A stretch of 64,000 nucleotides of DNA from assembly GCA_963700155.1 (NCBI GenBank), contig OY969472.1, positions 517,059 to 581,058 on the forward strand. Direction: 5' to 3'. The notes beneath the pieces are model-generated. The model was not told where the DNA came from. It did not search any database and saw only the letters and a list, made by a program, of their open reading frames with translations. A program made the position numbers and the translations under genes. Origin of the DNA: an uncultured bacterium. GTDB taxonomy: Bacteria > Patescibacteriota > Dojkabacteria > J137. Numbering within the stretch: the stretch's first letter is position 1; every line of letters starts with the position of its first letter. Shown piece after piece: positions 1-64,000 of the stretch.

Positions 1-1
1 A

Positions 2-250
2 GTTTTTACTGAATTTAAAGAAATTCATGATAAATACGAAAAAGATAATAATAAATATCGAGAAGAATTTAATAGAATTGGCGAACCCGTTGTGGAATTA
101 ATTGATCAATATATTGATGATTTATGCAGAACTTCAGAAGGAGCAGGTTATGGGATGAATAGTACTAAACTTCCAGACTTATTCAGAACAGAAGTCAGAA
201 AAGAATTCCCTTCAATCGATGATGTTGGAATCGAAGTAGAGTATAATTAA
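2..250 (+). CDS. 3' end of a CDS cut by the window edge; hypothetical protein
   Basis: Open frame 2 from the window edge to TAA at 248-250 (..VFTEFKEIHDKYEKDNNKYREEF..DDVGIEVEYN*). No recognisable motif. Confidence 0.4.
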   Translation, partial: VFTEFKEIHDKYEKDNNKYREEFNRIGEPVVELIDQYIDDLCRTSEGAGYGMNSTKLPDLFRTEVRKEFPSIDDVGIEVEYN

Positions 251-253
251 TTT

Positions 254-1963
254 GTGAAAAGGCTAAAGAAACTAAAATCACATTTAAATGAATTGTATGG
301 AGATTATGATTTTAGCGAACTATATGGAATATTAGAGCGACTTCCCGATGAAGATAAAAACAATACTGACTGGTATAAGCATTTCAATCTTTACGTTACA
401 TATCCCGACAGTTTTCAAAAAGATAGAAAAAGGAATTTTTCTACATTAAAAGATCAATTAAAAAGAATTAAGTCTTCAGGATTTACAGGTATACATGTTC
501 TCCCATTCCTAGATTCTCCTTTGGTAGACGCTGGATTTGATGTAAGAAATTATGAAAAAATAAGAAGTGACCTTGGTAGTGAAGAAGATTTTGATGAATT
601 TTTAAGAGAAGCGAAAAAACTGAAAATTAAAGTTTTTATGGATATGATTTTAAATCATGTTTCGTATCAGCATACCTGGTTTCAACAAGCAGTTAAAGGA
701 AATGAAGATTATCGGGAATTCTTCTATGCTTTCAAAGAAAAACCGACTTTATTAGGAAAGAGCCAAGACACAAGTGGTCATTTTGTAAAATATAAGTTAG
801 GAAAAAGAATTATAGACATTAGATTAATATTTCCTGAACTTTCAAGTTCACTGCCTAACTTTTATAAAGGAGATGATGGCTATTATTATTTTCATACATT
901 TTATCCTGAACAGATTGATTTAAATTGGAGTAATCCAAAAGTATTTATAGAGCTTTCAAAAATTTTAATTTATTGGGCAAAGAAAGGTGTAAGCTTTAGG
1001 TTGGATGCCATACCGTTTATTGGAAAGAACTTTAAACTTGAAATTTTTGAAAGCTCTCCAAGTGCTCATAAAATTATTCAAGCCCTAAATATTATTATTA
1101 CAGGAATTAATCCTGATGCAGTATTTTTATCTGAATCTTATCAGCCAATTGAAAAAGTAATGCATTATTTTGGGGATAATAAAAATTCAGAATCAAAACT
1201 TGCCTATGATTTTAAAATGATGAATGTTTTATGGGAAGTATTAATAACTAGGAATTTCGGTAAACTAAAAGAATACCTTCAGTTAAAAAAGACTTTTACT
1301 CTTCCAGAAGACGCACAATGGGTAACTCTTTTAAGAAATCATGATGAACTTAGTCTTGAATATGCAGATGAAAATGCTAGAAAAATAATCTTAAAAGAAT
1401 TAACACCTAAAGGAATGGATTTTAAAAAAGGGTATGGAATTTCTGGGAGAACAGCTTCATTCTTGGGTGATAAAAGATTAATCTCAGCTTATGCTTTACT
1501 TTGTTCACTCCCGGGATGTCCTGCCTTAATTTATGGTGACGAAATTGGGAAAAAGAATGATATTGAAAACTTGAAAAAGCTTCAGAAAAGGAAAGAAGAA
1601 ACTATTGGGAAAATTATTGTTGATTCAAGAGATATAAATCGAGGAGTAATTGAAAGTGGTGATTTGAACATGGAAAAAAATATTAAATTACAGAAAGCTA
1701 TTTCTGATATTTTTAACCTAAGATTAAAATTTCCTGAAATGTATACACTAGATCCTATAGTTGAAAACACATTGGATAATTCTATTCATTTGAAATATGA
1801 ATTACAGGATAAGAAAGAGCTACACTGCATTATGAATTTAAGCGATGAAATACTTGAATTAAATTTTGATTATTCCAAGGTACTTTTAAAGGTTAATGAT
1901 GTTAAAATTGACGGCAATAATATTTATTTATCGAAAGATTCTGTTATCTGGATTTTATGCTGA
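254..1963 (+). CDS. Glycoside hydrolase family 13 (alpha-amylase superfamily; trehalose-synthase/amylosucrase-like)
   Basis: 569-aa ORF with GTG start. GH13 conserved regions: GIHVLPFLDSPLVDAGFDVRNY, KVFMDMILNHVS, FRLDAIPFIG, LRNHDELS. Confidence 0.8.
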   Translation: MKRLKKLKSHLNELYGDYDFSELYGILERLPDEDKNNTDWYKHFNLYVTYPDSFQKDRKRNFSTLKDQLKRIKSSGFTGIHVLPFLDSPLVDAGFDVRNYEKIRSDLGSEEDFDEFLREAKKLKIKVFMDMILNHVSYQHTWFQQAVKGNEDYREFFYAFKEKPTLLGKSQDTSGHFVKYKLGKRIIDIRLIFPELSSSLPNFYKGDDGYYYFHTFYPEQIDLNWSNPKVFIELSKILIYWAKKGVSFRLDAIPFIGKNFKLEIFESSPSAHKIIQALNIIITGINPDAVFLSESYQPIEKVMHYFGDNKNSESKLAYDFKMMNVLWEVLITRNFGKLKEYLQLKKTFTLPEDAQWVTLLRNHDELSLEYADENARKIILKELTPKGMDFKKGYGISGRTASFLGDKRLISAYALLCSLPGCPALIYGDEIGKKNDIENLKKLQKRKEETIGKIIVDSRDINRGVIESGDLNMEKNIKLQKAISDIFNLRLKFPEMYTLDPIVENTLDNSIHLKYELQDKKELHCIMNLSDEILELNFDYSKVLLKVNDVKIDGNNIYLSKDSVIWILC

Positions 1964-2658
1964 CATTAATTGGAACACCTTTGGGCAATATTGAAGATAT
2001 TTCTATAAGACAGTTAAAAACTTTATTTTCATTTGAAATTATCTTAGCGGAAGATACAAGAAGCTACATTAAGTTAAGAAACATTCTTTCTGAAAGATTT
2101 TCAGAGATTATCAGCGGATTAGGTCTTGATACTAATCATCGACCTGAACTAATTTCATATAGAGAGCAGAATCATAATAAAGTTTTACCTCAAATATTAG
2201 AATTATTAAAAGAAGAAAAGAAATTAGGTTTAATCACAGATGCAGGGATGCCTACAATTTCAGATCCTGGATATAAATTGGTAGATGAAGTTTTGAAAGC
2301 GGGTTTTGAGGTTGATGTGATTCCTGGAGCTACTGCAATTGAAACAGCTCTTGCGATTTCAGGACTACCAACTGATAGATTCACATTCTTAGGGTTTTTA
2401 CCTAGAACCAAATCTAAAATCCAGAAACTTTTACCTCAAAACCCGCAAAACACAATAATAATTTATGAGTCTCCTTTTAGAGTTATAAAAACTCTTGAAA
2501 TAATTTCTGAAGTTTATCCAGATGCAGAGATTGCTGCTTGCAATGATCTGACAAAAAAATTTCAGAAAGTCTGGAGAGGAAATATTAAAGAGGTGATTAT
2601 TGAACTCAAAAAAATAAAAGTACAGGGGGAATGGGTTTTAGTACTAAAGTGTTACTGA
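1957..2658 (+). CDS. rsmI: 16S rRNA (cytidine1402-2'-O)-methyltransferase RsmI (tetrapyrrole-methylase fold)
   Basis: N-terminus LTLIGTPLGNIEDISIRQL..ILAEDTR, DAGMPTISDPG, and a typical length of 233 aa. Overlaps the upstream gene by 7 nt. Confidence 0.85.
   Translation: MLTLIGTPLGNIEDISIRQLKTLFSFEIILAEDTRSYIKLRNILSERFSEIISGLGLDTNHRPELISYREQNHNKVLPQILELLKEEKKLGLITDAGMPTISDPGYKLVDEVLKAGFEVDVIPGATAIETALAISGLPTDRFTFLGFLPRTKSKIQKLLPQNPQNTIIIYESPFRVIKTLEIISEVYPDAEIAACNDLTKKFQKVWRGNIKEVIIELKKIKVQGEWVLVLKCY
2299..2446. repeat. 14-bp perfect inverted repeat, 120-nt spacer, inside rsmI
   Basis: GCGGGTTTTGAGGT (2299-2312) / ACCTCAAAACCCGC (2433-2446). Confidence 0.9.
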
Positions 2659-2669
2659 TTAATATCTGA

Positions 2670-3014
2670 TTAATGTTTATCTTCGGTATTATATCTACTT
2701 AAAACCATAGCAATAAATCGAGCATAATATATATTTCCGTCTTTTCTTTTAGCAAAATCATATTGTCCTATTTCTTTATCTGTCAGATTTACTGAACCAA
2801 CGGCTTTATAAATTGCATCAGTAAGTTCAGAAAAAGTCATTCCTAGTATTTTTTGATCTACAGATTGAATATTTAAAATATGCAATATTGTATCTTCAAG
2901 ATCATGTCCTTCTTCTGTTGTTGTAAACTTCAAGGTATTTGTAATTCCAGGAATTTCTAAATTAATTTCTAGTCCAACTGGTAAATTCTTATCCTTTTCT
3001 AGTTTTTCAATCAT
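2670..3014 (-). CDS. hypothetical protein
   Basis: 114-aa ORF downstream of comM on the same strand. No motif recognised. Confidence 0.45.
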   Translation of the reverse strand: MIEKLEKDKNLPVGLEINLEIPGITNTLKFTTTEEGHDLEDTILHILNIQSVDQKILGMTFSELTDAIYKAVGSVNLTDKEIGQYDFAKRKDGNIYYARFIAMVLSRYNTEDKH

Positions 3015-3056
3015 ATTAGAAAAATAAAAAAGATATAATAATTTAGTTTCAAATAA

Positions 3057-4571
3057 TTAGTTGACGATGTCAACTCTATAGCTCAAAGCTTCAGCAATAT
3101 GTTTTTCTTCAACTTTTTTTAAACCTTCTAAGTCGGCAATTGTTCGGGCAACCCGAAGAATTCTAAAATATGATCTTGCTGATAAATTCATTTTCCTTAC
3201 AGCCATATCTAACAATTGCCGAGAAGATAAATCTAATTCTATATATTTGAAAATATCTTTTTGCTTAATTTCTGAATTAGAAAAGATATTTTCATTTTCA
3301 AACCTTCTTAATTGAATCTCTTTGGCTTTTTTAACTCTAACTTTAATTTTCTCAGAACATTCAGATTCCTTATTTTCAAATAACTTATTATTTTCAACTT
3401 TTGGTACATTTATTAAAAGATCTATTCTATCCAAAATTGGTCCTGAAATTCTTTTTTGATATTTGATAACTTCACCTTGAGTACAAGTACAATGCCTTAT
3501 TGGGTCACCTCTGTAACCACATTTGCATGGGTTCATTGCTGCAACTAAAGTAAAGCTTGCCGGAAAAGTTAAAGAAGCAGAGGCTCTAGAAATTGTTACA
3601 ACTTTATCTTCTAAAGGCTGTCTTAAAGCTTCTAAAGATTGAGAAGTAAACTCTGGAAATTCATCTAAAAATAAAATACCTCGATGAGCTAAAGATATTT
3701 CTCCAGGGCGGGGGATTGCTCCCCCGCCCACAAGAGCTACTTGAGAAGAAGTATGATGCGGCGACCTGAAAGGTCGCCGCAAAACCAATGGAGAATCTTT
3801 TAAAGTCATTCCCGCAACACTATATATTCTTGTAACTTCAAGTGATTCTTCCAATGTCATATCAGGTAGAATTGAAGGAAGACATTTAGAAAGTAAAGTT
3901 TTTCCAGAACCTGGAACTCCAGAAAGCAAAATATTATGACCACCTGCTGCAGCAATTTCCATGGCTCTTTTGGCATGTTCTTGACCTTTAACTTGTGCAA
4001 AGTCATATTCGTAATTTTCAATAACATTAGAATCAAGATCTTTTACTTTTGGTTTTATTCTAATAATTCCGCTGAAATGAGCAATTAATTCACTAAGAGT
4101 TTCGACTGGATAAATTTTTATTCCATCAACAAGACTTGCTTCATCAGCATTCTCAAATGGTATATACACTTCTTCGAAACCAAGATTTTTTATATGATCA
4201 ACAATAGGTAAAATTCCATGAACAGGCCTAAGCCTTCCATCCAAAGCTAATTCACCAATAAAAAGTTTCTTTTCTGTATCAATTTTTATCTGTTCCGAAG
4301 CAATTAAATATCCAATAGCTAATGGAAGGTCATAACTAGGACCTGTTTTTATTAATTCGGCGGGAGCTAAATTCATTATAATCTGCATAGGTATAAAGCT
4401 CCCGCCAGAATTTTTAATCGCCGAAGGGATTCTATCTTTAGCTTCTTGTATTGACTTATCTGCAAGGCCTACAATAGAGAAGAAGTTTGTACCTTTTCGA
4501 TAATCAACTTCAACTTCTACAATTTTACAGTCTAGACCTAAGAGAGTAGCGGTATATAATTTTGCCAACAT
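3057..4571 (-). CDS. comM: Mg-chelatase-like AAA+ protein ComM/YifB
   Basis: Walker A LSGVPGSGKT, RPFRSPHH, VGGG..PRPGEISLAHRGILFLDEFPEF, C-terminal ARSYFRILRVARTIADL. Confidence 0.9.
   Translation of the reverse strand: MLAKLYTATLLGLDCKIVEVEVDYRKGTNFFSIVGLADKSIQEAKDRIPSAIKNSGGSFIPMQIIMNLAPAELIKTGPSYDLPLAIGYLIASEQIKIDTEKKLFIGELALDGRLRPVHGILPIVDHIKNLGFEEVYIPFENADEASLVDGIKIYPVETLSELIAHFSGIIRIKPKVKDLDSNVIENYEYDFAQVKGQEHAKRAMEIAAAGGHNILLSGVPGSGKTLLSKCLPSILPDMTLEESLEVTRIYSVAGMTLKDSPLVLRRPFRSPHHTSSQVALVGGGAIPRPGEISLAHRGILFLDEFPEFTSQSLEALRQPLEDKVVTISRASASLTFPASFTLVAAMNPCKCGYRGDPIRHCTCTQGEVIKYQKRISGPILDRIDLLINVPKVENNKLFENKESECSEKIKVRVKKAKEIQLRRFENENIFSNSEIKQKDIFKYIELDLSSRQLLDMAVRKMNLSARSYFRILRVARTIADLEGLKKVEEKHIAEALSYRVDIVN
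3143..3157. repeat. 6-bp GC-rich hairpin inside comM
   Basis: TTCGGG-CAA-CCCGAA. Confidence 0.8.
3706..3729. repeat. 10-bp GC hairpin inside comM
   Basis: GGGCGGGGGA-TTGC-TCCCCCGCCC. Encodes the conserved GGGAIPRPG segment. Confidence 0.9.
3757..3781. repeat. 9-11-bp GC hairpin inside comM
   Basis: GCGGCGACC-TGAAA-GGTCGCCGC. Encodes the conserved RRPFRSP segment. Confidence 0.9.
4359..4406. repeat. 10-bp GC-rich inverted repeat, 28-nt spacer, inside comM
   Basis: GGCGGGAGCT (4359-4368) / AGCTCCCGCC (4397-4406). Confidence 0.9.
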
Positions 4572-4705
4572 GAAGCAATTTTATGAAAGATTTCTTACAA
4601 AGTTCTGACAATTTTAACTCTCTATATTTAATAAATAGCACCTGATTTCCTCAATTAATGAGCTCAACTTATCCGAATTTAAATTGAAATCCCAATAATA
4701 ATCTA

Positions 4706-5347
4706 TTATTTTTTTATAAGTTCATCGCTTAAATAATTCTTGAATAAACAATAATCATAAAATGAATATCCATCTTCGTATAACTCTGGCATCGTAAATC
4801 TTTTTCCAGGATAATGTAAATAGCATCCTTCAAGACAGTACCATAACAAACTTAAGATTCCTCTGTAATCTTCATATAAATAATAACCAACGGCTTGATC
4901 AACAGAAATATTTAAATCTGTTATCTTTACAATCCATTGATTTAAAGGATGTGTTAAATTATGAACTAACACATTTTCTGGTTTTAAATCTCTATGTGCC
5001 ATGTGATTACTATGCAAATATCTAATTCCTTCAATTACCTGACTTAAAATAAAAAACATTCTTTCAGGGTCAATAACTATTTTTTGAAGGTTAGACTCCA
5101 TCAATGGATAAAATTCAACTGTCTTTACTTTATTTCTAAGCCTACCTTTTATTTTAGCTTGAAAAACATCTAGTACCGTAAGAATATTTGGGTGCTCTAG
5201 TGTATAAGCAAGATTATTTTCACCATTAGCACGATTAACAATTCTCATTGCAACTGTTCTACCATTTCTGGGAATAGTATATTCATAAACACTACTAAAA
5301 TAACCTGATCCGATTTTATTTGCCGTACTTAAGTTTATTTTCTCCAT
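4706..5347 (-). CDS. Truncated Hanks-type protein-kinase-like protein (minimal kinase, possibly a pseudokinase or ATPase)
   Basis: IGSGYFSSVY (Gly-loop-like), VAMRIV (VAIK with K to R), HPNILTV, YLHSNHMAHRDLKPENVLV (intact catalytic loop), ITDLNIS (DFG to DLN). The protein ends soon after, with no APE motif or C-lobe. Its start lies 1 nt after the tsaD stop. Confidence 0.6.
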   Translation of the reverse strand: MEKINLSTANKIGSGYFSSVYEYTIPRNGRTVAMRIVNRANGENNLAYTLEHPNILTVLDVFQAKIKGRLRNKVKTVEFYPLMESNLQKIVIDPERMFFILSQVIEGIRYLHSNHMAHRDLKPENVLVHNLTHPLNQWIVKITDLNISVDQAVGYYLYEDYRGILSLLWYCLEGCYLHYPGKRFTMPELYEDGYSFYDYCLFKNYLSDELIKK

Positions 5348-5348
5348 T

Positions 5349-6563
5349 TTAAAAACTTAGCGTTGGGTCTCGATCGATTTGATCAAAATCTTTTAAATAA
5401 ATATTTTCTGAAGGATTATGTTTTATTTCTGAAATTTTTGAAAGCTTAACATTCGCAGCAACTGCAATCATAGCTGCATTATCTCCAGTCAATTTCTTTG
5501 AATATGGGAATCGCATTTTAATATTATTTTCTTTACAAATTACCCTAAATTCAGATCTCAATCTTGAACTAGCTATAACGCCGCCGCCAAGCCAAAGTTC
5601 TTTAGGTTGGTATTTCTGAATTGCTTTTCGAAGCTTGAACTTAAGCTGTTCAAGGGCGGCGGCTTCAAATACTACACACAAATCCATAATTTGTTCTTTT
5701 GTTAATCCGCCTTTTGATTTATCAGAATACAATCCTTCGATTTCTTCTTTGTGGCTTATAGTTTTGTTTAACAATTTCTCTACTAATTGCTTAAATGCTG
5801 TTTTTACTCCTGAATAACTGAAGTTTAAGTCACCAGATCTAATCATCGCTATCGGCAACATATATTCTGCTTTTGTATTTTTATTTGTACACTTTACTGA
5901 AGTACTTAGATTATCTTTAACAATTTCAATTTTCATATTTTTTCTTTGTCTTTTTGCAAATTCAGTAATAATCGGACCTGCAGGATATCCAAGTCCTAAA
6001 ATCCTTCCGCATTTATCATAAGCTTCTCCACATGAATCGTCTAAAGTTTCCCCTAGTTTTTCATATTCACCCCAGTTTTTTACAAGAATTAATTCAGTAT
6101 GGCTTCCAGAAACTAAAAAACCTAATGTTGGAAATTGCTGATCATTAACTTTGGTTTCAAAATCTAACTCTTTTAATTCTGATTTTCTCTCGGCGAAAGC
6201 TGAAAGAAGATGTCCTTCCATGTGATTTATTAAAATAAGTGGTTTATTATATTCAACACTCAAAGCTTTCGCCTTTTTAACTCCAATTTCTAAAGCTATT
6301 GCCAATCCTGGACCAATAGTTACTGCAACAGCATCAATATCCTTCATTTCTAAACCGGCTCTTTTCAAAGCTTCAATAACAACATTATCTATTCTTTCTG
6401 CATGTGCTAATCTTGCAAGATTAGGCACAACACCTCCATATTTTTTATGAAATTCCATTTGAGATGGCTGGACATTTGAAAGTACAGTAAAACCTCGGAC
6501 AACTGAAGCCGATGTTTCATCACAAGATGTATCTATTCCTAGTGTTAAAAAGTCTTTATGCAT
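5349..6563 (-). CDS. tsaD: tRNA N6-adenosine threonylcarbamoyltransferase TsaD (with about 65 aa of extra insertions)
   Basis: LGIDTSCDETSASV, GGVVPNLARLAHAE, INHMEGHL, LVSGSHTEL, GGGVIAS. I place the start at MHKDF (6563). The ORF-track start at 6599 would overlap the upstream gene by 20 nt. Confidence 0.9.
   Translation of the reverse strand: MHKDFLTLGIDTSCDETSASVVRGFTVLSNVQPSQMEFHKKYGGVVPNLARLAHAERIDNVVIEALKRAGLEMKDIDAVAVTIGPGLAIALEIGVKKAKALSVEYNKPLILINHMEGHLLSAFAERKSELKELDFETKVNDQQFPTLGFLVSGSHTELILVKNWGEYEKLGETLDDSCGEAYDKCGRILGLGYPAGPIITEFAKRQRKNMKIEIVKDNLSTSVKCTNKNTKAEYMLPIAMIRSGDLNFSYSGVKTAFKQLVEKLLNKTISHKEEIEGLYSDKSKGGLTKEQIMDLCVVFEAAALEQLKFKLRKAIQKYQPKELWLGGGVIASSRLRSEFRVICKENNIKMRFPYSKKLTGDNAAMIAVAANVKLSKISEIKHNPSENIYLKDFDQIDRDPTLSF
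5580..5663. repeat. 9-bp all-GC inverted repeat, 66-nt spacer, inside tsaD
   Basis: GCCGCCGCC (5580-5588) / GGCGGCGGC (5655-5663). Confidence 0.9.
6192..6273. repeat. 10-bp inverted repeat, 62-nt spacer, inside tsaD
   Basis: GGCGAAAGCT (6192-6201) / AGCTTTCGCC (6264-6273). Confidence 0.9.
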
Positions 6564-6579
6564 GGGTGTATTATAGCAT

Positions 6580-7074
6580 TTACTGCCCCAATAAATCATC
6601 TAAAGTAGCTGTAGGCTCTTCTTTGGAAGGTAAAAGATTCAAGTAATTTCCCGTATTACAAAATAAAGCAATCATCTGTTCAAATGCATCTATCATAAAC
6701 CTATTATCTATACCTAAAAAATTATAATCTATATTAAAAAGGCTTAATCTCTGGGAAATTCTGAATATCATCTCTTCGCAGCACTGTATTTCAAAATCAG
6801 TTGAAAAATAATAATCACCACCATGAATATTTAATTCCATTTCTATATTTTTAATTTTTTGTTTTCCTCTTTCAGTTAAATGAAAAGTTTTTAACTCCCC
6901 GTCTTCAGTCGGATTATCGTATTCTATATAGCCATCTCTAACAAAAATGTCTAATCTGGAAAAGAAATTTCTTATAGCTAAAGATTCTCTTTCGATTTGA
7001 ATTTCTGAAGGTTGAATTTTAGGAATCGTGGGAAGTCTTATTCCTTTATATTTTTTATAAAAAAGTTTATCCAT
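6580..7074 (-). CDS. hypothetical protein (possible N-terminal winged-helix)
   Basis: 164-aa ORF packed tightly between the hydrolase gene and tsaD. No confident motif. Confidence 0.45.
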   Translation of the reverse strand: MDKLFYKKYKGIRLPTIPKIQPSEIQIERESLAIRNFFSRLDIFVRDGYIEYDNPTEDGELKTFHLTERGKQKIKNIEMELNIHGGDYYFSTDFEIQCCEEMIFRISQRLSLFNIDYNFLGIDNRFMIDAFEQMIALFCNTGNYLNLLPSKEEPTATLDDLLGQ

Positions 7075-7576
7075 TAATGAGTTCTAAAATATCATCTGGA
7101 TACTTATAGACATGATCACTCCTATCTTTTTCAATTAAAGTATAGCTAATATCTTTCAAAAATGATTTTAGAAGATCAATTGATCCATAAGGATCTTTGG
7201 AGTTTTGAATTACTGTAATTGGAGCTGATATAGACTTTAGATTCTGATAATATTCATTTTGCTCTTCTTTATTGAAACCATTTACAGGAATGCCAAGAAG
7301 AATTATCTTTTTTATTTTATCTTTATACTCAGAAATCAGCTTTACAACCACATAAGTCCCAATTGACTTACCTATCAAAATTAGCTCGTCATTTGAATCA
7401 ATATGTGATTTAACTTTTTCAGCTTCAGCATCCCAACCAATCGGTTCACTTTCATTTTTCCAATGATTCCATTGATGAAAATAGACATTACAGCCGGAGT
7501 TATAAAGTGAAGAAGTAATCATTTGACCTTCTTCTTTATTTTTAATTGAGCTACCTGGAAGATATATTATTTTCAC
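7067..7576 (-). CDS. small alpha/beta-fold serine hydrolase (YdeN-like)
   Basis: GKSIGT nucleophile-elbow-like motif, late D and H (DRSDHVY), 169 aa. Confidence 0.5.
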   Translation of the reverse strand: MKIIYLPGSSIKNKEEGQMITSSLYNSGCNVYFHQWNHWKNESEPIGWDAEAEKVKSHIDSNDELILIGKSIGTYVVVKLISEYKDKIKKIILLGIPVNGFNKEEQNEYYQNLKSISAPITVIQNSKDPYGSIDLLKSFLKDISYTLIEKDRSDHVYKYPDDILELING

Positions 7577-7578
7577 TC

Positions 7579-8010
7579 TTAAAAAGTCAAATCAAATACG
7601 ACCTCTGGTTTTGACTTCAAATCAGAATACCTTATCCATTTTGGATCTATCACAAACCATCTTTCATCTGGTAAATCAGCATAAACTTTCGATCCTGGAT
7701 TTTTTGTAATATGAATATTTTTAATTCTTTCAACATCATCTCCTTGAACTACATGTGCTTCACCTTCAAATTGAATTGTTATAAATTCATTAAAATCCCA
7801 ACCTAAAACAAATGATACTTTTGGATTTTTCATAAGATAAGAATATTTTCGAGTCTTATCTGAAGTTCCAAATATTATCTTTAAATCATCAGTCTCAGAA
7901 AATGCTAAAACAGCAGAAGTCGGTTGGTCACCATTCACTGTTGAAACAACACAAAGATCATGTGATTTTAGAAAATCTTTTATTAACTGAATCTGATCAG
8001 CCCTATCCAT
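7579..8010 (-). CDS. pyridoxamine 5'-phosphate oxidase-like FMN-binding split-barrel protein
   Basis: 143 aa. Pattern CVVSTVNGDQPTSAVLAF...FGTSDKTRKY..NPKVSFV is typical of the PNPOx-like family. Confidence 0.55.
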   Translation of the reverse strand: MDRADQIQLIKDFLKSHDLCVVSTVNGDQPTSAVLAFSETDDLKIIFGTSDKTRKYSYLMKNPKVSFVLGWDFNEFITIQFEGEAHVVQGDDVERIKNIHITKNPGSKVYADLPDERWFVIDPKWIRYSDLKSKPEVVFDLTF

Positions 8011-8034
8011 ATATTTAAATGTAATAAATGAACT

Positions 8035-8637
8035 TTATTTATTATATAGTTCTTCAACCATATCCCAGTTAATAACATTCCAGAAAGCATCAATATATTC
8101 CGGTCTTCTATTTTGATATTTCAAATAATAAGCATGTTCCCAAACATCAAGTCCCATAACAGATTTATGATCATGTAGCAAAGTACTATCCTGATTAGGA
8201 AGTTGGTGTAAATGAAAATTTCCTTCATTATCAGCACCTATCATTACCCATCCACTCCCAAAAAGAGTAGATGCTTGTTTTACAAATTCCTCTTTAAAAC
8301 TATTGAAGTCACCCCAAACTTTATTAATCTCTTCGGCAACTCTTCCAATCGGTTCTTTTGAACCATCTTTGCTTAAAATCTGCCAGAATAATGAATGATT
8401 GTAATGTCCGCCACCATTATTCCTAACAGCAGTTCTTATATCTTCGGGAACCGAATCTAAATCCACTAAAAGCTCTTCGATAGTTTTTGACTGCAATTCT
8501 TCATGTCCTTCCAATGCAGCATTGAGTTTTTTAACATATCCTCCATGGTGCAAATCATGATGAATCTCCATAGTTTTAGCATCAATATATGGCTCTAGCG
8601 CGTCAAATGAGTATGGTAATTGAGGTAACTCGAACAT
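8035..8637 (-). CDS. sodA: Fe/Mn superoxide dismutase
   Basis: LPYSFDALEPYID..MEIHHDLHHGGYV, GSGW, DVWEHAYYLKYQNRRPEYI. Confidence 0.9.
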   Translation of the reverse strand: MFELPQLPYSFDALEPYIDAKTMEIHHDLHHGGYVKKLNAALEGHEELQSKTIEELLVDLDSVPEDIRTAVRNNGGGHYNHSLFWQILSKDGSKEPIGRVAEEINKVWGDFNSFKEEFVKQASTLFGSGWVMIGADNEGNFHLHQLPNQDSTLLHDHKSVMGLDVWEHAYYLKYQNRRPEYIDAFWNVINWDMVEELYNK

Positions 8638-8765
8638 ATAGTATTTCCTTAAAAAGTAAACTATAAAAAGTATATCATAGTGAAGTTTTTGAGTCGTAAC
8701 TTCAGTTTGACCTAAATTTAAATTACCACTATAGTGTTAAAATTTTGTAAAGATTAAAAATTTTT

Positions 8766-9641
8766 ATGAACTTAATAACCAGAGATAAAAAATTCATGAA
8801 TACAACAATCACCTTTAAAGTTGTTAAAGGTGATGTAACAACTGTAAAAACCCTAGATTCAATTGAAGCGGCTTTTGGTGAATTTGACAGAATTGTAAAA
8901 CAATATACAAGGTTTGATGAAAACTCTGAACTTTCAAATTTAAATAGAAATAGTGGTAAATGGGTCAAAGTTTCAAGCGAGTTTTTTTGGCTCATAGAAT
9001 ATATGCTTAAACTTGCCAAAAAAACTCGCGGTGCATTCGACCCAACAGTAATAGATTTTCTTGAAGTCTATGGCTATGATAAAAACTATGACTTCTCAAA
9101 ACTTAATAATCCAGAACTTGATAAATTAGTTGAAAAAATCAGTAAAACAAGAAAGTCATGGAAAGATGTTGAATTGAAGAAAAAGAGTAGCGAAGTAAAA
9201 TTGGCAAAGGTCCAAAAAATTGACTTAGGTGGAGTAGGTAAAGGATATGCAATAGATTGTGCTTTTGAAAAATTAAAACAAGTTTCAGATAATTTTCTTA
9301 TTGATGCTGGTGGAGATGTTAGAGCATCTGGCACTAATGAGAAGGGTGAATTATGGAAGGTTGGAATGAAAGATAGAGCAGGAGAAATTGAAGAATTAAT
9401 CGGATATATCGAGCTTAATAATGAAGCCCTCGCATGCTCTGGATCATGGTCTAGAAGAGTGAAACAGTTCCACCATCTTATAAACCCAGCGACTGGAGTT
9501 CCTCAAAATTATTATCGGACAGTTTTTGTTCAAGCTCCTGATGGAATTACTTCAGATTCATGGGCAACTGCAGTTTTTGTTTCGGGAGAAAATGACTTAA
9601 AAATTCCTGAAAATATGAAGATATTCAAAATAACTAATTGA
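8766..9641 (+). CDS. apbE: FAD:protein FMN transferase ApbE
   Basis: SELSNLN, GAFDPTV, DLGGVGKGYAID, ACSGS, HHLINPATG. Confidence 0.8.
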   Translation: MNLITRDKKFMNTTITFKVVKGDVTTVKTLDSIEAAFGEFDRIVKQYTRFDENSELSNLNRNSGKWVKVSSEFFWLIEYMLKLAKKTRGAFDPTVIDFLEVYGYDKNYDFSKLNNPELDKLVEKISKTRKSWKDVELKKKSSEVKLAKVQKIDLGGVGKGYAIDCAFEKLKQVSDNFLIDAGGDVRASGTNEKGELWKVGMKDRAGEIEELIGYIELNNEALACSGSWSRRVKQFHHLINPATGVPQNYYRTVFVQAPDGITSDSWATAVFVSGENDLKIPENMKIFKITN

Positions 9642-10338
9642 ATCCTTTTTGGAAGTACAAACTATTTAATCTATAACCGCTCTTAAAAACAGTTTCTATA
9701 AAATAACTCTCACTAGATTCACCTAATTTCTTTCTTAACCTGCTAATCAAAGTATCAACTGCACCATAAGAAACATCACTGTTGTTATAAAAAACTTTAC
9801 TTAAAATCTCATCCCTTGAATAAAGTCTTCCATTCGATTTTAAAAATAACAAAAGTAAATTGAATTCTAATTTCGTAAGATCTATCTGCAAGTCTTTTCT
9901 AAATACAACTTTTGAACACATATCAACTTTGAAATCTCCAACTTCAAATACTTCATTAAAGACTATATTTCTTGTTAGGGCTTTAATTTGAGCTTCGAGA
10001 AGTTTTAACTCAATTGGCTTTTTATGGAAAAGATTTGTTCCACACTCATAACTTTCAATTTCATATTCTAAACTATAATTTTCTGCTGTCATAATTGTTG
10101 GAGTTTCTATTCCTATATTTCTTATTCGTTGAAGTAAAGATAGGCCAGTTCCCTTATCAAGATCCATATCAATGATTATTAAGTCGAATTTTTCTCTATC
10201 AAGAATTCTTAGAGTATCAAGAGCTGAATATCTAACATCAACTTTGAAGTTTTTAAGATTTAAGAATTTCTTAAGCAGAAAAACTAATTTAATATCATCA
10301 TCTATTATTAAAATCTTTGCATTTTTTATTGATTTCAT
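9634..10338 (-). CDS. OmpR-family response regulator (receiver plus winged-helix); no adjacent histidine kinase
   Basis: ILIIDDD, DLIIIDMDL, C-terminal trans_reg_C-like ..VDTLISRLRKKL..ETVFKSGYRL. Confidence 0.8.
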   Translation of the reverse strand: MKSIKNAKILIIDDDIKLVFLLKKFLNLKNFKVDVRYSALDTLRILDREKFDLIIIDMDLDKGTGLSLLQRIRNIGIETPTIMTAENYSLEYEIESYECGTNLFHKKPIELKLLEAQIKALTRNIVFNEVFEVGDFKVDMCSKVVFRKDLQIDLTKLEFNLLLLFLKSNGRLYSRDEILSKVFYNNSDVSYGAVDTLISRLRKKLGESSESYFIETVFKSGYRLNSLYFQKGFN

Positions 10339-10404
10339 GCTTTGGATATTATCAAAGCAAAAAACCTTAAAACAATGTACTGCAATACAAAAATTATGAA
10401 ATAT

Positions 10405-10983
10405 TTATCTGATTATATAATTTTTAATAAAATCCAGAAATTTACCGTAATTTGTATAGATAAGATAAAGATTTGAGAATAAGAGAAGAGGAAAAACAAA
10501 AGAAGTTTCAACTAGTTTTCCAGTAGTTATTCTTAAGCTTTTTAATGGGGGAATTCCGAACCTATATGGGATTGGAAACAGCCAAGGTACACCTTCTTTA
10601 GTAAAAGTATCTAAGACTAAATGCGAAATTAAACCAAACATAAAAGCATTCCAAACTATATTTATGTCCACCAATAAGAATGTTCGCATATATTCTAAAA
10701 TAAACTGTGCCAAGATGCCAAAAATTGCTAATCCTAAAATAGAATGCGAAATAGATCTATGAGCTCCAAAAAATGGATGGAGAATCTTCCCTATTAAAGT
10801 ACCTGCTGGTAACTTTCTCCATAGTTTTCCTGTCGGCTGATCCAAATCCGGAGCAATTCCACCAATCATAGAAGCACCAATTGCAGTAAAAACCGTAGCA
10901 ACACTTACTGTCGGTAAAGGTTGAGTTGCAATAACAAATGTTAGTGTTGTTAATGCTGCTAAATCGTGAGTTCTTCCTGTCAT
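10405..10983 (-). CDS. membrane-bound metal-dependent hydrolase (YdjM/DUF457-like)
   Basis: N-terminal MTGRTHD, multiple TM segments, conserved H and D residues (SHSILG, SHLVLD). Confidence 0.55.
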   Translation of the reverse strand: MTGRTHDLAALTTLTFVIATQPLPTVSVATVFTAIGASMIGGIAPDLDQPTGKLWRKLPAGTLIGKILHPFFGAHRSISHSILGLAIFGILAQFILEYMRTFLLVDINIVWNAFMFGLISHLVLDTFTKEGVPWLFPIPYRFGIPPLKSLRITTGKLVETSFVFPLLLFSNLYLIYTNYGKFLDFIKNYIIR

Positions 10984-11513
10984 GAATTTATTTTATCATT
11001 TTCAACTTTTTCATTAATCTTTTTCATTCTATGTCTTATGAAAGGATTTATTGTTGATATGAATATTATTTCAATAATCAATGCCGAAACTGGTACAAGA
11101 ATGATTACAGAAGATTCAATTACTGATAATCTCATATAGATTACTAGGCCTATTACAGCTGTTATAAGCACGGCCCTTCTTATTGAATTATAAAGAGATG
11201 GTGCATCATAATAACTTTTAAAAAACAACTTATCTAAAAACAAATGAAGGGCCGTGCAAAAACTTAAGATTGCTGCAAGAAATACTCCAAATGCAAGGTA
11301 TGTAACGTTCGTTAAATACTGAAATATCAAACCTTTATCAACTATTCCTCTAATAACTTCATTTAGCTTATCCCAATCTCCGGGATTTATGGCATTAGAA
11401 GTAATAAGTTCGTTAATTTTATTCGCATCGAATGGCGAAAATTCTTTTAGAATATATATTAATATTAAGGTAAAGAATCCTCCTAAAATTGTAAAAATCA
11501 AAGCATTTTTCAT
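10980..11513 (-). CDS. hypothetical multi-pass membrane protein
   Basis: 177-aa hydrophobic ORF with a 4-nt overlap onto the downstream gene. Confidence 0.5.
   Translation of the reverse strand: MKNALIFTILGGFFTLILIYILKEFSPFDANKINELITSNAINPGDWDKLNEVIRGIVDKGLIFQYLTNVTYLAFGVFLAAILSFCTALHLFLDKLFFKSYYDAPSLYNSIRRAVLITAVIGLVIYMRLSVIESSVIILVPVSALIIEIIFISTINPFIRHRMKKINEKVENDKINS
11168..11257. repeat. 12-bp inverted repeat, 66-nt spacer, inside the membrane-protein gene
   Basis: GCACGGCCCTTC (11168-11179) / GAAGGGCCGTGC (11246-11257). Confidence 0.9.
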
Positions 11514-11607
11514 TATCTGTTATATGAAATGATATACTTAATTGCGATAAAAGGTTTATTTAAAACTAGCAATATTATACATTTTAATAACGATTACATC
11601 TTAAAAT

Positions 11608-12234
11608 ATGGGAGAAAATCTTGGCTGTACATCAATTGGTATTAGAGGGTTAGGGTGTATTATTATGCTTCTTTTTTTAGGATGCTGTTTTTTAACTTTA
11701 TATGTAATTATTAATAAACCAGTCACGTTATGGAATCCAGCTGTTGATATTTTAAACAATGGTTTTGTATATCCAAATTATCAAAAACAACTTTCTACTA
11801 CAATAGAGAGTGAGATTATTTCACAAATTAAAACCGTAGGTGAAAATGATGTATATATTTCAAATGATCAATTAACTTATCTTTTACAAGAAAAGTTGCC
11901 TCAATTTAACGATTTGGTATTTAAATCAGAAGATGGAGTTTTGAAAGCCTATTGGAAATTAGATCAAGGAGAGAAGCCTATTTTCGGAGAAGCAGACATT
12001 CAAGTCTTTGATAAAAATAACTTAGTTATTACAAGATTAGGTACACCTGCAGTAAAATTTCCTAGCGTAATGTATCCTGCAATAAATAATTTATTAGCAA
12101 TTTTTCTAAATCAAGACTTGGTAAAAAAACAATTCGAAAATTTTAAATTGAATGATAATCTAAGAATTGATGAAGTTAGTTTTCTAAAAGATAGGGTATA
12201 TTTGAGTGTAAATGTAGATGTGAAAATATTTTAA
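11608..12234 (+). CDS. hypothetical membrane-anchored protein
   Basis: 208 aa with an N-terminal TM segment. No motif recognised. Confidence 0.45.
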   Translation: MGENLGCTSIGIRGLGCIIMLLFLGCCFLTLYVIINKPVTLWNPAVDILNNGFVYPNYQKQLSTTIESEIISQIKTVGENDVYISNDQLTYLLQEKLPQFNDLVFKSEDGVLKAYWKLDQGEKPIFGEADIQVFDKNNLVITRLGTPAVKFPSVMYPAINNLLAIFLNQDLVKKQFENFKLNDNLRIDEVSFLKDRVYLSVNVDVKIF

Positions 12235-12235
12235 T

Positions 12236-13159
12236 ATGATAAAAGCATTTGTTGGAAACGATACTTACGATAGTTATATAAAAGCAAAGACAGAGGCTGA
12301 AAAACTTTCGAAATTAAAAAACTCTGAAGTTAAAACTATAGAAGTTGATGAAATAAATGAAGTCAATAATTTTCTAGAGCAGATAGAAGGAATAGACATG
12401 TTTAATCAAGGTTCAGTGATTTTTGCTAAAAGATTGTTGAATAATAAAAAAATTTCTGAGTATTTAACAGATAATTTCAAATCATTAGATAACTTCGATA
12501 TTGTTATCTGGCATGATAATAAACTAGACAGCAAATTAAGAATAGCAAAAGCACTAAAGAACAATGCTTCATTATTTATTTCCGATCTACCAAGAGAGAG
12601 AGAGTTTAACTATTGGATAAATGATCAATTTAAAATTGCAGGAATAAGATTATCAAGTAATCAATTAGAGTATATTTCTGAACACCTGGATAATGATAAA
12701 TGGATAATACTAAATGAATTGGAAAAGATAAAACTTTACTTAAAATCCAAAAAACAAACCATTTTATCTGGCGGTGATTTAAAAATGCTTTTAGGTTTTA
12801 ATATAAAAGGTGACATGTGGGGGTTTCTTGATGCTGTAGGGCAGAGAAATAAGAAAAAGTCTTTAGAAGAATTTGAAAAACTGGTTTTTTATGAAGATGT
12901 ATCTCAACTTATACTCGCTATGCTATTAAGAGAATTTAAACTTTTATCACAAGTTATTTATGCTAAAGAGATGAACTTACAAACTAGTATTTTAGGGATA
13001 AATCCATACGTTTTGAAAAAAACTTTAACAAAAAGCAGATACTTTACTTTCAATGAAATAAAAAATTTTATAAAAAAACTCTTCGATTTGGATCTTGCCA
13101 TTAAAAAGGGTGATATTGATGAAAAATTAGGTTTAACTTTATTTCTTTCAACACTATAA
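12236..13159 (+). CDS. holA: DNA polymerase III delta subunit-like (HolA)
   Basis: 307 aa. General HolA-like layout (N-terminal ..FVGNDTY.., helical C-terminal domains). Weak; recognised by pattern only. Confidence 0.45.
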   Translation: MIKAFVGNDTYDSYIKAKTEAEKLSKLKNSEVKTIEVDEINEVNNFLEQIEGIDMFNQGSVIFAKRLLNNKKISEYLTDNFKSLDNFDIVIWHDNKLDSKLRIAKALKNNASLFISDLPREREFNYWINDQFKIAGIRLSSNQLEYISEHLDNDKWIILNELEKIKLYLKSKKQTILSGGDLKMLLGFNIKGDMWGFLDAVGQRNKKKSLEEFEKLVFYEDVSQLILAMLLREFKLLSQVIYAKEMNLQTSILGINPYVLKKTLTKSRYFTFNEIKNFIKKLFDLDLAIKKGDIDEKLGLTLFLSTL

Positions 13160-13201
13160 ATTTTGATTTTTTAATCATCATCTTTAATGTAAAATGTCTT
13201 T

Positions 13202-14431
13202 ATGTACAAAATTAATATGCGAAAAAAAATATTAATAAGCTTTATCTTTTTACAAGTTATTTTAATATTAGGCTCAGGTTTTGTAAGTGCTGATGATATT
13301 CAAAGCTTATCCACTCTTAATATTGACACTTCTATCACAGTAAAAGATACTACTGGTTTTGGAGATCCCACACAGATTATTGTTACTCCTGTTTTTATTA
13401 ATAATGGAACAGAAGTAAACACAGATAAATGGGTTAGAGGTATTTATTATTACACTATCGATAAATTAGGATTTCAAAACATTCCTTTTCATTATTTAAT
13501 TACAGAAGATGGTGGAGTTTTTAAAGGTAACAGCTCAGGTGATGAGAAAAAAATTAACATAGAAGGAATTGGCGATAATGCAGTTGTAGTTGGATATTTA
13601 AGTACAGATGAGGCGGGCGCTATAGCGCCCGCCTCAGAACAACCATTATCAAATCTGCTGCTAAATATAGCTAATCAAGATTCTATAAATCCTGAAAATA
13701 TATCAGCAAGTGGAATAAATTTTATTAAAGATAGTTCAAGCAATACAATAACAATTCAAAAAGCTAAAGTTGGGAGTGAGTGGAGTATAGGTATTAATAA
13801 AATTGTAAATAATATTAAAAATAAGTATTCTCCAATTACAAAAAAATATAGCGTTGAAATAACTCAGGTTACATTACCAACAAACGAAATAACACCTGGT
13901 GATGAAGCTACAGTCTCGATTAAAATAAAAAATACTGGTAAGAATGGATTTTATAGTGGTGCTAATTCTGAAATACTTTTAACAAAAGATAATGGAATTT
14001 CCAGCAACTTCTATATAAATAATACATGGCTCAGCCAAACTCAAACTGGAATAATGTCAGATGGTATATCTCTTCTCCCAGGTGAAGAAAAAGGGTTTGA
14101 TTTTAAAGTCAAAGCTCCACTGGCAACCGGAGATTATTCAGAAAACTTTATTTTGAAAACTGCAGGTGGAACTACTATAAAAAGTAACAAAAATATTGAG
14201 TTAAAAATTAAGTTAAAAAAAACTAATAAACAAATTATTGAGATAAAAACAAGCTATGATTATGTAAATGTAAGAAGCAAACCTTATGATTCAGCCCCTG
14301 TTTTAAGAAAAGTTACTGCAGGAGAAAGATATTTCCTTCTAGATCTAAATGAAGATACCCTTTGGGCAAAAATTGACTTAGGGGGTGGAGTAGAAGGTTA
14401 CCTTCCCGCTTGGGATTTGAAATATATTTAA
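13202..14431 (+). CDS. secreted cell-wall-associated protein: amidase_2/PGRP-like N-domain, Ig-like middle domain, C-terminal SH3b
   Basis: Signal/TM N-terminus. IPFHYLITEDGGVFKGN resembles amidase_2. C-terminal VNVRSKPYDSAPVLRKVTAGERYFLL..WAKI is SH3b-like. Confidence 0.5.
   Translation: MYKINMRKKILISFIFLQVILILGSGFVSADDIQSLSTLNIDTSITVKDTTGFGDPTQIIVTPVFINNGTEVNTDKWVRGIYYYTIDKLGFQNIPFHYLITEDGGVFKGNSSGDEKKINIEGIGDNAVVVGYLSTDEAGAIAPASEQPLSNLLLNIANQDSINPENISASGINFIKDSSSNTITIQKAKVGSEWSIGINKIVNNIKNKYSPITKKYSVEITQVTLPTNEITPGDEATVSIKIKNTGKNGFYSGANSEILLTKDNGISSNFYINNTWLSQTQTGIMSDGISLLPGEEKGFDFKVKAPLATGDYSENFILKTAGGTTIKSNKNIELKIKLKKTNKQIIEIKTSYDYVNVRSKPYDSAPVLRKVTAGERYFLLDLNEDTLWAKIDLGGGVEGYLPAWDLKYI
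13609..13636. repeat. 28-bp perfect GC-rich palindrome inside the amidase-like/SH3b gene
   Basis: TGAGGCGGGCGCTATAGCGCCCGCCTCA. Encodes ..DEAGAIAPASE.. Confidence 0.95.
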
Positions 14432-14442
14432 TAAAATTCTAA

Positions 14443-15930
14443 ATGCCAAAGGTAAAAATAATACTAATTATTGTTTTTGTGCTTTCTTTTTTTGTTAGTT
14501 TATTGCTTTTTCTAAAGTTTAATACTGTTGGATTTGAACAATCATTTAGGGCATATTTGGCATGGTATAACCCGACTGATGATAATTTAAAAAATTTCTA
14601 TGATATTTCGACTAGTCAAAATTTTTTATCTTCATTAAATTTTGAAAATCAGACTTTTAAAAACGGGACTGAATTGTTTGATTTCTTAAGGAATGAACAA
14701 AAGACAAACAATTCAGTCCCCGCAGTAGCTAAAGATAATCGAGACAGCAAAGTTCCAATTCAATTTGATGAAGAGAATATTGACGATACAAACCTTCCTC
14801 AGAAAATTACTTATGTATCACCTGGAGTTCTTGGATACTATGTATATAATTATGATCTAGTAAGATTCTCTCCTGATAAAAATACTCTTGAAAGCAAATA
14901 TTTAAATTTAAAAGAGAGTACTATTGATCCTATTTCAAAAAAGAATGTTACTGGTACAAAAGATTTAAAAACAGCAAAGACAGAAGTTAATAGTTATTTT
15001 AATAAACTTATAACTGATGTTGGCAATACAAACACATATGATGGCTTAACAAAAGAGAGTTTTAAAAAACTTGAAAACCACGAGGTTCTTGAAAATATTT
15101 CAGTTAATTCAATAAATTTTGTTGAAAAGAACTTTAAAGAAACTGAATTAAAAGATAACAAATTAATTATTGGAACGATAAATATTCACTTAGAAAACTG
15201 TTTTAAAGATTTTTCAGAAGATTTGAGTTTTTCTATCAATACCGGTGACATTCAAATTAATGACTTAAATGATTTTGTAAGTAACTTATGTAAAAAGCAA
15301 TTCGTTAAAGTTAATGGGGTAATTACCGGAACTTGTACTGATTGTACTTATTATCCAGCTGATAAATGGCATGCTTTAAGATCTGACTATACTCCCAAAA
15401 CTCAATTGATTGATTTCGCTCCGGGAGGACAATATATTAATACACAAGCATATAACGACTTTAAAGATTTATACAACGCAGCAAAAGCAGATGGAATATA
15501 TATTTATGTAACTTCAGGCTATCGTTCTTACAATACTCAAGTTGCGACATATCAAGGCTGGGTAAACACTGAACTTGCTGCTGGTTATTCTTTGTCTGAG
15601 GCAGAAGCTATTGCTAATACTTATTCAGCTCTTCCTGGGTACTCAGAGCACCAGCTTGGAACAGCGTTAGATTTAAATGGAGCAGGATGTGAAATTTCTG
15701 ATGGATATTGTTCAACAAACGAAACAATCTGGAACTGGCTTGCGGAAAATGCTTATAAATATGGGTTTGCACAATCATACCCTGAAGGAAAAGAGTCAAT
15801 TACAGGATATACCACCGAAAGGTGGCATTACAGGTGGATTGGGAAAGACTTAGCTGAAGAATATAAAAAAGCTGGAGGAGGAACAAAAATTACTTTAAAT
15901 GTATTTTTATTGAATAAAGGATTATATTAA
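14443..15930 (+). CDS. D-alanyl-D-alanine carboxypeptidase, peptidase M15B (VanY-like), membrane-anchored
   Basis: N-terminal TM. C-terminal SGYRSYNTQ, GYSEHQLGTALDL, ERWHYRW zinc-site motifs. Confidence 0.8.
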   Translation: MPKVKIILIIVFVLSFFVSLLLFLKFNTVGFEQSFRAYLAWYNPTDDNLKNFYDISTSQNFLSSLNFENQTFKNGTELFDFLRNEQKTNNSVPAVAKDNRDSKVPIQFDEENIDDTNLPQKITYVSPGVLGYYVYNYDLVRFSPDKNTLESKYLNLKESTIDPISKKNVTGTKDLKTAKTEVNSYFNKLITDVGNTNTYDGLTKESFKKLENHEVLENISVNSINFVEKNFKETELKDNKLIIGTINIHLENCFKDFSEDLSFSINTGDIQINDLNDFVSNLCKKQFVKVNGVITGTCTDCTYYPADKWHALRSDYTPKTQLIDFAPGGQYINTQAYNDFKDLYNAAKADGIYIYVTSGYRSYNTQVATYQGWVNTELAAGYSLSEAEAIANTYSALPGYSEHQLGTALDLNGAGCEISDGYCSTNETIWNWLAENAYKYGFAQSYPEGKESITGYTTERWHYRWIGKDLAEEYKKAGGGTKITLNVFLLNKGLY

Positions 15931-16388
15931 ATTTCGGATTGAACTCTTTGTTTTGCAATTCCAATTATTGCTTTATATGCAAGATAATGTACTGTACCAT
16001 CGTCTAGTAAAACCCCAGCTTCAATTAATTCTTTTATTTCATCATCAGTTATTTGAATACTTTTTGGACTTAGAGCAATAGCTTCAAGTTTTGAATAGAG
16101 ATCTTTATTATTTGCATTCAACATTAATATATCAGCCTCAAGAGATATCTGTGTTTCATTTAAAGCCGCTTGTACTAAATTCCTTGCTTTAGTTGTAAGT
16201 ATAAAAATACCAAGCTTTTCTTGGAGAAAACCAAAAGAAACTAATTTCTCTCCTAATTCTTTTTCTATATGAACAGGTGATTCTGGTAGCCGTCTTGAAG
16301 CTCTTATTACCAACTTATAAACATCTGGAAATTCATCTTCTAAAGATTCAAAAATTGCCAATATACTTTTTTCACGATAATTATCCAT
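15927..16388 (-). CDS. hypothetical protein; paralog of the upstream 88-aa ORF
   Basis: EFPDVYKLVIR / LVSFGFLQEKLGIFILTTKA match ETPEVYRILVR / LERLGVIVLNNGIYELTEGA of ORF 16399-16665. Confidence 0.5.
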   Translation of the reverse strand: MDNYREKSILAIFESLEDEFPDVYKLVIRASRRLPESPVHIEKELGEKLVSFGFLQEKLGIFILTTKARNLVQAALNETQISLEADILMLNANNKDLYSKLEAIALSPKSIQITDDEIKELIEAGVLLDDGTVHYLAYKAIIGIAKQRVQSEI

Positions 16389-16398
16389 AAATTTTAAA

Positions 16399-16665
16399 CT
16401 AAGATTCCCTTTGATTAATTTTTATACTCTGTAAAGCACCTTCAGTTAATTCGTAAATGCCATTATTCAAAACTATTACTCCTAATCTTTCCAATCTAGA
16501 TTTTAGTTCTTCAGAAAAACTATTTATAATACGGGCTCTAACTTCCTCTGATTGATAGTAACATCGAACCAGTATTCTATAAACTTCAGGAGTTTCTTCG
16601 TAAATATTCTTTAAATGTGTTGAGGTTATAAAATTTCCGATAGCTTCAAAGTACATATCTATCAT
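16399..16665 (-). CDS. hypothetical small protein; paralog of the 153-aa ORF
   Basis: 88 aa. Shares motifs with ORF 15927-16388. Lies downstream of the two FemAB genes on the same strand. Confidence 0.5.
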   Translation of the reverse strand: MIDMYFEAIGNFITSTHLKNIYEETPEVYRILVRCYYQSEEVRARIINSFSEELKSRLERLGVIVLNNGIYELTEGALQSIKINQRES

Positions 16666-16670
16666 CTTAA

Positions 16671-17582
16671 TTATCTAAAAATTAAGACTTGTCTAGCTCT
16701 AGCAGCAATTTGAAAGAGTTTATACCAAAAAGGTTCAATGATAAAATCGACTGTTTCTGCATAATTAATAACTCTCCCTCCAAAGCCAACTTTAAATCTT
16801 GAAAATCCATCATAAATTATCTCTCCACTTTCTGATTTACCAACTGATTTAATTCCCCATAAATCTAAACTTTTAAATCCATTTTGTTTTCCCCATTGGA
16901 TAATTTCCCAAACTAATGCATATGGAGCCATAACATTTTTAAATTCATCACTTGAACCTCCATATGGATAATAAATTACTTCTTCATATAAAAATAATAA
17001 CCAGGAGGCTAGTGGTTTTCCTTGAAAATATGCTGTAGCGATTGTTACAATTTTATCCGATTTTAAAGAATTCCATACTGTAGTTATATATTCTTTGCTT
17101 CGTCCATGGTAACCTTGACGAATAACAGTTGCTTCATAAAGTTTTAGGAATTCAGCAAAAGCATCTTCAGAGTCTGATATTTTAACTTCAACTCCTTTTT
17201 TGTGTGCTAAATTTAAGTTGTATCTATGCTTTTGCTTCATAGAGGCTAATAATTCTTCATCACTTATTGTTAAATTAATAGCTGTATTTTCTTGAAGATG
17301 AACTGGAATTCCTGATTTAAATTGATATTGAGAGGGAAGAGTTGCATTTTCAGAAATTAAATTTTCTGGGTCAATTGTTACATAAACACACTTAGCTTCT
17401 TTAGCTTTTCTATGCAGCTCTTCCCAATTTATCTTTGTTAAATCCGGACGTGGCATATATCCAACTGTTTTACCTATCAATGGTAGAGTAGTTGTTTGAA
17501 AAAAGTAACCTCCTACATCATAAACTTGATTTCCAAGACTCCTTTTACATTCCTTCCAGTATTTTGATTGTAAAAAATGCAT
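16671..17582 (-). CDS. FemAB-family peptidoglycan interpeptide-bridge aminoacyltransferase (FemX-like)
   Basis: MHFLQSKYWKECK.., YPYGGSSDEF, FSRFKVGFGG. Family-typical length. Confidence 0.8.
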   Translation of the reverse strand: MHFLQSKYWKECKRSLGNQVYDVGGYFFQTTTLPLIGKTVGYMPRPDLTKINWEELHRKAKEAKCVYVTIDPENLISENATLPSQYQFKSGIPVHLQENTAINLTISDEELLASMKQKHRYNLNLAHKKGVEVKISDSEDAFAEFLKLYEATVIRQGYHGRSKEYITTVWNSLKSDKIVTIATAYFQGKPLASWLLFLYEEVIYYPYGGSSDEFKNVMAPYALVWEIIQWGKQNGFKSLDLWGIKSVGKSESGEIIYDGFSRFKVGFGGRVINYAETVDFIIEPFWYKLFQIAARARQVLIFR

Positions 17583-17583
17583 A

Positions 17584-18666
17584 TTAATATCTATCCTTTC
17601 TATAACTCCAGAAATCTATAGCTCTATGTAGTAAATATCTTAAATTATCATTATAAATTTCCATTGGACCAACATAATTAATTTCCTTTCCACCAAAACT
17701 TCTCTTGAATTCAGAAACCCCATTCATAGGATTTTTTGCCTTCTTGTTTTCAGGTAAAGATTTAGGCAGAATTCCCCACATATTATATTTTCTGAAACCT
17801 TTTTCTTTAGCATATTTCATTATCTCCCACTGTAAAAAATATGGAGAGCGGAGCTTTGACATAGTTCTATCAGATGTAGAAGCTCCATGAGTATAATAAG
17901 CTGTTTCATTATAGTAATTAATCAAAGCTCCGCTAATATATTTGGCTCTATATCTTGCTAAGAATATATCCGTCATTCCTTTAGGATTCAATGCATCAAA
18001 CTGCTTTTTGAAATATTCAAAATCATAGTTTCCAAAACCTTTTCTTTGAGTAGTTTCATTCATCAAATCTGAAAAGGCTTTAACTTCTTCAATTGTAGTA
18101 GCTTTTACTAATTCTAGTTCACTTCTTGATGACCGATTTATATTATATCTGGTCGAATCGCTCATTTTCGAGCGCAACTCATCCTCATTTTGATCTAAAT
18201 CTAACTCCCAGACATCTTTAGCTTGAGCAGGGGCGAGGGATGTTTTAAAGCCTAAATTCTTTAAATTTTCACTATATTTTTTAGGGAGCAGTGGATCAAA
18301 TCTGAAAAGAGTAAGGAAATTTTGGAATATATAATCCTGCATAAAGTTTTTTAACTGTGTAAAAAAATCTGCAAATTCTTGTTCATTCATAGGATCACCA
18401 ACTATAACTGGTCCATATGGAACATAAGCATATTTTATAAATTTCCTTCTGTAAATTTCTATATATAAAATTCCTATTTCATATTCTCTGTCGCCAACTT
18501 CAAGGATAATAAAATATTGATCAATTTCTTTTCCTAATGATTTTTGAAAATCGATCCAATTAATTGAAGAAAGAAATGAAGAATTTTCTGCTTCTAAATT
18601 TATTTTTTCCCATATTTGTTTTTTATCTTCACTATATTTTTCAAATTTTAGTAGCACAGAAATCAA
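17584..18666 (-). CDS. FemAB-family aminoacyltransferase (second copy)
   Basis: SINWIDFQKSLGK, YYTHGASTS, VSEFKRSFGG. TTG start in the ORF track; the exact start is uncertain. Confidence 0.75.
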   Translation of the reverse strand: MISVLLKFEKYSEDKKQIWEKINLEAENSSFLSSINWIDFQKSLGKEIDQYFIILEVGDREYEIGILYIEIYRRKFIKYAYVPYGPVIVGDPMNEQEFADFFTQLKNFMQDYIFQNFLTLFRFDPLLPKKYSENLKNLGFKTSLAPAQAKDVWELDLDQNEDELRSKMSDSTRYNINRSSRSELELVKATTIEEVKAFSDLMNETTQRKGFGNYDFEYFKKQFDALNPKGMTDIFLARYRAKYISGALINYYNETAYYTHGASTSDRTMSKLRSPYFLQWEIMKYAKEKGFRKYNMWGILPKSLPENKKAKNPMNGVSEFKRSFGGKEINYVGPMEIYNDNLRYLLHRAIDFWSYRKDRY

Positions 18667-18722
18667 AATTTTAAAAATAAGTATAGAAAGATTTTACACC
18701 ATAGCAGAATTAATCAAAAATT

Positions 18723-19349
18723 TTATTCATCATCTAATAAATTTTTCAATTGTCTTGATTTTGCAAAATTTATAAATCCCCAAGATATACCTATCATAAA
18801 CAGAATTATTCCAGTATTTTTAATTAAATCATCAGATAAAGATTGACCTCTCACTTCTTCTGACATTTTTACCTTTGCAATTAAATACCAAATGTTATCA
18901 ACTAGTGTATCCATTTCCTCTTTTGTAAAACTGGGTCTATATTGTGAATTATATAATGGAGTGTTTTGAGCCTCACTAATATACGCATCAACAACTTTTT
19001 CCAAATCATCTTTTATTAATGCGTATTGTTCAAGAACTTTATTAATCTCAACCTCTAAATCATTAGATAAGTTATAAGTTTTAAGATCTTTCAAAGTTTC
19101 AATAATAGTTCTAATTTTCCCACTTGCTATATAAACTTGAGATTCCCTTAGTTCAGGATTATCTATATAGAAAACATTTTGCATATCACTATAAATCCAT
19201 TGGTTTAAATTATTTATACTACTATTAATCCCATAAATAGATATATCATTTGGATATTTTAGAAGTGAAAAAATTATAATAGCTGTGAAGTATAAATATT
19301 CAAATGGACGAAGGATTGATGATTCCGTTTTTTTGAATTTATCCATCAT
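18723..19349 (-). CDS. hypothetical membrane protein
   Basis: 208 aa with N- and C-terminal TM segments. No motif recognised. Confidence 0.45.
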   Translation of the reverse strand: MMDKFKKTESSILRPFEYLYFTAIIIFSLLKYPNDISIYGINSSINNLNQWIYSDMQNVFYIDNPELRESQVYIASGKIRTIIETLKDLKTYNLSNDLEVEINKVLEQYALIKDDLEKVVDAYISEAQNTPLYNSQYRPSFTKEEMDTLVDNIWYLIAKVKMSEEVRGQSLSDDLIKNTGIILFMIGISWGFINFAKSRQLKNLLDDE

Positions 19350-19396
19350 TTCTACTTAATATTTAATTATCGGATTATATCATCCAACATTTATTA

Positions 19397-20542
19397 TTAA
19401 GCATCTCTTCTTAGAGGCATTAGAAGGTGAACAAATTTTGAATCATCTTTATCTTTAAAAACTGAAGCTGCCAATGGACCTTTAGTTTCAAAGATTATGG
19501 TGTCTCCTTTTATATGACTGACAACATCAGATATATATCGTAAATTGTAAGAAGCATTCAAATCACTTTCTCCATTTACAGAAGTCACTGGAATTAAAGT
19601 TTGATTTTCACCAACTTCAGCTACTACAGATTGCAACATAACAGTTGCGTTTTCTAGGTTGAGGTCAAAAAGTGTTTTGTATCCTAAATTACTTCTAGCA
19701 AAAGTATTAATGATCCTAATCGCAGATTCCAAATCTGACTTTTTGACCTCAAATGAATAGCTGAAAGAATCAGGCATTATCCTTTTATAATCAGGATAAG
19801 GTCCCTCTAATAATCTTATGCTGAATTCTATCTCTTCAAATTTAAAAATAACTTGGGATTTACTTTGACCTAAATAAACTTCAATACTATCAACATCAAC
19901 ATAATCTTGAATAATTTTAACCAATTCGCTTAAATATCTTGCCGGAACAATAACTTGTTCTGTTGGATATTCATTAACATCTTTTACTTTTGCACTACGC
20001 TTTGAAAGTCTAAAACCATCTAAACCAATAAAATTGATCTCACTTTTTTCTTTATCATATTCAAATAAAATTCCACTTTGCTGTATTTTTCCAGCTGATA
20101 AATCTGTTGATGAAGCAAAAATTACTTTATCCATTGATGCTAAAAATTCCTTTGCTGAAATTACAAACAGTGGAGTTTCTGAAACTTCTGGTAAAACAGG
20201 GAATTCGGTTGCCGGGATAGTAGTAAAATTAGCTTTTGAGTTTTCTGTTACAACATCTACTACATTATCATTCAAACTTAGTTCAACGTTATCTCCTACT
20301 GCTGCTGCAACAAAATCTGCAATGTATTTTGCTGATACAGTAACGCTTCCTTCTTGTTCAACTACTCCAGGTATCCACACATTTATCCCCATATCTAAGT
20401 TTGTTGCTGATAGTTTTAAACCATTCTTATTAACATCTAAAAGAACGTTTGAAAGTACTGGTATATTTGGTTTTAAACTAACAGCTCTACTTGTATATTG
20501 TAATGACTTTGAAAGGTTATCTCTGTTTAGTTTGATTTTCAT
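19397..20542 (-). CDS. dnaN: DNA polymerase III beta sliding clamp
   Basis: 381 aa. Typical start MKIKLNRDNLSKSLQYTSRAV..PVLSNVLL and C-terminal ..LMPLR. Confidence 0.9.
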   Translation of the reverse strand: MKIKLNRDNLSKSLQYTSRAVSLKPNIPVLSNVLLDVNKNGLKLSATNLDMGINVWIPGVVEQEGSVTVSAKYIADFVAAAVGDNVELSLNDNVVDVVTENSKANFTTIPATEFPVLPEVSETPLFVISAKEFLASMDKVIFASSTDLSAGKIQQSGILFEYDKEKSEINFIGLDGFRLSKRSAKVKDVNEYPTEQVIVPARYLSELVKIIQDYVDVDSIEVYLGQSKSQVIFKFEEIEFSIRLLEGPYPDYKRIMPDSFSYSFEVKKSDLESAIRIINTFARSNLGYKTLFDLNLENATVMLQSVVAEVGENQTLIPVTSVNGESDLNASYNLRYISDVVSHIKGDTIIFETKGPLAASVFKDKDDSKFVHLLMPLRRDA

Positions 20543-20651
20543 ATCTAAATATAATTTTTAATAAGTAGTTATTTTTAGTTATAGTGTCTGTTGATATGTG
20601 TATATGTTTTAATAATAGCTTATAGAACTTACATTTTCAATGATTTTGAGG

Positions 20652-20806
20652 TGTGAATAAGTGATGTGGATTAAAAATTAAGCATTTTCGTTGATCGTTA
20701 ATTAAGTATTTGATTATATCCAATTTTTATTGTGATGAGTTTTTGTAGAACTTTTGGGAAAGTTTTCTAGTATCCTATTTTGTTAAGATTTTTAGCGTGT
20801 GGAAAA
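20652..20806. promoter_or_regulatory. cluster of three one-mismatch DnaA-box-like 9-mers upstream of dnaN
   Basis: TGTGAATAA (20652-20660), TGTGGATTA (20665-20673), TGTGGAAAA (20798-20806). All are in the same orientation, each differs by one base from TGTGGATAA, and they sit in a 314-bp AT-rich intergenic region. Confidence 0.4.
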
Positions 20807-20856
20807 CTGAATAATATTACTGTACAAGAATTATATTAATATTCTATAATCCATAC

Positions 20857-21795
20857 ATGTTTAATCCTATAGACAATTTAAAATTAAAAGAAGTTGAAAA
20901 TTCAGAAAATAAAACTATTGGAGAAATTGCACAGAAACTTTCTAATTTAATGAGTAATAAATATTTTTTTTACTTTTTTTCTTCTCATTATCACTCTCCA
21001 CAATTAGATATTCATAGAGTTGATGACTTAAATTCTTTTTTATATAAATTTAAAGGTGTTTTTAGAGACATGAGTTCCTATCTTAAAAAGGATAAGGATT
21101 TTATAAATCTATTTCTTGAATTATTAAATTTTTTAGTTAAAGAAAAAGAATTTTATGAAGCTGTTAAATTACTAGATGAAACATTTGGATTTAATTTTCT
21201 ACACTATGAATGGATACAAGAAATTTATAAAAAAGCAATGGATTCTGAAGAGTATTTCCAAGCTTATTACATAATAAAATTAATTGAAAATAGAATTAAG
21301 TTGTTAATGATTACATTTCCAAATGATTCACCACAAGAACTTTTAGAAAAAGAGTATAGAGAATGTTTAGGAATTTTATTGAATAACTTTCTTGATGATA
21401 CTTCTGCAATAACTGAAAGTGAATTATTCGAAAAAACAAAAACATTACCGAAAATTTTAGCAATATTGAAGAATGATGAAATACTAGGTTTTAATATTTT
21501 GAAATCTCGAGACTATACTCCATATTTCATGGATATAATTTTATATGATTTTATTAAAAGAATTGTAGATTTAACTTGGACATTTAGAGGTGAAATATAT
21601 GATATACAATTTGATTCTGAAAATTTGCCTGACATATATTATCTTTATAATATTTCTACAAATACTAGTAAGTATCTTACATTACCAGAAAATAAAATGG
21701 TTCATATTTCACGAGTGGCTGAATATTTAGAACTAAAATTAAAAGATATTGAGTTCATTTTTATTGAAGATAAAAAGCAAGATGTGGAATCTTAA
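20857..21795 (+). CDS. hypothetical helical protein
   Basis: 312-aa ORF between dnaN and dnaA on the opposite strand. No motif recognised. Confidence 0.45.
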   Translation: MFNPIDNLKLKEVENSENKTIGEIAQKLSNLMSNKYFFYFFSSHYHSPQLDIHRVDDLNSFLYKFKGVFRDMSSYLKKDKDFINLFLELLNFLVKEKEFYEAVKLLDETFGFNFLHYEWIQEIYKKAMDSEEYFQAYYIIKLIENRIKLLMITFPNDSPQELLEKEYRECLGILLNNFLDDTSAITESELFEKTKTLPKILAILKNDEILGFNILKSRDYTPYFMDIILYDFIKRIVDLTWTFRGEIYDIQFDSENLPDIYYLYNISTNTSKYLTLPENKMVHISRVAEYLELKLKDIEFIFIEDKKQDVES

Positions 21796-21800
21796 ACTTA

Positions 21801-22523
21801 TTAATTTTCTAAACTACTATAATATGGTGTTTTTTCTAGTAATTCTGGAGGTAGAATAGATAATAAAGATAAATCATTATTAATTCTATAATCATATAGA
21901 TAAATATTATAGGAATCTGTATTCAAACCGTCTTTTCTGTATCGAATATATATATCAATGTGTGCAAGTTTTAAAGTTCCATCAAGATCAAGTTCTTCTG
22001 TAAAAATAAACTTAACTTGCTCAATATTTTCTTCATTGACTCCTATTTTGTAGTTATCAACAAAAAATTTTTTTACAGCTGGAGTAAATCTGGCTGAATA
22101 TTCTACGACCTTAAAGCCATGTATATTAGTATTATTCTTATCTATAAGCTCATGAATTTGGTTTAAAGTAGTAACATTAATAATAGCTGGCTCGAAAAAA
22201 ACTCCTTCTGTATCTGTTTGTTCAATAATTAATGATCCATTTTCGTCAAATTTAAAAACAGCTAGATTATTTCCAAAATAATACTCAAAATGAATATCAG
22301 AAATTGTTAAATCTGAATTCATCTCGCTCCTAGATAAATTTATTTCTCTATAAAGTATATTAAAAAGGGTATATTGAGTTGTCGGCAGTTTAAAAGATTT
22401 TCGAAAATCTACGCCTGACGAAGCTATTCCAGATAAAATACTTAAAATTAAATAAAGAGATAATATCCTTTTTAGAATAAAAGGACGGTTAAAATTGTTT
22501 TGAATATCATCAATTTTATCCAT
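21801..22523 (-). CDS. hypothetical membrane-anchored protein, likely co-transcribed with dnaA
   Basis: 240 aa with an N-terminal TM. Starts 5 nt after the dnaA stop. Confidence 0.45.
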   Translation of the reverse strand: MDKIDDIQNNFNRPFILKRILSLYLILSILSGIASSGVDFRKSFKLPTTQYTLFNILYREINLSRSEMNSDLTISDIHFEYYFGNNLAVFKFDENGSLIIEQTDTEGVFFEPAIINVTTLNQIHELIDKNNTNIHGFKVVEYSARFTPAVKKFFVDNYKIGVNEENIEQVKFIFTEELDLDGTLKLAHIDIYIRYRKDGLNTDSYNIYLYDYRINNDLSLLSILPPELLEKTPYYSSLEN

Positions 22524-22528
22524 TAAAT

Positions 22529-23938
22529 TTATTCTACATCCTCCGTTACAGCGGCATTATCTTGAATATTTGTTATTACTTGTGCAACTTGAGAATTAAA
22601 TCCATCCTGAATCATCATTTTGCTTTTAATCTTATCAAGTGCATGAAGCACAGTTGTATGATCAGTCCTTTTTAAATATTTTGCGACTTCTTCAAGTTTA
22701 TAACTAAATTCTTCTCTTAAGATATACATTGCAACTTGTCTTGCCAAAGCCAACTCCTTTGTTCTTCTCGGACCTTTTAAATCTTTTACAGTAACGCCAA
22801 ATGATTTAGCAACTTCTCTAATAACTTGAGGCACTTTAATCTGGGATCTTTTTGTTTGCGAATCTTTTCCAATTGTATGTGCAACTTCTTCTAATGTTAA
22901 ATCTCCATTCGGTTTCATTTGATTAAATAAAGCTACTTTTTGAAGTGCCCCTTCAAGCTCTCTTACATTATCCGAAATATTTCTAGCCAAGTACTCTAAA
23001 ATTGGCATTTTTAAATTATAGCCGGAGTTTTCAGATTTTCTGTATAAGATTGCAAGGCGAGTTTCATAATCCGGATTTGAAATATCAACTACCATCCCGC
23101 CTTGCATTCTAGTTCTTAATCTACTTTCCATATTTTGAATATCCTCAGGTCTTCTATCGGCAATTAAAATAATTTGTTTACCAGCATTATAAAGTTCATT
23201 GAAAGTATTGAAGAATTCTTCTTGAGTGTGAACCCATTTTGAAATAAGTTGCATATCATCAATAATAAGCATATCCGTTGGTCTATATTTAGCTCTAAAT
23301 TTCTCCATTTGCCCTGTTTTAATTCCTTTTACCATCTCATTCAAAAATCCTTCAGATGGTGTATAAATTATTTTTTTACTAGGATTCCTTTCTAAAATTG
23401 ATCTACCAATTGCTTGTGCCAAGTGTGTTTTCCCAACACCGGTTTTCCCATGAATAAATAAAGGATTGTATGATTGACCAGGTCTTTCAATAATTGCTAA
23501 AGCTGCAGCATGTGCAATTTTATTTGCATTTCCTACAATATAATTTGACATTGTATATTTAGGATTTAATCCGGATTTAGTAACAGCTTCAATTACATTA
23601 CCCATAAATCCATTCTCAACATCAAGTAAAGGTGAGGATGATATATTTTTTGGTTCATTTTCAGCTTCATCTTCTTTTTGTTCATGAGTAACTTCAAAAA
23701 CTGGATTTAAAACATCTCCATAAACATAACTAATTGTGTCTTTAATCATTTTTTCGTATCTATTTTTTATCCAATCAGAAATGAAGGGATTAGGTACTCC
23801 GATTATTGCTTTATTACCATCTATTTTAACTAATCTAGTTTCTTGAAAATATGTTTTAAATTGAGCAGGTGCGTCCAGTTTAATCTCTATTTGAGCTAGG
23901 GTCGTTTTCCAGAGCTGTTTTTCATCTCTAATTTTCAT
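22529..23938 (-). CDS. dnaA: chromosomal replication initiator DnaA
   Basis: GKTGVGKTHL, IIDDMQLIS, RLRTRMQGG, C-terminal KELALARQVAMYILRE..DHTTVLHA. I place the start at MKIRDEKQLW (23938); the ORF-track start is 23992. Confidence 0.95.
   Translation of the reverse strand: MKIRDEKQLWKTTLAQIEIKLDAPAQFKTYFQETRLVKIDGNKAIIGVPNPFISDWIKNRYEKMIKDTISYVYGDVLNPVFEVTHEQKEDEAENEPKNISSSPLLDVENGFMGNVIEAVTKSGLNPKYTMSNYIVGNANKIAHAAALAIIERPGQSYNPLFIHGKTGVGKTHLAQAIGRSILERNPSKKIIYTPSEGFLNEMVKGIKTGQMEKFRAKYRPTDMLIIDDMQLISKWVHTQEEFFNTFNELYNAGKQIILIADRRPEDIQNMESRLRTRMQGGMVVDISNPDYETRLAILYRKSENSGYNLKMPILEYLARNISDNVRELEGALQKVALFNQMKPNGDLTLEEVAHTIGKDSQTKRSQIKVPQVIREVAKSFGVTVKDLKGPRRTKELALARQVAMYILREEFSYKLEEVAKYLKRTDHTTVLHALDKIKSKMMIQDGFNSQVAQVITNIQDNAAVTEDVE
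23051..23106. repeat. 9-bp inverted repeat, 38-nt spacer, inside dnaA
   Basis: TGCAAGGCG (23051-23059) / CGCCTTGCA (23098-23106). Confidence 0.85.
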
Positions 23939-24022
23939 AGGTTTAAAGTAATGGTTAAAGAATATATACTTAAATGAAATAAGTATTTGCAAAAGCTATT
24001 TTTTTAGTGCTGAATTTTTTTA

Positions 24023-24052
24023 TTATACACAAAAAATTATCCACGTGGATAA
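24023..24052. promoter_or_regulatory. DnaA boxes in the dnaA-yidD intergenic region (candidate oriC or dnaA autoregulatory site)
   Basis: TTATACACA at 24023-24031 fits TTATNCACA. The 16-bp perfect palindrome TTATCCACGTGGATAA at 24037-24052 is two overlapping inverted boxes. Flanking sequence is A/T-rich. Confidence 0.6.
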
Positions 24053-24112
24053 CTTATAGTATTTTTTTGTATTAATCTTATTATTATAGACTGGTTTGTT
24101 ATATAATTATTT

Positions 24113-24349
24113 ATGTTTAAATCAATTGCAAAATTTTTAATAAAAACTTACCAGAAATTGTTTTCTTTCGATCACTCTTTTTGGGCGTCTTGGGTTGGAA
24201 TGCCTGTTTGCAGGTTTACACCAACATGCTCACAATATACTTATGAAGCTATTGATAAGTACGGGGTTTTTAAAGGAAGTTTTATTGGGTTTAAAAGAAT
24301 TTTAAGGTGTAATCCTTTTACAAAAGGCGGGTATGATCCGGTTCCTTAA
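24113..24349 (+). CDS. yidD: membrane protein insertion efficiency factor YidD
   Basis: [33 protein letters not shown]. Confidence 0.85.
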
Positions 24350-25131
24350 GAAATTCCTTTAAAAACCCCTACCTCATCATTATTTATAGAAACTATATCT
24401 ACTTTAAATCTTTTAGAAGCTTTTATTAACTCAGTTTTATAAGTTAGTTTTGAAACATAATCTTCTAAAGATTTCAAAATTCCTAAATCTTTACCAATTA
24501 TGATGTATTCTTTTCCATTTATTTTATTATCTGCTGCTCCAAATTTATTTCTTTTCTTATGATCAGGACTTCTTTTTATTAGTAAAGCATTCTTGTTTCT
24601 TAAATTAAATTTTTGATTAAAAAACGAATCACTATCTTTAAATCTAGATTCCCAAGATTGATCACCTTTGGAAACTATGATGTTGGGCAGATTAATTTCA
24701 TAATCCTTTATCTTTTCTTCTGATAAATAATTTTTTAATAATTCAAGAATATACACACTTCTTAAAAAACTTGTATCTAGCTTAAAATTTTTAAGTTTAA
24801 TTATATTTCCGTGTTTTATATCCCCTTTGTAATACTTCCTAATATTAATACCGGATTGGATATTTGTTGGGTTAAATATGTTAGAAAAATACTGGTAAAA
24901 ATCGATATTATATTCTAAAAAATCTATAAACTCCTTTTTAAGATAGATTGGTATATTTGTTTGTGCTGAGTTAAATTTTTCTGCAGATGAATTTTTAACA
25001 TTATGATTTAATTCTGATAAAAATTCATCCAAAATAAAATGAATATTCTTTAAATGTTTTTGCTTTACCTCTTTATTTGTTTTTAATTTTAAAACTCTTG
25101 GGCCAAAATCAATTAAATACTCGTAAATCAT
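24346..25131 (-). CDS. hypothetical protein
   Basis: 261-aa Lys/Asn-rich ORF. No confident motif. Confidence 0.4.
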
Positions 25132-25190
25132 TTTGCACAGATTGATAAAATGATAGAATGAAAAAAGTCTAGTTTTATTATACTTGAAAA

Positions 25191-25778
25191 ATGGCCGATA
25201 AAAGGATTTTTAATTTGCTTAAACCTGTCACACCTCCACCAAGTGCATGGGATAAGATATATGAGTGGATTTTAGGAAAAGCTAGAATTGTGGTTTTAAT
25301 TACTGAGATAATAATTGCAGTTGCGTTTGTTTTTAAAGTTATAGAAGATACTACAGCAAAAAATAAAGATAAACAGATAGATCAATTAAATTCTGAGCTT
25401 ACTCTTTACTCTCAGCAATTAGAGCCAGAGTTTAGACAAATACAAAATAAAGCCGGTGATTATATTGTTTTGTGGGATAGCTCTTCTGAATATAATAATG
25501 TAATTAACGAAGTTTTTTCATATATAGAAAATCCTTCTTCAGATGTTTCAGTAAGGGCTGGAAAAGGAACAATATCTATTACAGGATTTGATGACTTATC
25601 TCAATTACAGAAGTTAGAAGATTCAATGAAGAATTCAAAAACTTTTAGTTCTGTCGATATTAGAGATCTAACACTAGAAGGTGAAGAGGTTACAGCAAAT
25701 AAAGGAAGATATTTATTACAAGCAACAATCAATAGTTATACAAGAAGTCCGATTGAGGATGTTCAACCAACTCAATAA
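25191..25778 (+). CDS. bitopic membrane protein with PilN-like topology
   Basis: N-terminal FNLLKP (compare the PilN INLLP motif), one TM, a coiled-coil, then a small alpha/beta domain. Weak. Confidence 0.3.
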   Translation: MADKRIFNLLKPVTPPPSAWDKIYEWILGKARIVVLITEIIIAVAFVFKVIEDTTAKNKDKQIDQLNSELTLYSQQLEPEFRQIQNKAGDYIVLWDSSSEYNNVINEVFSYIENPSSDVSVRAGKGTISITGFDDLSQLQKLEDSMKNSKTFSSVDIRDLTLEGEEVTANKGRYLLQATINSYTRSPIEDVQPTQ

Positions 25779-25783
25779 TAAAT

Positions 25784-26422
25784 ATGTTACAAATTAATTA
25801 CCAAAAAAAAGTAGAGGAACTTCTTTCAACAGGAAAGAGGAAAAGTTATGCAGTCGCAGCTATTACGGTATTTTTCATTTTATTAATGGCTTTTGCAGGA
25901 ATCATTCCGGCTCTTAGTTCTTTAGGTTACCAGCATGAAGAAAATATAAAAAGAGATGCGATCATAACTAAGCTTCAAAATAAATTAGATATATTAAAAA
26001 GCTTTGTACAACAAAATAGTGACAAGAAAGATGTCATAAATTTTCTAAACGACATGTTCCCTGATAAATTTGCACAAAAAGATATAGTCGATAAAATCGT
26101 AGAATTGTCAGATAAAAATAGTGTAAACATTGTTTCGTTTGGTTTCCAAGATCCGCAACCTGGAGAACAGGATGAACTAGATGCACTAACAACAGGTAAC
26201 TCTAAAATATTAACAACTAGTATTACAGGTGATGGTACATTAGAAAATTTAGAATCATTTGTTAAAGATGTTGAAACTTCAAGAAGAATAATGAACATAA
26301 CTTCAGTTGTTATTTCAAAAAAAGCTGCAGATGAAGTTAATACGATTATAGACGGAAGAGATTTTAATTTAAGTTTAAGTATAGATTTTTATTATTATTC
26401 TACTACGCAAAGTAGTACTTAA
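25784..26422 (+). CDS. bitopic membrane protein with PilO-like topology
   Basis: One TM, a coiled-coil, then ..MFPDKFAQKDIVDKIVELSDKNSVNIVSF.., resembling PilO. Weak. Confidence 0.3.
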   Translation: MLQINYQKKVEELLSTGKRKSYAVAAITVFFILLMAFAGIIPALSSLGYQHEENIKRDAIITKLQNKLDILKSFVQQNSDKKDVINFLNDMFPDKFAQKDIVDKIVELSDKNSVNIVSFGFQDPQPGEQDELDALTTGNSKILTTSITGDGTLENLESFVKDVETSRRIMNITSVVISKKAADEVNTIIDGRDFNLSLSIDFYYYSTTQSST

Positions 26423-26433
26423 AATTATTATAT

Positions 26434-26688
26434 ATGAATAAGTTATTTGTTTATTTAATTATTATTGGAGTATTAATATTATTACTTGTTTCTGGCTGGG
26501 AAGTTTATCAGATTTCATCTGGTGCGAGGTCAACTGGAGAAATTACTGTTATAGAGATAAGCAATGACACATTAATTCCTAGTGCTTTAGAGAATCATCT
26601 AAAGCAAGATCCGGATTATTCAAAATTTATTGTTAGTAACAATACTAATACAAATCAAAACGATCAAAATACACAAGTTACTCAATAA
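26434..26688 (+). CDS. small membrane-anchored protein
   Basis: 84 aa with an N-terminal TM. Third gene of the same tightly spaced trio. Confidence 0.4.
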   Translation: MNKLFVYLIIIGVLILLLVSGWEVYQISSGARSTGEITVIEISNDTLIPSALENHLKQDPDYSKFIVSNNTNTNQNDQNTQVTQ

Positions 26689-26809
26689 AAGCTCTACTGA
26701 TTTGCTAAATCCTGAAACCTTAAATATAATGTACTCAATCAGCGAATCATAAATTAACAAGTGTAAAGAGTTTGAGCTATATTTAATATGACAATTATAA
26801 TATTTAATA

Positions 26810-29023
26810 ATGGCAAGAAGAAAAAAACATATAACTTACGATAGTAAAGAAACACATACAATAGTCGGTTTAATCAGTTTTTTGCTTGGAATATTTTTTA
26901 TATTATCTCTAGTATCAGGGACAGAAAATACAAATAATTTATTTGCTCAGGCAAAAACTCTTTTTGGAGATTCTACAATAATAACTGCTCTATTTTTAAT
27001 TTCATTAGGATTGTCTTTTTTAGGGGTTGAATTACCATTCACAAAAAAAAGCAGTTTAATTTTTCAAGGTGGATTGATTTTTTTGATACCAGCTTTAATA
27101 ACATCACTCTCTTCAACACCAAGAGAATTAGTTAGAAGCGCTGATACTTTAGGTGGAATGGTAGGTTATTTTATTGTAAATACAGTACTTGGTGATACTA
27201 TACCTACTCAACCTGCGACTAAATTTATTCTACTTTCCTTAACTGTAATTTTTGTTCCACTAGCATTATCAATGTCAATAAGTGAATTGATTGACAAGAT
27301 AGCAATGTTTATAGGATGGCTTATTAATTTTATAAAATCAAACTCTGATGTTGAACAAGGAGAAGAAGAACCTAAAGCAACAAATTTTGGTGATTTCAAT
27401 AAATTGTTGAAAGAAAAGCAAATGTTGGAAGAGCAAAACAGGGAATTATTGAAAATGGATAAAAAACCTGAAGAAAAAATGCATCTTCCAGTAAGAGGAG
27501 AAGGCGCTAATATCTCTATCAAAGAAGGTGCAATTGGAGAAGATGGTTTAACACAGACAGCATTAAGATTTTCAAACTGGCAGCTTCCACCACTAAGCTT
27601 ATTGATTCCTTATAAAAAAAGTACAAATAAAGAGCCTGCAATTACTCAAAACGGACAAATTATAGAACAAATTTTATCTAGCTTTGGAATTGAAGCCAAA
27701 GTTGAAGATTCTTATGTAGGGCCATCTGTTATTCAATATGCGTTAAATATTCCACTAGGTGTAAAAGTTGAAAAAATTTCAAACTTAAGTGCAAATGTAG
27801 CACTAGCACTTGGAGTCGATTCGAAAGCAGTTCGAATCGACTCCATTCCAGGTACAACATATTTAGGTATTGAAGTTCCTAGAAGCAAAAGAGATATGGT
27901 AAGGATAAAAGAATTGATGGAATCACCACAGATGATGGATTCTAAAATGGAACTTCCTGCTCCTATAGGTAAAAATATTGATGGATCTGCAGTTATTACT
28001 GATATAAAAAAGATGCCTCATTTGCTTATTGCTGGAGCAACGGGCTCAGGAAAATCTGTTTTGACGAACTCTTTTATTGTTTCACTTTTACTTAAAAAAA
28101 CTCCTGATGAGGTAAGGCTTATTTTAGTTGATCCAAAGCAAGTTGAACTTTCAGACTATAATGGAATTCCACATTTATTAACTCCTGTTATTACAGACAT
28201 GGATCATGTTTTAAATGCTTTGAAATGGGCAGTAGGCGAAATGCAGAAAAGATATAATGTTCTTGCTAAAGAACAGGTAAGAAATATTGAAGGATACAAT
28301 CAAAAAAAAGGTTTTGCTTCAATGCCATATATTGTTATTGTAATTGATGAAATGGCTGATATGATGATGACTGCAAATAGAGTAGAGACTGAGACTGCAA
28401 TAGTAAGATTAGCTCAAAAAGCTAGAGCAGTAGGTATTCACTTAGTTCTCGCTACCCAAAGGCCTTCTGTAAATGTTATTACGGGTATTATTAAAGCTAA
28501 TATTCCAGGCAGAGTTGCTATGAGTGTAGCAAGTAGTACAGATTCAAGAGTTATTCTAGATAGAATTGGAGCAGAAAGCCTTCTTGGTTATGGAGATTTA
28601 TTGTACAAGGCTCCAGATAGTCCTAAGTCTATAAGGTTGCAAGGGTCTTTTGTTGACCAGCAGGAAGTTATCAGGGTTGTTGATTTCATTAAATCACAAG
28701 CTCCTGAGGTTGAATATGTAAATGAGATTATTGAGAAACAGGTGCAACCTGGAGAGGAAGCTATCGGCAATGGTGGTTTAAGTAGTATTTCTGAGGATAA
28801 TCTTCTTGAACAAGCGATTAGAATAGTTGTTCAAAATCAAAAAGGTTCCTCATCTTATTTGCAAAGAAGATTAAATATTGGATTTAATAGAGCAGCTAGA
28901 CTTCTTGAAGAACTTGAAGAGGCCGGGGTGGTTGGTCCTCCTAATGGTAGCAAGCCTAGAGAAGTTCTTGTTAGTGATGCTGATGCATTTATTGCAAGCT
29001 TAAAAAATACTTCACCTGAGTAA
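26810..29023 (+). CDS. ftsK: DNA translocase FtsK/SpoIIIE
   Basis: N-terminal TM segments, Walker A AGATGSGKS, Walker B VIVIDEMADMMM, ATQRPSV, C-terminal gamma wHTH SSSYLQRRLNIGFNRAARLLEELE. Confidence 0.92.
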   Translation: MARRKKHITYDSKETHTIVGLISFLLGIFFILSLVSGTENTNNLFAQAKTLFGDSTIITALFLISLGLSFLGVELPFTKKSSLIFQGGLIFLIPALITSLSSTPRELVRSADTLGGMVGYFIVNTVLGDTIPTQPATKFILLSLTVIFVPLALSMSISELIDKIAMFIGWLINFIKSNSDVEQGEEEPKATNFGDFNKLLKEKQMLEEQNRELLKMDKKPEEKMHLPVRGEGANISIKEGAIGEDGLTQTALRFSNWQLPPLSLLIPYKKSTNKEPAITQNGQIIEQILSSFGIEAKVEDSYVGPSVIQYALNIPLGVKVEKISNLSANVALALGVDSKAVRIDSIPGTTYLGIEVPRSKRDMVRIKELMESPQMMDSKMELPAPIGKNIDGSAVITDIKKMPHLLIAGATGSGKSVLTNSFIVSLLLKKTPDEVRLILVDPKQVELSDYNGIPHLLTPVITDMDHVLNALKWAVGEMQKRYNVLAKEQVRNIEGYNQKKGFASMPYIVIVIDEMADMMMTANRVETETAIVRLAQKARAVGIHLVLATQRPSVNVITGIIKANIPGRVAMSVASSTDSRVILDRIGAESLLGYGDLLYKAPDSPKSIRLQGSFVDQQEVIRVVDFIKSQAPEVEYVNEIIEKQVQPGEEAIGNGGLSSISEDNLLEQAIRIVVQNQKGSSSYLQRRLNIGFNRAARLLEELEEAGVVGPPNGSKPREVLVSDADAFIASLKNTSPE
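27811..27845. repeat. 15-bp perfect hairpin with a 5-nt loop, inside ftsK
   Basis: TGGAGTCGATTCGAA-AGCAG-TTCGAATCGACTCCA. Encodes LGVDSKAVRIDSI. Confidence 0.95.
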
Positions 29024-29031
29024 AAATTATT

Positions 29032-29451
29032 ATGAATACTTTAATTATTGAGACTAAATGCTTTAAAGTATTCTTGAATATTGAAAGCCAATATTACATT
29101 GGTAGATCTGTTGTTGTTCTAAAAAGAGAATGCGGAGAACTTTCTTTGTTAGAAGAAGAAGAGTGGAAAGATTTTGGTAACGTTGTTAAAAAATTTGAAA
29201 ATGCTCTTAAGAAAGCTTTTAATGCAACTATGTTTAATTGGACATGTTTGATGAATGGTGGATATCAAAATAAACCTTATAGTCCACAAATACATTGGCA
29301 TGTTAGACCAAGATACGATTCAGTAGTAAAGTTCGAAGGACTTGAGTGGAAAGATGATGCTTTTGGTGAACATTACGTTAGGGGCAATGATTTATCTTTT
29401 TCTAATAAGATAAATTTAAAAATAATTCATCAAATCCAAAAGTGTTTATGA
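29032..29451 (+). CDS. HIT-family-like protein with an altered triad (Q-x-H-x-H)
   Basis: ..NGGYQNKPYSPQIHWHVRPRY aligns with the HIT HxHxHxx region; the first His is replaced by Gln. Confidence 0.5.
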   Translation: MNTLIIETKCFKVFLNIESQYYIGRSVVVLKRECGELSLLEEEEWKDFGNVVKKFENALKKAFNATMFNWTCLMNGGYQNKPYSPQIHWHVRPRYDSVVKFEGLEWKDDAFGEHYVRGNDLSFSNKINLKIIHQIQKCL

Positions 29452-30215
29452 AAGTTTTAGACCAAGAAACAAAATTTGCACATTTAGGAAAGCCTGGGAC
29501 AGCTTTTACTCCTGGGTTTCAACGTAGATTGGACATGATAACTAAACTTGTTGATTTTAAAGATAAAAAAATTCTTGATCTAGGTTGTGGTGAAGGGGTG
29601 TGGCTTTCAAAGTTTGCAGAATTTACAAGTCCGGAAAATATTTATGGAAGTGAATATGATGGGGAGCAGGTTCAGTCTTTGAAAGCCACACCTTTAAAAA
29701 CTTCAAAAGGAGAAATCCCTTCAGAAAATATTGTTCAATGTCCAGGAGAAGATTTAGCATTTGAAGATAATTTTTTTGATATAGTTTTTCAAAATGAAGT
29801 TCTTGAACATGTGCAGGATGATGTTCAAACTTTAAAAGAATCATTAAGAGTTTTAAAACCAGAAGGAAAGTTAATAATTTTTACTCCAAATCGGGGCTGG
29901 CCTTTTGAACAGCACGGAATGTTTCTTAATGGAAAATATTATTGGGGTAACATTCCACTACTGCCTTGGATGCCAGCCCCGATTTATAAAAAGTTCGCAC
30001 CTCATGTCCGAAATTATTCTAATGGTGTGTTAAAACAAAAAATAAAAGAAGCTGGCGGAAAGATTGTTTATCATACTCATATATTCCCAGGGTTTGATGG
30101 AGCAGTTAGAAGGTTTGGGATTTTAGGGAAAATTCTTCAGAAATTTTTCTTTGTCCTTGAAAAAACACCTCTAAATTTCTTCGGAATTAGCCATCTCGTT
30201 ATTATCACCAAATGA
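29442..30215 (+). CDS. class I SAM-dependent methyltransferase
   Basis: Motif I ILDLGCGEGVW, FDIVFQNEVLEHV, post-II LKPEGKLIIFTPN. Confidence 0.8.
   Translation: MFMKVLDQETKFAHLGKPGTAFTPGFQRRLDMITKLVDFKDKKILDLGCGEGVWLSKFAEFTSPENIYGSEYDGEQVQSLKATPLKTSKGEIPSENIVQCPGEDLAFEDNFFDIVFQNEVLEHVQDDVQTLKESLRVLKPEGKLIIFTPNRGWPFEQHGMFLNGKYYWGNIPLLPWMPAPIYKKFAPHVRNYSNGVLKQKIKEAGGKIVYHTHIFPGFDGAVRRFGILGKILQKFFFVLEKTPLNFFGISHLVIITK
29888..29985. repeat. 14-bp inverted repeat, 70-nt spacer, inside the SAM-methyltransferase gene
   Basis: AAATCGGGGCTGGC (29888-29901) / GCCAGCCCCGATTT (29972-29985). Confidence 0.9.
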
Positions 30216-30617
30216 GCTTTCCATCTGTTTTCTTATTTTATACAATTTCATTATATCTTCCTGTATAAGAGTGTCTGTCATTATTTCGCGCAAAGTTCTA
30301 TCTTTCAATATCTCAGCATTTGCTTTTATATAATCCTCTATCACAAAAATAAAATCATTATCATATTGGAAGGGCAAACTTTCTGATGGATTAGAAATTA
30401 ATTGTACAAGAATAAGAATTCTGCTTAAAAGATTTGGGTTATAACCGTGATCATAATCAACGATTTCATTAAGTGGCTGGTCAATATTTGCTAAAACAGC
30501 TCTTTTCTCTGAAAGGAAAGTATCTTTATCATCAATCTTAGGATTAATGTTTTTCATTGCAACATAGAATGCTCCTAGTAAATCAGGTGAGAAAGATAAA
30601 TCTAAAGTATTGGGCAT
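30171..30617 (-). CDS. hypothetical protein
   Basis: 148-aa ORF converging on the methyltransferase gene with a 45-nt overlap. The start or end may need revision. Confidence 0.4.
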   Translation of the reverse strand: MPNTLDLSFSPDLLGAFYVAMKNINPKIDDKDTFLSEKRAVLANIDQPLNEIVDYDHGYNPNLLSRILILVQLISNPSESLPFQYDNDFIFVIEDYIKANAEILKDRTLREIMTDTLIQEDIMKLYKIRKQMESSFGDNNEMANSEEI

Positions 30618-30635
30618 TGATAAAATAGGTAATAA

Positions 30636-31016
30636 TTAACTTTCTTTATAAATATATTTTACAGCTTCGACAATAACATCTTTTAAAAGCTTGTCACTAC
30701 AGCTTTCAAGATTATTTTCTATATAATCTAATATTCTTACAGGAAGATTTGAATAAGTACTAAATGTTCTTGGGAAATTAATTTGAATAAGTGTTTCAAG
30801 AGTTGGGTATAGTGTAGATAGTGAATCACTGCTTAAAAGTTCAGAAATCTTTTTTTCAAGATTCTGCATTCGAATATTTGCAATAAGCATCCACTGGACT
30901 CTTCCATCTCGATATCTAATTCGGTCTTTTAATTCATTATAAATTTCATACCAACTCCTGTCTTCTTTGATAATTTTTCCTAAATCTGTTTCAATTTTAA
31001 TTGGTTCTTTGCTCAT
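30636..31016 (-). CDS. hypothetical protein
   Basis: 126-aa helical ORF. Confidence 0.4.
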   Translation of the reverse strand: MSKEPIKIETDLGKIIKEDRSWYEIYNELKDRIRYRDGRVQWMLIANIRMQNLEKKISELLSSDSLSTLYPTLETLIQINFPRTFSTYSNLPVRILDYIENNLESCSDKLLKDVIVEAVKYIYKES

Positions 31017-31222
31017 ATAATTTTTATTAGATAATTCGGATTATATTTAAAACAATACTTTTAGTCAAAATTTATATGATAATAATATGTTAATATTCTT
31101 TTTATGAATGAACTATCAGTTAACAAGAAGGATATGGCTGATGAAAAATTAAGAGAATATCATTAGATTTAAAGTAAAGTGGGAATTAAGTATAATAAAA
31201 AGTTACATATATTAAAGAACTG

Positions 31223-32569
31223 ATGAAGATAGCAATAATTTCACAATTTAAAGCAGCTGATGAAGGTGGTGGTGAATCAAGAATTACTTTTGAGTTAGCT
31301 AAAGAGTTAAAAATACTAAACCATGAGGTAGTTATTATTAGCCCAGGAGTAAAGACAGAAAGATATTTTAATAAAGCCTCTGGAATCGAATTTATTTCTT
31401 TACAAAGTGCAGGATCAGTTAAAAATCCACTCATCAATTTAACAAAAAATAATCTAGATATTTTTTATAAATATATAAAAGATTTTTCTCCAGACATCAT
31501 TCACTCACATACAAATGGTTTTTTAGGATTAATAGTTCAAATATGGGCAACTTTAAATAAAGTTCCATTTTTATATACTGCACACGAAACTCCCTCAAAA
31601 TTTAATGAATTTGTAAATGGAAATGCAACAGTCACAATTCTATCAAGATATACTATTAATTTTGTTGCAAGTAATTTTATCAACAACTGTAATGGAATAA
31701 TTGCTTTAACGAATTCTATTAAAAGAGATCTCATTAAGATGAAATATAAAGGAAATATCTTCGTTGTTCCAAACGGCAGGTCTTTTATTAAATATTTTAA
31801 GTCAAAAATAAATAATATTAAGTCTAAGAAAAAAGTATTGGTAAATATTGGAGCTATTTGTAGAAGGAAAAATCAGCTTTTCTTGGTAAAAACAATGGCT
31901 AGTTTATCAAATGACTATAATTTAAAACTTATTGGAGAGGTAGCAGAGAAAGATTATTTTCAAAAAATTAAAGACTATATAAAAAAACATAAATTGACTA
32001 ATATCGAAATTGTTGGAAAAGTTGACTACGAGCATATTAAAGATGTACTAGAGGGTTCTTTATTATATGTACATTCTTCTAGGTCAGAAGTGTTTTCTCT
32101 AGCAGTACTTGAAGCGTTAGCATCAGGGACTCCTGTTATGTTATTAGAAGAAGAAAATACTTTAGATTGGATACCAGAAATAGTCCATGTTTTACCATCC
32201 GATACAAAACCTAAGTTATTTGCAAAAGAAATTGAACATTTTTTGAATACAACACAAGAAAAATATACCAAAATTGCTAAGGAGAGTCGAAAAGAAGTAG
32301 AAATTTATACATTAGAAAGTATGGCAAAATTAACTGTAGATGCATATAGTTCGGTAATTGATTACTACAATCATAATGAGGAAAATCACGAAACAAGATT
32401 TTTAAAAAAGCTAAGAACCTTAATATTTGAAGATGAAAATAAAAAAGGAAAAAAGAAAGTATATAATTTAAATAAGAAGACAATCTTAATTGCTTCAACA
32501 ATGATATTACTTTCAGCTTCACTATTCAGTCTATCGAAGTTAAGCTCAAAATTTAAAAACAAGGATTAA
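31223..32569 (+). CDS. GT4-family glycosyltransferase with a C-terminal membrane anchor
   Basis: N-terminal EGGGESRITFELAKEL, C-terminal SRSEVFSLAVLEALASGTPV (E-x7-E region), terminal TM. Confidence 0.8.
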   Translation: MKIAIISQFKAADEGGGESRITFELAKELKILNHEVVIISPGVKTERYFNKASGIEFISLQSAGSVKNPLINLTKNNLDIFYKYIKDFSPDIIHSHTNGFLGLIVQIWATLNKVPFLYTAHETPSKFNEFVNGNATVTILSRYTINFVASNFINNCNGIIALTNSIKRDLIKMKYKGNIFVVPNGRSFIKYFKSKINNIKSKKKVLVNIGAICRRKNQLFLVKTMASLSNDYNLKLIGEVAEKDYFQKIKDYIKKHKLTNIEIVGKVDYEHIKDVLEGSLLYVHSSRSEVFSLAVLEALASGTPVMLLEEENTLDWIPEIVHVLPSDTKPKLFAKEIEHFLNTTQEKYTKIAKESRKEVEIYTLESMAKLTVDAYSSVIDYYNHNEENHETRFLKKLRTLIFEDENKKGKKKVYNLNKKTILIASTMILLSASLFSLSKLSSKFKNKD

Positions 32570-32572
32570 GTT

Positions 32573-33685
32573 ATGAAAAAAAAGATATTAATAATAATTG
32601 CTGATATAGGAAATGGTCATAAATCTGCAGCTGAAGCTTTAACTTCAGTGTTTAATAATAAATATAAAGACGACTTCGAAGTAAAAGCTATAGATATTTT
32701 TAAAGAATCAGAGATAGAGCCTTTTGATAGTGCAGATATATCGTATAAATTTCTTTCTCAGAACAGAGCATATGAAAGCATTAGTAATTTAACTTGGAAA
32801 TTTACTAATACAGGACTAGGATTTGATATATATAAAAGTTATTTCTTAGGCAGGATTTTCGCATCAGCAGAAAAAATAATTAAGAGCGAAAATCCTGACC
32901 TTGTAATTTCAGCATATCCATTAACTTGTTCAATAGTTCAAAGAATGAAACTCCTTGGTGCTAATTTTAAATATGCAGTAGTTATTACAGACTTGATGAC
33001 AATTCATAGGTCTTGGGCTGATCCAACCGCAAATTTAATTACTTGCCCAACTTCTGATGCTGTAAGCACTTTAATAAAATATGGAGTAAATATTAATAAA
33101 ATAATATATCCATTATTTCCGCTAAAACCTGAACTAGAAAATTATAGGGCTAAAGAGATTGTAGTTGACGAACTGAAGTTGAAAGCTAGTAAACCAATTA
33201 TATTAATAACAGGTGGAGCATTAGGAACAAAAGCTATAAAAAAGGCAATAGATAAGCTTGCTGAGAATAAAAACTTACAATTGATTGTTGTTGCCGGAAG
33301 ATTAGATAGCTTTAAAACTGAATTAGAAAATAAATATAAGGGTCAGAAAAATATAAAAATCTTAGGTTTTGTAAATAACATGTATGATTATTTGAATGCT
33401 TGTGATATCTTGATCGGAAAGCCAGGTGCAACAACAGTAATGGAAGTTCAGTTGTTTGATAAAAGGGCTATTTTTACTAGATATATTGGAGAACATGATT
33501 CTGGCAATGTTAAATACGCATTAAGAGATCCTAAGATTAGATATATTGAAGATGATTGGGATAAGATTCAGAAATATGTAGATGAGCTTTTGGATTTTAA
33601 TCCTAGAGAAACTGAATTCATCCCTAAAAGAAGTTATGATGAGAGCGAAAAGATTGTAGAGGAGATAGTAAAATTAATAAACTAA
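32573..33685 (+). CDS. GT28-family diacylglycerol glycosyltransferase (MGDG-synthase/UgtP-like)
   Basis: ADIGNGHKSAAEAL N-terminal motif, GGALG, GKPGATTVME. Confidence 0.7.
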   Translation: MKKKILIIIADIGNGHKSAAEALTSVFNNKYKDDFEVKAIDIFKESEIEPFDSADISYKFLSQNRAYESISNLTWKFTNTGLGFDIYKSYFLGRIFASAEKIIKSENPDLVISAYPLTCSIVQRMKLLGANFKYAVVITDLMTIHRSWADPTANLITCPTSDAVSTLIKYGVNINKIIYPLFPLKPELENYRAKEIVVDELKLKASKPIILITGGALGTKAIKKAIDKLAENKNLQLIVVAGRLDSFKTELENKYKGQKNIKILGFVNNMYDYLNACDILIGKPGATTVMEVQLFDKRAIFTRYIGEHDSGNVKYALRDPKIRYIEDDWDKIQKYVDELLDFNPRETEFIPKRSYDESEKIVEEIVKLIN

Positions 33686-33720
33686 GATGGTATAGTGATT
33701 ATCTATATAATTTCGGATAT

Positions 33721-34428
33721 TTAATGGTTGCCGTAGCTAAAACGAAATTGAATGTTTGTTTTACCCCAAGACCCATGTGCTATTTCAGGCACATAGAATT
33801 TAAAAAACTCTTTCATTCTTGGATTTAATATTTGTTTAGTTTCTGTTTCAGTCGGAGAAGTATTAATAGTTACAAAATCTTGACCTACGATATAAATTAG
33901 AGAATATCCCTGTATAGGTTTCTCAAGCGCTTCGCCTAGGAGGAAAATTCTTTCTGGATCAGTGATTCTAATAAATAATTTGGCTTGAGAGTAATCATCT
34001 ATTGTTAGAAAGAAATCATCACTTCTTAGCTCAACTCCTTTAAAAAATTTCCTACTTAATTCATTAAGTATAAATTCAGGGGTTTCAATACCTTCTTCTA
34101 AGAGTGTTCCCAATATTGTTTGAAAATATGTTTCAGTTTGAGAGTAAATGTTAACAAAATTAATATTATTTCTAGAAGTCATTCTTACAAATCCAGGCAT
34201 AGAAAGAAAATAGTGTAAAGTTATTATATTCCCAGATTGATCCTCTCCTCTTATTTCTAATGCTGTTAAAGGAAATGTATTGTGTTCAATTGGAACTTTT
34301 ACTAAATTTGGCTCTTCAATATATCCATTCTCTTTCCCGAAAAACTCACGTCCTATATGATCGAGCATCTTGTCTAAAGAATGCTTTGAAAATTCAAATA
34401 AATTTGATCCATCTGGAGTACTATTCAT
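33721..34428 (-). CDS. hypothetical protein
   Basis: 235-aa ORF. No motif recognised. Confidence 0.4.
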   Translation of the reverse strand: MNSTPDGSNLFEFSKHSLDKMLDHIGREFFGKENGYIEEPNLVKVPIEHNTFPLTALEIRGEDQSGNIITLHYFLSMPGFVRMTSRNNINFVNIYSQTETYFQTILGTLLEEGIETPEFILNELSRKFFKGVELRSDDFFLTIDDYSQAKLFIRITDPERIFLLGEALEKPIQGYSLIYIVGQDFVTINTSPTETETKQILNPRMKEFFKFYVPEIAHGSWGKTNIQFRFSYGNH

Positions 34429-34485
34429 AGTTTTTAAGGCTAATTATTATATTTGACGATAACATTGAGCCCTGAAACTTGCAAT

Positions 34486-34887
34486 CTATGCCTCTGGAGA
34501 ATCATTTGGCACACTAAAAGCACATGCAATAGTCCCGATTTCTCCTTCTTGGGGTTCATGAATAAGATATTGGCCATCTTGAGGTTCAACTAAAAGATAT
34601 TCCGCATCAGAATCAAGTATGCCGTCATTCTGTACCCAGATTTGTTGACCTGACGGTTTGAATGCTCCATATTCAATAGCTATGGCAAGTTGAACTAACG
34701 AGGGAATTGTTCCATGTATGCCATTTTTAACTCGATTTGAGCAGAATTGGATAGCTTCATCAATCGTTGCTTTTGCTGGTTCTTCTTGGTCGAGTGTTGG
34801 AGTTGGTTGTGGAGCTTTATCTCCTATACATCCTGATAGAATAGTCAAAGTTAATATTGTAGATGTCATTAATTTCATTATTTCCAT
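34486..34887 (-). CDS. putative lipoprotein
   Basis: Signal peptide with lipobox LTILSGC. 133 aa. Confidence 0.6.
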   Translation of the reverse strand: MEIMKLMTSTILTLTILSGCIGDKAPQPTPTLDQEEPAKATIDEAIQFCSNRVKNGIHGTIPSLVQLAIAIEYGAFKPSGQQIWVQNDGILDSDAEYLLVEPQDGQYLIHEPQEGEIGTIACAFSVPNDSPEA

Positions 34888-34991
34888 ACTTTATTTATAA
34901 CATAAAAAAGTCAGAATTCTAATTATCACTTTCTAAACCACCCTGCTAAGTGGTAAAATACCAGAGTATTTTTATAAATAGATTTAGATTA

Positions 34992-36116
34992 ATGGCTGAA
35001 AAAAGAGATTACTATGAAGTCTTAGGAGTTACAAAAAGCTCTTCTAAAGATGAAATTAAAAAAGCATACCGAAAACTTGCAAAAGAATATCACCCTGACA
35101 GGAATAAAGCTGCAGATGCGGAAGCAAAGTTTAAAGAAGTTCAGGAAGCTTATGATATTCTTTCCGACCAGCAAAAAAGATCAGCTTATGATCAATATGG
35201 ATTTGCAGGGACTCAAGCTTTTGGAGGCGGAACTCCTGGAGGTTTCGGAAATTTTGGTAACATGCAAGGTTTTTCTTCAGGTGATTTGAATGGTTTCGAG
35301 GATATTTTAGGAAATTTATTTGGTAGTAGCTTTGGTGGATTTGACTTTGGAGGCCTTGGCGGCAGGAGTTCCGCAAGAACTAGAACAGAAAACAATCGAG
35401 GCTCAGATTTAGAATTTGTTCTCCAGATTGATTTTATGGATGCTATATTTGGAGCAGAGAAGACTTTTACTTATGATAGATTTGTAAAATGTGATGTCTG
35501 CAATGGTACAGGTTCTAAAGATGGAAAGAAAAAGACATGTCCTACATGTAATGGAAGAGGTCAGGTAACTCAAGTTCAAAACACTTTCTTCGGAAGAATG
35601 CAGGTGGTAACAACATGTCCTACATGTCATGGGCAAGGTGAAATCATTTCAGAAAAATGTCCGAAATGTAAAGGATCTGGAATAATTCAAACTAAAGAAA
35701 CATTTAAGATGAAAGTTCCGGCTGGAATCCCAGATGGAGTAACATTAAGATTTAAAGAAAAAGGAAATGCCGGAGAACGTGGCGGGAATTATGGAGATTT
35801 GTTTGTAACTATTGAGGTAAGGTCTCATGCAAAACTTGAAAGACGTGGTGACGATATTTATATAGATCAAGAAATTGATGTTGTAACCGCGGTCTTAGGT
35901 AGTGAAATTAAGGTCCCTACAGTCCATGGTGATGTTTTGATGAAGGTTCCAGCCGGAACTCAATCTGAAAAAGTTTTAAGACTTAAAGGTAAAGGTGGAC
36001 CAAAATTCAGAGGTTCTGGAAATGGGGATCAATATGTAAAATTAATAATCAATATTCCAACAAAACTTTCTAAAGAAGAAAAAGATCTCTGGGAAAAATT
36101 AAAAAATTCTAAATAG
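34992..36116 (+). CDS. dnaJ: molecular chaperone DnaJ (type I)
   Basis: J domain [14 protein letters not shown] region, four CxxCxGxG zinc motifs ([32 protein letters not shown]). No adjacent dnaK or grpE. Confidence 0.95.
35227..35374. repeat. 12-bp inverted repeat, 124-nt spacer, inside the dnaJ G/F region
   Basis: GCGGAACTCCTG (35227-35238) / CAGGAGTTCCGC (35363-35374). Confidence 0.9.
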
Positions 36117-36266
36117 TCAAATATTAATAACTACTGTGTGATAAGGTATTTGTTGTCAAGCTCTTCTAAGATTTGACAAATCAAAAATTTTGCTCTTATA
36201 ATGAAATCGAAAGCCCCTTTTAAATGCACTTAAAAGTTTGTGCTAATAAAAATTAAGACAATCTTT

Positions 36267-37046
36267 ATGATAGACATTGCAGAAATTAATGGATTACCTC
36301 TAAGGTTCGATCTCGAAAATGAGAGATTTGTTCCTAATGAAGACATAGTTTATGACAATGAATCTTATATCCAACTTTCAGACCTCGAACCGATACTTTT
36401 AAATAAATATTTAAGATACCCAGAAAAAGTTTATTGGTATTATAAAAATATTCATGATACTAATGTTCCCCAAGAAAACGATGTTTCTTATGACATTATA
36501 TATTTACCATTCGGACTTTTAGGAATTGAATTTATAAAAACTCATATTTTTTCAAGTAGCTACTGTGAAAATAAATGTGATGCTGTAATTGAGGTTTTGT
36601 ATGGTAATCTAACAGTTGTAATTCAAAAAAATAAAGAAAAAGAAGATCCCTATGAATTTGAAACTTATGTAGAAGCTATAAATATTATAACTTTACGAAA
36701 AGGCGAGAAACTAGTTATTCCTACTGGTGTTTATTATACATTTGTTAATACAGGAGTTGTTCCTGTAATATTTTCTAAAATTGGATCTAAAACCCATATA
36801 CAAACCGATTATTCTATAATGAAAAGAGAGAGAGGTTTAGCATATTTCCTGATTTCTAAGAATGCTAAAATTGAGATTGTAGCAAATCCAAGGTATAAGA
36901 TAGATTGTAAATTAAAATGTGCGTCCCTGAGGAGATTGATGAGTGAAGAAGATTCACCTTATATCATGAAAGAGACACATTCTTCTAGAAACTCGCTATA
37001 TAAACTTTTTGCAGAAAATATACTCTCAGAAGTACTTGCGGTATAA
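36267..37046 (+). CDS. cupin-fold protein resembling archaeal cupin-type phosphoglucose isomerase, with degenerate metal ligands
   Basis: YLPFGLLGIEFIKTHIF.., LRKGEKLVIPTGVYYTFVNTG..PVIF, ..VANPRYK parallel my recollection of the Pyrococcus cPGI layout. Only one His of GHxH is kept, and the later His is absent. Confidence 0.35.
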   Translation: MIDIAEINGLPLRFDLENERFVPNEDIVYDNESYIQLSDLEPILLNKYLRYPEKVYWYYKNIHDTNVPQENDVSYDIIYLPFGLLGIEFIKTHIFSSSYCENKCDAVIEVLYGNLTVVIQKNKEKEDPYEFETYVEAINIITLRKGEKLVIPTGVYYTFVNTGVVPVIFSKIGSKTHIQTDYSIMKRERGLAYFLISKNAKIEIVANPRYKIDCKLKCASLRRLMSEEDSPYIMKETHSSRNSLYKLFAENILSEVLAV

Positions 37047-37114
37047 ATACATTTGTAAATCCCTGTTTTATAAATTAATATTATCTATTATAATTCGCTG
37101 GATTTCTTTTTTAT

Positions 37115-37837
37115 ATGAAAATTGAATTTAGAGTAAAACTAAGTCTTTTTACATTACTTTTGGGAGTAAACTTAATAGTATTTTTATTGGCACTTGTAGC
37201 TCAAAGTACGGTTGGTTTTGATGGAAATCTTTTTTATATCTTCGGAGGACTGGATGCTACAAAAGTCTATTCTGGGAGTCTTTGGCTTTTAATAACCTCA
37301 GCATTTTTCCATATTGAGATCCTTCATTTTGGATTTAATTTTTATGTATTATATAAAGTTGGTCAGGTTGTGGAGAATTTATATGATAATAAAGTATTAT
37401 TTCTGACATATATTTTAGGGGCATTAGGAGGTTCTATCCTTTCTTATGCTACATCATATTTCTGGGGGCAAAATTTATATTCATTAGGTGCTTCTGGTGC
37501 AATTTTTGCACTAATAGGTCTTTTGGTTGGAGGTTCATTAAAAAGGAACAGGTACAGTATTGATTTACCAATTTCAACTAGAGATCTTCTGCCCATAATA
37601 ATAATTGCTTTGGGAGTAGGTCTAATTCCAGGGTCAAATATAAACAACTGGGCTCATATTGGAGGCCTTCTAACAGGTATTGTTTTAGGATTATTAATAA
37701 AACATTCTTTGGGAGGATACAGATTTAAAACTGAAGAGTTAGTAAGAAACATACTTTACTATATTTCGTTAATTATATTTATTGGCTCATATATTGCTTT
37801 GTTATACAATGCATTTAATATAATCTTTATACAATGA
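37115..37837 (+). CDS. rhomboid-family intramembrane serine protease
   Basis: HFGFNF, GASGAIFALIG (catalytic Ser), HIGGLLTG (catalytic His), six or more TM segments. Confidence 0.8.
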   Translation: MKIEFRVKLSLFTLLLGVNLIVFLLALVAQSTVGFDGNLFYIFGGLDATKVYSGSLWLLITSAFFHIEILHFGFNFYVLYKVGQVVENLYDNKVLFLTYILGALGGSILSYATSYFWGQNLYSLGASGAIFALIGLLVGGSLKRNRYSIDLPISTRDLLPIIIIALGVGLIPGSNINNWAHIGGLLTGIVLGLLIKHSLGGYRFKTEELVRNILYYISLIIFIGSYIALLYNAFNIIFIQ

Positions 37838-37995
37838 AAGGTTTAATAATTTTTGTAGCTTTATTTTTTCTTTGTTTTTTATGTCTTTGTTGTTGTTTAA
37901 TTTCTATTTTTATTCCAGGGAATGGTACTAGTTTGCCAATAAATACTCAACCAGTTGATACAATTCAATATCAAGGAGAGAGTTTAACAACATAA
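37834..37995 (+). CDS. small Cys-rich single-pass membrane protein (below the ORF-track size cutoff)
   Basis: ATG at 37834 overlaps the rhomboid TGA (ATGA). 53 aa: MKGLIIFVALFFLCFLCLCCCLISIFIPGNGTSLPINTQPVDTIQYQGESLTT. Confidence 0.35.
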   Translation: MKGLIIFVALFFLCFLCLCCCLISIFIPGNGTSLPINTQPVDTIQYQGESLTT

Positions 37996-38015
37996 TAAAT
38001 TTTATTATTAATCTT

Positions 38016-38660
38016 ATGATTTTATTATTCATTGGACCATCAGGAAGCGGAAAAGACACTCAAGCAGAATTTCTTGTAAAAGAGAATGCTTTTGAAAGAA
38101 TCTCAACTGGAGATTTAATTCGAGATATTTCAGAAGGAGACCATCCTGCACAAAAAGTTATCAGGCAATCAATGAACGAAGGCTTTTTAGCAGATAATTT
38201 TGTCTTTGGCTTACTTCAAGTTTACTTATCTCATAATGAAAAAGAAAATATTATTCTTTCTGGAGCTGTAAGAAGGGAATCTCAGGTAGAACTTTTAGAT
38301 AGTACTTTATTAAATGTAAAAAGGTCTCTAGATAAAGTAGTTTATTTTGAACTTTCAGATGAAGAAGCTATAAAAAGAATGTCAGGTAGACTTTATTGTC
38401 CAAAAGACGGCTCGAATTATCATTTAATCTTCAATCCGCCAAAACAAGTTGATACTTGCGATATTTGTGGAGGACCTTTAAAGCGAAGAGAAGATGATAA
38501 TCCAGATGCAATTAAAGCTAGACTGTATGATTTTCATAAAGATAACGATAAAATAATAGAGATGTATGAAAAAAGAGGAATATTATTAAAAATAGATGCT
38601 TCAAAAAGTATCGAAGAAGTACATCATGAAGTTGTAACTAGCTTAAATCTTAAAAAGTAA
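38016..38660 (+). CDS. adk: adenylate kinase (zinc-lid type)
   Basis: GPSGSGKDTQ, TGDLIR, lid CPKDGSNYH..CDICGGPLKRREDD. Confidence 0.9.
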   Translation: MILLFIGPSGSGKDTQAEFLVKENAFERISTGDLIRDISEGDHPAQKVIRQSMNEGFLADNFVFGLLQVYLSHNEKENIILSGAVRRESQVELLDSTLLNVKRSLDKVVYFELSDEEAIKRMSGRLYCPKDGSNYHLIFNPPKQVDTCDICGGPLKRREDDNPDAIKARLYDFHKDNDKIIEMYEKRGILLKIDASKSIEEVHHEVVTSLNLKK

Positions 38661-38662
38661 AA

Positions 38663-40027
38663 TTGAGAGTTTTAAAATATTATTATCGAGTGCTTAGATC
38701 CCTTATAGCTTCACTGCTTTATAGAAATCCATCTTCAAGTTTGATGATAATTGGAGTTACTGGAACTTCTGGAAAGTCTACTACATCAGCAATGGTTTAT
38801 CATATTTTAAAAGAGCAAGGTTTTCGGGTCGGATTAATTTCGACAGTTGGCGTTATAGCAGGAGAAAAGAATATTGATTCAGGATTCCATGTGACGACTC
38901 CGGATCCGATTGCCCTACAAAAATATTTAAAAATGATGGTTGATCAAGGTGTAGAGTATGTAGTTTTAGAAGTTTCATCGCATGCATTGGACCAAGGTAG
39001 GCTGGGTTTACTGAAGTTTGACTTCTCTGTATTTACAAATATTAAAGATGATCATTTAGACTGGCACAAGACATGGGAAAATTATGCAGGAGCAAAATTT
39101 AAATTAGTAGAAAAGCTTAGAGATACAGGAACATTAATAATAAACAAAGATGATAGAAGATCGTATGAGTTTATAAAAAATAAGATAGAAGCAACTGGAA
39201 ATAGAGGTGATGGATTTTCACTTGTTGAATATTCAATTGAGGGAACAATTTCTGATATAAAAGAAAGTTTTAGCGGAATTGATTTCAGCTTTTTTAGCGA
39301 GAATTCTCATTTAAATTTGATTGGGAAATACAATCTTTCGAATTTCTTAGCAGCAGCAGCTGTGGCGCAGGTTTTAGGTATTTCTAATAAAGAAATTTCA
39401 AACTCAATAAAAAACTTTGAAGGTCTTGAAGGAAGAATGCAAGTAATGCAAAACGATCCATTTACTGTGATTGTAGATTTTGCACATAATGCTGATTCGT
39501 TAGAAAAATCTTTAGAATCAATAAGAAGGATTAAAGATGAAGAGTCAAGGGTTATTTGTGTATTTGGATCGGCGGGTCTTCGGGATCGACAAAAACGTTT
39601 TGATATGGGAAAAGTTTCAGGGAATATGGCAGATATAACTATTGTAACTGCCGAAGACCCGCGAACAGAAAGCTTATATGAAATTAACTCTAAAATTATT
39701 GAGGGGGCGGAAGAGTCTGGTGGAACTTTAGTAAAAAGATTTGCAACTCATGAAGAATATCTAGATTATCTTAAAGAAAATGGAATAGACTCTTCCGCCC
39801 AAGTAGATTCTTCTTCGGTTCAAGTTATCGCAATAAGTTCTAAATCAATTTTTGCTTTTGATTATCCTGAAGTTCAAAATAGAATGGATGCGATAGCATT
39901 TGCAATAAAACTCGTAAAACCCAACGATATTGTTATTACTGAAGGGAAAGGTCATGAAAAGTCTTTAGCTTTTGGTACAACTGAATATCCATACACTGAT
40001 CAAGCCGCAGTCCAATCTGCATTATAA
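38663..40027 (+). CDS. murE: Mur ligase, MurE-like, lacking the usual N-terminal domain
   Basis: GVTGTSGKSTT, EVSSHAL, DFAHNADSLEKSL, VFGSAGLRDRQKR, VTAEDPRTES, GKGHE. Only about 30 aa precede the P-loop. TTG start. Confidence 0.65.
   Translation: MRVLKYYYRVLRSLIASLLYRNPSSSLMIIGVTGTSGKSTTSAMVYHILKEQGFRVGLISTVGVIAGEKNIDSGFHVTTPDPIALQKYLKMMVDQGVEYVVLEVSSHALDQGRLGLLKFDFSVFTNIKDDHLDWHKTWENYAGAKFKLVEKLRDTGTLIINKDDRRSYEFIKNKIEATGNRGDGFSLVEYSIEGTISDIKESFSGIDFSFFSENSHLNLIGKYNLSNFLAAAAVAQVLGISNKEISNSIKNFEGLEGRMQVMQNDPFTVIVDFAHNADSLEKSLESIRRIKDEESRVICVFGSAGLRDRQKRFDMGKVSGNMADITIVTAEDPRTESLYEINSKIIEGAEESGGTLVKRFATHEEYLDYLKENGIDSSAQVDSSSVQVIAISSKSIFAFDYPEVQNRMDAIAFAIKLVKPNDIVITEGKGHEKSLAFGTTEYPYTDQAAVQSAL
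39572..39662. repeat. 12-bp inverted repeat, 67-nt spacer, inside murE
   Basis: GCGGGTCTTCGG (39572-39583) / CCGAAGACCCGC (39651-39662). Confidence 0.9.
39705..39800. repeat. 14-bp inverted repeat, 68-nt spacer, inside murE
   Basis: GGGCGGAAGAGTCT (39705-39718) / AGACTCTTCCGCCC (39787-39800). Confidence 0.9.
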
Positions 40028-40042
40028 AAACATAAAAAGTTT

Positions 40043-40540
40043 ATGAAATATAATTTAGAAGATCTTCCATATAGAGAATCCACACATGCTGTAATCTTTG
40101 ATTCTGAAAATAATTTATTAATAGTTCATAAAATTAATTATGAACCTGAAGATTGGGCGTTCCCTGGTGGTGGAATTGAACTTGGAGAAGACTCAAAACA
40201 GGCTGTTGAACGTGAGCTTAAAGAAGAGATTGGTTTAGATCAATCAGAATACGAGATCCTTTATAAAAGCAATTATGACTATAAATATGACTGGGATGTA
40301 GATGCAATAGAGCAAAGATTTAAGAAAGATCATAAATATTATCGTGGTCAAATACTTTTTCAATATATAGTAAAAATTAGCAAAGTAAAACCAGAAATTA
40401 ATATTCAGAAATCAGAGCTGAATGAATTTAAATGGATTCCCAGGAATAGTATATCTGACTATATAAGAAATTCTGAAGCCCAAGATATGCTGAAGAAATT
40501 ATTTAATGAGTATGATCAGAAATATTCAGATAGAACTTAA
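40043..40540 (+). CDS. NUDIX hydrolase
   Basis: Nudix box GGGIELGEDSKQAVERELKEEIGL. Confidence 0.8.
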   Translation: MKYNLEDLPYRESTHAVIFDSENNLLIVHKINYEPEDWAFPGGGIELGEDSKQAVERELKEEIGLDQSEYEILYKSNYDYKYDWDVDAIEQRFKKDHKYYRGQILFQYIVKISKVKPEINIQKSELNEFKWIPRNSISDYIRNSEAQDMLKKLFNEYDQKYSDRT

Positions 40541-40695
40541 AAATATATTAACTCCTCGATGGCAACTTTCAACTGGTGTAAGAGATGAATACAAGACGGC
40601 ATTAGAATGTGGAATCAAAATACACAAATATGGATAGTCTTTTTAAATTGACGCACGACTCCCCCAGGTCTAGTATATAGATATAGATAAATTTT

Positions 40696-41625
40696 ATGAA
40701 AATTTTTATGGCTTCATTAAAACATCAACTTAGTAGGTTTAAAACTATAATTATAATTTTAGTCATCGTCGTAATATTACTAGTCATAATACTAGTTAGA
40801 AGATCAAACACACCAATACTAGACCCGTCATTAAATATTGAGACTGTTCAGGTTAGAAACGTACAAAATGTTGTAACAGCGGAAGGTAATTTACATGCGA
40901 ATGATGAAAGATTTGTTTATCTTCCATCTCTTTCTAAGGTAACATCTATAAAAGTTTCAGTAAATGACAAGGTTTCAAAAGATGATGTTTTGGCAGAAGT
41001 TGAAAGTACAAATCAATTAGGAAGTACAACGACTACTGAAATTAAATCTCCAATAAAAGGAACTGTTGTCCAAATTGGATATAAAGAAAATGATATTGCC
41101 AATGCTTCATCAGTCGGCTTTGAAATTGCAGATTTATCTTCATATAAGGTAATCGTATATATCAATGAAACTGATATTCCGAATATTAAAAATAAGCAAA
41201 GTGCTAAGATTAATTTTCCTGCTATTTCATTAGATGACTTATACGATGCAAAAATAACTTTTGTCTCACCCTCACCTATTGATTCAAGTGGTGTTGTAAA
41301 TTATGAAGTTGATCTCTCACCTTCAAAACTTCCTAGTGGAATAAAGCTTGGAATGTCTGTTGATGTAGATATAACAACAGCGGAGGTCGATAATGTTCTC
41401 GCAATTCCAGAAACATATTTAATTGAAAAAGATAATAAAAATTATGTAAAACTTTTAACTTGGACAAATGATCAAAAAACCCAATACGATATATCTGAAG
41501 TTGAAATAACAGTTGGATTAAAAACAAATGAATACGTTGAAGTAAAATCTGGTTTGAAACAAGGAGATGAAATTGTTGAACCATCGTATGTAGCTAAATC
41601 TGGGCTAGGTATTTTCGGTAATTAA
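40696..41625 (+). CDS. efflux-transporter periplasmic adaptor (HlyD/MacA-like)
   Basis: N-terminal TM, lipoyl-like ..VSKDDVLAEVES..IKSPIKGTV.., beta-barrel region. Lies upstream of the MacB-type ABC pair. Confidence 0.65.
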   Translation: MKIFMASLKHQLSRFKTIIIILVIVVILLVIILVRRSNTPILDPSLNIETVQVRNVQNVVTAEGNLHANDERFVYLPSLSKVTSIKVSVNDKVSKDDVLAEVESTNQLGSTTTTEIKSPIKGTVVQIGYKENDIANASSVGFEIADLSSYKVIVYINETDIPNIKNKQSAKINFPAISLDDLYDAKITFVSPSPIDSSGVVNYEVDLSPSKLPSGIKLGMSVDVDITTAEVDNVLAIPETYLIEKDNKNYVKLLTWTNDQKTQYDISEVEITVGLKTNEYVEVKSGLKQGDEIVEPSYVAKSGLGIFGN

Positions 41626-41638
41626 TATATATAGAATT

Positions 41639-42343
41639 ATGGAACTTCCGGGAAAAATCGAAAAAAGAATAGATGAAAAGGAGTTGATTGAATTAAGAAA
41701 TATTACTAAAAGCTATAATATTGACAAAGAAAATGAATTCAAGGCACTTAAAGGCATTGATTTAAGAATAAATAAAGGTGAATTTGTAGCAATAATGGGG
41801 CCTTCAGGTTCTGGAAAAACTACCTTAATGAATATTTTAGGTGCATTGGATGTACCAACTTCGGGACATTATCTAATCTACGGAAAAGATATAAGTAAGT
41901 ATACGCAAAATCAACTTGCAGATTTTAGAAATAAAGATGTTGGATTTGTATTTCAACAATTTAATCTTCTTCCAAGAAGAAATGTTCGTGATAATGTTAT
42001 TCTTCCAACTTTATATGGATTTATTCCAGATAAAGAGAAAAAATTATTAGAAGTTATTGAAAAAGTAGGTTTAAGAGATAAGCTGTTAAATAAACCAAAC
42101 GAGCTTTCCGGTGGACAAATACAAAGAGTTGCAATAGCTAGGGCTTTGATGATGTCACCTTCAATTATTATGGCTGATGAGCCTACTGGGAATTTAGATA
42201 CTAAGACCTCAATGGAGATTATGGAGATATTCAAAAGCATTAACGATGAAGGAAATACGATTATTTTAATTACTCATGAAGATGATATTGCTGCATATGC
42301 AAAACGTATAATACATATTAAAGATGGAGAAATAGTTAAATAA
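41639..42343 (+). CDS. ABC transporter ATP-binding protein (MacB/LolD family)
   Basis: Walker A GPSGSGKTT, signature LSGGQIQR, Walker B IIMADEPTGNLD, H-loop ITHE. Confidence 0.9.
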   Translation: MELPGKIEKRIDEKELIELRNITKSYNIDKENEFKALKGIDLRINKGEFVAIMGPSGSGKTTLMNILGALDVPTSGHYLIYGKDISKYTQNQLADFRNKDVGFVFQQFNLLPRRNVRDNVILPTLYGFIPDKEKKLLEVIEKVGLRDKLLNKPNELSGGQIQRVAIARALMMSPSIIMADEPTGNLDTKTSMEIMEIFKSINDEGNTIILITHEDDIAAYAKRIIHIKDGEIVK

Positions 42344-42348
42344 TAATC

Positions 42349-43566
42349 ATGTCATTAAATGAAATTCTTAAAATATCAATAAATTCAATACTTTCAAATA
42401 AAGTAAGAGCATTTTTAACAATGCTTGGAATTATTATTGGAATAGCAGCTGTGATTGCACTTTTATCACTAGGACAAGGTGCTCAAAGTTCAATTTTACA
42501 ACAGGTAGAAGGTTTAGGGTCTAACACTTTAACGATAGTTCCTGTGGCAAATTTCAGTGGTTTTACTAGCAGATCTAGTTTCGAAGGATTTGTAAATAAT
42601 AAAATAGATTATAAAGTATTGAAGGTGTTAGAAAATCCAGTAACTTTTAGTGAAATTGAAGCAATTTCACCTGAGGCAGGGAAATCAATGAGTGTTAGTT
42701 ATCGATCAAAAGGTGGATCCTATACAGTTGAAGGTGTTGAAGAAACTTTTTTTGATGTGAGAGGAGTAAATATTAATTCGGGGAGGCAAATTACAAAAAA
42801 TGATAATCAAACCTTAGCAAAAGTTGCAATTTTAGGACCTAGTGTATATCAAAAATTGTTTGGTGAAAGTGATCCTATAGATAAAGATATCAAAATTGAT
42901 GGGAAAGTATTTAGGGTAATTGGAGTTGCAGAATCAAAAGGAGCGCAGTTAGATAATAATATCGAAGTCCCATTGAATACAGCGACGAGTTTGCTTTTAG
43001 GAAATAAAAATCTTTCACAGATTGTAGTTAAAGTTAAAGATGAGAACCAGATTGATCAAGTTTCAGGAAAAATAGATACAGAATTTAGAAAATTTTTTAA
43101 ATTACACCAAAATGATGAGGCTAACTATTCAATATTTAGTTCAAAGGACGTTGCGACATTAGCCGAAACTGTAACAGGCATTTTTACGACCTTGCTTTCA
43201 AGCATTGCAAGTATTTCATTAATAGTTGGTGGTATTGGGATTATGAATATTATGCTGGTTTCAGTTACTGAAAGGACAAAAGAGATTGGTTTAAGAAAAG
43301 CTGTTGGAGCGAAACAAAGGGTTATTCTTTGGCAATTCGTTATTGAAGCTGTTGTTCTAACAGTTATTGGAGGGCTGATTGGCATTATATTTGGCTTGAG
43401 TTTAGCATTTATTGTCGGGCACTTTGGGAATATCCCAATTGTTATATCGTTAGGTTCAATAGCATTAGCAACTTCAGTCTCAGCAACAATAGGTATAGTA
43501 TTCGGCTTTTATCCAGCGTACAGGGCTTCAAGATTAAATCCGATTGATGCTTTACGATATGAATAA
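42349..43566 (+). CDS. ABC transporter permease (MacB-type, FtsX domain)
   Basis: N-terminal TM, large periplasmic domain, C-terminal FtsX motif RTKEIGLRKAVGA..YPAYRASRLNPIDALRYE. Confidence 0.85.
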   Translation: MSLNEILKISINSILSNKVRAFLTMLGIIIGIAAVIALLSLGQGAQSSILQQVEGLGSNTLTIVPVANFSGFTSRSSFEGFVNNKIDYKVLKVLENPVTFSEIEAISPEAGKSMSVSYRSKGGSYTVEGVEETFFDVRGVNINSGRQITKNDNQTLAKVAILGPSVYQKLFGESDPIDKDIKIDGKVFRVIGVAESKGAQLDNNIEVPLNTATSLLLGNKNLSQIVVKVKDENQIDQVSGKIDTEFRKFFKLHQNDEANYSIFSSKDVATLAETVTGIFTTLLSSIASISLIVGGIGIMNIMLVSVTERTKEIGLRKAVGAKQRVILWQFVIEAVVLTVIGGLIGIIFGLSLAFIVGHFGNIPIVISLGSIALATSVSATIGIVFGFYPAYRASRLNPIDALRYE

Positions 43567-43599
43567 ATTTGTTATCATCTGAAAGCAACTTTTATTCGT

Positions 43600-44655
43600 A
43601 TGATTAAGTTAAATAAATTAACAAATTTTGAACTACCAAAAGTAGATACAGTTAAGATTATTCTTAAGGAGCAATCAAGACCATTCAGCTACATTGAAGT
43701 TAATTTTGATATCTCCCAAAAGGGCAGTGTAATGTCATCTAGTTTGTTAAATAATTACTTAAGAAAGGGAGAAGCAGATTTATCTTTAATAGATGTACTG
43801 GATGAAATTGAGAACAAAGTACTGGGTAACGAGAATGATTTATTTTTTGGGAATTTCATATTTCAAATAATAGTTAATAACACTATTGTTGAATTTTCAT
43901 TGTCATCAAATTCTGTTGGTGATCCGATATATTATATTAAAGATATTGACGGATCAAATAATCCTGGGGAGATTCCTCCTAAAATAAAAGCTAAGATAGA
44001 CTGGTACATCACCTTGATTGCAGGTTATGTTTCAGAGCAAAGTGATGATTTTTTTATGAATACTGATACTGATTTAATTTCAGCCGATGGTGATGAATTA
44101 GTTTTGGAAAAAGTTGGAGAAAAATCATTTTTATTAGACTGGATAGAAAAGAAAACAGAAAAGAAGTTTATAAGAGAAGATTATGATGAAGATGAATTAA
44201 CTGAAATGTTATCTGTATATGTATTTAACAATATAGATATATGGGTAGATCAGATGAGGGAGGATATAAAAGAAGATGGTGCAAATGAAGAAATCATTGA
44301 TGATTTGGATGATGATTTTTTGAGTGTTTTCATTCCTGAGCTAATAAGAAGAATTATATCTGGGACAGGGAATACTTTTGGTACTGATAAAATTTCAACA
44401 TTAGCACATGATTATTTAATATATTTTGATATGAATACTACTAATAATGACGGGAAAAAAGTAATTTTTGATAAGTTTTGGAGTGAGGATGATAATCCCG
44501 AGAAAGAAGTATTAAAACACTTATCGAATAATGCAAGATTATATGAAATATTTTTTGGCACAATGATCGATATTTGGAATTTTATGATCTATTTATCAGA
44601 AAGCAATGACAACTATGGTGATGATATGAATCCATCTTTCCCAATTGAAATGTAA
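43600..44655 (+). CDS. hypothetical acidic protein
   Basis: 351 aa, Asp/Glu-rich. No motif recognised. Confidence 0.4.
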   Translation: MIKLNKLTNFELPKVDTVKIILKEQSRPFSYIEVNFDISQKGSVMSSSLLNNYLRKGEADLSLIDVLDEIENKVLGNENDLFFGNFIFQIIVNNTIVEFSLSSNSVGDPIYYIKDIDGSNNPGEIPPKIKAKIDWYITLIAGYVSEQSDDFFMNTDTDLISADGDELVLEKVGEKSFLLDWIEKKTEKKFIREDYDEDELTEMLSVYVFNNIDIWVDQMREDIKEDGANEEIIDDLDDDFLSVFIPELIRRIISGTGNTFGTDKISTLAHDYLIYFDMNTTNNDGKKVIFDKFWSEDDNPEKEVLKHLSNNARLYEIFFGTMIDIWNFMIYLSESNDNYGDDMNPSFPIEM

Positions 44656-44696
44656 TATTAGAGACTCTTCGTTTTGCCTGTAGTATAATTCTTCTT

Positions 44697-46424
44697 ATGA
44701 ATGACATTAAATCTGATTTACAAAATAACTTAACAGAAGCTTTAAAAAGTCTAGGTATTAAAGATGTTGAAATTGAAATAGAAAGACCAAAAGATGAATC
44801 ACATGGGGATTTTTCTTCTAATGTATCTATGAAATTATCAGCAGTTCTAAAGAAAAATCCCTTACAAATTGCACAAGAATTAGTAACTGAACTTGATAAA
44901 AACAAATTGGAATCTATAGAAAAAATTGAAGCTGTAAATCCAGGATTTATTAATTTCTATATCAAAAAATCTGCTTATTTAAATATCCTTGAAAATGTAA
45001 TATCACTTTCAGATAAATTCGGAGCAAACAATATTGGAGAAGGAAAAAATGTTATTGTTGAATTTAGTTCCCCAAATATTGCGAAACCGTTTACTATTGG
45101 ACATTTGCGATCAACTATTATTGGTGATTCAATTGCAAAAATTTTAGAGTTCTCAGGATATAAAGTTTTTAGAGATAATCATTTAGGTGATTGGGGAGCT
45201 TCATTCGGTAAGTATCTGGCTGCATTTGAACATTACAATATAGATATTGAAGAGATCAAAAAATCCGATCGTCCAATAAAGCAGCTTGTAGATTTATATA
45301 TAAAATTTACTCAAGACTCCGAAGAAAATCCTGATCTTAAAGAATTAGGACGAGAGTGGTTTAAAAAACTAGAAGATGGAGATGAAAAAGCTAGAAAACT
45401 TTGGCAGGAATGTATAAATATATCATTTATTGAATTTGATAAAGTTTATAAAAAACTTAATGTTTCTTTTACAGAAAATGAAGGTAAAGGTTATGGTGAA
45501 TCTTTTTTTGAAGACAAAATGCCTGCAGTTATAAAAGAGTTAGAAGAAGCAAATGAACAAAAGAGAGTAGATTATCATAAAAGTGAAGGTGCAATGCTGG
45601 TGTTCTTTCCTAAAGAAGAACTCCCCCCAATGATGGTTTTAAAAAGCAATGGGACAACACTTTACTCAACTCGAGATTTGGCAACAGATAAGTATAGAAA
45701 AGAAAATTCGAGATACGGATACCCAAATTTGACTGTAATAAATGAAACTGGAATAGAGCAGAGTCTTTATTGGAAACAAATTTTTAAAACTGAAGAGATG
45801 CTAGGTTGGTACAAAAAAGGAGAACGTATTGCAATAATGCATGGATTGTACAGATTTAAAGAAGGAAAAATGTCTACTAGAAAAGGAAATGTTATTTGGC
45901 TTGAAGATGTGCTAAATGAATCAATCAATAGAGCTGAAAAACTATCCAAAGAAGAAGAGGCTGAATTGCCAGTTAAAATAGGGGTAGGTGCAATAAAATG
46001 GAATGATTTAAAAAGGGATCCTAAACAAGATATTGTTTTTGATTGGGAAGAGATTCTAAATTTAAAAGGTAATTCAAGTCCTTATATTCAATATACTTAT
46101 GTTCGAGCAAATAAAATTGGAAAAACTAATAATTTTGATTTTAATGATATAACTCCAAACGAAGAAGAAGGAAAAGTTCTAGATTTAATATCTCAGTTTG
46201 GTCAAATTATTGAGTATTCAGCACAAAATTATCAATCCAGTACTATTTGTACCTATTTATTTAATCTTTCTCAATCTTATAGCACCTTCTATGAAAAACA
46301 TAGAATTTTAAATGCTGAAGATGAAAAAACAAAAAATTTTCGAATAGCTTTATCTCAGGCAACAGCTCAGGTAATCAAGAATGGTTTAAATCTGCTGGGA
46401 ATTGAAACTGTAGAAAGAATGTAA
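44697..46424 (+). CDS. argS: arginine--tRNA ligase
   Basis: SSPNIAKPFTIGHLRS (HIGH region), MSTRKG (KMSK-like), C-terminal anticodon-binding DALR-type domain. Confidence 0.95.
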   Translation: MNDIKSDLQNNLTEALKSLGIKDVEIEIERPKDESHGDFSSNVSMKLSAVLKKNPLQIAQELVTELDKNKLESIEKIEAVNPGFINFYIKKSAYLNILENVISLSDKFGANNIGEGKNVIVEFSSPNIAKPFTIGHLRSTIIGDSIAKILEFSGYKVFRDNHLGDWGASFGKYLAAFEHYNIDIEEIKKSDRPIKQLVDLYIKFTQDSEENPDLKELGREWFKKLEDGDEKARKLWQECINISFIEFDKVYKKLNVSFTENEGKGYGESFFEDKMPAVIKELEEANEQKRVDYHKSEGAMLVFFPKEELPPMMVLKSNGTTLYSTRDLATDKYRKENSRYGYPNLTVINETGIEQSLYWKQIFKTEEMLGWYKKGERIAIMHGLYRFKEGKMSTRKGNVIWLEDVLNESINRAEKLSKEEEAELPVKIGVGAIKWNDLKRDPKQDIVFDWEEILNLKGNSSPYIQYTYVRANKIGKTNNFDFNDITPNEEEGKVLDLISQFGQIIEYSAQNYQSSTICTYLFNLSQSYSTFYEKHRILNAEDEKTKNFRIALSQATAQVIKNGLNLLGIETVERM

Positions 46425-46425
46425 C

Positions 46426-47757
46426 TTACATTGCCGGCTCTTCTGAAGGAGTCTCGGTGATTTCTTCTTTTGGAATCTCTAATTTACTAACATCAATATT
46501 TAATTCAACCTCTGCTTCAACTTTTGTATATTTGCAAAGAGCTAAAGTTCCTGCAAGAATAATTAGAAAATCAGCCAAATTAACGATTCCACTTTCATGA
46601 ACAAAACTTCTCAAAACCCAGAAGAACATTGCAAAAAAGAAAAACATAAATTTTCTATCTTTAATTTTAGCTCGTAAAACAACAACAGGTTTTAATAAAA
46701 TCCCTAAAGTAATTCCCAGTCCTAAAACCCCTGTTTGAAAAAGTATATCGAAGAAAAAGTTATGAGCTCGATCAATTAATAATCCCGAGAAAAATTTATT
46801 ATCTTTAAAAACTTCTCCTAATGTATCGAATCCATATCCAAACAAAGTATTCAGATTAAACTTTGAGAACATAATCGTGAGAATATGTTTCCAGATATCT
46901 GTTCGGATATTATAAATTGTGGATGTATACAAATATACTCCTCCAAAGAGTGAGGCTAAAATTACTAAAATGTAAAAGAGATAACTAAAAAACTTCTGTG
47001 GAATAACTTCGTAAATTACAATAGTAATGAATGCTACAGCAGCAACAACGATAGCCCAAATTGATAATGAAAGAAGTAAACTTCCTGTAATAATTAAAGC
47101 ACAAAGGATAAAAACTAATTTTGTAAGTGAGGCAAATTTTATTTTTAGACTTTTCGCTATGTAATATGCAAGAAAGATAAGTGCCATCAGTAATCGACCC
47201 GAGAAAAAATTTGCCTGCCCAAAAGTACCATTAACCCAAAGTCCATCAAGCAACGCTTGTGGATCAGTCTGGGCCAAATTTAAAGCTTGTGAATAACCAA
47301 GAACTGCCTGGATTGTTGCTGATGAAATAAAAGATAAAGCAATAATATGGAAATTCTTATGGTTTACAGATTTATAAACTGAATAAGCCATTCCAATAAG
47401 CAATAGATGGGCAATTAGTCCCTGATCTCGAAAGCTGTTCCCAAATATTGCTGTTTGAAAGTGAGGAGATACTAATGCTGCTAAAATGAATATTATTACA
47501 ACAGCAAGAAATACTATAAAATCTTTACTGAATATAAATTTCCCTTTTTTATAAACTACTGAAATATATTTTACTAATGTGACAATAATTATTAACGCTG
47601 CAAGTGCAATTAAGAAATGTACTTTAGGAAGTTCATATCCTTTAGGAAGATCATTATAATCAACAACAAAAGGTGAAAAGAATATCGCAAGTGAGGCAAT
47701 TATAACAACAATATTTTCTTCTAAATAATTATAAACTTTTATTAATCTGGGTTTCAT
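46426..47757 (-). CDS. O-antigen ligase/polymerase-like (Wzy_C) polytopic membrane protein
   Basis: About 10 TM segments. DRAHNFFFDILFQTGVLGLG is typical of the Wzy_C/O-antigen-ligase family. Confidence 0.6.
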   Translation of the reverse strand: MKPRLIKVYNYLEENIVVIIASLAIFFSPFVVDYNDLPKGYELPKVHFLIALAALIIIVTLVKYISVVYKKGKFIFSKDFIVFLAVVIIFILAALVSPHFQTAIFGNSFRDQGLIAHLLLIGMAYSVYKSVNHKNFHIIALSFISSATIQAVLGYSQALNLAQTDPQALLDGLWVNGTFGQANFFSGRLLMALIFLAYYIAKSLKIKFASLTKLVFILCALIITGSLLLSLSIWAIVVAAVAFITIVIYEVIPQKFFSYLFYILVILASLFGGVYLYTSTIYNIRTDIWKHILTIMFSKFNLNTLFGYGFDTLGEVFKDNKFFSGLLIDRAHNFFFDILFQTGVLGLGITLGILLKPVVVLRAKIKDRKFMFFFFAMFFWVLRSFVHESGIVNLADFLIILAGTLALCKYTKVEAEVELNIDVSKLEIPKEEITETPSEEPAM

Positions 47758-47810
47758 ATTCTTTTATCACTACCATTCAATTGTAAAACAAATAGAAGAT
47801 AATTACACTT

Positions 47811-48800
47811 TTACTGATTTAGGTTTAAGTTAACCCAAGTATTAAAGACATCTAAGGAATTATTTTTTGGATCAATTAACCCAGTGGTTTTAAAGGGTTT
47901 AGGATAATTATTTGAGTCATACAAAAATGGCCAGATAATGAATTTCATATGTAATGATTTTGATAAATTCGGGATCATCTCTACATACTTGATTTGTTCT
48001 TCTGCAGAACTTTCCCATCCAGAAATTCCTTCATCTTTAAACCATGCAGTTTCTGTAATTGCAATTGGCTTATCTGTTTTTGCAGAAATAACGCTCCAAT
48101 AATCTGAAGGAATTTCTGACGGATCTTTATAAATTAATCCTGGATAAGTTGTAAATGCTAAAAAATCAGCATTATCAAATTTTGATAATATTTCCCATTG
48201 TGTTTTTGTTTCATCATTTACTCCACCAAATAATCCGCCGTTTAAGCCTTTAAGATTTTCATATTGAAACACTGTGAATATCTGAGTCTCAGGACTTGTT
48301 GTTTTTACTAATTCATAAAGCTGGTTAAACCATGTGCTGAATCTATCTAAGTCACCTGATAACTCTTTATTAATTTCATTTCCGAATCCAAGATATTTAG
48401 GATTATATGTTTTCACAAATTGAACAATTGCTTTGTTATATTCATTTTCTTGTATAAGTGAAGGGATCTCTTTAACACCGATAATAATTACCGGGGTTAA
48501 GTTGTATGAAGGAGCGGCTTTCATTAAGAAAGCCGCTCCTGAGTTCTCATCTAAAATGTCAGAAATATTTCCTGCCCAAGATACTACTTTGCAGCATTCT
48601 TTTGTTTTTGTAAAGAAATCGTCAATTCCAGATTGACTATAATCATTAGGTGATAAACTAAGTCCTTTTTGAGTTGATTCTGAAGTATTTTGAACTAAAT
48701 TTGAATTTCTGCTATTTAAGAATAATCCAATTATTAAAACAATAATTAGACTAACAACAAGGATTCCAATAAAGATTGAGATTAATAATTTCTTATTCAT
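47811..48800 (-). CDS. membrane-anchored clan GH-A (TIM-barrel) glycoside hydrolase-like protein
   Basis: FGNEINKE (acid/base NE) and ITETAW (nucleophile E) motifs. I moved the start to MNKKLL (48800) because the ORF-track start at 48902 runs into tRNA-Arg. Confidence 0.5.
   Translation of the reverse strand: MNKKLLISIFIGILVVSLIIVLIIGLFLNSRNSNLVQNTSESTQKGLSLSPNDYSQSGIDDFFTKTKECCKVVSWAGNISDILDENSGAAFLMKAAPSYNLTPVIIIGVKEIPSLIQENEYNKAIVQFVKTYNPKYLGFGNEINKELSGDLDRFSTWFNQLYELVKTTSPETQIFTVFQYENLKGLNGGLFGGVNDETKTQWEILSKFDNADFLAFTTYPGLIYKDPSEIPSDYWSVISAKTDKPIAITETAWFKDEGISGWESSAEEQIKYVEMIPNLSKSLHMKFIIWPFLYDSNNYPKPFKTTGLIDPKNNSLDVFNTWVNLNLNQ
48510..48540. repeat. 13-bp perfect hairpin with a 5-nt loop, inside the GH-A-like gene
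   Basis: AGGAGCGGCTTTC-ATTAA-GAAAGCCGCTCCT. Confidence 0.95.
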
Positions 48801-48887
48801 TTTAGAAAATATGATACTACTAACTATACTCAGTGTGATCTTTAAGATCAAACTTTCACAATGGTATAATCTTTTTGCAGTATTTAT

Positions 48888-48961
48888 GTACCCATAGCTC
48901 AACTGGATAGAGCACTACTTTGCGGAAGTAGCGGTTGGAGGTTCGACCCCTCTTGGGTACA
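48888..48961 (+). tRNA. tRNA-Arg (anticodon GCG)
   Basis: Hand-folded cloverleaf: acceptor GUACCCA/UGGGUAC, D arm GCUC..GAGC, anticodon stem CUACU/AGUAG with loop UUGCGGA, T arm GGAGG-UUCGACC-CCUCU. CCA is not encoded. Confidence 0.85.
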
Positions 48962-49049
48962 GTTAAGCTTCTGTATCTCCTTAAATATTAAAAATTCCAA
49001 CATATCATATTATAAATGTTAAAATTTTTTAAATATTACACATCTGAAA

Positions 49050-49475
49050 ATGAGAATTGCAGTAATTGATGATAAACCTGATGATAATACAAAATGTATT
49101 TTAAAATTATTATTCAATCGAATAGGAGAAGATGTGGAATTTGTTGAAGCTGTCACTATTACTGAGGCGGAAGAATTGACAAGACAGATTTTGGATGGAC
49201 AAGTTGGAGTTGATTTTATAATTTGCGATAGAGAAATGGATAAGTCTAACTCTAAATTAACAGCAACAAAATTTGCGCGACAATTAAAGGAAAGAAATTT
49301 CCCAGTCATAACCTGGAGCTATGGTATTAATCCGATGCATCAAGATGCTGGTCATTATTTTGTAAATAAATTAAACTTTACAGATTGGTGTGAGTTTTTA
49401 ATTACTCAAGAGTTCTTAGATAAACTATCTGAATTAAAAAGTTTGAGAGAAAATAATGAAGTTAAATTTAATTAA
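49050..49475 (+). CDS. stand-alone response-regulator receiver domain (CheY-like)
   Basis: VIDDKPDD, phospho-acceptor-like FIICDREMD, ITWSYG, FVNKL. No output domain and no adjacent kinase. Confidence 0.6.
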   Translation: MRIAVIDDKPDDNTKCILKLLFNRIGEDVEFVEAVTITEAEELTRQILDGQVGVDFIICDREMDKSNSKLTATKFARQLKERNFPVITWSYGINPMHQDAGHYFVNKLNFTDWCEFLITQEFLDKLSELKSLRENNEVKFN

Positions 49476-49521
49476 TGTCAAAACCACTAACAAACACAAA
49501 AATAAAAGCACTAAATAAAGA
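49474..49521 (+). repeat. 48-bp direct repeat, copy 1 (duplicate of the SpoU/TrmH gene 5' end)
   Basis: AATGTCAAAACCACTAACAAACACAAAAATAAAAGCACTAAATAAAGA is identical to 51243-51290. Confidence 0.95.
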
Positions 49522-49528
49522 TGAATAA
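49475..49528 (+). pseudogene. 17-codon remnant of the SpoU/TrmH N-terminus (MSKPLTNTKIKALNKDE*)
   Basis: The first 15 codons are identical to 51244-51288. Its ATG overlaps the receiver-gene TAA (TAATG). Confidence 0.6.
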
Positions 49529-50252
49529 TCAAGAATTTCTAGAAAAAGATTTTGATTTAAAATATCTTAACATCGCACAATCTAATATCTTAGTGCGTAG
49601 AACACTTGATTTGATAAAATTACATAGAAATTCTCAAGTTTTTATTCTACTTGCTTACAGTGCTTCGCCATTCGAAATCTTAATAAGAAATTTGTGGAAG
49701 AAAGCATATCCTTATATTCAAATTCCCCAATTTATTCATCTTAATATAGGACATAAAACATCAATTGCAATGAGATTAAATGATAAAAGCTCTATAACTG
49801 ATATTGTAGATTATCAATCAAGATATTACTTAGAAGATGAGCTAAAAGATGTAAAGAATGTAACATTTGTTGATGATGTCTCTTATACTGGAGAAACAGA
49901 AGAACTGGTAAGAAACCTTATCAATTTTATCGATTCAAAGATAAATTCTAGTTATTTCCCTTTTATTCATGGTTCCTTATCTGGGTCACCAAGTACTGAA
50001 GAAATAGCTTTCTGGAATGATGATGAAGACTTTTCATCTAGAATTTTTATGCCTTGGAAGAAAAAAACACAGTTTGGTAGTACTAATTATGTTAATTGGT
50101 CCCCAATGGAAGATAGGAAGTATATTTTAAGTCATCAACCTGACTCGACTGATACTGAAAAATACGGGGTTGCTTCGGAAATAGAAGTAGAGTTAGAGAA
50201 AATTTCAAACTTATTAGATACAAATTTGGTTAAAAAATATTTATCTAGTTAA
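49521..50252 (+). CDS. phosphoribosyltransferase-like protein
   Basis: PRPP-binding-type motif VTFVDDVSYTGETEELV. The rest is unrecognised. Confidence 0.45.
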   Translation: MNNQEFLEKDFDLKYLNIAQSNILVRRTLDLIKLHRNSQVFILLAYSASPFEILIRNLWKKAYPYIQIPQFIHLNIGHKTSIAMRLNDKSSITDIVDYQSRYYLEDELKDVKNVTFVDDVSYTGETEELVRNLINFIDSKINSSYFPFIHGSLSGSPSTEEIAFWNDDEDFSSRIFMPWKKKTQFGSTNYVNWSPMEDRKYILSHQPDSTDTEKYGVASEIEVELEKISNLLDTNLVKKYLSS

Positions 50253-51241
50253 TGCCATTTATTATGATAAAAGCAGAAAGCTCCTCACCTGGAAAGTTAA
50301 TATTAGCCGGAGAGCATGTTGTTTTGTATGGTTATAAAGCATTAGCATTTCCTATTAATAAAAATACAAAAGTATTAGTTCAAGATTCTAACCATGAAAA
50401 TACAATAAAAATATATCTAAAAAATTTTAATAAAATTCTTCAAGTTACAAAAAGTAGAGTCCATAGAATCAATCTTAAAGATAAGAATACTTTAATAACT
50501 CTAAGGACCCTAAAGTTTTTCTTTGAAAGATTTCATGTAGATATTAATAACGGATTGGATTTATTTGTAAATTCTCAGATCCCTATTGGGGGATTTGGAT
50601 CTTCAACTTCTGTAAGTGCTTCAATTCTTAAAGCGTTTTTCAAAATGTTTAATATTGAAGTTAAAGATAAAGATCTTATAGATTATGTAATAGAGATTGA
50701 ATCTATTAATGGAATAAAGGTTAGCGGATTAGATCAGACAGTTATAGTTGAAAATTCTCCAATCTCTTTCATAAAAAAAGGAGAAATAAATTCATACAAA
50801 AAGATTTATCCCAAAAATAAATATATTAAAAATTGCGTAATAATAGATACGGGAAGACCAAATGAAGTTACAGGAGAAGTCGTAAAATTTATTAAGGAAC
50901 AGTATAATTCTGATTATAGAAATATCAAAATTGTATTTGATAATATTGGTAAGTATTGTTCAATTCTTGAAAGATTCGTTCAAGAGAGTGATACTTTGCA
51001 AATTCTAGATATTATTAGTTCCATTGGAGAAGAGCTAGTGAAATTAAAAATAGTTACTCCTTATTGTCAAGATATAATATCGGATTTAAAAAAACTTGGT
51101 GCAAGTTCAAAAATTTCCGGTGCTGGTGCTATCACTGGTAATGGATGCGGAGCTTTAATATGTTTTACAAATAATACTAGTCCAGTTATTAAATATTTAG
51201 ATTCAAGAAACATTAAATATTTTATTACTAACCTATTTTAA
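50252..51241 (+). CDS. GHMP-family kinase (mevalonate-kinase-like)
   Basis: SPGKLILAGEHVVLYGYKALAFPI, motif II PIGGFGSSTSVSAS, VSGLDQ, motif III KISGAGAITGNGCGA. Confidence 0.75.
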   Translation: MPFIMIKAESSSPGKLILAGEHVVLYGYKALAFPINKNTKVLVQDSNHENTIKIYLKNFNKILQVTKSRVHRINLKDKNTLITLRTLKFFFERFHVDINNGLDLFVNSQIPIGGFGSSTSVSASILKAFFKMFNIEVKDKDLIDYVIEIESINGIKVSGLDQTVIVENSPISFIKKGEINSYKKIYPKNKYIKNCVIIDTGRPNEVTGEVVKFIKEQYNSDYRNIKIVFDNIGKYCSILERFVQESDTLQILDIISSIGEELVKLKIVTPYCQDIISDLKKLGASSKISGAGAITGNGCGALICFTNNTSPVIKYLDSRNIKYFITNLF

Positions 51242-51242
51242 G

Positions 51243-51290
51243 AATGTCAAAACCACTAACAAACACAAAAATAAAAGCACTAAATAAAGA
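51243..51290 (+). repeat. 48-bp direct repeat, copy 2 (native 5' end of the SpoU/TrmH gene)
   Basis: Identical to 49474-49521. Confidence 0.95.
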
Positions 51291-51774
51291 ATTTTCAAAA
51301 AATATTCCACAAGATTTGGAACTAATTTTTATACTTCAAGATGTAGAAGATCCATATAATGTCGGAAGCATATTTAGAACTGCTGATGCTTGTGGAGCTG
51401 GAATAATATTAACTGGAAATACACCAACTCCAGGAAAAACTCCTGAAATTTCAAAAAATTCTATGGGAATGGAGCGGAAAGTAGATTGGCAGTATTATGA
51501 AAATATTGAAGAAGTAATCGGGAGTTTAAAACAAAATGGTTTTGATATTGTAGGAATAGAAGTTACAGAAGATGCTGTGTCATACGATGAATATGCTTAC
51601 AAACGCAGAACTGCATTAGTACTGGGGAATGAAGCCATTGGGATTTATAAGAAAAATCTGGGCCTTTGCAATAAAATTGTATACATTCCAATGCTGGGCA
51701 AAGGCCCCTCTCTCAACGTAAATATAGCCGGAGCTATTGTAGGGTATGAGATAATTAGTAAGAATAAATCTTAA
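51244..51774 (+). CDS. SpoU/TrmH-family RNA 2'-O-methyltransferase
   Basis: DPYNVGSIFRTADACGA, LVLGNEAIGI, IPMLGKGPSLNVNIAGAIVGYEI. Confidence 0.85.
   Translation: MSKPLTNTKIKALNKEFSKNIPQDLELIFILQDVEDPYNVGSIFRTADACGAGIILTGNTPTPGKTPEISKNSMGMERKVDWQYYENIEEVIGSLKQNGFDIVGIEVTEDAVSYDEYAYKRRTALVLGNEAIGIYKKNLGLCNKIVYIPMLGKGPSLNVNIAGAIVGYEIISKNKS
51660..51707. repeat. 10-bp inverted repeat, 28-nt spacer, inside the SpoU/TrmH gene
   Basis: GGGCCTTTGC (51660-51669) / GCAAAGGCCC (51698-51707). Confidence 0.9.
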
Positions 51775-51784
51775 TCAATTAATA

Positions 51785-52252
51785 ATGGCTTTAATCGATA
51801 ATCCGCCTGGGAGTTATGAAGCATATAGAAGTGATCTATTAGTCCAAAGATATGAGTTGATTCGAAGGCTTAAAGAACTTAGAGATAAAAGCTATGCTCC
51901 TTCAAAGATTTTAAATTTATTAATAACTAGTCTTTCAGTATTTGTAAAAGATGAGGAACTAATGTCTCGAGATGAGCTAGTAAATTTTCATAAATCATAT
52001 TCGAACGAAGGTTGGGTTGCAGCTTATGTAGAATTATATGTAAAGTTAAGAGTATTGCGTATGAATCTACAGGCTAGGGGATTTCCTTTTAACGTAGAAT
52101 CTGATCTAAGAAAAACTATTGCAGAGTTGATAAAAAGCTCGACTAATACTCCAACACCTAGAACTCGTAACTTTTTCAGGGAGTATAAGCAAAGTTTAGA
52201 TAGTTTATATAAATTAGTGATAATGATCCCAAGAAATTATGATGAGATTTAA
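51785..52252 (+). CDS. hypothetical protein
   Basis: 155-aa helical ORF. Confidence 0.4.
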   Translation: MALIDNPPGSYEAYRSDLLVQRYELIRRLKELRDKSYAPSKILNLLITSLSVFVKDEELMSRDELVNFHKSYSNEGWVAAYVELYVKLRVLRMNLQARGFPFNVESDLRKTIAELIKSSTNTPTPRTRNFFREYKQSLDSLYKLVIMIPRNYDEI

Positions 52253-52277
52253 TAATCAGGTATAATTCATAGCACAT

Positions 52278-52363
52278 GGAGGGTTGCTGGAGTGGTCTAA
52301 CAGGCCCGTCTCGAAAACGGGAATCCAGAAATGGATACACAGGTTCAAATCCTGTACCCTCCG
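52278..52363 (+). tRNA. tRNA-Ser (anticodon CGA), long variable arm
   Basis: Acceptor GGAGGGU/ACCCUCC, anticodon stem CCCGU/ACGGG with loop CUCGAAA, variable arm AUCCAGAAAUGGAU, T arm ACAGG-UUCAAAU-CCUGU. Confidence 0.85.
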
Positions 52364-52397
52364 AATAAATCTTACCTGAATAAATATTCTTTATTTG

Positions 52398-54164
52398 ATG
52401 AAATCTAAGTTCAACTTAATTACTAACTTTCTTTATAATCATAAAAAAGGTATTTTATTCATACTTGTAGTATTAACCGTTCTATTTATTTTCTTTAGAC
52501 TTCCAAACAATATTCTTCTAGGAACTTCTGGTGATAGTGGGATTATAAATTACACAATAATTGATAATATCCAGAAAATTAAGAATGGGCAATTTAGCGA
52601 GTTAATTAACAGGTACATTTTTTATCCGGAAAGTAATACTCTTGCTTTCACTGACTCATTTTTGCTGCATAGTTTGATTGGATTACCTTACTACTTATTA
52701 ACAAATAATGTTTTTGGGACATACAATTTCATTTTTATTGTGCAGATTCTAATAGCAGCTAGTGGTTTTTACTTTTTAGCAAAAAAGTTTACAAAAAATA
52801 TATTTTTAATAACTTTTGCAGGTTTGTTTTATCTTTTCCTCCCAGCATTTATAGGAACTCATCCGCAAATTAATTTTTATGGATTTATTCCATGGATGGT
52901 TTTTTTTGTCATTGAGTTTATAGAGCGTAAACAAATTCGCTTTTTATATTTATCTTCTCTGGCATTCTTTTTACAAGCGTTGGTAGGCATTTATTTGCAG
53001 GTATTTATGTTTATTTTTACTCCCGTGTTTTTATTTGGAGCAATTTATTATTTATACCGTAAGAGAATCCTTAAGAAATTTATAAATAAGAAAATACTAA
53101 TAAATATTGGACTTATCATAATAATTTTAGGAATATTGTTTTTCATAATTAATAAACCATACTTAGATTTCAAGTCTGAATACGACACTGTAAGAACTCC
53201 AGAAGAGATTTTGTTTTATGCTCCTCATGCATTATTAAGTTATTTTTTACCAAATAGAACTTCAGCTTTTGGAGATGTTATAAAAAATATATTTCAGATT
53301 CCACAGCCACAAAGCTCAGAAGGCAATTTATTTTTAGGTTTTACTGGAGTTCTTTTGTGGATTGGATCTTTAGTTGTTGTATTAATATCTTTGATAAAAC
53401 CTAAATTGAAAAAAACTTTACCTAACAAAACGATATTGTTTGCTTTAATAGGCTTTATTACTCTTGTTTGGGTTTTGAGTTTAGGAACCTATTTAAAATT
53501 TCCTTTGCCTGGTAATGTGATGATCCCTCTTCCTTATTTGCTTTTATATAATTTAAGTTCTGTCTTTGGAGCTATTCGAGCAACTGGACGAATGGTAGTA
53601 CTTATGGCTTTACCTTTATCTTTACTTATTTTAGTTTGGGGTGAATTTTTGCTTAAGAAAAAATCTAGGCTGGCACATATTATATTAATATTTATATTTG
53701 GTTTAATAATTCTCGATATTTTTAAGATTCATAGTTTACAAACTTTACCTGAACTACCTATTTCTTTATATCAACAAGTTGAAAATCTTCCAGGAAAGAC
53801 TTTTTTAGAGCTTCCAAGTGGATACCAATGTGAAAAGCTGAAAGTTTATAAAAATTGTGATTCAATAGAGGATGATTTTTATATGTTTATGCACATTTAT
53901 CATAATAAATGGCTAATTGGAGGGTATAGCGGATATACTCCGGAAAATACTATTAATATTATGAATAATATTGATCAGTTTTCTGTTGATTCTAAAAAGT
54001 TAGATAAATACTTGGAAAGTATTCCTGTTGATGTAATTTTGATTGATTACTCTAAGATTCCAGATTCTGTAAGAGGTAATTTTAAGAATTTTAATAACTT
54101 GAAAGACTATTCTGTAGTAGAAGCGGGTGATGAAAATTATTTATTATTAACACGAGTTTTATAG
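52398..54164 (+). CDS. large polytopic membrane protein (possible GT-C-fold glycosyltransferase)
   Basis: About 12 or more TM segments followed by a soluble C-terminal domain. Family call is by architecture only. Confidence 0.35.
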   Translation: MKSKFNLITNFLYNHKKGILFILVVLTVLFIFFRLPNNILLGTSGDSGIINYTIIDNIQKIKNGQFSELINRYIFYPESNTLAFTDSFLLHSLIGLPYYLLTNNVFGTYNFIFIVQILIAASGFYFLAKKFTKNIFLITFAGLFYLFLPAFIGTHPQINFYGFIPWMVFFVIEFIERKQIRFLYLSSLAFFLQALVGIYLQVFMFIFTPVFLFGAIYYLYRKRILKKFINKKILINIGLIIIILGILFFIINKPYLDFKSEYDTVRTPEEILFYAPHALLSYFLPNRTSAFGDVIKNIFQIPQPQSSEGNLFLGFTGVLLWIGSLVVVLISLIKPKLKKTLPNKTILFALIGFITLVWVLSLGTYLKFPLPGNVMIPLPYLLLYNLSSVFGAIRATGRMVVLMALPLSLLILVWGEFLLKKKSRLAHIILIFIFGLIILDIFKIHSLQTLPELPISLYQQVENLPGKTFLELPSGYQCEKLKVYKNCDSIEDDFYMFMHIYHNKWLIGGYSGYTPENTINIMNNIDQFSVDSKKLDKYLESIPVDVILIDYSKIPDSVRGNFKNFNNLKDYSVVEAGDENYLLLTRVL

Positions 54165-54189
54165 TAATAAATCTGGAGTATAATTATTT

Positions 54190-54393
54190 ATGGCTAGTAA
54201 TTTTAATCTAAACAAAATAGCTCGAATCATTTTGATATTAGGGAACTTAACGTTTCTTCTTTGGATTATTTGGAATGGGATTGATGAAGGTGCACAAGGT
54301 GTAACAATTATTCAATTAGCATCGTACTTAAGTTTAATGACTCTTCTTATTTTGAATATAATTTTTTTAATTTTAGGGAATAAAAATAGTTAG
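54190..54393 (+). CDS. small two-TM membrane protein
   Basis: 67-aa hydrophobic ORF. Confidence 0.4.
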   Translation: MASNFNLNKIARIILILGNLTFLLWIIWNGIDEGAQGVTIIQLASYLSLMTLLILNIIFLILGNKNS

Positions 54394-54488
54394 GCTGCTA
54401 CAATTATTTCTCAATAACCTCTTATAGATGTATTCCTATTTCTTTATTGCTATAATCCCAATATACTAATCTCTAAATTAAATTTTAT

Positions 54489-54911
54489 ATGAGGAATAAA
54501 TTATTAGGTGCATCTCTATCTTTTTTATTTGGTCTTGTTGCAGCAATTCCATGGGTAATTTTAAATTATTTTGGTTGGATAGCATCAATAGCTGCATATC
54601 TAATAGGACTAGCATCTTATAAGGGATATGTTAAAGGAAACGGAAGTTTTGATAGTTTTGGAAAAATTTGTATTATTTTGATCATATTGTTTACAGTCCC
54701 AGGTGCTATTTTAGTCTCTATTTTTATATCTGCATTGCAATATGGCTTTAATTTTACAGAGTCACTAGCAGCTACTTTCTTTGTATTTTTTGAATATTTT
54801 GTAGATTATCTTCCTAGTATTTTAATTGGATATTTTATGGCTGGACTTGGAACTTATGAATTTTTCTTGCCGAATCGAAAACAAAAAGCAAAGACATTAG
54901 AAATAAACTAG
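54489..54911 (+). CDS. hypothetical membrane protein
   Basis: 140 aa, 4 TM. Confidence 0.45.
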   Translation: MRNKLLGASLSFLFGLVAAIPWVILNYFGWIASIAAYLIGLASYKGYVKGNGSFDSFGKICIILIILFTVPGAILVSIFISALQYGFNFTESLAATFFVFFEYFVDYLPSILIGYFMAGLGTYEFFLPNRKQKAKTLEIN

Positions 54912-54920
54912 TTTTATCAA

Positions 54921-55442
54921 GTGAAAATTATGAATGATACCAAGTATATTTTAAAGCAAAAACTGACAGTAAAAAATTTATTCATAGTTAATAACTTATA
55001 TCCTTTTTATAAAACTAGAGTATTTTTAATGATCATCTTATTCTATTTCATTATTATTTCGATAATAATATTTACTGAAATTGATATTAATATTTTTTCA
55101 ACATTAGGGTTAATAGTTGCAGTACTAACACTATTATTACTAAGTATTATATTAACAATCTTTATTGTAGAGGTTAATTTTATAATTGGCTTGATTGCTA
55201 GATTTAAAAATTTGAATACTGAAGATGAAACAATACTGACAGGAAGTGAGGTAATATCAAGAAATGCTTATGGAGAAATGAAGTATAATTATAATTCAGT
55301 TAACAGATTTCAAAGTATAGGTAAGTTTTTCTTTTTAATCCCGAAATCAACATATACTAATTTCCTATACTTTACTGTAGAAGATCGTAGGCTTAGGAAA
55401 GAGGTTAGAAGTTTTTTACAAGATAAGACATCTAATACTTAA
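54921..55442 (+). CDS. hypothetical membrane protein
   Basis: 173 aa, two central TM segments. Confidence 0.45.
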   Translation: MKIMNDTKYILKQKLTVKNLFIVNNLYPFYKTRVFLMIILFYFIIISIIIFTEIDINIFSTLGLIVAVLTLLLLSIILTIFIVEVNFIIGLIARFKNLNTEDETILTGSEVISRNAYGEMKYNYNSVNRFQSIGKFFFLIPKSTYTNFLYFTVEDRRLRKEVRSFLQDKTSNT

Positions 55443-56014
55443 GGATACTTTATATATTCATCCTCTTTACTTTTTGGAAGATATTCAGAAACCTCAACAT
55501 GCCTACCATGAATCAATCTCATCAATGGATTAAATCCTATTTCCTCTCTTTCACCATAATCCAAATACTGAATCAAAATTTTAAAAATCTCCTTATCATC
55601 ACCATCATTAACAATTAGTGACACCCTCTTTACATAATTTGGATTTTCATCCTCTGCAACCTCAAGATTCAAAAATTTAGTATTTTCTTTCTCAGAAAAC
55701 CAAAAATGCTTTATATTTCTCCATCTAAAAAGCTTATTAAAACTTCGGATTCCAAGAGTAGTAATAGTATGCTCAACAATCTGTGGAGGGATTGCACCTT
55801 GAATAAACCATAAAAACACAAACGCAACAACAGCAACAATCAACACATATTCACTAACTAAAGCTAAAAGTCCGATTATGACAACAAAAAAGAAAGAATA
55901 TGAAACATACCACTGCTTTGTTTTTGGTGACCACATTCTTTCCGGAGACTCCCAAGTAAACAACTTAGTAAAAGGATTCTCAGGATCTATTTCTGTGAAT
56001 AATTTAGGTTTCAT
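55439..56014 (-). CDS. hypothetical membrane protein
   Basis: 191 aa, two TM segments followed by a soluble domain. Confidence 0.45.
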   Translation of the reverse strand: MKPKLFTEIDPENPFTKLFTWESPERMWSPKTKQWYVSYSFFFVVIIGLLALVSEYVLIVAVVAFVFLWFIQGAIPPQIVEHTITTLGIRSFNKLFRWRNIKHFWFSEKENTKFLNLEVAEDENPNYVKRVSLIVNDGDDKEIFKILIQYLDYGEREEIGFNPLMRLIHGRHVEVSEYLPKSKEDEYIKYP

Positions 56015-56070
56015 ACTTTTACAGTATACAGCAAGTAGAAAGTAGTTTACAGAATTAAACTCTTCAATTT

Positions 56071-57948
56071 TTATCCAAATGGAGATTTTAGTTTTATATT
56101 ATCTTCCTCTTTTTCCTTAGTCTTAGTTTTAACATCTTTAACTTCATTCTTTTTATGCTTTCTTTTCCTGACTCGTAAAATAATGAAGATCAAGATTATA
56201 GCGATAGGAACTGCTTCTATTATAGTTTTAACAACACTTCTTAAAGAATTATCAGGAACAATATTAAAGAGAAGAGAATCAATCCTTTGATCAATTGAAT
56301 AAGTAAAGAGGTTTATTGAACTAGTTGCATCTGAAAGAACCTGCCAGATAGAGGTATTTTTTGGATATTTTTGGATTAGGTCATCTTCAGTCATCGCATT
56401 CTTTGTCTTTGTTACAGCACTATCGGCAGGTTCTATATCATCTTCTCTTTGCGGAACATCCAAGCTCCCATAAAATGAAACTTCTGTTGAACTCGGAGTA
56501 TTTGGATCAACCGAAGCTACATGTGTATAAAAATGGTTTAAATCTCCTCCAATAACTGCAGGACCATTTTCACCCCAAGTTGTATCAACCGGAATCCATG
56601 AATTGATTCCAGGAACATAAACTTCTGCCCATTGGTGGTTTATTGTATTGTCCTGAGTTGAGAGATAATCAATTGCTGAATATGCGTGCCCAAAAGCTCC
56701 TCGGGCAGGAACTCCCATTGCACGCATCAATGCAATAAATAAATCCGAATATTCCATACAGACGCCTGAACCGTTTTGCAAAGTTGCTAATGCTCCTTGT
56801 CTTTGATTTAATCCGAACCTTTTAACATTGTCGTAGTCAATTTTATCTACAACAAATTTGTATGTTTTATCCACTAAATTATATACATTAGTCTCTGAAC
56901 CTTTGATAGTGTTTGCAGCTTGTTGGATCTGAATAGCTGCGCTTTCCCAGTATTTAGCATTTGCCAGATCTGTTTGAAATTCAGATTTATTAACATCAGA
57001 TAAATTTCCTGAGTCATTTGGATTTAACTTTAGATTCTGATCTAAAATTCCATATCCTTTAACTTCAATTGTTCCAGATGCATTTGAAGGGACTCTGAAT
57101 TCTGCAATTAAATTCCCATCAGAGTCTTCATAAACAGTTGTTGGTTCTGGATCTAACTTTGTGAAGTACACTTTTTGATTTATATGCCCCGATTTTATAT
57201 TTCTTGGCAGTATTATTTTATATGTATTATATGGGAATGGGATTGTTGTACTTGGTGTGTATGGCTGTTTTAAATCAAAAGAGTAGTATTGAGTTTTTCC
57301 GATTTGGATCCATCCAGTTTCTCCAACAAGCTGCTCCTGATTATAGTCTACGACCCAGAAATTATTTGATTTTTTTATTCCTACTTCCGGTGCAGTAAAG
57401 TTAATCTCGCCAAAATTCGTAGGAATTTTGGCTTCGGTAGTAACAGTTTCTTTAGAATTCCCACTTTCAAAGACATAATCTTTTGAAAAAGCTGGAATAT
57501 AAAAGTCTCGAATTGCTCCGCTTTTTATCAAAAGCCCATAAGAAATATAGCTTAGAGTAACTTTATATGAATTCCCATAGTTAATATTAGAAGGGAATCT
57601 TATAATAATTTGTAAGTTGTCACCTGAGGTTTTCTGTGATTCATAACTAAGCTTTATGCCATAGCTATCAATAATGCTAATAGAGTTCAATGTCTTTTGT
57701 AGTTTATTAGATTGCTTTGGGTCTCCTTTAAAAGGATTGAAAATTATGAATGATTCTTCGGTTCCTGCTGGTATGTACCATGAAGATTGAGTGATATTAA
57801 TCGTTTTGGTTTCAGTAACCTTAACTGAATCATCTTGAGCTTCATAAACTCTATCATATTGCTTATTAATTATCGCAGCTTTTACCTTTATAGAAAAAAA
57901 GGTAAGCATTACTGGAACAGCTAGAATTATGAAAAGATATTTTTTCAT
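56071..57948 (-). CDS. secreted, C-terminally anchored transglutaminase-like (Cys-His-Asp core) protein
   Basis: Signal peptide. GSGVCMEYSDLFIALMRAMGVPAR (Cys), HQWAEVY (His), PVDTTW (Asp). C-terminal TM plus a basic tail. Confidence 0.8.
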   Translation of the reverse strand: MKKYLFIILAVPVMLTFFSIKVKAAIINKQYDRVYEAQDDSVKVTETKTINITQSSWYIPAGTEESFIIFNPFKGDPKQSNKLQKTLNSISIIDSYGIKLSYESQKTSGDNLQIIIRFPSNINYGNSYKVTLSYISYGLLIKSGAIRDFYIPAFSKDYVFESGNSKETVTTEAKIPTNFGEINFTAPEVGIKKSNNFWVVDYNQEQLVGETGWIQIGKTQYYSFDLKQPYTPSTTIPFPYNTYKIILPRNIKSGHINQKVYFTKLDPEPTTVYEDSDGNLIAEFRVPSNASGTIEVKGYGILDQNLKLNPNDSGNLSDVNKSEFQTDLANAKYWESAAIQIQQAANTIKGSETNVYNLVDKTYKFVVDKIDYDNVKRFGLNQRQGALATLQNGSGVCMEYSDLFIALMRAMGVPARGAFGHAYSAIDYLSTQDNTINHQWAEVYVPGINSWIPVDTTWGENGPAVIGGDLNHFYTHVASVDPNTPSSTEVSFYGSLDVPQREDDIEPADSAVTKTKNAMTEDDLIQKYPKNTSIWQVLSDATSSINLFTYSIDQRIDSLLFNIVPDNSLRSVVKTIIEAVPIAIILIFIILRVRKRKHKKNEVKDVKTKTKEKEEDNIKLKSPFG

Positions 57949-58034
57949 CTGTTTATTATCTCATTAAATTATCCTGATAGACAATTATAAAGATAATTTG
58001 TTAACATCCATAGCAAAATAAGATTGATTTTATT

Positions 58035-58445
58035 ATGGAAGGAACAAAACTAACAAATCTTAAATCCGGATTGGTTCAAATAGAAAGATTTAATGATAGA
58101 CAAAGGATAATGTTTATAGAAAACCCAGATCTGTATAGATTTTTAATTAATGTTTGCCAAGATCAATATAAAAGAAAAGACACTATACGATATAAAGATG
58201 AAATAATTTATAGACATTACATTAAAGAAGCTGAGGTTAAATTATGGAGAGTATTGCGATTAATAGAAAATATTCCGAATATTGTAAATTTGAGAGATGA
58301 AGGAATAAAGCAAAGGGATCTTCTTGGAATGTACTTTTCTGAAGCAATTTTACCAATTTTATCTGAAATTAATCCTCTTGTTTTAGCATTTATATGTAGT
58401 AATAGAGAAGAACAAATGGAAAATGTTTTGCAAAAAGAAGCGTAA
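58035..58445 (+). CDS. hypothetical protein, member 1 of a tandem three-paralog family
   Basis: NPDLYRFLINVCQD and MYFSEAILPILSEINPLVLAFI match the two downstream ORFs. Confidence 0.5.
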   Translation: MEGTKLTNLKSGLVQIERFNDRQRIMFIENPDLYRFLINVCQDQYKRKDTIRYKDEIIYRHYIKEAEVKLWRVLRLIENIPNIVNLRDEGIKQRDLLGMYFSEAILPILSEINPLVLAFICSNREEQMENVLQKEA

Positions 58446-58507
58446 AAAGCAGGGAAGAAATTTTGCTTGAGGTGTTAATATTTAAATAGATTTATTAAGA
58501 AAATTTT

Positions 58508-58945
58508 ATGTCAGATACAAGAATGGATGAACAATGTCATGAGAATAGATTGAATTTAGGTCTAACGAATTTTAATGAGTTAAACTCAAATCAAAAGTCA
58601 TACTTAATTAAACATCCAGTTATTTACCAGCAGTTATCTACAATTTGTATCGATGCAGCTATGGGTAATATTGATGAGATTTTATCTATTGAATTCAGAA
58701 AAGCTGCACAAGTATTCGACAGGATTATTGATGCTATAGCTTTTCAATTTACATATATATACTCAAAATACAACCCTGGAGAAGAAAGCTTTGCAGATTT
58801 CTTTGATATAACAATAAGAGATATTCTTGTTAAAGGAAATATATCTCCAGAAGTAATAGAACTATTAAATAGTGACTCTGTATTGGAAAGAATAATTAAA
58901 GCTCTCGAAGATGAGAATCCTGGAACTCAAATTCCTGAGTGTTGA
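58508..58945 (+). CDS. hypothetical protein, member 2 of the tandem family
   Basis: KHPVIYQQLSTICIDA and DFFDITIRDILVKGNISPEVIELL. Confidence 0.5.
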   Translation: MSDTRMDEQCHENRLNLGLTNFNELNSNQKSYLIKHPVIYQQLSTICIDAAMGNIDEILSIEFRKAAQVFDRIIDAIAFQFTYIYSKYNPGEESFADFFDITIRDILVKGNISPEVIELLNSDSVLERIIKALEDENPGTQIPEC

Positions 58946-58999
58946 ATATAGCTAAGTATAAATGCTAATATCCCAGTATATTTGTAAAACAATTAAATT

Positions 59000-59440
59000 A
59001 TGGATAATTTTGATCTTGATTGGTTAAAAACAATAACTTTGGAATGGTTCTCATATACTTTGGAACAAAAAGCTTCATTTGTTAAAAATTTTAATTTATT
59101 TCAAGAGCTTTGTATTGACTGTATGCTTATGCATCAGAATCAGGTTAAGCAGTTCAGTGTAAATGAAGGTGAATCTTCAAGTTATTCAAGAGCAGCTGAT
59201 AAATTTAAAGATATTTATCTAAAGTGTAAGGATTTTATGTCTGAAAATAAAGTGTCCGATTATTCTTCACAAGATGAGTTCTATAGAAAGATTTCAAACT
59301 TTTTTGATGAATCGATACTTCCAATAATTCAAGACATTAATAATTTATATCCTGAAGTAGTGAGATTCTTACGTGATAATAATGTTGAAGAATCTATTGG
59401 TGTGAAATTTAATAAACAAAAAGTAAATCAGGAATCTTAA
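59000..59440 (+). CDS. hypothetical protein, member 3 of the tandem family
   Basis: KNFNLFQELCIDCM and NFFDESILPIIQDINNLYPEVVRFL. Confidence 0.5.
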   Translation: MDNFDLDWLKTITLEWFSYTLEQKASFVKNFNLFQELCIDCMLMHQNQVKQFSVNEGESSSYSRAADKFKDIYLKCKDFMSENKVSDYSSQDEFYRKISNFFDESILPIIQDINNLYPEVVRFLRDNNVEESIGVKFNKQKVNQES

Positions 59441-59562
59441 TACTCTCTATCTTTGTCAGAACTTTGTAAAAACTCTATGGTAAGATGTTACAGCCGGATT
59501 TTAAAAATGAGTATACTTGCTATAGAATAATCTCCGACATATAAATCTTAAACTAAGAGTTG

Positions 59563-61710
59563 ATGCTTGATCTAAAAATTCTCAATTCACCACAAAAAGA
59601 TGCGGTAGAAGCTACTGACGGTCCAGTATTAGTTTTGGCCGGCGCGGGAAGCGGTAAAACTAGAGTTTTGACTTATAGAATTGCCTATATTTTAGATTCA
59701 GGACTCGCCGGCCCTGATAATATATTGGCTATGACTTTCACAAATAAAGCAGCCGCAGAAATGAAAGAGAGAATAAAAGCTCTTTTAGAATCAACAGATA
59801 TGCAGTCGCCAATCTCAAATTTGTTCTGGATGGGAACTTTTCATTCAATCTGCGTAAAGATTTTAAAGATGAACGGTCAACTAGTAGGAATTGGACGAAA
59901 TTTTACAATTTATGATTCTGCAGATCAGGTTGTTGCAGTAAAAGAAGCAATGAAGCGATTAGATATATCAATCAAGGATTTTAATCCAAATGCTGTTCAT
60001 TCATATATTTCATCTGCGAAAAATGAGCTTGTTGATGCTGAAATGTACAATTCTTATGCACAAGGATATTTTCAACAGGTAGTTGCAAAGATATATCCTG
60101 TCTATCAAAAGGTTTTGAGGGAAAATAATGCGGTTGATTTTGATGATCTACTTTTTTATACAGTTCAGCTGTTTAGAGAAAATAAGAATATTTTAGAGTT
60201 TTACCAAGATAAGTTTAAATATATTTTAGTTGATGAATATCAGGATACTAATCACGCACAATATATTTTGATTAATATGTTAGCCGAAAAGTATAGAAAT
60301 ATCTGTTGTGTAGGGGACGATGATCAGAGTATCTATGCTTTCAGGGGTGCAACAATAAAAAATATTTTAAATTTTGAAAAAGATTATCCGGAATCAAAAG
60401 TAATAAAGTTAGAGCAGAACTATAGGTCTACTAAAAAGATTTTAGAAGCTTCGCATCAAGTCATTAGCAAGAATAAAGGTAGAAAAGAGAAAAAGCTTTG
60501 GACTGAAAATGATGATGGCGAACAAATAACTTTGTATACAGCATCAAATGAAATTAATGAGGCAAACTGGATTGTTAAAAAGATTATAGAATTGAGCAAA
60601 GATATGGATTTAAGTAATTTTGCAGTTTTATATAGAACAAATGCTCAGTCAAGAAGTTTAGAAGAAGCATTTATTCAAGAAGCTTTACCCTATAGAATTG
60701 TCGGAGGCCTTCGCTTTTATGACAGAAAAGAAATTAAAGACACTCTCTCTTATTTAAAAATTATTTATAACCCAAAAGATAATAAAAGCCTGGAACGTAT
60801 TATCAATGTTCCAAAGAGAGGGGTTGGTGATAAAACTGTTCAAGGTTTCGAAGCGAAGGCCTCCGAACAAAATAAAAGTGCAGTTGAATATCTTTTAGAA
60901 AACTCTGAAGAAATAACGAATACTGGACTCTTAAATTTTTCATTTATAATTCGAGATCTTTTTGAAAAATCCAAAGAATTAAATATTGTTGAACTTATTA
61001 ATTATATTCTTGAAAAAACAGGTTATATAAAAATGCTTGAAGATGGAACTTTAGAGAATGAATCCAGAATTGAAAATTTGAAGGAGCTTATCTCTGTAGC
61101 TTCGGCTTTTGAAGATGAAACACCGGAAGAAGGTTTAGAAAAATTCCTTGATGATGTAAGTCTTCTTGAAGGTGCAGGGGAAGAAGATGTTAATGCAAAA
61201 TCTAGTGTTACTTTGATGACAATTCATGCAGCAAAAGGTTTGGAATTTGAGTATGTTTTTGTAGTTGGAATGGAAGAAAACCTTTTCCCGCATTCGAATT
61301 CACTCATGGATAATAATGAGATGGAAGAAGAGCGAAGGTTAGCTTATGTTGCAATAACAAGAGCTAAAAAAAGATTGTTTTTGACCCATGCAGTAAAACG
61401 AAAATATTTTGGTATTAATCAAAATAATCCTATTTCCAGATTTATTGGTGATATTGATGATGAACTTTTAGAAAAAGATGCAGACTATATGTATGTTGGT
61501 CCAACTGAGGAATATACTTCAAAATCTTATGATGAATCTTATGAATGGATGGATGATCTTCATTTACAAACTGGTGATAAAGTAAAACATGAGTATTTTG
61601 GCAAGGGAACTGTAAAAAGAATTGATGGAACTAATGTTGTTATTGATTTTGGACCTGTTTATGGTGAAAAAGAATTAATGCTTGAATACGCCAAGCTTGA
61701 GAAAATATAA
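59563..61710 (+). CDS. pcrA: ATP-dependent DNA helicase PcrA/UvrD (SF1)
   Basis: AGAGSGKT, TFTNKAA, VDEYQDTN, GDDDQSIYAFRGA, YRS, TIHAAKGLEF, VAITRAK. Confidence 0.92.
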   Translation: MLDLKILNSPQKDAVEATDGPVLVLAGAGSGKTRVLTYRIAYILDSGLAGPDNILAMTFTNKAAAEMKERIKALLESTDMQSPISNLFWMGTFHSICVKILKMNGQLVGIGRNFTIYDSADQVVAVKEAMKRLDISIKDFNPNAVHSYISSAKNELVDAEMYNSYAQGYFQQVVAKIYPVYQKVLRENNAVDFDDLLFYTVQLFRENKNILEFYQDKFKYILVDEYQDTNHAQYILINMLAEKYRNICCVGDDDQSIYAFRGATIKNILNFEKDYPESKVIKLEQNYRSTKKILEASHQVISKNKGRKEKKLWTENDDGEQITLYTASNEINEANWIVKKIIELSKDMDLSNFAVLYRTNAQSRSLEEAFIQEALPYRIVGGLRFYDRKEIKDTLSYLKIIYNPKDNKSLERIINVPKRGVGDKTVQGFEAKASEQNKSAVEYLLENSEEITNTGLLNFSFIIRDLFEKSKELNIVELINYILEKTGYIKMLEDGTLENESRIENLKELISVASAFEDETPEEGLEKFLDDVSLLEGAGEEDVNAKSSVTLMTIHAAKGLEFEYVFVVGMEENLFPHSNSLMDNNEMEEERRLAYVAITRAKKRLFLTHAVKRKYFGINQNNPISRFIGDIDDELLEKDADYMYVGPTEEYTSKSYDESYEWMDDLHLQTGDKVKHEYFGKGTVKRIDGTNVVIDFGPVYGEKELMLEYAKLEKI
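59637..59713. repeat. 8-bp all-GC inverted repeat, 61-nt spacer, inside pcrA (Walker A region)
   Basis: GGCCGGCG (59637-59644) / CGCCGGCC (59706-59713). Confidence 0.85.
60701..60866. repeat. 16-bp perfect inverted repeat, 134-nt spacer, inside pcrA
   Basis: TCGGAGGCCTTCGCTT (60701-60716) / AAGCGAAGGCCTCCGA (60851-60866). Confidence 0.9.
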
Positions 61711-61755
61711 TAACTTCAAATTGATATAATTATCCATAGATAAAGGAGAAAAATA

Positions 61756-61971
61756 ATGACTGCAAAGCAGTTGACAACAATCTCTGGCTTAATTATAGCT
61801 GGTAGTGGTCTATATATGTTGATTTTGTGGGGCTCAATCCCATACTCAGCCTCAGCATTAATTGCAGGATTAGGATTACTTATAGGTGGGCTGATTATTA
61901 CATTTTTAGATCAGATCATTTGGATTCTAGTCAAAATCGGATTAATCGAGGATGATGAAGATTCTGAATGA
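61756..61971 (+). CDS. small two-TM membrane protein
   Basis: 71 aa. Strong SD (AAAGGAG) 8 nt upstream. Confidence 0.5.
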   Translation: MTAKQLTTISGLIIAGSGLYMLILWGSIPYSASALIAGLGLLIGGLIITFLDQIIWILVKIGLIEDDEDSE

Positions 61972-61986
61972 TATTTTGTTCCTTTA

Positions 61987-62010
61987 GGCGCTCCGATTTA
62001 TCGGAGCGCC
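61987..62010 (+). terminator. GC-rich hairpin after the 71-aa ORF (terminator-like, no clear U tract)
   Basis: GGCGCTCCGAT-TT-ATCGGAGCGCC, an 11-bp perfect stem 16 nt after the stop codon. Confidence 0.35.
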
Positions 62011-62095
62011 AGAACCCTATTGTTGTTAGATTTTGGCAGCAATTAATGATATAATGATTATAGACATTTTTTATTCATGTTCTTTGAGGTGTGTA

Positions 62096-62380
62096 ATGAT
62101 TCGACAGAGTATTGGGAAAGCTTTGGGTATGTTTGGGGCAGCAATGCTGCTGCTTCATTTACTCATAACAGCGATCCTGTTCAATGGTCAAGATGACCCA
62201 TTAGGACATCTTGACTTGTCAGGATGGGTAGGATTAATTCTGCCTGTCATTTTGTCGGTTGGTTTGATGATCTACTCAATCTATCTGGTTGAGTTTCATC
62301 AAACTCGAGTTCTAAATCATGATCATGTAACAAAAATCGACTTCGTGGTCAGGCATCGAACTCATCTGCACGTCAGATGA
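62096..62380 (+). CDS. small two-TM membrane protein with a His-rich C-terminal tail; locally elevated GC
   Basis: ATG preceded by GAGGTG. MIRQSIGKALGMFGAAMLLLHLL...HQTRVLNHDHVTKIDFVVRHRTHLHVR. Hand count is about 42% GC against about 30% in the surroundings. Confidence 0.45.
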   Translation: MIRQSIGKALGMFGAAMLLLHLLITAILFNGQDDPLGHLDLSGWVGLILPVILSVGLMIYSIYLVEFHQTRVLNHDHVTKIDFVVRHRTHLHVR

Positions 62381-62396
62381 GACATTGCTTGATCGA

Positions 62397-62458
62397 GGGC
62401 GCTCGCGAAAGAGCTTGGTGACCAAAAGTCCCAGGTGCGAGCGCCCGAAAGGCTTTTT
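62397..62458 (+). terminator. compound GC-rich stem plus short hairpin and T-run downstream of the His-rich ORF
   Basis: GGGCGCTCGC (62397-62406) pairs with GCGAGCGCCC (62437-62446), then GCCCGAAAGGC followed by TTTTTGT. Confidence 0.45.
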
Positions 62459-62774
62459 GTATTTAACACTCTTTGGACTTAAACCCCCTCATACCCACAA
62501 TATATTGAATAACCTATATAATGATGATATAATTAATTATACTTTTATTACCAGGAATGATTATATGTCGCCACTGGTAATTTGAGGATAGCGTAGTATT
62601 AAAAAATACTACAATTAAGATGTTGTGAGAATATCTGAAGATCTAAAGTCTAAAGATAAACATCTTAAAATTCTTTAAAGATAGCTGCAAATGCCTTGCT
62701 GTGGGATAAGATAATATATAAATGTTGTTTTATTCCATAGCAAGGTTAACCAGCTAAAATGCTAAAATAAAACT

Positions 62775-63437
62775 ATGCAATTTGATATATTAACTACATT
62801 CCCAAATTCGTTTTCATACTTCTCTGAAAGTATTATCAAGCGTGCTCAAGATAAAGATTTAATAAAATTAAAAATTCATGATTTAAGAAATTGGGCTACT
62901 GATAAACATAAAACAACAGACGATCATCCATTTGGAGGAAATCCTGGAATGTTGATGAAAATAGAACCAATCTATAAAGCATTAAAAGATTTAGGTGTTT
63001 ATCCTAAACATGATGAAAAAACTAAGGTTGTTTTAACAAGTGCTAAAGGTAATTTATGGAATCAGAAGGTGGCCGTAGATTATTCTAAAAAATTTGATCG
63101 ATTAGTTATAATCTGCGGCCACTATGAAGGCATTGACCATAGAGTAGAGCAATTTTTGATTGATGAAGAAATTTCGGTTGGTAATTATGTTCTTTCTGGA
63201 GGGGAAGTTCCTTCAATGATTATTGTTGATTCGATAACTAGATTAATTGATGGTGTTGTTGGTAATGAAGAGTCGATTGTTGATGAATCTCATTCTTCTG
63301 AACTTGGTGATACTGAATATCCTCAATATACAAGGCCTGCTTCTTTTACTACTGAAGAAGGTAAAACATGGTCAGTTCCAGATGTGCTTCTTTCTGGAAA
63401 TCACAAAGAAATAGAGAAGTGGAAAAAATCCCACTAA
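62775..63437 (+). CDS. trmD: tRNA (guanine37-N1)-methyltransferase TrmD
   Basis: FDILTTFP, GGNPGMLMKIEP, CGHYEGIDHRV, SVGNYVLSGGE. Not flanked by rpsP, rimM or rplS. Confidence 0.9.
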   Translation: MQFDILTTFPNSFSYFSESIIKRAQDKDLIKLKIHDLRNWATDKHKTTDDHPFGGNPGMLMKIEPIYKALKDLGVYPKHDEKTKVVLTSAKGNLWNQKVAVDYSKKFDRLVIICGHYEGIDHRVEQFLIDEEISVGNYVLSGGEVPSMIIVDSITRLIDGVVGNEESIVDESHSSELGDTEYPQYTRPASFTTEEGKTWSVPDVLLSGNHKEIEKWKKSH

Positions 63438-63502
63438 TTTAGATATCTATTTAAAATATACCTACGGCTTCATTTATATAATATCCACCTAGCGCCTATT
63501 AC

Positions 63503-63522
63503 GTTACGTAAATTTACGTAAC
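63503..63522. promoter_or_regulatory. 20-bp perfect palindrome made of two TTACGTAA palindromic octamers 10 bp apart (candidate operator)
   Basis: GTTACGTAAATTTACGTAAC, in the intergenic region between trmD and the next ORF. Confidence 0.35.
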
Positions 63523-63685
63523 ATACTGGTGATTAAGTTGAAAAGTATTGATATTGACTTTTATAGATATTCGTTCTGAATATCATTATCATTGTTAACT
63601 TCTTTAATCCTTTCCTAAATCGGATTTGCTTTATCTTACTTCAATATTCAAATGATATAATAAAAAATAAATTTTTGAGAAAAAC

Positions 63686-64000
63686 ATGAATATTTTTAAT
63701 CAAAATCTATATGAAGAATACTTTAGGCATTTAAGAATTTTGGTTCTTAAAATCTTTCCGAATATAACTTTAAATACTCATAAATATGCTTCAAAGGAAT
63801 TTAATGATTATTCAAATTTTAGGCTAGTCTCCTTAGGTGAGTCTTCGCATGGAGTTTCTGAATTTTTCAAAAATAAATCAAAGATCTCACTAAAACTATT
63901 ATCTCTGGGATACAATAAGATATATTTTGAGGACTCTGAAATAGTTATAAGAAAAGTTAATAAGATAATACAAAACGGTACAAATTCGTCTTTAAAAGAA
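63686..64000 (+). CDS. 5' part of a CDS running off the window; possibly erythromycin-esterase/ChaN-like
   Basis: Open from the ATG at 63686 to the window end. LGESSHGVSEFF resembles the GE(A/S)xHG motif of the erythromycin-esterase family. Weak. Confidence 0.3.
   Translation, partial: MNIFNQNLYEEYFRHLRILVLKIFPNITLNTHKYASKEFNDYSNFRLVSLGESSHGVSEFFKNKSKISLKLLSLGYNKIYFEDSEIVIRKVNKIIQNGTNSSLKE

Follow-up and report, generated by a model that had tools for sequence, protein, structure and literature searches.

A perfect hairpin located within the ftsK gene of this Dojkabacteria genome is probably a lineage-specific coding palindrome generated by quasipalindrome correction (short-range template switching), rather than a conserved signal. 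As no related genome was shown to carry it, the hairpin looks like a by-product of replication copying and not like a regulatory signal. Within the 64-kb stretch of DNA that was analysed (referred to here as the window), the hairpin and its host gene are arranged as follows.

26810..29023, forward strand: ftsK ORF, 737 aa, host of the hairpin (based on the ORF list, Pfam domains and homologs)
27811-27825: left arm of the ftsK hairpin, TGGAGTCGATTCGAA, codons (CT)T GGA GTC GAT TCG AA(A), encoding L-G-V-D-S-K
27826-27830: loop (spacer) AGCAG, the symmetry being centred on the second base of GCA, an Ala codon
27831-27845: right arm of the ftsK hairpin, TTCGAATCGACTCCA, codons (G)TT CGA ATC GAC TCC A(TT), encoding V-R-I-D-S-I

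The two arms form 15 of 15 Watson-Crick pairs, without G.U pairs or bulges, and the original prediction of a 15-bp perfect stem with a 5-nt loop at 27811-27845 was exact in both sequence and coordinates. The edges of the hairpin are sharp, since the positions just outside the stem (T27810/T27846) and those at loop closure (A27826/G27830) are mismatched. The encoded peptide, L-G-V-D-S-K-A-V-R-I-D-S-I (aa 334-346), lies in the FtsK alpha domain and precedes the Walker A motif GATGSGKS, in agreement with the predicted placement just upstream of the ATPase core (Pfam domains FtsK_alpha, aa 259-357; FtsK_SpoIIIE, aa 366-554; FtsK_gamma, aa 662-721). Four GANTC and four TCGA sites were counted by eye in the arms, which is a trivial outcome of dyad symmetry.

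RNA folding of the 35-nt hairpin yielded -23.5 kcal/mol, with z = -6.2 in a 95-nt context, while DNA folding yielded -17.2 kcal/mol (z = -7.4). The hairpin had been regarded as the most stable coding structure of the window, but four others were found to be equally or more stable, namely those at 3696-3740 (-28.5), 13601-13640 (-27.2), 48506-48545 (-25.2) and 14665-14720 (-25.1). Synonymous recoding, which had been proposed as a check, confirmed that codon choice perfects the pairing: 20,000 recodings of the site gave 7.9 ± 1.5 pairs and never more than 13, and the probability of a perfect 15-bp stem, given the peptide and the codon usage of the window, is 1.2e-8 (i.e. P ~1e-8). No 15-bp perfect repeat was observed in shuffles of the window. 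Rare codons make up six of the ten that are constrained, with GTC and TCG in the left arm representing 7% of Val and 5% of Ser codons (window usage), and CGA, ATC, GAC and TCC in the right arm representing 11, 10, 14 and 4%, respectively, of their synonymous sets. The earlier statement that the peptide does not force the pairing is correct in the strict sense, but it overlooks a strong predisposition: the codons pair in register (GGA/TCC, GTC/GAC, GAT/ATC and TCG/CGA), and about half of the pairs are consequently supplied by the amino acids.

The peptide LGVDSKAVRI[ED]SI is nearly invariant across Dojkabacteria FtsK, which was represented by 120 homologs with amino acid identities of up to 72%. 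It is antisense-symmetric codon by codon (Gly/Ser, Val/Asp, Asp/Ile and Ser/Arg) and by itself yields ~8 of 15 pairs, such that every Dojkabacteria ftsK contains a built-in quasipalindrome of ~8/15 pairs. Alignment of the site with the 114 closest homologs was gapless, with no change in length, and in orthologs that keep the peptide the repeat is imperfect, though equal in length and register. In 38 orthologous loci, between 3 and 11 of the 15 positions form Watson-Crick pairs (5-11 in loci that retain the peptide), matching the synonymous null of 7.9 ± 1.5. One of these orthologs (L002) exhibits 11 Watson-Crick and two G.U pairs, and the closest FtsK ortholog (L043) already possesses the rare TCG...CGA pair. 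Perfect pairing was found in none of the 38 loci, including those with the same ftsK-dnaA neighbourhood. In a covariation test of 31 aligned orthologs, paired cells amounted to 67.6% and the covariation score to 0.074, compared with 68.2 ± 0.8% and 0.081, respectively, in shuffles.

Compared with the ortholog consensus, the left arm differs at 3 and the right arm at 5 of 15 positions, the latter including GAA->GAC (E->D), and the spacer is not inverted. These sequences share 70-76% nucleotide identity, a distance at which synonymous sites are saturated. With low confidence, the right arm may be considered the likelier converted arm; the direction of copying is uncertain, as both arms differ from the consensus. 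Closer relatives of this ftsK were not retrieved by a scan of genome contigs (36 loci, all at ≤76% nucleotide identity), by a metagenome scan with the variable linker peptide (one locus, 69% amino acid identity) or by a search with partial FtsK protein fragments (best match 72% identity). Apart from the source genome, an exact look-up of the FtsK protein returned nothing but an identical Logan contig, and clusters at 90% identity contained no relative for any of the eight proteins found in the collection (nine queried).

Perfect inverted repeats with arms of 11 bp or more number 13 in the window, compared with 2-3 expected, and 12 of the 13 are located inside ORFs. For arms of at least 13 bp, six repeats were observed against ~0.1 expected, corresponding to a ~50-fold excess. 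The repeats all differ in sequence, have spacers of 0-32 nt and occur in all three codon phases, and their arms are GC-enriched (0.47, compared with a genome value of 0.30 and with 0.15 in repeats arising by chance). Strictly Watson-Crick stems numbered 5-6 against 0.07-0.27 expected, whereas stems with two or more G.U pairs reached merely 1.5-2 times expectation and one-mismatch repeats were not in excess (two, compared with 1.3 expected). This restriction of the excess to mismatch-free Watson-Crick stems is the signature of copying at the level of DNA rather than of selection for RNA structure. None of the 12 coding repeats contains a stop codon, while 28% of simulated unselected arm conversions create one (P ~0.02), indicating that the repeats passed through selection in vivo. 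The ftsK arm has no second copy in the window, even when three mismatches are allowed. Repeats of the same kind are carried by related MAGs from other studies, with some lineages rich and others poor in them, and a 50-kb control region of Escherichia coli K-12 contained no perfect repeats in its CDSs. The following perfect repeats of the window were compared with their orthologous sites or described individually.

3248..3294: ComM/YifB gene, 14 bp, spacer of 19 nt; 10-bp core common to the relative L040
3706..3729: ComM/YifB gene, GGGCGGGGGA/TCCCCCGCCC, 10 bp, 90% GC; absent in L040 and L014
3757..3781: ComM/YifB gene (IR3757), 11 bp, spacer of 3 nt; present in L040, absent in L014
8808..8834: ApbE gene, 11 bp; left arm (ITFK) conserved
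8977..9029: ApbE gene, 15 bp, spacer of 23 nt; 5-9 of 15 pairs in orthologs
13609..13636: gene for an SH3-domain protein, 28-bp perfect palindrome, 71% GC; 2-6 of 14 pairs in orthologs
14665..14720: VanY-domain gene, 16 bp, spacer of 24 nt; no ortholog among the loci compared
24986..25029: ApbE-like ORF, 12 bp; 0-6 of 12 pairs in orthologs
32851..32897: MGDG-synthase-like gene, 12 bp; 1-6 of 12 pairs in orthologs
44806..44861: argS, 12 bp; both arms encode conserved residues, as in ftsK
48510..48540: ORF without a Pfam match, 13 bp, spacer of 5 nt, 62% GC

Comparison with L040, a different organism from a different run with 80% amino acid identity in ComM/YifB, showed templated multi-nucleotide changes (AAA->CGC and ATG->TTC) in this neighbouring gene. 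At 3248..3294, an ATG->TTC change (M->F) lengthens the shared core in the window, TTC being GAA, its partner codon, in reverse complement. At 3706..3729, AAA->CGC (K->R) introduces the rarest Arg codon and represents the complement of the partner arm. The repeat at 3757..3781 is identical to that of L040 in eight of eight synonymous codons (P ~0.005).

The sister repeats are missing at orthologous sites, with one arm encoding the family peptide and the other exhibiting clustered replacements that match its reverse complement. For example, the right arm at 8808..8834 reads V-KGD, the reverse complement of the left arm, in place of V-QDK; AKKTR is found at 8977..9029 where orthologs have ANETE; and at 32851..32897 the right arm (SE[KN]PD) is conserved, while the left arm encodes RIFA, compared with MLLE in orthologs. 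An arm-asymmetry test at the nucleotide level gave the predicted direction in most repeats, a signal that is weak against the background divergence of 30-50% and may be taken as suggestive, not as proof. Two relatives that are 95.2% identical (L011 and L037) displayed no differences at the 158 arm positions of six shared repeats, and their lineage-specific repeats differ by 1-5 nt, which, with no outgroup, fits either gain by switching or loss by point mutation.

Based on these comparisons, template switching at the replication stage would have rendered the imperfect ftsK repeat perfect, the nascent strand folding back or crossing the fork and thereby copying one arm from the other. The TCGAA/TTCGA inner stem, which was already in place, probably served as the nucleus for this correction, which would have taken a single short tract or a small number of them. 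Protein-preserving outcomes alone would survive, which would account both for the succession of rare codons and for the one conservative replacement (E->D). Copying of a whole arm in one step leaves the protein unchanged only when the template arm has the right third positions beforehand (for the left arm, P ~3e-4 from codon usage), and this explanation therefore has to assume multiple short tracts or a fortunate precursor. The perfect state is probably upheld by repeated correction and not by a function of the hairpin, in which case the mRNA hairpin and any translational slowing would be side effects. We infer that the ftsK repeat arose by the process seen in ComM and that it is functionally neutral; a dedicated function for the hairpin is unsupported. 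The GC-rich arms suit selection for stable hairpins as well as correction, and the long retention of IR3757 in L040 and of the repeats shared by L011 and L037 equally suits either. ExoI and ExoVII have a role in suppressing template switching.

Selection for an mRNA stem in this species, either slowing ribosomes as they pass from the linker/alpha domain to the motor or acting as an RNase III or stability element, is an unlikely explanation for the ftsK hairpin, albeit the best of the alternatives; other GC-rich coding hairpins would then play similar roles in an AT-rich transcriptome. The very high stability of the stem (-23.5 kcal/mol, z = -6.2), its construction from rare codons against the codon bias, the GC enrichment of the repeat arms and the persistence of some sister repeats over substantial divergence are consistent with such a role. 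The pairing, however, is unconserved in the 38 orthologous loci and exhibits no covariation in the 31 aligned orthologs, and the excess is confined to stems free of G.U pairs and mismatches, a restriction that selection on RNA would not demand. Furthermore, the sister repeats have spacers of up to 32 nt, share no gene position and cost amino acid replacements in conserved proteins. The selected RNA structure implied by the original prediction, i.e. a transcript-end or pausing signal, was accordingly not borne out, as conservation, covariation, a terminator tail, a promoter signal and an Rfam family were all lacking.

Scanning of 27300-28400 by Rfam E-value returned sub-threshold miRNA-precursor noise (18 bits, compared with a gathering score of 49), and a scan of the whole window at gathering thresholds identified two tRNAs and nothing else. 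No terminator-like sites were found in 26500-29300, the ftsK stem being followed by TTCCAGGTAC without a U-tract, and neither an internal promoter nor a terminator was detected beyond shuffle expectation.

A functional palindrome at the DNA level, serving as a site for a dimeric protein or as a cruciform or hairpin in replication or segregation, is considerably less probable. The perfect dyad symmetry and the stable DNA hairpin (-17.2 kcal/mol) would fit such an element, as would its position ~3.5 kb from the dnaA upstream region, with dnaA (22529-23992) and dnaN nearby and the cumulative GC-skew minimum at ~24 kb. Yet the ftsK arm is unique in the window, even at three mismatches, no motif is common to the twelve other perfect repeats, and the site lies in a conserved coding segment while being missing from all orthologs, including those with ftsK-dnaA synteny. 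The site also appears to bear no likeness to a dif-type 11-6-11 site, which counts against this explanation. GC skew tracks gene orientation in this region; it merely suggests an origin near 24 kb and is uninformative on the hairpin.

An artefact of sequencing, amplification or assembly, such as template switching by a polymerase in vitro, is very improbable. The repeats are all perfect, with none decayed, and no close relative is available to confirm them, as an artefact would have it; however, an independently built Logan assembly (run ERR11571143) matches at 100% identity across 4215 bp, a span that takes in both the ftsK hairpin and the repeat at 24986-25029 (the latter on Logan contig L039). 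In addition, all 12 coding repeats keep the frame and avoid stops (P ~0.02 if unselected), two ComM repeats are common to L040, from a different organism and run, and related MAGs from other studies contain repeats of the same kind. Completion of the stem by chance drift of synonymous codons, which could draw on the ~8/15 pairs provided by the peptide and on the rare TCG...CGA pair already present in L043, is effectively refuted by the site probability of 1.2e-8, the lack of any 15-bp perfect repeat in window shuffles and the ~50-fold excess of repeats with arms of 13 bp or more. A palindromic mobile element (RPE-, REP- or MITE-like) inserted in frame, for which palindromic elements within Rickettsia coding genes offer a precedent (cited in PMC6649704), is the least probable explanation and is refuted by the gapless alignment with the 114 closest homologs, the hairpin sequence moreover encoding the conserved peptide of the family, having no other copy in the window and being absent, as a 35-mer, from viral contigs.

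Origin by template switching is in line with several known systems. Short perfect repeats are enriched in bacteria, which Lavi et al. (2018) attributed to template switching and quasipalindrome correction according to the Ripley model, with an observed/expected ratio of ~150 in non-coding DNA of E. coli for arms of at least 13 bp (PMC5941160). The repeats described here similarly have perfect arms of 11-16 bp and spacers below 70 nt, an excess that grows with arm length (~50, compared with ~150, once arms reach 13 bp), a preference for perfect over imperfect repeats, and, among shared repeats, arms that are more conserved than their surroundings. In contrast to that study, which analysed non-coding regions of Proteobacteria, 12 of the 13 repeats of the window are in ORFs of a CPR genome with 30% GC.

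Perfect-only coding palindromes have been described in mitochondrial genes of Nematomorpha, for which Mikhailov et al. (2019) preferred active repeat conversion over function (PMC6649704). Both systems exhibit perfect repeats within protein genes with both arms encoding conserved residues, a binary distribution (perfect or absent, imperfect repeats not being in excess), gains and losses between species, and the use of codon degeneracy to optimise pairing. The nematomorph repeats reach 284 bp and are mitochondrial, whereas those found here have arms of 10-16 bp, reside on a bacterial chromosome and occur at a far lower density.

Template switching has also been shown to create RNA hairpins (Monttinen & Loytynoja 2022; PMC8794818) and to yield multi-residue replacements in yeast genes (Abraham & Hazkani-Covo 2021; PMC8604942). 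As in those cases, one-step multi-nucleotide changes in the window would make one arm the complement of the other (AAA->CGC, ATG->TTC, QDK->KGD and NETE->KKTR), forming non-synonymous clusters without an adaptive cause. Those events were polarised on dense phylogenies, while the present comparisons are limited to 66-80% amino acid identity, and the ftsK case differs in being almost wholly synonymous. Cis-regulatory mRNA structures and intrinsic terminators likewise place a stable stem-loop within a transcript; unlike these, the ftsK stem is unconserved, fully Watson-Crick and without covariation, an Rfam family or a U-tract.

The ftsK case thus represents a very stable, beyond-chance stem in an essential gene that is best explained by mutation and not by function, and significance in a synonymous shuffle is by itself no sign of selection. 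More broadly, this CPR genome appears to carry many template-switch footprints in conserved genes, some rewriting three to four adjacent residues at once, which bears on the interpretation of clustered substitutions, runs of rare codons and apparent compensatory changes when CPR genomes are compared. Confirmation across the whole genome would make this a natural system for studying inverted-repeat homogenisation in reduced genomes.

The ftsK hairpin alone matters little, the density of coding palindromes in the lineage being the more notable aspect. A tentative proposal, which we regard as possible though on balance doubtful, is that this Dojkabacteria lineage and some relatives (L011/L037) harbour unusually dense, actively maintained, GC-rich perfect coding palindromes. 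If true, these would be a bacterial counterpart of the coding palindromes of Nematomorpha mitochondria, with the ftsK hairpin as one visible member, and would point to a peculiarity of CPR replication or repair, e.g. template switching that is only weakly suppressed because the genome is reduced, or alternatively to hairpins having been selected, throughout the genome, for a role in a transcriptome rich in AT. The density observed here is ~1 coding palindrome per 5 kb of coding sequence, twice the family average, and some of the palindromes persist between relatives that differ in half of their synonymous codons.

The predicted hairpin, a 15-bp stem with a 5-nt loop, was found within ftsK with exactly the sequence and coordinates originally described, and is made up of the following elements:

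27811-27825: left arm TGGAGTCGATTCGAA, 15/15 Watson-Crick pairs with the right arm
27826-27830: loop AGCAG, 5 nt
27831-27845: right arm TTCGAATCGACTCCA, complement of the left arm
26810-29023, plus strand: ftsK host ORF, 737 aa, with Pfam domains FtsK_alpha (aa 259-357), FtsK_SpoIIIE motor (aa 366-554) and FtsK_gamma (aa 662-721)

The boundaries of the stem are sharp, with mismatches at the loop-closing positions and directly outside the stem. The hairpin encodes aa 334-346 (L-G-V-D-S-K-A-V-R-I-D-S-I), which belong to the alpha domain and precede the Walker A motif. Folding energies of the 35-mer were -23.5 kcal/mol as RNA (z = -6.2 in a 95-nt context) and -17.2 kcal/mol as DNA (z = -7.4). It had been described as the most stable coding hairpin of the window, a rank that it loses to four other coding hairpins of equal or greater stability.

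The window has a GC content of 30%, and coding sequence makes up about 91% of it. The stem was shown to lie in register with the reading frame (GGA/TCC, GTC/GAC, GAT/ATC and TCG/CGA, with AA of Lys pairing with TT of Val), its symmetry centre being the middle base of an Ala codon. Codon second positions pair with each other, and every free third position lies opposite an amino-acid-fixed first position, so that ten synonymous choices must all be right; six of the ten are rare codons (GTC 7%, TCG 5%, CGA 11%, ATC 10%, GAC 14% and TCC 4%). Given the peptide, the probability of a perfect stem under the codon usage of the window is 1.2e-8. The synonymous-shuffle folding test called for by the original prediction yielded 7.9 ± 1.5 pairs (maximum 13) across 20,000 recodings, with a mean energy of -5.7 kcal/mol versus -24.3 kcal/mol for the native hairpin. 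The ftsK hairpin is far from chance, and the peptide, as had been stated, does not force the pairing, although it supplies about half of the pairs by itself.

FtsK homologs place the organism in Candidatus Dojkabacteria (WS6, Patescibacteria/CPR), the top match in homolog, metagenome, 90%-cluster and fragment searches having only 72% aa identity. In 114 of 120 homologs the peptide LALGVDSKAVRI[ED][ST]IP hardly varies, and the site is free of indels. Orthologous DNA was retrieved by scans of species-representative genomes (36 loci) and metagenomes (one locus), and by exact look-ups of the three best-scoring FtsK homologs; the hairpin was absent from every ftsK locus fetched. Orthologous sites exhibited 3-11 Watson-Crick pairs, typically 7-9, which equals the synonymous null, and MFEs of -1 to -11 kcal/mol. 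Among 31 gapless-aligned orthologs, pairing was not kept above shuffles (67.6% versus 68.2 ± 0.8%; 413 of 500 shuffles as high), and the covariation score (0.074) fell under the shuffle mean (0.081). Orthologs thus display neither the hairpin nor conserved pairing or covariation, which is the outcome that the original prediction had named, with regard to conservation, as speaking against it. Rfam, terminator and promoter scans at the hairpin were negative, and its reading as a functional RNA signal is not supported. When tested against the defining features of four known classes (conserved regulatory RNAs, intrinsic terminators, mobile palindromic elements and recurrent protein-binding sites), the hairpin fitted none of them.

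In one relative (Dojkabacteria KatS3mg085 complete genome, AP024679.1, ~10100-10200 of the fetched locus), ftsK apparently carries a frameshift immediately upstream of the position that corresponds to the hairpin: the match by tblastn spans 262 instead of 261 nt with stops in frame, and the annotation lists only a C-terminal protein of 365 aa. The gene is either split, pseudogenised or affected by a sequencing error.

A census of perfect inverted repeats (arms of at least 11 bp, spacers of up to 40 nt) across the 64-kb window, with null models based on shuffles preserving local triplet content or on a second-order Markov model, identified 13 repeats versus 2-3 expected and, for arms of 13 bp or more, six versus about 0.1 expected. 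All but one of the 13 are located within long ORFs (ComM/YifB, ApbE, VanY-domain, SH3-domain, argS, MGDG-synthase-like and others). Their sequences are all different, their spacers span 0-32 nt and every one of the three codon phases is represented; arm GC averages 47%, versus 30% for the genome and 15% for chance repeats in shuffles. Several repeats of 10 bp with high GC content (for example GGGCGGGGGA/TCCCCCGCCC, 3706-3729) clearly fall into the same class. The identical scan of a 50-kb E. coli K-12 control revealed five repeats, all intergenic and none in a CDS. Dojkabacteria relatives average 6.4 repeats per 64 kb (Poisson P = 0.014 for the 13 of the window), and richer lineages were observed, with 12 and 8 repeats in 20 kb of loci L037 and L011, respectively. 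The following repeat has no spacer:

13609-13636: perfect palindrome TGAGGCGGGCGCTA/TAGCGCCCGCCTCA, 28 bp, 0-nt spacer, 71% GC in a 30% GC genome

It is located where the gene of an SH3-domain protein shows little conservation (peptide DEAGAIAPAS). Orthologs exhibit 2-6 of 14 pairs, and the palindrome could represent a zero-spacer template switch or an insertion. A further stem at 63068-63123, in ORF 62775-63437, comprises 16 pairs including two G.U (24-nt spacer, -26 kcal/mol), or 14 Watson-Crick pairs with one mismatch at the DNA level, and may be a decaying member of the perfect-repeat class.

Stems that are Watson-Crick throughout and comprise 13 pairs or more were in excess (5-6 observed versus 0.07-0.27 expected), whereas stems with at least two G.U pairs, on either strand, reached only 1.5-2 times expectation. 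Repeats with one internal mismatch were without excess (2 versus 1.3), as against six versus about 0.1 for perfect repeats. This binary, perfect-not-imperfect pattern is known from bacterial non-coding repeats (PMC5941160) and from Nematomorpha coding palindromes (PMC6649704), and has in both cases been attributed to active arm homogenisation. The sister repeats were missing at orthologous sites wherever orthologs were available; one arm retains the family residues, while the other carries clustered replacements that form the reverse complement of the conserved arm (ortholog to query):

ApbE: ITFK/V-QDK to ITFK/V-KGD
ApbE: ANETE to AKKTR
ComM: ETRP/RSPH to LRRP/RSPH
Glycosyltransferase: MLLE/SEKPD to RIFA/SENPD

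At a background divergence of 30-50%, this comparison is no more than suggestive. Taken together, the wobble, mismatch and orthologous-site tests point to copying at the DNA level over selection at the RNA level.

The ComM/YifB Mg-chelatase-like gene (3057-4571, minus strand) harbours three separate perfect repeats (3248-3294, 3706-3729 and 3757-3781), and the 106 nt covering the latter two fold at -52 kcal/mol (z = -7.1). A closer relative is available for this gene (locus L040; 80% aa and 75% nt identity), with which two repeats are partly shared, that at 3706-3729 being query-specific. The latter was made by AAA->CGC (K->R), in which every base of the codon was replaced and the rarest Arg codon (9/662) resulted, and in 3248-3294 a 10-bp core was lengthened by ATG->TTC (M->F). 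Each new codon exactly complements the partner arm; templated replacement of whole codons in this manner is the hallmark of template switching (PMC8604942, PMC8794818).

The repeats very probably represent real biology rather than an artefact. The exact FtsK protein was also found on a contig built independently by Logan (run ERR11571143), which matches the window over 4215 bp at 100% identity, the hairpin and the 24986-25029 repeat included. Two of the ComM repeats are shared with L040, which derives from a different organism and a different run. Simulated unselected arm conversions introduced a stop codon in 28% of cases, and none of the 12 coding repeats contains one (P about 0.02).

The rare-codon-rich 3757-3781 repeat (CGG CGA CCT TTC AGG TCG CCG CAT) is identical in query and L040 (8/8 synonymous codons, P about 0.005, versus 52% at conserved residues generally). 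Similarly, L011 (Dojkabacteria MAG, JAUQWV010000003.1) and L037 (JGI Ga0226835_1000179), 95.2% identical over 20 kb, share six perfect repeats in which none of 158 arm nucleotides differs (about 7.6 expected) and spacers vary. Perfect arms thus outlast neutral sequence. This persistence fits recurrent correction (PMC5941160), and is by itself also compatible with selection. Seven further repeats, specific to one genome of this pair, differ by 1-5 nt; the pair is the best available for template-switch analysis with an outgroup.

With regard to the ftsK hairpin, the conserved peptide turns every Dojkabacteria ftsK into a quasipalindrome; locus L002 already exhibits 11 Watson-Crick and two G.U pairs, and the best-scoring ortholog, L043, has the rare TCG...CGA inner pair too. 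A nascent strand could fold back on the TCGAA/TTCGA core and copy outward, and would thereby make one arm complementary to the other at its free third positions. Compared with the ortholog consensus, five changes are seen in the right arm (GTA->GTT, AGA->CGA, ATT->ATC, GAA->GAC (E->D) and TCT->TCC) and three positions differ in the left arm; left-to-right copying would be at least 10-fold likelier than the reverse, both under codon usage (3.3e-4 versus 3.4e-5) and under ortholog codon frequencies. Copying of a single long tract would leave the protein unchanged only with the correct third positions already in place in the template arm (P about 3e-4). Either several short tracts or a favourable precursor have to be postulated. 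Because a neutral single tract is improbable and relatives are distant (none above 72% aa identity in the searches made), we infer a template-switch origin from the analogy to the sister repeats. The best explanation, and a fairly likely one, is that template switching homogenised a peptide-encoded quasipalindrome in this lineage, and that the resulting hairpin is probably neutral.

The hairpin resembles bacterial short perfect repeats, whose over-representation has long been known and is attributed to quasipalindrome correction (PMC5941160 and works cited in its introduction), as well as the coding, perfect-or-absent and evolutionarily dynamic palindromes of Nematomorpha mitochondria (PMC6649704), although it is much smaller in scale than the latter. 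On this reading it is a fresh instance of a known mutational phenomenon; more notable is how densely such footprints occur in the conserved genes of this Dojkabacteria (CPR) lineage and of some relatives.

The right end of the window contains three strong stem-loops that are not part of the main ORFs:

61987-62010: GC-rich 11-bp hairpin after a small membrane ORF
62397-62446: stem GGGCGCTCGC...GCGAGCGCCC followed by a T-run, after ORF 62033-62380
62693-62746: 25-pair stem including six G.U, -33 kcal/mol, upstream of ORF 62775-63437

None matched an Rfam family above threshold, and they may represent terminators or a small RNA not described before. ORF 47811-48902 (minus strand), which hosts the 13-bp repeat 48510-48540, has no Pfam match, and the 5' end of its longest version is overlapped over 16 nt by tRNA-Arg(GCG) (48887-48962). 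Its true start is probably further downstream, since the exact protein of the longest version is absent from the public collection.

The window also contains dnaA (22529-23992, minus strand) and dnaN (19397-20542, minus strand), gene orientation switches near 25 kb and the cumulative GC skew is lowest at about 22-26 kb. These features place the probable chromosomal origin in the 353-bp gap 23993-24345, about 3.5 kb from the hairpin. The relatives L042 and L043 retain the ftsK / small ORFs / ApbE-like / yidD / dnaA / dnaN neighbourhood.

Follow-up and report, generated by a model that had tools for sequence, protein, structure and literature searches.

A phosphoribosyltransferase-like and GHMP kinase gene pair between 48-bp direct repeats of a spoU gene start in a variable chromosomal slot of Dojkabacteria

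Minimal mobile elements, described in Neisseria, consist of conserved flanking genes with alternative cargo between them that is swapped by homologous recombination. In insertion-duplication mutagenesis with suicide plasmids, circular DNA bearing a 5′ gene fragment is inserted by a single crossover, and homology-facilitated illegitimate recombination is known for transformation in Acinetobacter and Streptococcus pneumoniae. Among the PRPP-dependent enzymes, CriT replaces the vicinal DD by D680 and E818 on separate loops (PMC10299916), and the Ribf-transferases are defined by a HAD phosphatase partner (PMC11127046). The DNA analyzed here, a 64-kb stretch from a Dojkabacteria chromosome (the window), carries a gene pair encoding a phosphoribosyltransferase (PRTase)-like protein and a GHMP kinase between two copies of the start of a spoU gene. 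The pair is a real, rare and conserved co-inherited enzyme module, not a mobile element, and the locus probably records the recent joining, in one host-recombination event and with no element-encoded recombinase, of two alternative contents of a chromosomal slot.

A duplicated spoU gene start in a variable slot

The two copies (49474..49521 and 51243..51290, both on the + strand) form a direct repeat identical at 48/48 bases, spaced by 1,769 bp. The 48-nt sequence has two matches versus none in 100 dinucleotide-preserving shuffles, and it is the sole exact direct repeat of at least 28 nt in the 64-kb window. Exact 48-bp direct repeats around a two-gene unit, as reported in an earlier note on this DNA, were therefore confirmed, and so were, directly from the sequence, the TAATG overlap and the 17-codon remnant that it described at the upstream copy. 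The downstream copy is the 5′ end of an intact spoU gene. The upstream copy is the same gene start at its native TAATG junction with ORF141, which is orthologous to positions 7980-8048 of the related locus L003. In the window, the ORF141 stop codon TAA (49473-49475) overlaps an ATG (49475-49477) that opens the spoU remnant (49475..49528, + strand; MSKPLTNTKIKALNKDE followed by a stop). The remnant stops at 49526-49528, its last 8 nt overlapping the ATG of the PRTase-like gene (49521-49523), and the repeat ends on the A of that ATG. All junctions except 49521|49522 have a counterpart in L003 or in another relative, L002. This sole non-native junction (49521..49522, without strand) joins spoU codon 16 to the PRTase-like start codon.

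The repeat-bearing region lies between conserved landmarks. A tRNA-Arg(GCG) gene (48887..48962, + strand; ARAGORN, and Rfam tRNA at 61 bits) is the left anchor and also precedes the slot in L002, L003, L004 and L009. The right anchor, at 51244..51774 on the + strand, encodes a SpoU/TrmH-family RNA 2′-O-methyltransferase. This identity, already assigned in the earlier note, is genuine: the protein matches PF00588 with an E value of 2.4e-34 and 118.9 bits over profile positions 2-142 of 142, a full-length match above threshold. Its orthologs in L002, L003, L009 and L011 share 69-74% identity with it, and a metagenome search with SpoU returned three loci only, at 43-44% identity. Downstream of spoU are an orphan, ORF155 (51785..52252, + strand), which is absent from the relatives, and a conserved tRNA-Ser(CGA) gene (52277..52364, + strand; ARAGORN and Rfam). 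An Rfam scan of the locus returned the two tRNAs only, plus a far sub-threshold RAGATH-12 match, with no riboswitch or ncRNA. There were no + strand terminators between tRNA-Arg and tRNA-Ser; the promoter and terminator scans gave results at chance expectation and were used solely for this absence.

ORF141 (49050..49475, + strand) encodes a small protein whose motifs form a receiver-like pattern. Its sole ortholog found is ORF137 of L003 (40% identity, E 1e-29); a word-based search returned ORF141 itself only, and a comparison with Pfam gave no match. D7, D8, D60, T88/S90 and K107 are common to ORF141 and ORF137 at the spacing expected for a receiver, a motif pattern drawn from two sequences only. 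The proposal of a stand-alone receiver was not confirmed, since ORF141 has no Pfam match and its ortholog reaches Response_reg (PF00072) only with an E value of 0.06 and 14 bits, below the cut-off of 30.2. A profile of the two sequences found nothing significant in the PDB. Two other identities were considered and rejected. A 33-nt DNA match of 76% raised the possibility of a diverged duplicate of the PRTase-like gene, for which BLASTP similarity was not significant (E 0.25). A degenerate serine recombinase was suggested by the best PDB match, 3g13; this match was not significant (E 0.24), the catalytic Ser and Arg are absent, and 3g13 was not recovered with the two-sequence profile.

In this Dojkabacteria-like lineage, the chromosomal slot that runs from tRNA-Arg(GCG) to spoU is variable, with five different contents in the window, L002, L003, L004 and L009. 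L003 has tRNA-Arg, the ORF141 homolog ORF137, TAATG, an intact spoU and tRNA-Ser, without the gene pair. This is the empty site predicted in the earlier note, and the ancestral ORF141-TAATG-spoU junction postulated there is real, as L003 has the same TAATG in a recognizably orthologous junction sequence. In L002 the order is tRNA-Arg, PRTase-like gene, GHMP kinase gene, TAATG, spoU and tRNA-Ser, without ORF141 and without a repeat. L009/L010 have an unrelated ORF132 in the slot, and L004 has a PdaC/DUF3298 gene there. Slot genes in the relatives always abut the spoU start codon, and no flanking repeats were found at L003, L004, L008, L009, L014 or L015.

The PRTase-like and GHMP kinase gene pair

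The first gene of the pair (49521..50252, + strand) encodes a divergent type I phosphoribosyltransferase-like protein of 243 aa that belongs to no Pfam or NCBIfam family. A deep search of 1.8 billion representative proteins recovered 35 members of its family at E values up to 0.001; a scan of genome contigs with a two-sequence PRTase alignment gave no match. Pribosyltran (PF00156) matches 6 of the 36 family members, with a best E value of 2.4e-6, and the family profile matches PRTases in the PDB with an E value of 8.7e-10. The PRPP loop, VTFVDDVSYTGET, spans residues 114-126, and two of its residues, D118 and G124, reach a conservation of at least 90% among the 36 family members. Structure-level comparison placed the protein within the PRT fold, and its N-terminus aligns from residue 1 with that of P0002. 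The designation PRTase-like thus holds only at the profile and structure level, while Pfam and NCBIfam searches with the window protein gave no match. The protein is a predicted PRPP-binding phosphoribosyltransferase of a new family.

The second gene (50252..51241, + strand) overlaps the stop codon of the first by 1 nt (TAATG) and encodes a GHMP kinase of 329 aa derived from mevalonate kinase. The GHMP kinase assignment made from the sequence was upheld by a GHMP_kinases_N match with an E value of 1.2e-11. The protein resembles mevalonate kinases in its solved relatives, the best of which in the PDB are all mevalonate kinases (1kkh, E 3e-26), and in its conserved motif I (GK.IL.GEH), motif II (GGFGSS), catalytic E/SG.D and motif III. 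The GHMP/mevalonate kinase catalytic motifs are invariant in the clade of PRTase-paired kinases and are present in at least 96% of 78 other kinases. The sister of this clade is the canonical WS6 (Dojkabacteria) kinase (bootstrap 282/300), which adjoins a mevalonate diphosphate decarboxylase-like gene in the decarboxylase-kinase operon of L045, a mevalonate-pathway operon. The kinase differs from mevalonate kinase in that the PRTase-paired kinases form a separate, monophyletic clade (288/300), in its TIGR00549 mevalonate kinase score of 138 bits, below the cut-off of 163, and in clade-specific residues near the catalytic Asp (NG..VSG.DQ, and GGF instead of GGL). The kinase is a paralog of mevalonate kinase and, judging by its motifs, is probably catalytically intact. 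A lone mevalonate kinase homolog had seemed odd in this genome. That view does not stand, as Dojkabacteria have been reported to carry mevalonate-pathway enzymes (PMC6107057) and the L045 operon is found in a WS6 genome. No mevalonate-pathway genes lie next to the module among the neighbors scanned or pre-annotated in six contexts.

The two genes are adjacent in all six informative contexts (the window, L002, L007, L008, L014 and L015), and a PRTase-like neighbor was found at none of 78 other mevalonate kinase-like loci. These six were all the gene-paired instances found; L098 (P0069) was uninformative. The paired ORFs always overlap, by 1-11 nt, both gene orders occur, and the PRPP loop and all kinase catalytic motifs are conserved in the module. 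The earlier note had not recognized the pairing as a known pathway module, and indeed the pairing is conserved and no description of it was found. A phage origin was rejected after PHROGs gave no meaningful matches and a scan of viral contigs gave none. An anti-phage defense module was rejected as well: PADLOC returned only an 18.5-bit PRPP-loop match to the retron PRTase_III-A and nothing for the kinase, and no retron RT or ncRNA context emerged around the module. Foreign composition of the two genes was likewise discarded, because their GC, GC3 and codon usage are within the host range.

Origin of the double arrangement

Because L003 and L002 each carry one of them, the window can be read as a merger of two native arrangements; it has the ORF141-spoU order of L003 together with the PRTase-like-GHMP-spoU order of L002. 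One recombination event would suffice, in which the start of spoU provided the homology common to both arrangements and spoU codon 16 was linked to the start codon of the PRTase-like gene in the one illegitimate joint. The same product may have arisen by either of two routes. In one, a circularized fragment containing the spoU 5′ end, the PRTase-like gene and the GHMP kinase gene would have entered by single-crossover (Campbell-type) insertion-duplication. In the other, a homology-anchored illegitimate crossover would have taken place between the two arrangements. The Campbell-type integration put forward in the earlier note is therefore a valid route to this anatomy; a cassette with its own att-like site is not supported, as the module of L002 is native upstream of spoU without a repeat. 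The joint at the start codon may have been retained because it leaves unbroken the chain of overlapping stops and starts through ORF141, the remnant, the PRTase-like gene, the GHMP kinase gene and spoU. The note also held that the unit was inserted later; ORF141 with the truncated spoU may equally be the incoming part. We rejected the idea that ORF141 alone was the newcomer next to an ancestral module, because the ORF141-spoU junction is native in L003 too.

By sequence divergence the event is recent. The orthologous 48 nt differ from the window sequence at 7 (L003), 8 (L009) and 12 (L002 and L011) positions, and the two window copies do not differ at all. Identity at 48/48 bases implies a divergence below about 6% at the 5% level. 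As the closest relatives show 7-12 differences in this stretch, the crossover was recent and probably occurred between nearly identical, conspecific spoU sequences. It could nonetheless be supposed that an ancestor already had the order ORF141, truncated spoU, PRTase-like gene, GHMP kinase gene and spoU, and that gene conversion has kept the repeats identical; recombination between the repeats would then have removed the module in the L003 group, and ORF141 and the remnant would have disappeared from the L002 lineage. Such an ancestor would simply explain why each native junction is found in a lineage at about the same distance from the window (SpoU identities of 74% and 69%). Repeat-mediated deletion yields exactly the L003 state, and the fully host-like composition of the module fits an old duplication. 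However, the 48 nt have diverged between lineages despite coding constraint, whereas the window copies are identical with sharp edges, and the upstream copy is a non-coding remnant without evident constraint. In addition, gene conversion on a tract of only 48 bp would have to compete with loss of the module by deletion, and no remnant can be traced upstream of the PRTase-like gene in L002. Nor do the relatives all share the window arrangement with diverged repeats, the pattern that had been linked to an old duplication; L002 and L003 each have a single arrangement. We consider an old duplication unlikely.

Less likely again is that the linear arrangement is a product of assembly, the chromosome being ORF141-spoU and the 1,769-bp unit a separate circle or the property of a subpopulation that the assembler threaded in. 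Raw-read unitigs, those of Logan for run ERR11571143 (k=31), reach exactly 30 nt into the repeat from either side and stop there, unitig L001 corresponding to window positions 49492-51272 and the end of unitig L094 to position 49503. Both break exactly at the repeat. In a k=31 graph the integrated form and a circle plus an empty site look alike, and the 48-bp direct repeats would allow excision. On the other hand, since the unitigs stop exactly 30 nt inside the repeat, every junction k-mer is present in the reads. The novel junction between the truncated spoU and the PRTase-like gene is among them, as L001 begins with 30 nt of the repeat and continues into that gene; therefore, real molecules exist in which the unit is attached to spoU 5′ sequence. 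The DNA comes from one contig of 1.14 Mb, and a modern assembler would normally resolve a 48-bp repeat because reads of at least 100 nt span it. A 1.77-kb circle without a replication function could not persist. The least probable of the alternatives, and in our view a very unlikely one, is a site-specific cassette with a 48-bp att-like core that targets the spoU 5′ end by means of a recombinase encoded elsewhere. A discrete two-gene unit between perfect direct repeats, in a slot adjoining a tRNA gene, which is a classic integration neighborhood, is compatible with it, and the distribution of the module over distant lineages, with its genes in either order, suggests horizontal spread. However, the earlier note saw no integrase or transposase in the unit, and Pfam scans of it and of the ORFs scanned between about 40.7 and 61.7 kb bore this out, with no recombinase or transposase among them and no recombinase within about 8 kb. 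The module stands without flanking repeats at L002, L008, L014 and L015, and L002 has it at the same place with no second copy of the spoU 5′ end. Viral contigs and PHROGs gave no meaningful matches for the module, and the supposed att is merely the start of spoU, common to both arrangements. Transposons and insertion sequences do not account for the unit, which has no transposase and, in a repeat scan, no terminal inverted repeats at its ends, and whose 48-bp duplication is a gene start.

Significance and comparison with known systems

A recent joining of two slot contents by host recombination would make this locus an unusually clean natural case of how streamlined CPR genomes, with few mobile elements, still reshuffle their gene content. 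The recombination has left an intact scar, the start of a gene duplicated perfectly over 48 bp, which predicts precise reversibility; the repeats should permit precise RecA-type excision back to ORF141-spoU. The two predicted enzymes most likely work one after the other on a single small metabolite, by phosphorylation and phosphoribosylation. No curated family covers the PRTase-like protein, and the kinase has split off from the mevalonate kinase of the lineage. Because the kinase has diverged and the PRTase-like protein resembles PRPP enzymes that ribosylate hydroxyl groups, the module is a concrete candidate for PRPP chemistry of a new kind, in organisms with a poorly understood metabolism. 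It is conceivable, although we regard this combined reading as doubtful, that the pair catalyzes an undescribed PRPP-dependent reaction and that the 48-bp repeats make the module a reversible insertion, switched on or off through loop-out by host recombination. The enzymes might, for example, O-phosphoribosylate a hydroxyl or phosphate acceptor, mevalonate-like or other, which the kinase either produces or modifies afterwards. If so, CPR bacteria and a few other lineages would make a ribosylated metabolite or envelope precursor that is new.

The PRTase-like protein shares with type I PRTases the Rossmann-like PRT core and a PRPP loop with the vicinal DD followed by TG.T, and with Gpt-type purine PRTases the conserved PW after the last core strand. 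Unlike purine PRTases (4z1o, HGPRT), it has long N- and C-terminal helices. The best overall superposition, including these helical extensions, was with the glycan phosphoribosyltransferases gPRT/CriT (7shg, 8a0c), with 199 residues aligned. However, the protein keeps the vicinal DD that CriT has replaced, and it has neither the split acidic pair nor the associated HAD phosphoribose phosphatase that mark gPRT/CriT. It also differs from the Ribf-transferases, its partner being a GHMP kinase instead of a HAD phosphatase.

The anatomy of the locus resembles Campbell-type insertion-duplication in that a truncated 5′ fragment lies upstream, followed by the inserted DNA and the complete target gene, the duplicated segment equals the homology on the insert, and a single novel joint closes the circle without a recombinase encoded by the element. 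The differences are that the event here would have been natural, with only 48 bp of homology, and that there is no vector or replicon, a circular intermediate being purely conjectural. As in homology-facilitated illegitimate recombination, homology (spoU) anchors one end, whereas the opposite end is joined at little or no microhomology (at least 1 nt), and foreign genes are added beside a conserved anchor without mobile-element machinery; that process usually combines insertion with deletion of recipient DNA, whereas here recipient sequence was duplicated. Compared with the minimal mobile elements of Neisseria, the slot varies between genus-level relatives and not between strains of one species, and the merger in the window is additive instead of a replacement. 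It shares with them conserved anchors, in this case tRNA-Arg and spoU, with different cargo in each relative, and an ordinary state of the slot without recombinase or repeats.

The 48-bp repeat and its gene layout

The 48 nucleotides at window positions 49474-49521 and 51243-51290 are identical and spaced by 1,769 bp. A search allowing up to three mismatches returned just these two sites, with none in 100 dinucleotide-preserving shuffles, and this is the sole exact direct repeat of at least 28 nt in the 64-kb window. From tRNA-Arg(GCG) (48887-48962), the gene order is ORF141 (49050-49475), a phosphoribosyltransferase (PRTase)-like gene (49521-50252), a GHMP kinase gene (50252-51241), spoU (51244-51774), which encodes a clear SpoU/TrmH methyltransferase (E 2.4e-34), ORF155 (51785-52252) and tRNA-Ser(CGA) (52277-52364). 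The ORF141 stop overlaps the ATG of the upstream repeat copy as TAATG, and the same overlap recurs between the PRTase-like stop and the GHMP start. The upstream copy leaves a 17-codon spoU remnant, MSKPLTNTKIKALNKDE, ending at 49528, 8 nt beyond the PRTase-like ATG. The earlier note had described this arrangement accurately; its coordinates, TAATG overlap and remnant were all recovered.

Exact matches to the window come from two Logan unitigs (k=31) of run ERR11571143, and both end k-1 = 30 nt inside the repeat (L001 corresponds to 49492-51272; L094 ends at 49503). Therefore, the reads contain every junction k-mer, including the new spoU'|PRTase-like joint, although a k=31 graph looks the same for the integrated form as for a circle accompanied by an empty site.

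ORF141, taken by the earlier note for a stand-alone receiver, is an orphan by word search with no family match, and its sole ortholog reached Response_reg at only E 0.06; the conserved D7/D8/D60/T88/K107 pattern would fit a receiver. The orphan ORF155 adds a second variable stretch to this block. It had no match in Pfam, NCBIfam or PADLOC and no counterpart in the compared loci L002, L003, L004, L009 and L011, where other genes or the tRNA directly follow spoU. On the minus strand, a mechanical ORF call with a TTG start (47811-48902, 363 aa) overruns tRNA-Arg; the same gene is called at 329 aa on a Logan unitig, and its true start is probably further downstream. A RAGATH-12 Rfam match upstream of tRNA-Arg (48749-48819, minus strand; E 0.031) is far below threshold (25.8 bits; gathering score 75) and probably due to chance. 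At 40696-43566, upstream of ArgRS, lies what looks like an efflux operon, with genes for a HlyD-like membrane-fusion protein, an ABC ATPase and a MacB/FtsX permease.

A variable slot and the origin of the duplication

SpoU orthologs place the lineage among Dojkabacteria/WS6-like CPR. The relatives share a wider synteny (ArgRS, a Wzy_C-like gene, a transglutaminase-like gene and UvrD), and the locus is a chromosomal slot of varying content anchored by tRNA-Arg and spoU. In the closest relative, L003 (SpoU 74% identical to that of the window), the slot holds a 77-aa minus-strand ORF and the ORF141 homolog ORF137 (40% identity, E 1e-29), joined by TAATG to spoU, with tRNA-Ser following. The orthology of the junction is visible in the sequences (GAAGTAAGATTTAATTAATGCC in L003 and GAAGTTAAATTTAATTAATGTC in the window). 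This is the empty site that the earlier note had predicted, and it bears out the proposed ancestral ORF141-spoU junction. L002 (69%) has the PRTase-like and GHMP genes, TAATG to spoU and then tRNA-Ser, with neither ORF141 nor the repeat in the slot. An unrelated ORF132 occupies it in L009/L010 (72%) and a PdaC/DUF3298 gene in L004/L005 (56%). L003 also carries a minus-strand prophage-like block (11442-16069) about 3 kb downstream of tRNA-Ser(CGA), with a large serine recombinase (Resolvase, Recombinase, Zn_ribbon_recom), a terminase-like gene and a ParB_N/N6_N4 methyltransferase; no similar block occurs in the window.

All window junctions have a native counterpart in L002 or L003 with the single exception of 49521|49522, where spoU codon 16 is fused to the PRTase-like start codon. 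The left repeat edge is the point where ORF141-spoU and GHMP-spoU homology begins (AATG), and the right edge is the illegitimate joint. The combination of one new joint with one duplicated stretch of homology is characteristic of a single event. Either a circularised [spoU 5'-PRTase-GHMP] fragment may have entered by a single crossover, as an insertion-duplication, or the two arrangements may have recombined in an unequal illegitimate crossover anchored by homology; both routes, with either half as the resident, could be reconciled with the sequence. The insertion-duplication mechanism of the earlier note holds for the anatomy, but the direction it gave does not, as the sequence would allow either half to be the resident one.

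Either the event itself or the last homogenisation was recent: the nearest relatives show 7-12 differences across the orthologous 48 nt, against none between the window copies, which bounds copy divergence below ~6%. For two identical copies to arise, the spoU 5' end must have been the same in donor and recipient, which were therefore conspecific. The further proposal of an att-bearing mobile cassette was not upheld: the scanned ORFs (~40.7 to 61.7 kb of the window) included no recombinase, no other locus examined has repeats flanking the module, its composition is in line with the host, and searches run on the locus gave neither a phage nor a defence signal. There is no sign of an autonomous element. 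In the merged operon, stops and starts still overlap from gene to gene without a break, and no plus-strand terminator lies inside it, which may explain the survival of this particular joint. Precise loop-out via the repeats should restore ORF141-spoU.

The PRTase-like protein and its kinase partner

A GHMP kinase gene adjoins the PRTase-like gene in all six informative contexts of the subfamily. The PRTase-like gene comes first in the window and L002 (overlap 1 nt in both; locus GC 0.30 and 0.32) and in L007 and L014, a Dojkabacteria MAG (11 nt in both; 0.32 and 0.31); the L007 kinase is a fragment beginning MDSSLILAKKHYNGKVILTGEH with GHMP motif I present. When 80 mevalonate-kinase-like loci of species-representative genomes were compared, a PRTase-like neighbour was present in L014 and L015 only, and two members of a more distant FLDKSARP branch lack the pairing. 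The order is reversed in L008 (233-5711) and L015 (4736-7572), with overlaps of 4 nt, on contigs of higher GC (0.48 and 0.43), one of them binned as Pseudomonadales; these occurrences suggest spread across phyla. A PAS-domain sensor protein precedes the module in both, with DUF444 also in L008, and its expression is possibly regulated.

The kinase has a GHMP_kinases_N domain; among NCBIfam models, mevalonate kinase matches it best, at 138 bits (cut-off 163), and its strong solved relatives are all mevalonate kinases (1kkh, E 3e-26). A neighbour-joining tree of 83 kinases groups the five PRTase-paired ones in a clade (bootstrap 288/300), with the kinase of WS6 bacterium OLB20 (L045) as its sister (282/300). 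The gene for the latter directly follows a mevalonate diphosphate decarboxylase-like gene, which is a canonical mevalonate-pathway context; a nucleoside 2-deoxyribosyltransferase-like gene just precedes that pair (L045 4046-6954). Catalytic residues are intact in the paired kinases, and clade-specific changes cluster in motif II (GGF) and beside the catalytic Asp (NG..VSG.DQ). The earlier note considered a lone mevalonate-kinase homolog odd, but it is not so in this lineage, because mevalonate-pathway enzymes have been reported in CPR, dojkabacteria included (PMC6107057). The unusual feature is a paralogous kinase clade locked to a PRTase.

The PRTase-like protein matched nothing in Pfam or NCBIfam and had one close homolog (P0002, 48% identity) among 5.8 billion proteins; a full HMMER search of 1.84 billion representatives gave 35 relatives at E <= 0.001. 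The family alignment conserves FLDKSARP, FLNIG.EK, (L/I)VDD....G.T and PW. Six of the 36 members reach Pfam Pribosyltran, and a search with the family profile recovered solved purine PRTases (best 4z1o, E 8.7e-10). The AlphaFold model built with this alignment is confident (pLDDT 84.9, pTM 0.85), and Foldseek returned HGPRT and PyrR weakly. One homolog, P0069 (L098 1-683), seems to lack part of its N-terminus and has an in-frame stop just ahead of it; decay of the gene or a fault in the assembly may account for this. The two enzymes are predicted to act on one small metabolite, which one would phosphorylate and to which the other would transfer phosphoribose from PRPP.

In the CriT domain, D680/E818 on separate loops replace the vicinal DD of nucleobase PRTases (PMC10299916), whereas the window protein keeps the DD (VTFVDDVSYTGET). 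Domains of the gPRT type are accompanied by a HAD phosphatase (PMC11127046), a partner that is absent here. Because the vicinal DD is retained and the HAD partner is missing, the protein is a PRT-fold enzyme of a new family, whose acceptor could be of more than one type. The architecture of the duplication is a new instance of recombination outcomes already known; the kinds of enzyme in the pair are also known, and it is their variant here that is new.

Follow-up and report, generated by a model that had tools for sequence, protein, structure and literature searches.

An atypical insert with orphan reading frames and GC-rich hairpins between pcrA and trmD in a reduced Patescibacteria genome

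Closest described systems

Accessory-gene hotspots are the described systems that most resemble the locus analyzed here, the junction between pcrA and trmD in a window of 64,000 nucleotides (the whole stretch of DNA that was analyzed; about 30% GC) from a reduced Patescibacteria genome of about 1.1 Mb. As in such hotspots, the flanks are core genes (those for a transglutaminase, PcrA and TrmD), the cargo is unrelated from lineage to lineage, and the insert combines an atypical composition with orphan ORFs. It differs in being about 1 kb long, in having no recognizable integrase, tRNA or mobility gene, and in residing in a reduced 1.1-Mb genome. The islet would be one more case of a well-known pattern in which orphan accessory genes occupy a core-gene hotspot.

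Intrinsic terminators, which include hairpin-only variants that have no U-tract, are the second point of comparison. The two hairpins of the insert, designated H1 and H2, are likewise strong GC stem-loops 15-16 nt past stop codons on the coding strand, and a run of five T residues follows H2. They differ in that H1 has no U-run, the U-run of H2 is 7 nt away and H2 has a second, inner helix. In addition, canonical intrinsic terminators show no enrichment in positions 1-60000 of the window.

IS200/IS605 elements and PATEs lack terminal inverted repeats and carry related hairpins of one orientation close to their two ends, a plan that the insert may share. However, the insert has no TnpA or TnpB and no extra copies in the 64 kb or the fetched loci, it carries an ORF for a membrane protein, and neither a guide nor a target sequence could be recognized. 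As subterminal hairpins, H1 and H2 have in common only a 7-nt core and GAGCGCC-N-GAA. The attC sites of integrons are imperfect palindromes, 57-141 nt long, that contain conserved R and L boxes and lie close to an integrase, whereas H1 is a perfect palindrome of 24 nt, and no obvious R or L boxes were seen by eye in H1 or H2.

Two classes of small membrane proteins resemble p94, the 94-aa product of the ORF between H1 and H2. Class II holins and pinholins (phage 21 S21) share with it a small size, two TM segments, a predicted N-in/C-in topology, a basic (charged) C-terminal tail and orphan-like diversity, a likeness of architecture only. In contrast to these proteins, p94 has no adjacent endolysin or phage genes and no PHROG or Foldseek match; its neighbors are pcrA, p71 and trmD, which do not form a lysis cassette. 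Type I toxins (hok, tisB, fst) typically have fewer than 60 aa and one TM segment and are accompanied by an antisense or overlapping sRNA. They are similar to p94 in that it is small and hydrophobic and its presumed mRNA is heavily folded and hairpin-insulated, but p94 is larger, with 94 aa and two TM helices. The defense-protein (PADLOC) test of p94 was negative.

Layout, composition and coding evidence

The features of the locus are collected in Table 1. The score of pcrA against TIGR01073 was slightly below the curated cut-off of 911.2 bits. The name was used because, besides TIGR01073, the gene had full-length coverage and its homologues are PcrA proteins of Dojkabacteria. All of the named PcrA homologues belong to Candidatus Dojkabacteria, the closest being 70% identical. 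The insert between pcrA and trmD was identical in an independent Logan assembly (L001, run ERR11571143) and is therefore not an assembly artifact.

Table 1. Positions of genes, signals and predicted structures at the pcrA-trmD junction, counted from the first letter of the window.
Feature	Position	Strand	Description
pcrA	59560-61710	+	TIGR01073, E=1e-261, 870.5 bits
Lineage-specific insert	61711-62774	+	pcrA stop to trmD start; 1064 nt, GC 0.363
P1	61722-61730	+	Extended -10 promoter-like TGATATAAT ahead of p71; consensus match, putative function
Shine-Dalgarno of p71	61743-61748	+	AAGGAG
p71	61756-61971	+	71-aa orphan ORF, two hydrophobic segments, acidic tail EDDEDSE
H1	61987-62010	+	Perfect 10-bp GC stem, GGCGCTCCGA-TTTA-TCGGAGCGCC, 15 nt past p71 stop
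P2	62047-62055	+	Extended -10 promoter-like TGATATAAT ahead of p94; putative function
Shine-Dalgarno of p94	62086-62091	+	GAGGTG, 4 nt ahead of ATG
p94	62096-62380	+	94-aa orphan ORF, 2 TM, basic His-rich C-terminal helix
Stem-loop run	62134-62395	+	Within the p94 ORF and at its end; predicted folding
Stem-loops of p94 ORF	62134-62157; 62174-62225; 62226-62245; 62261-62305	+	Second with 20 pairs, fourth with 18 pairs
Composite stem	62346-62395	+	Inner stem 62361-62381 holds p94 stop codon; abuts H2
H2	62397-62446	+	Perfect 10-bp outer stem, GGGCGCTCGC/GCGAGCGCCC, 16 nt past p94 stop
T5 run	62454-62458	+	7 nt past H2 (GAAAGGC TTTTT G)
P3	62505-62533	+	TTGAAT-17 nt-TG-TATAAT, promoter-like, for trmD; 10/12 matches, TG present
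trmD leader	62542-62746	+	AT-rich, hairpin-packed; stem-loops 62542-62586, 62593-62612, 62615-62668, 62693-62746
trmD	62775-63437	+	NF000648, above cut-off

The locus was compared with eight Candidatus Dojkabacteria loci whose PcrA proteins were 54-70% identical. The gene order transglutaminase(-)-pcrA(+)-slot-trmD(+) was kept in all eight. The slot was empty in two, one of which (L007) contains nothing, the pcrA stop overlapping the trmD start (ATGA), while the other (L089) contains 18 nt and no gene. The remaining six held unrelated cargo: an Amidase_2 gene (L084), three unknown small ORFs (L085), a 363-aa unknown (L086), DUF72 (L087), DUF72 plus two small ORFs (L088) and a GNAT acetyltransferase (L090). 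Since all eight relatives have unrelated or no cargo, the 1064 nt represent a lineage-specific fill of a variable slot. The GC content of the relatives' cargo equaled that of their loci. None of the eight contained p94, p71 or the GGCGCTC or GC hairpins, so the segment proposed in the sequence-only reading is lacking in every syntenic relative, and conservation in place with similar composition, which that reading had named as evidence against itself, was found in none. A metagenome scan with PcrA for closer relatives returned only sequences 47-51% identical.

The segment from 61987 to 62446 had a GC content of 0.435 compared with 0.301±0.033 in other 460-nt windows (z=4.1, 64-kb window). It is the GC maximum of the 64 kb, and the next highest 460-nt window reached 0.404. 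The GC content of the p94 ORF was 0.421, in agreement with the earlier hand count of about 42% against surroundings of about 30%. The GC3 of p94 (0.404) exceeded the host maximum of 0.337 (0.193±0.045 in 1159 host windows of 94 codons), and its codon log-odds score (-0.03) was below the host minimum of 0.026 (0.33±0.08 in the same windows). The windowed GC and the codon usage thus bear out the atypical composition that had been claimed. For p71 the GC content was 37%, the GC3 was raised (0.32) and the codon score was host-like (0.296), and the trmD leader was host-like at 28% GC. The raised GC starts in p71 and stops just past H2. The GC-raised part of the insert spans about 61756-62460 and contains the p71 and p94 units; p71, which the sequence-only reading overlooked, is part of the same GC-raised insert as p94.

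Several signals indicate that p94 is coding. The two-TM ORF of 94 aa, its His-rich tail and its Shine-Dalgarno sequence GAGGTG are all present as first described. Among dinucleotide shuffles of 62011-62470, 2.8% contained an ORF that starts with ATG and has 94 codons or more (P=0.03). The dependence of base on codon position gave a chi2 of 19.7 for p94, compared with 7.3±4.1 in shuffled long ORFs (P=0.012); this value exceeds 98.8% of shuffled long ORFs and is within the range of host genes (27.7±12). Two TM segments were found in 0.5% of shuffled ORFs (P=0.005), and the annotated frame had the top score among the six frames. Because the coding signals are accompanied by codon usage outside the host range, p94 appears to be coding and not shaped by the mutational regime of this genome. 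Thus, the most likely reading is that p94 is a genuine small membrane protein that is translated, and a donor of about 40-45% GC is the most likely source of its gene. Codon use beyond the host range would also be compatible with a non-coding or very young sequence.

Both ORFs are orphans. A word-indexed search of 5.8e9 protein clusters and phmmer against 1.84e9 representatives returned only p94 itself, and p71 matched only itself among the 5.8e9 clusters. Relatives of p94 and p71 were also absent from Pfam, PHROGs, PADLOC, NCBIfam, PDB sequences, the IMG/VR back-translation and a tblastn search of 90 loci. The best PHROG match for p94 (E=0.32) has an unknown function, the best phmmer match in PDB (E=0.18) is an unrelated poxvirus membrane protein, and Foldseek with the AlphaFold2 model gave no match at E<1 in BFVD or PDB. 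The orphan status of both ORFs counts against the reading as an acquired and translated gene. The two ORFs have a common two-TM plan, and their tails are opposite, acidic in p71 and basic and His-rich in p94. They were rejected as paralogues (BLASTP E=6.4), and a tandem duplication of two cassettes was rejected as well, the DNA alignment being no better than shuffles. An interaction between p71 and p94 would be conceivable, though wholly speculative.

The hydrophobic 19-residue segments (KD19) of p94 are at about residues 9-29 and 44-66, and AlphaFold2 without an alignment predicted helices at residues 2-29 and 41-93 (pLDDT 78.5). By the positive-inside rule both termini would be inside. p94 would then be a helical hairpin with an acidic external loop (NGQDDPLGHLDLSG), and its basic, His-rich cytoplasmic helix would prolong TM2. 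Six of the eight His residues are within the final 27 residues, along with five Arg or Lys residues. The sequence-only reading had taken the His-rich tail as a hint of metal binding. However, p94 had no Pfam or NCBIfam match to the His-rich metal-binding membrane families (CDF tails, RcnA, HupE/UreJ), and the tail is partly made from the arms of hairpins, in which TTTCATCAAAC is matched to GTTTGATGA and CTCATCTG to CAGATGAG. Since several of the tail His codons are in these arms, the His residues are possibly a by-product of the structure, or the reverse. As a guess, a membrane-active (holin- or toxin-like) role or one as an accessory membrane subunit is about as likely for p94 as a metal-related one.

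Transcription signals, hairpins and RNA structure

To our knowledge, transcription signals are essentially uncharacterized in this phylum. The promoter-like motif TGATATAAT has five copies in the 64 kb, three of which precede p71, p94 and the trmD leader, and TTGGCA is found at 62033-62038, upstream of P2. These sites suggest three units. The first would consist of P1, a Shine-Dalgarno sequence, p71 and H1; the second of P2, a Shine-Dalgarno sequence, p94, the double stem-loop with H2 and the run of five U residues; and the third of P3, the leader and trmD. The p71 and p94 units would be independent, each with its own TGATATAAT promoter, Shine-Dalgarno sequence, two-TM ORF and GC hairpin. The insert separates trmD from pcrA, and its AT-rich remainder would provide trmD with a promoter of its own as well as a long leader rich in structure. 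In L007, trmD is translationally coupled to pcrA. P3 plausibly restores the expression of trmD after the adjacency of pcrA and trmD was broken. The leader has about 240 nt in total, its last stem-loop has 25 pairs, and its folding z was -9.65 for the + strand, against -4.9 for the - strand; a trmD leader structured in this way was absent from the relatives' loci.

Two GC hairpins with a common base sequence are present at the positions first reported. With its flanks, H1 had a folding energy of -25.5 kcal/mol (z -4.5). The outer stem of H2 (-35.6 kcal/mol, z -3.8) encloses 30 nt that include another helix; here a 6-nt 5' bulge is followed by a 9-pair inner stem at 62413-62436. GGCGCTC had four matches in the 64 kb, compared with 0.70 expected, and four were reached in one of 100 shuffles. 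All four are in the arms of H1 and H2, so the motif does not recur at many ordinary terminators, the finding that the sequence-only reading had said would count against it. A GGCGCTC hairpin of this type was also absent from about 90 related or unrelated loci. The 3' flanks agree (GAGCGCC-A-GAA in H1 and GAGCGCC-C-GAA in H2), and the H1 and H2 cassettes have no other DNA similarity beyond the hairpin core and the TGATATAAT motif. As the stems are palindromic, the core that they have in common comes down to a single coincidence of 7 nt between GC-rich stems, which hints at a common descent of H1 and H2 and does not prove it.

Both hairpins are GC-rich stem-loops past a stop codon on the transcribed strand. 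Neither has a U-tract within 0-2 nt of the stem: H1 is followed by AGAACCCTATTG, and H2 by GAAAGGC before TTTTT. A consensus terminator scan reported neither on the + strand, and with H1 lacking a U-run and that of H2 being 7 nt off, they are not canonical intrinsic terminators. Terminator-like sites numbered 8 in 59000-64000, where 1.6 were expected, and 18 in 1-60000, where about 21 were expected. The local enrichment, set against none in the rest of the window, is consistent with signals imported by the insert. The gene insulated by twin terminators that was first suggested fits this arrangement, with hairpins 15-16 nt past the stops and a TGATATAAT promoter-like site for each ORF. Most likely, H1 and H2 would act at the RNA level, limiting or stopping read-through between pcrA/p71, p94 and trmD, and they may also shield the 3' ends of the transcripts.

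Hairpins also fill the presumed transcript of p94 (62060-62470). Its predicted folding energy was -152.2 kcal/mol on the + strand (z -7.8) and -118.3 kcal/mol on the - strand (z -5.4). The sequence-only reading was correct about the hairpins and missed this packing, placing them only at the two bracketing ends. The p94 protein sequence may be secondary to the RNA structure, since hairpin arms specify part of the tail and the stop codon. Sequestration of the Shine-Dalgarno sequence was considered and rejected: the stem over it in p94 is weak, with one GC pair and three GU pairs, and missing from the centroid structure. Rfam 15 gave nothing at E<=10 in 61980-62470 and nothing at gathering thresholds, and ARAGORN found no tRNA or tmRNA in the islet; on these blanks, a known RNA gene was rejected there.

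Inverted repeats are in excess across the window. Perfect inverted repeats with arms of at least 14 nt numbered 14, compared with 0.25 expected, and those with arms of at least 12 nt numbered 26, compared with 5.4 expected. Conserved genes also contain perfect GC-rich repeats, built from synonymous codons that are rich in GC (GGG..PRP in the comM-like gene is one case), and inverted repeats in the relatives' pcrA genes are at differing positions. There are 13 perfect GC-rich hairpins in the window, of which only H1 and H2 are intergenic. A scan of 200-nt segments found equally extreme z values inside bona fide genes, for example at 60701-60900 in pcrA (z -10). Thus, hairpin richness is a property of the genome and extends beyond the islet. 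This genome-wide excess weakens a special reading of H1 and H2, which may not need to be functional.

Origin of the insert

The insert is probably an acquired accessory cassette. The fuller reading, which we hold with moderate confidence, is that of an acquired orphan cassette which encodes a real small membrane protein and has hairpins as transcript ends. The proposal of a horizontally acquired or mobile module gains support in its first part, since the insert is lineage-specific and compositionally foreign, and none in its second, for which the evidence is given below. If the preferred reading is true, the locus is a clean, small case of orphan-gene uptake by a very reduced (1.1 Mb) Patescibacteria genome, with a recurrent slot between two core genes whose translation is otherwise coupled and an essential trmD rewired with a new promoter and leader. 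It also yields one candidate membrane protein of small size, together with two candidates for U-less hairpin terminators.

The alternative that survives best, although we consider it unlikely, is a local, largely non-functional or very young insert that arose by inverted duplications and the template-switch perfecting of quasi-palindromes, a mechanism that has been described (PMC7202029). The ORFs would then be de novo or incidental, and the hairpins would be mutational products instead of terminators. Several observations agree with it: the excess of perfect inverted repeats in the window, their presence inside conserved genes through GC-rich synonymous codons, their varying positions among the relatives' pcrA genes, the make-up of the insert as hairpin after hairpin, and the strict orphan status of both p71 and p94. 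The better folding of the + strand can also be explained by a C-to-T bias as well as by selection. However, the periodicity, the two TM segments and the Shine-Dalgarno sequence with ATG of p94 are far above the shuffled expectation, a GC3 of 0.40 is hard to make from host DNA of 30% GC, and the order promoter, Shine-Dalgarno, ORF and hairpin is found twice.

In a still less probable alternative, 62060-62460 would encode a structured RNA of about 400 nt, either non-coding or dual-function, and the ORF would be incidental. The stronger folding of the + strand, the promoter-like site of its own, the 3' hairpin with a U-run and a GC content that is high for an AT-rich genome, as is typical of genes for structural RNAs, would all fit such an RNA, and about 3% of shuffles contain an ORF of p94 length by chance. 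Against this, the coding periodicity (P about 0.01) and the TM content (P 0.005) of p94 favor a protein, the Rfam and ARAGORN searches were blank, and similarly strong structure occurs inside undoubted genes, pcrA among them. The chance that the locus belongs to a new class, whether a miniature cassette of an unrecognized kind, bounded by the GGCGCTC hairpins, that carries orphan genes to junctions between core genes in Patescibacteria or a new structured or dual-function RNA of about 400 nt, is slight.

Searches for mobility were carried out at several levels. In p94, p71 and the other frames tested, Pfam had no match to a transposase, an integrase or a HUH protein, and no frame tested had a Y1/HUH transposase or any match to Pfam, PHROG or PADLOC. 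The copy search that had been suggested earlier found no second GGCGCTC hairpin or ORF in the 64-kb window or the related loci fetched. The insert had no blastn match in phages and plasmids, and the exact H1 sequence had no matches in viral contigs. A 17-mer of H2 had 17 matches in viral contigs, some extending to 23 nt; these were rejected, as all were in-frame coding for ALAKE(L) in phages of 51-69% GC, for example in helicase-like contexts of the LKALAKELGVPVI...QLNR type. Ends of the TIR or MITE type were rejected as well, since the candidate repeat I1 (62041-62071 / 62508-62538, 77% complementary) consists of the AT-rich promoter-like TGATATAAT regions. A direct repeat with 11 of 12 positions identical flanks the insert (CAAATTGATATA at 61717-61728 and CAATTTGATATA at 62778-62789) and could be a duplication made on insertion. 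Its second copy is trmD codons 2-5, which are conserved in relatives. Its probability is marginal (P about 0.02-0.05), and it overlaps a promoter-like motif; a target-site duplication was rejected at this P. A miniature hairpin-ended mobile cassette (IS200/IS605-type, PATE or other), with the GGCGCTC hairpins as its ends and p94 as its cargo, would account for the same-orientation hairpins with their common core and 3' flank, the foreign composition, the variable slot as a site and the direct repeat around the whole insert, but it is very unlikely given these blank searches and the marginal repeat, and given that H1 lies between p71 and p94, so that the hairpins fail to bracket the whole GC-raised part. 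Mobility of the insert is thus unsupported.

The intragenic excess of inverted repeats would reflect either strong template-switch mutagenesis or selection for nucleic-acid structure, and it may merit more attention than the islet.

Perfect inverted repeats across the window and within pcrA

Perfect inverted repeats were far more frequent in the window than expected. Counting arms separated by up to 300 nt over the whole window, 14 repeats with arms of at least 14 nt were observed against 0.25 expected, and 26 with arms of at least 12 nt against 5.4 expected. Every perfect inverted repeat that was compared with the ORF map lies in a long conserved ORF. The arms are GC-rich and are built from GC-rich synonymous choices; in a ComM-like protein, for example, the arms GGCGGGGGA and TCCCCCGCC encode GGG..PRP. 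A mechanism by which template switching makes quasi-palindromes perfect has been described (PMC7202029). The excess suggests either such perfecting of quasi-palindromes or selection for nucleic-acid structure.

The repeat within pcrA has 16-nt arms (TCGGAGGCCTTCGCTT) spaced about 130 nt apart, and its fold z-score ranges from -6.4 to -10. Inverted repeats of 16 nt were also present in pcrA of two loci fetched from Candidatus Dojkabacteria relatives (L084 and L086). These stand at positions that differ from that in the window, and therefore indicate fast turnover and no conserved structure.

The same gene contains a match to Rfam n00280, “C. difficile sRNA included into helicase gene”, that stays below threshold: it scored 48.8 bits, and the gathering score is 65.2. 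This match most likely represents conserved helicase coding sequence and no sRNA.

Positions of the features discussed, in window coordinates
Feature	Positions	Detail
Inverted repeat (example)	3706-3729	
Inverted repeat (example)	3757-3781	
Inverted repeat (example)	4359-4406	
Inverted repeat (example)	13609-13636	
Inverted repeat (example)	14665-14720	
Inverted repeat (example)	24263-24369	
Inverted repeat (example)	29597-29692	
Inverted repeat (example)	48510-48540	
Inverted repeat (example)	60701-60866	within pcrA
Three unknown ORFs	58035-59440	136, 145 and 146 aa; between the transglutaminase gene and pcrA
n00280 match	61299-61397	within pcrA
Direct repeat, left copy	61717-61728	CAAATTGATATA
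p71	61756-61971	
p94	62096-62380	
trmD leader	62534-62774	
Direct repeat, right copy	62778-62789	CAATTTGATATA

The trmD leader and transcription termination

The trmD leader, which was found in the genome of the window only, comprises four consecutive stem-loops preceded by a good TG-extended promoter-like site. One stem-loop has 25 pairs, six of them G-U, and the fold z-score of the leader is -9.65 on the + strand versus -4.9 on the - strand. Rfam returned only sub-threshold look-alikes of miRNA hairpins, such as mir-754, which scored 33.8 bits (E=8e-4) where the gathering score is 84.

Canonical hairpin-plus-U-tract terminators were not enriched in positions 1-60000 of the window: the three 20-kb sections had 11, 3 and 4, where about 7 were expected in each. 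Transcription in this organism may be ended by other signals.

Inserts on either side of pcrA

The three unknown ORFs upstream of pcrA had no match in Pfam, PHROG or PADLOC. The gap between the transglutaminase gene and pcrA is merely about 100-200 nt in the relatives, and this region of the window constitutes a second lineage-specific insert, with host-like GC.

Downstream of pcrA, an 11/12 direct repeat bounds the entire 1061-nt insert. Its right copy corresponds to codons 2-5 of trmD (MQFDILT, kept in the relatives). The repeat may be a duplication that arose at insertion, but its P value, about 0.02-0.05, is only marginal. The orphan membrane-protein ORFs of this insert, p71 and p94, share a two-TM plan and differ in their C-terminal tails, which are acidic (EDDEDSE) in p71 and basic and His-rich in p94. 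That the two proteins might interact through these complementary charges is pure speculation.
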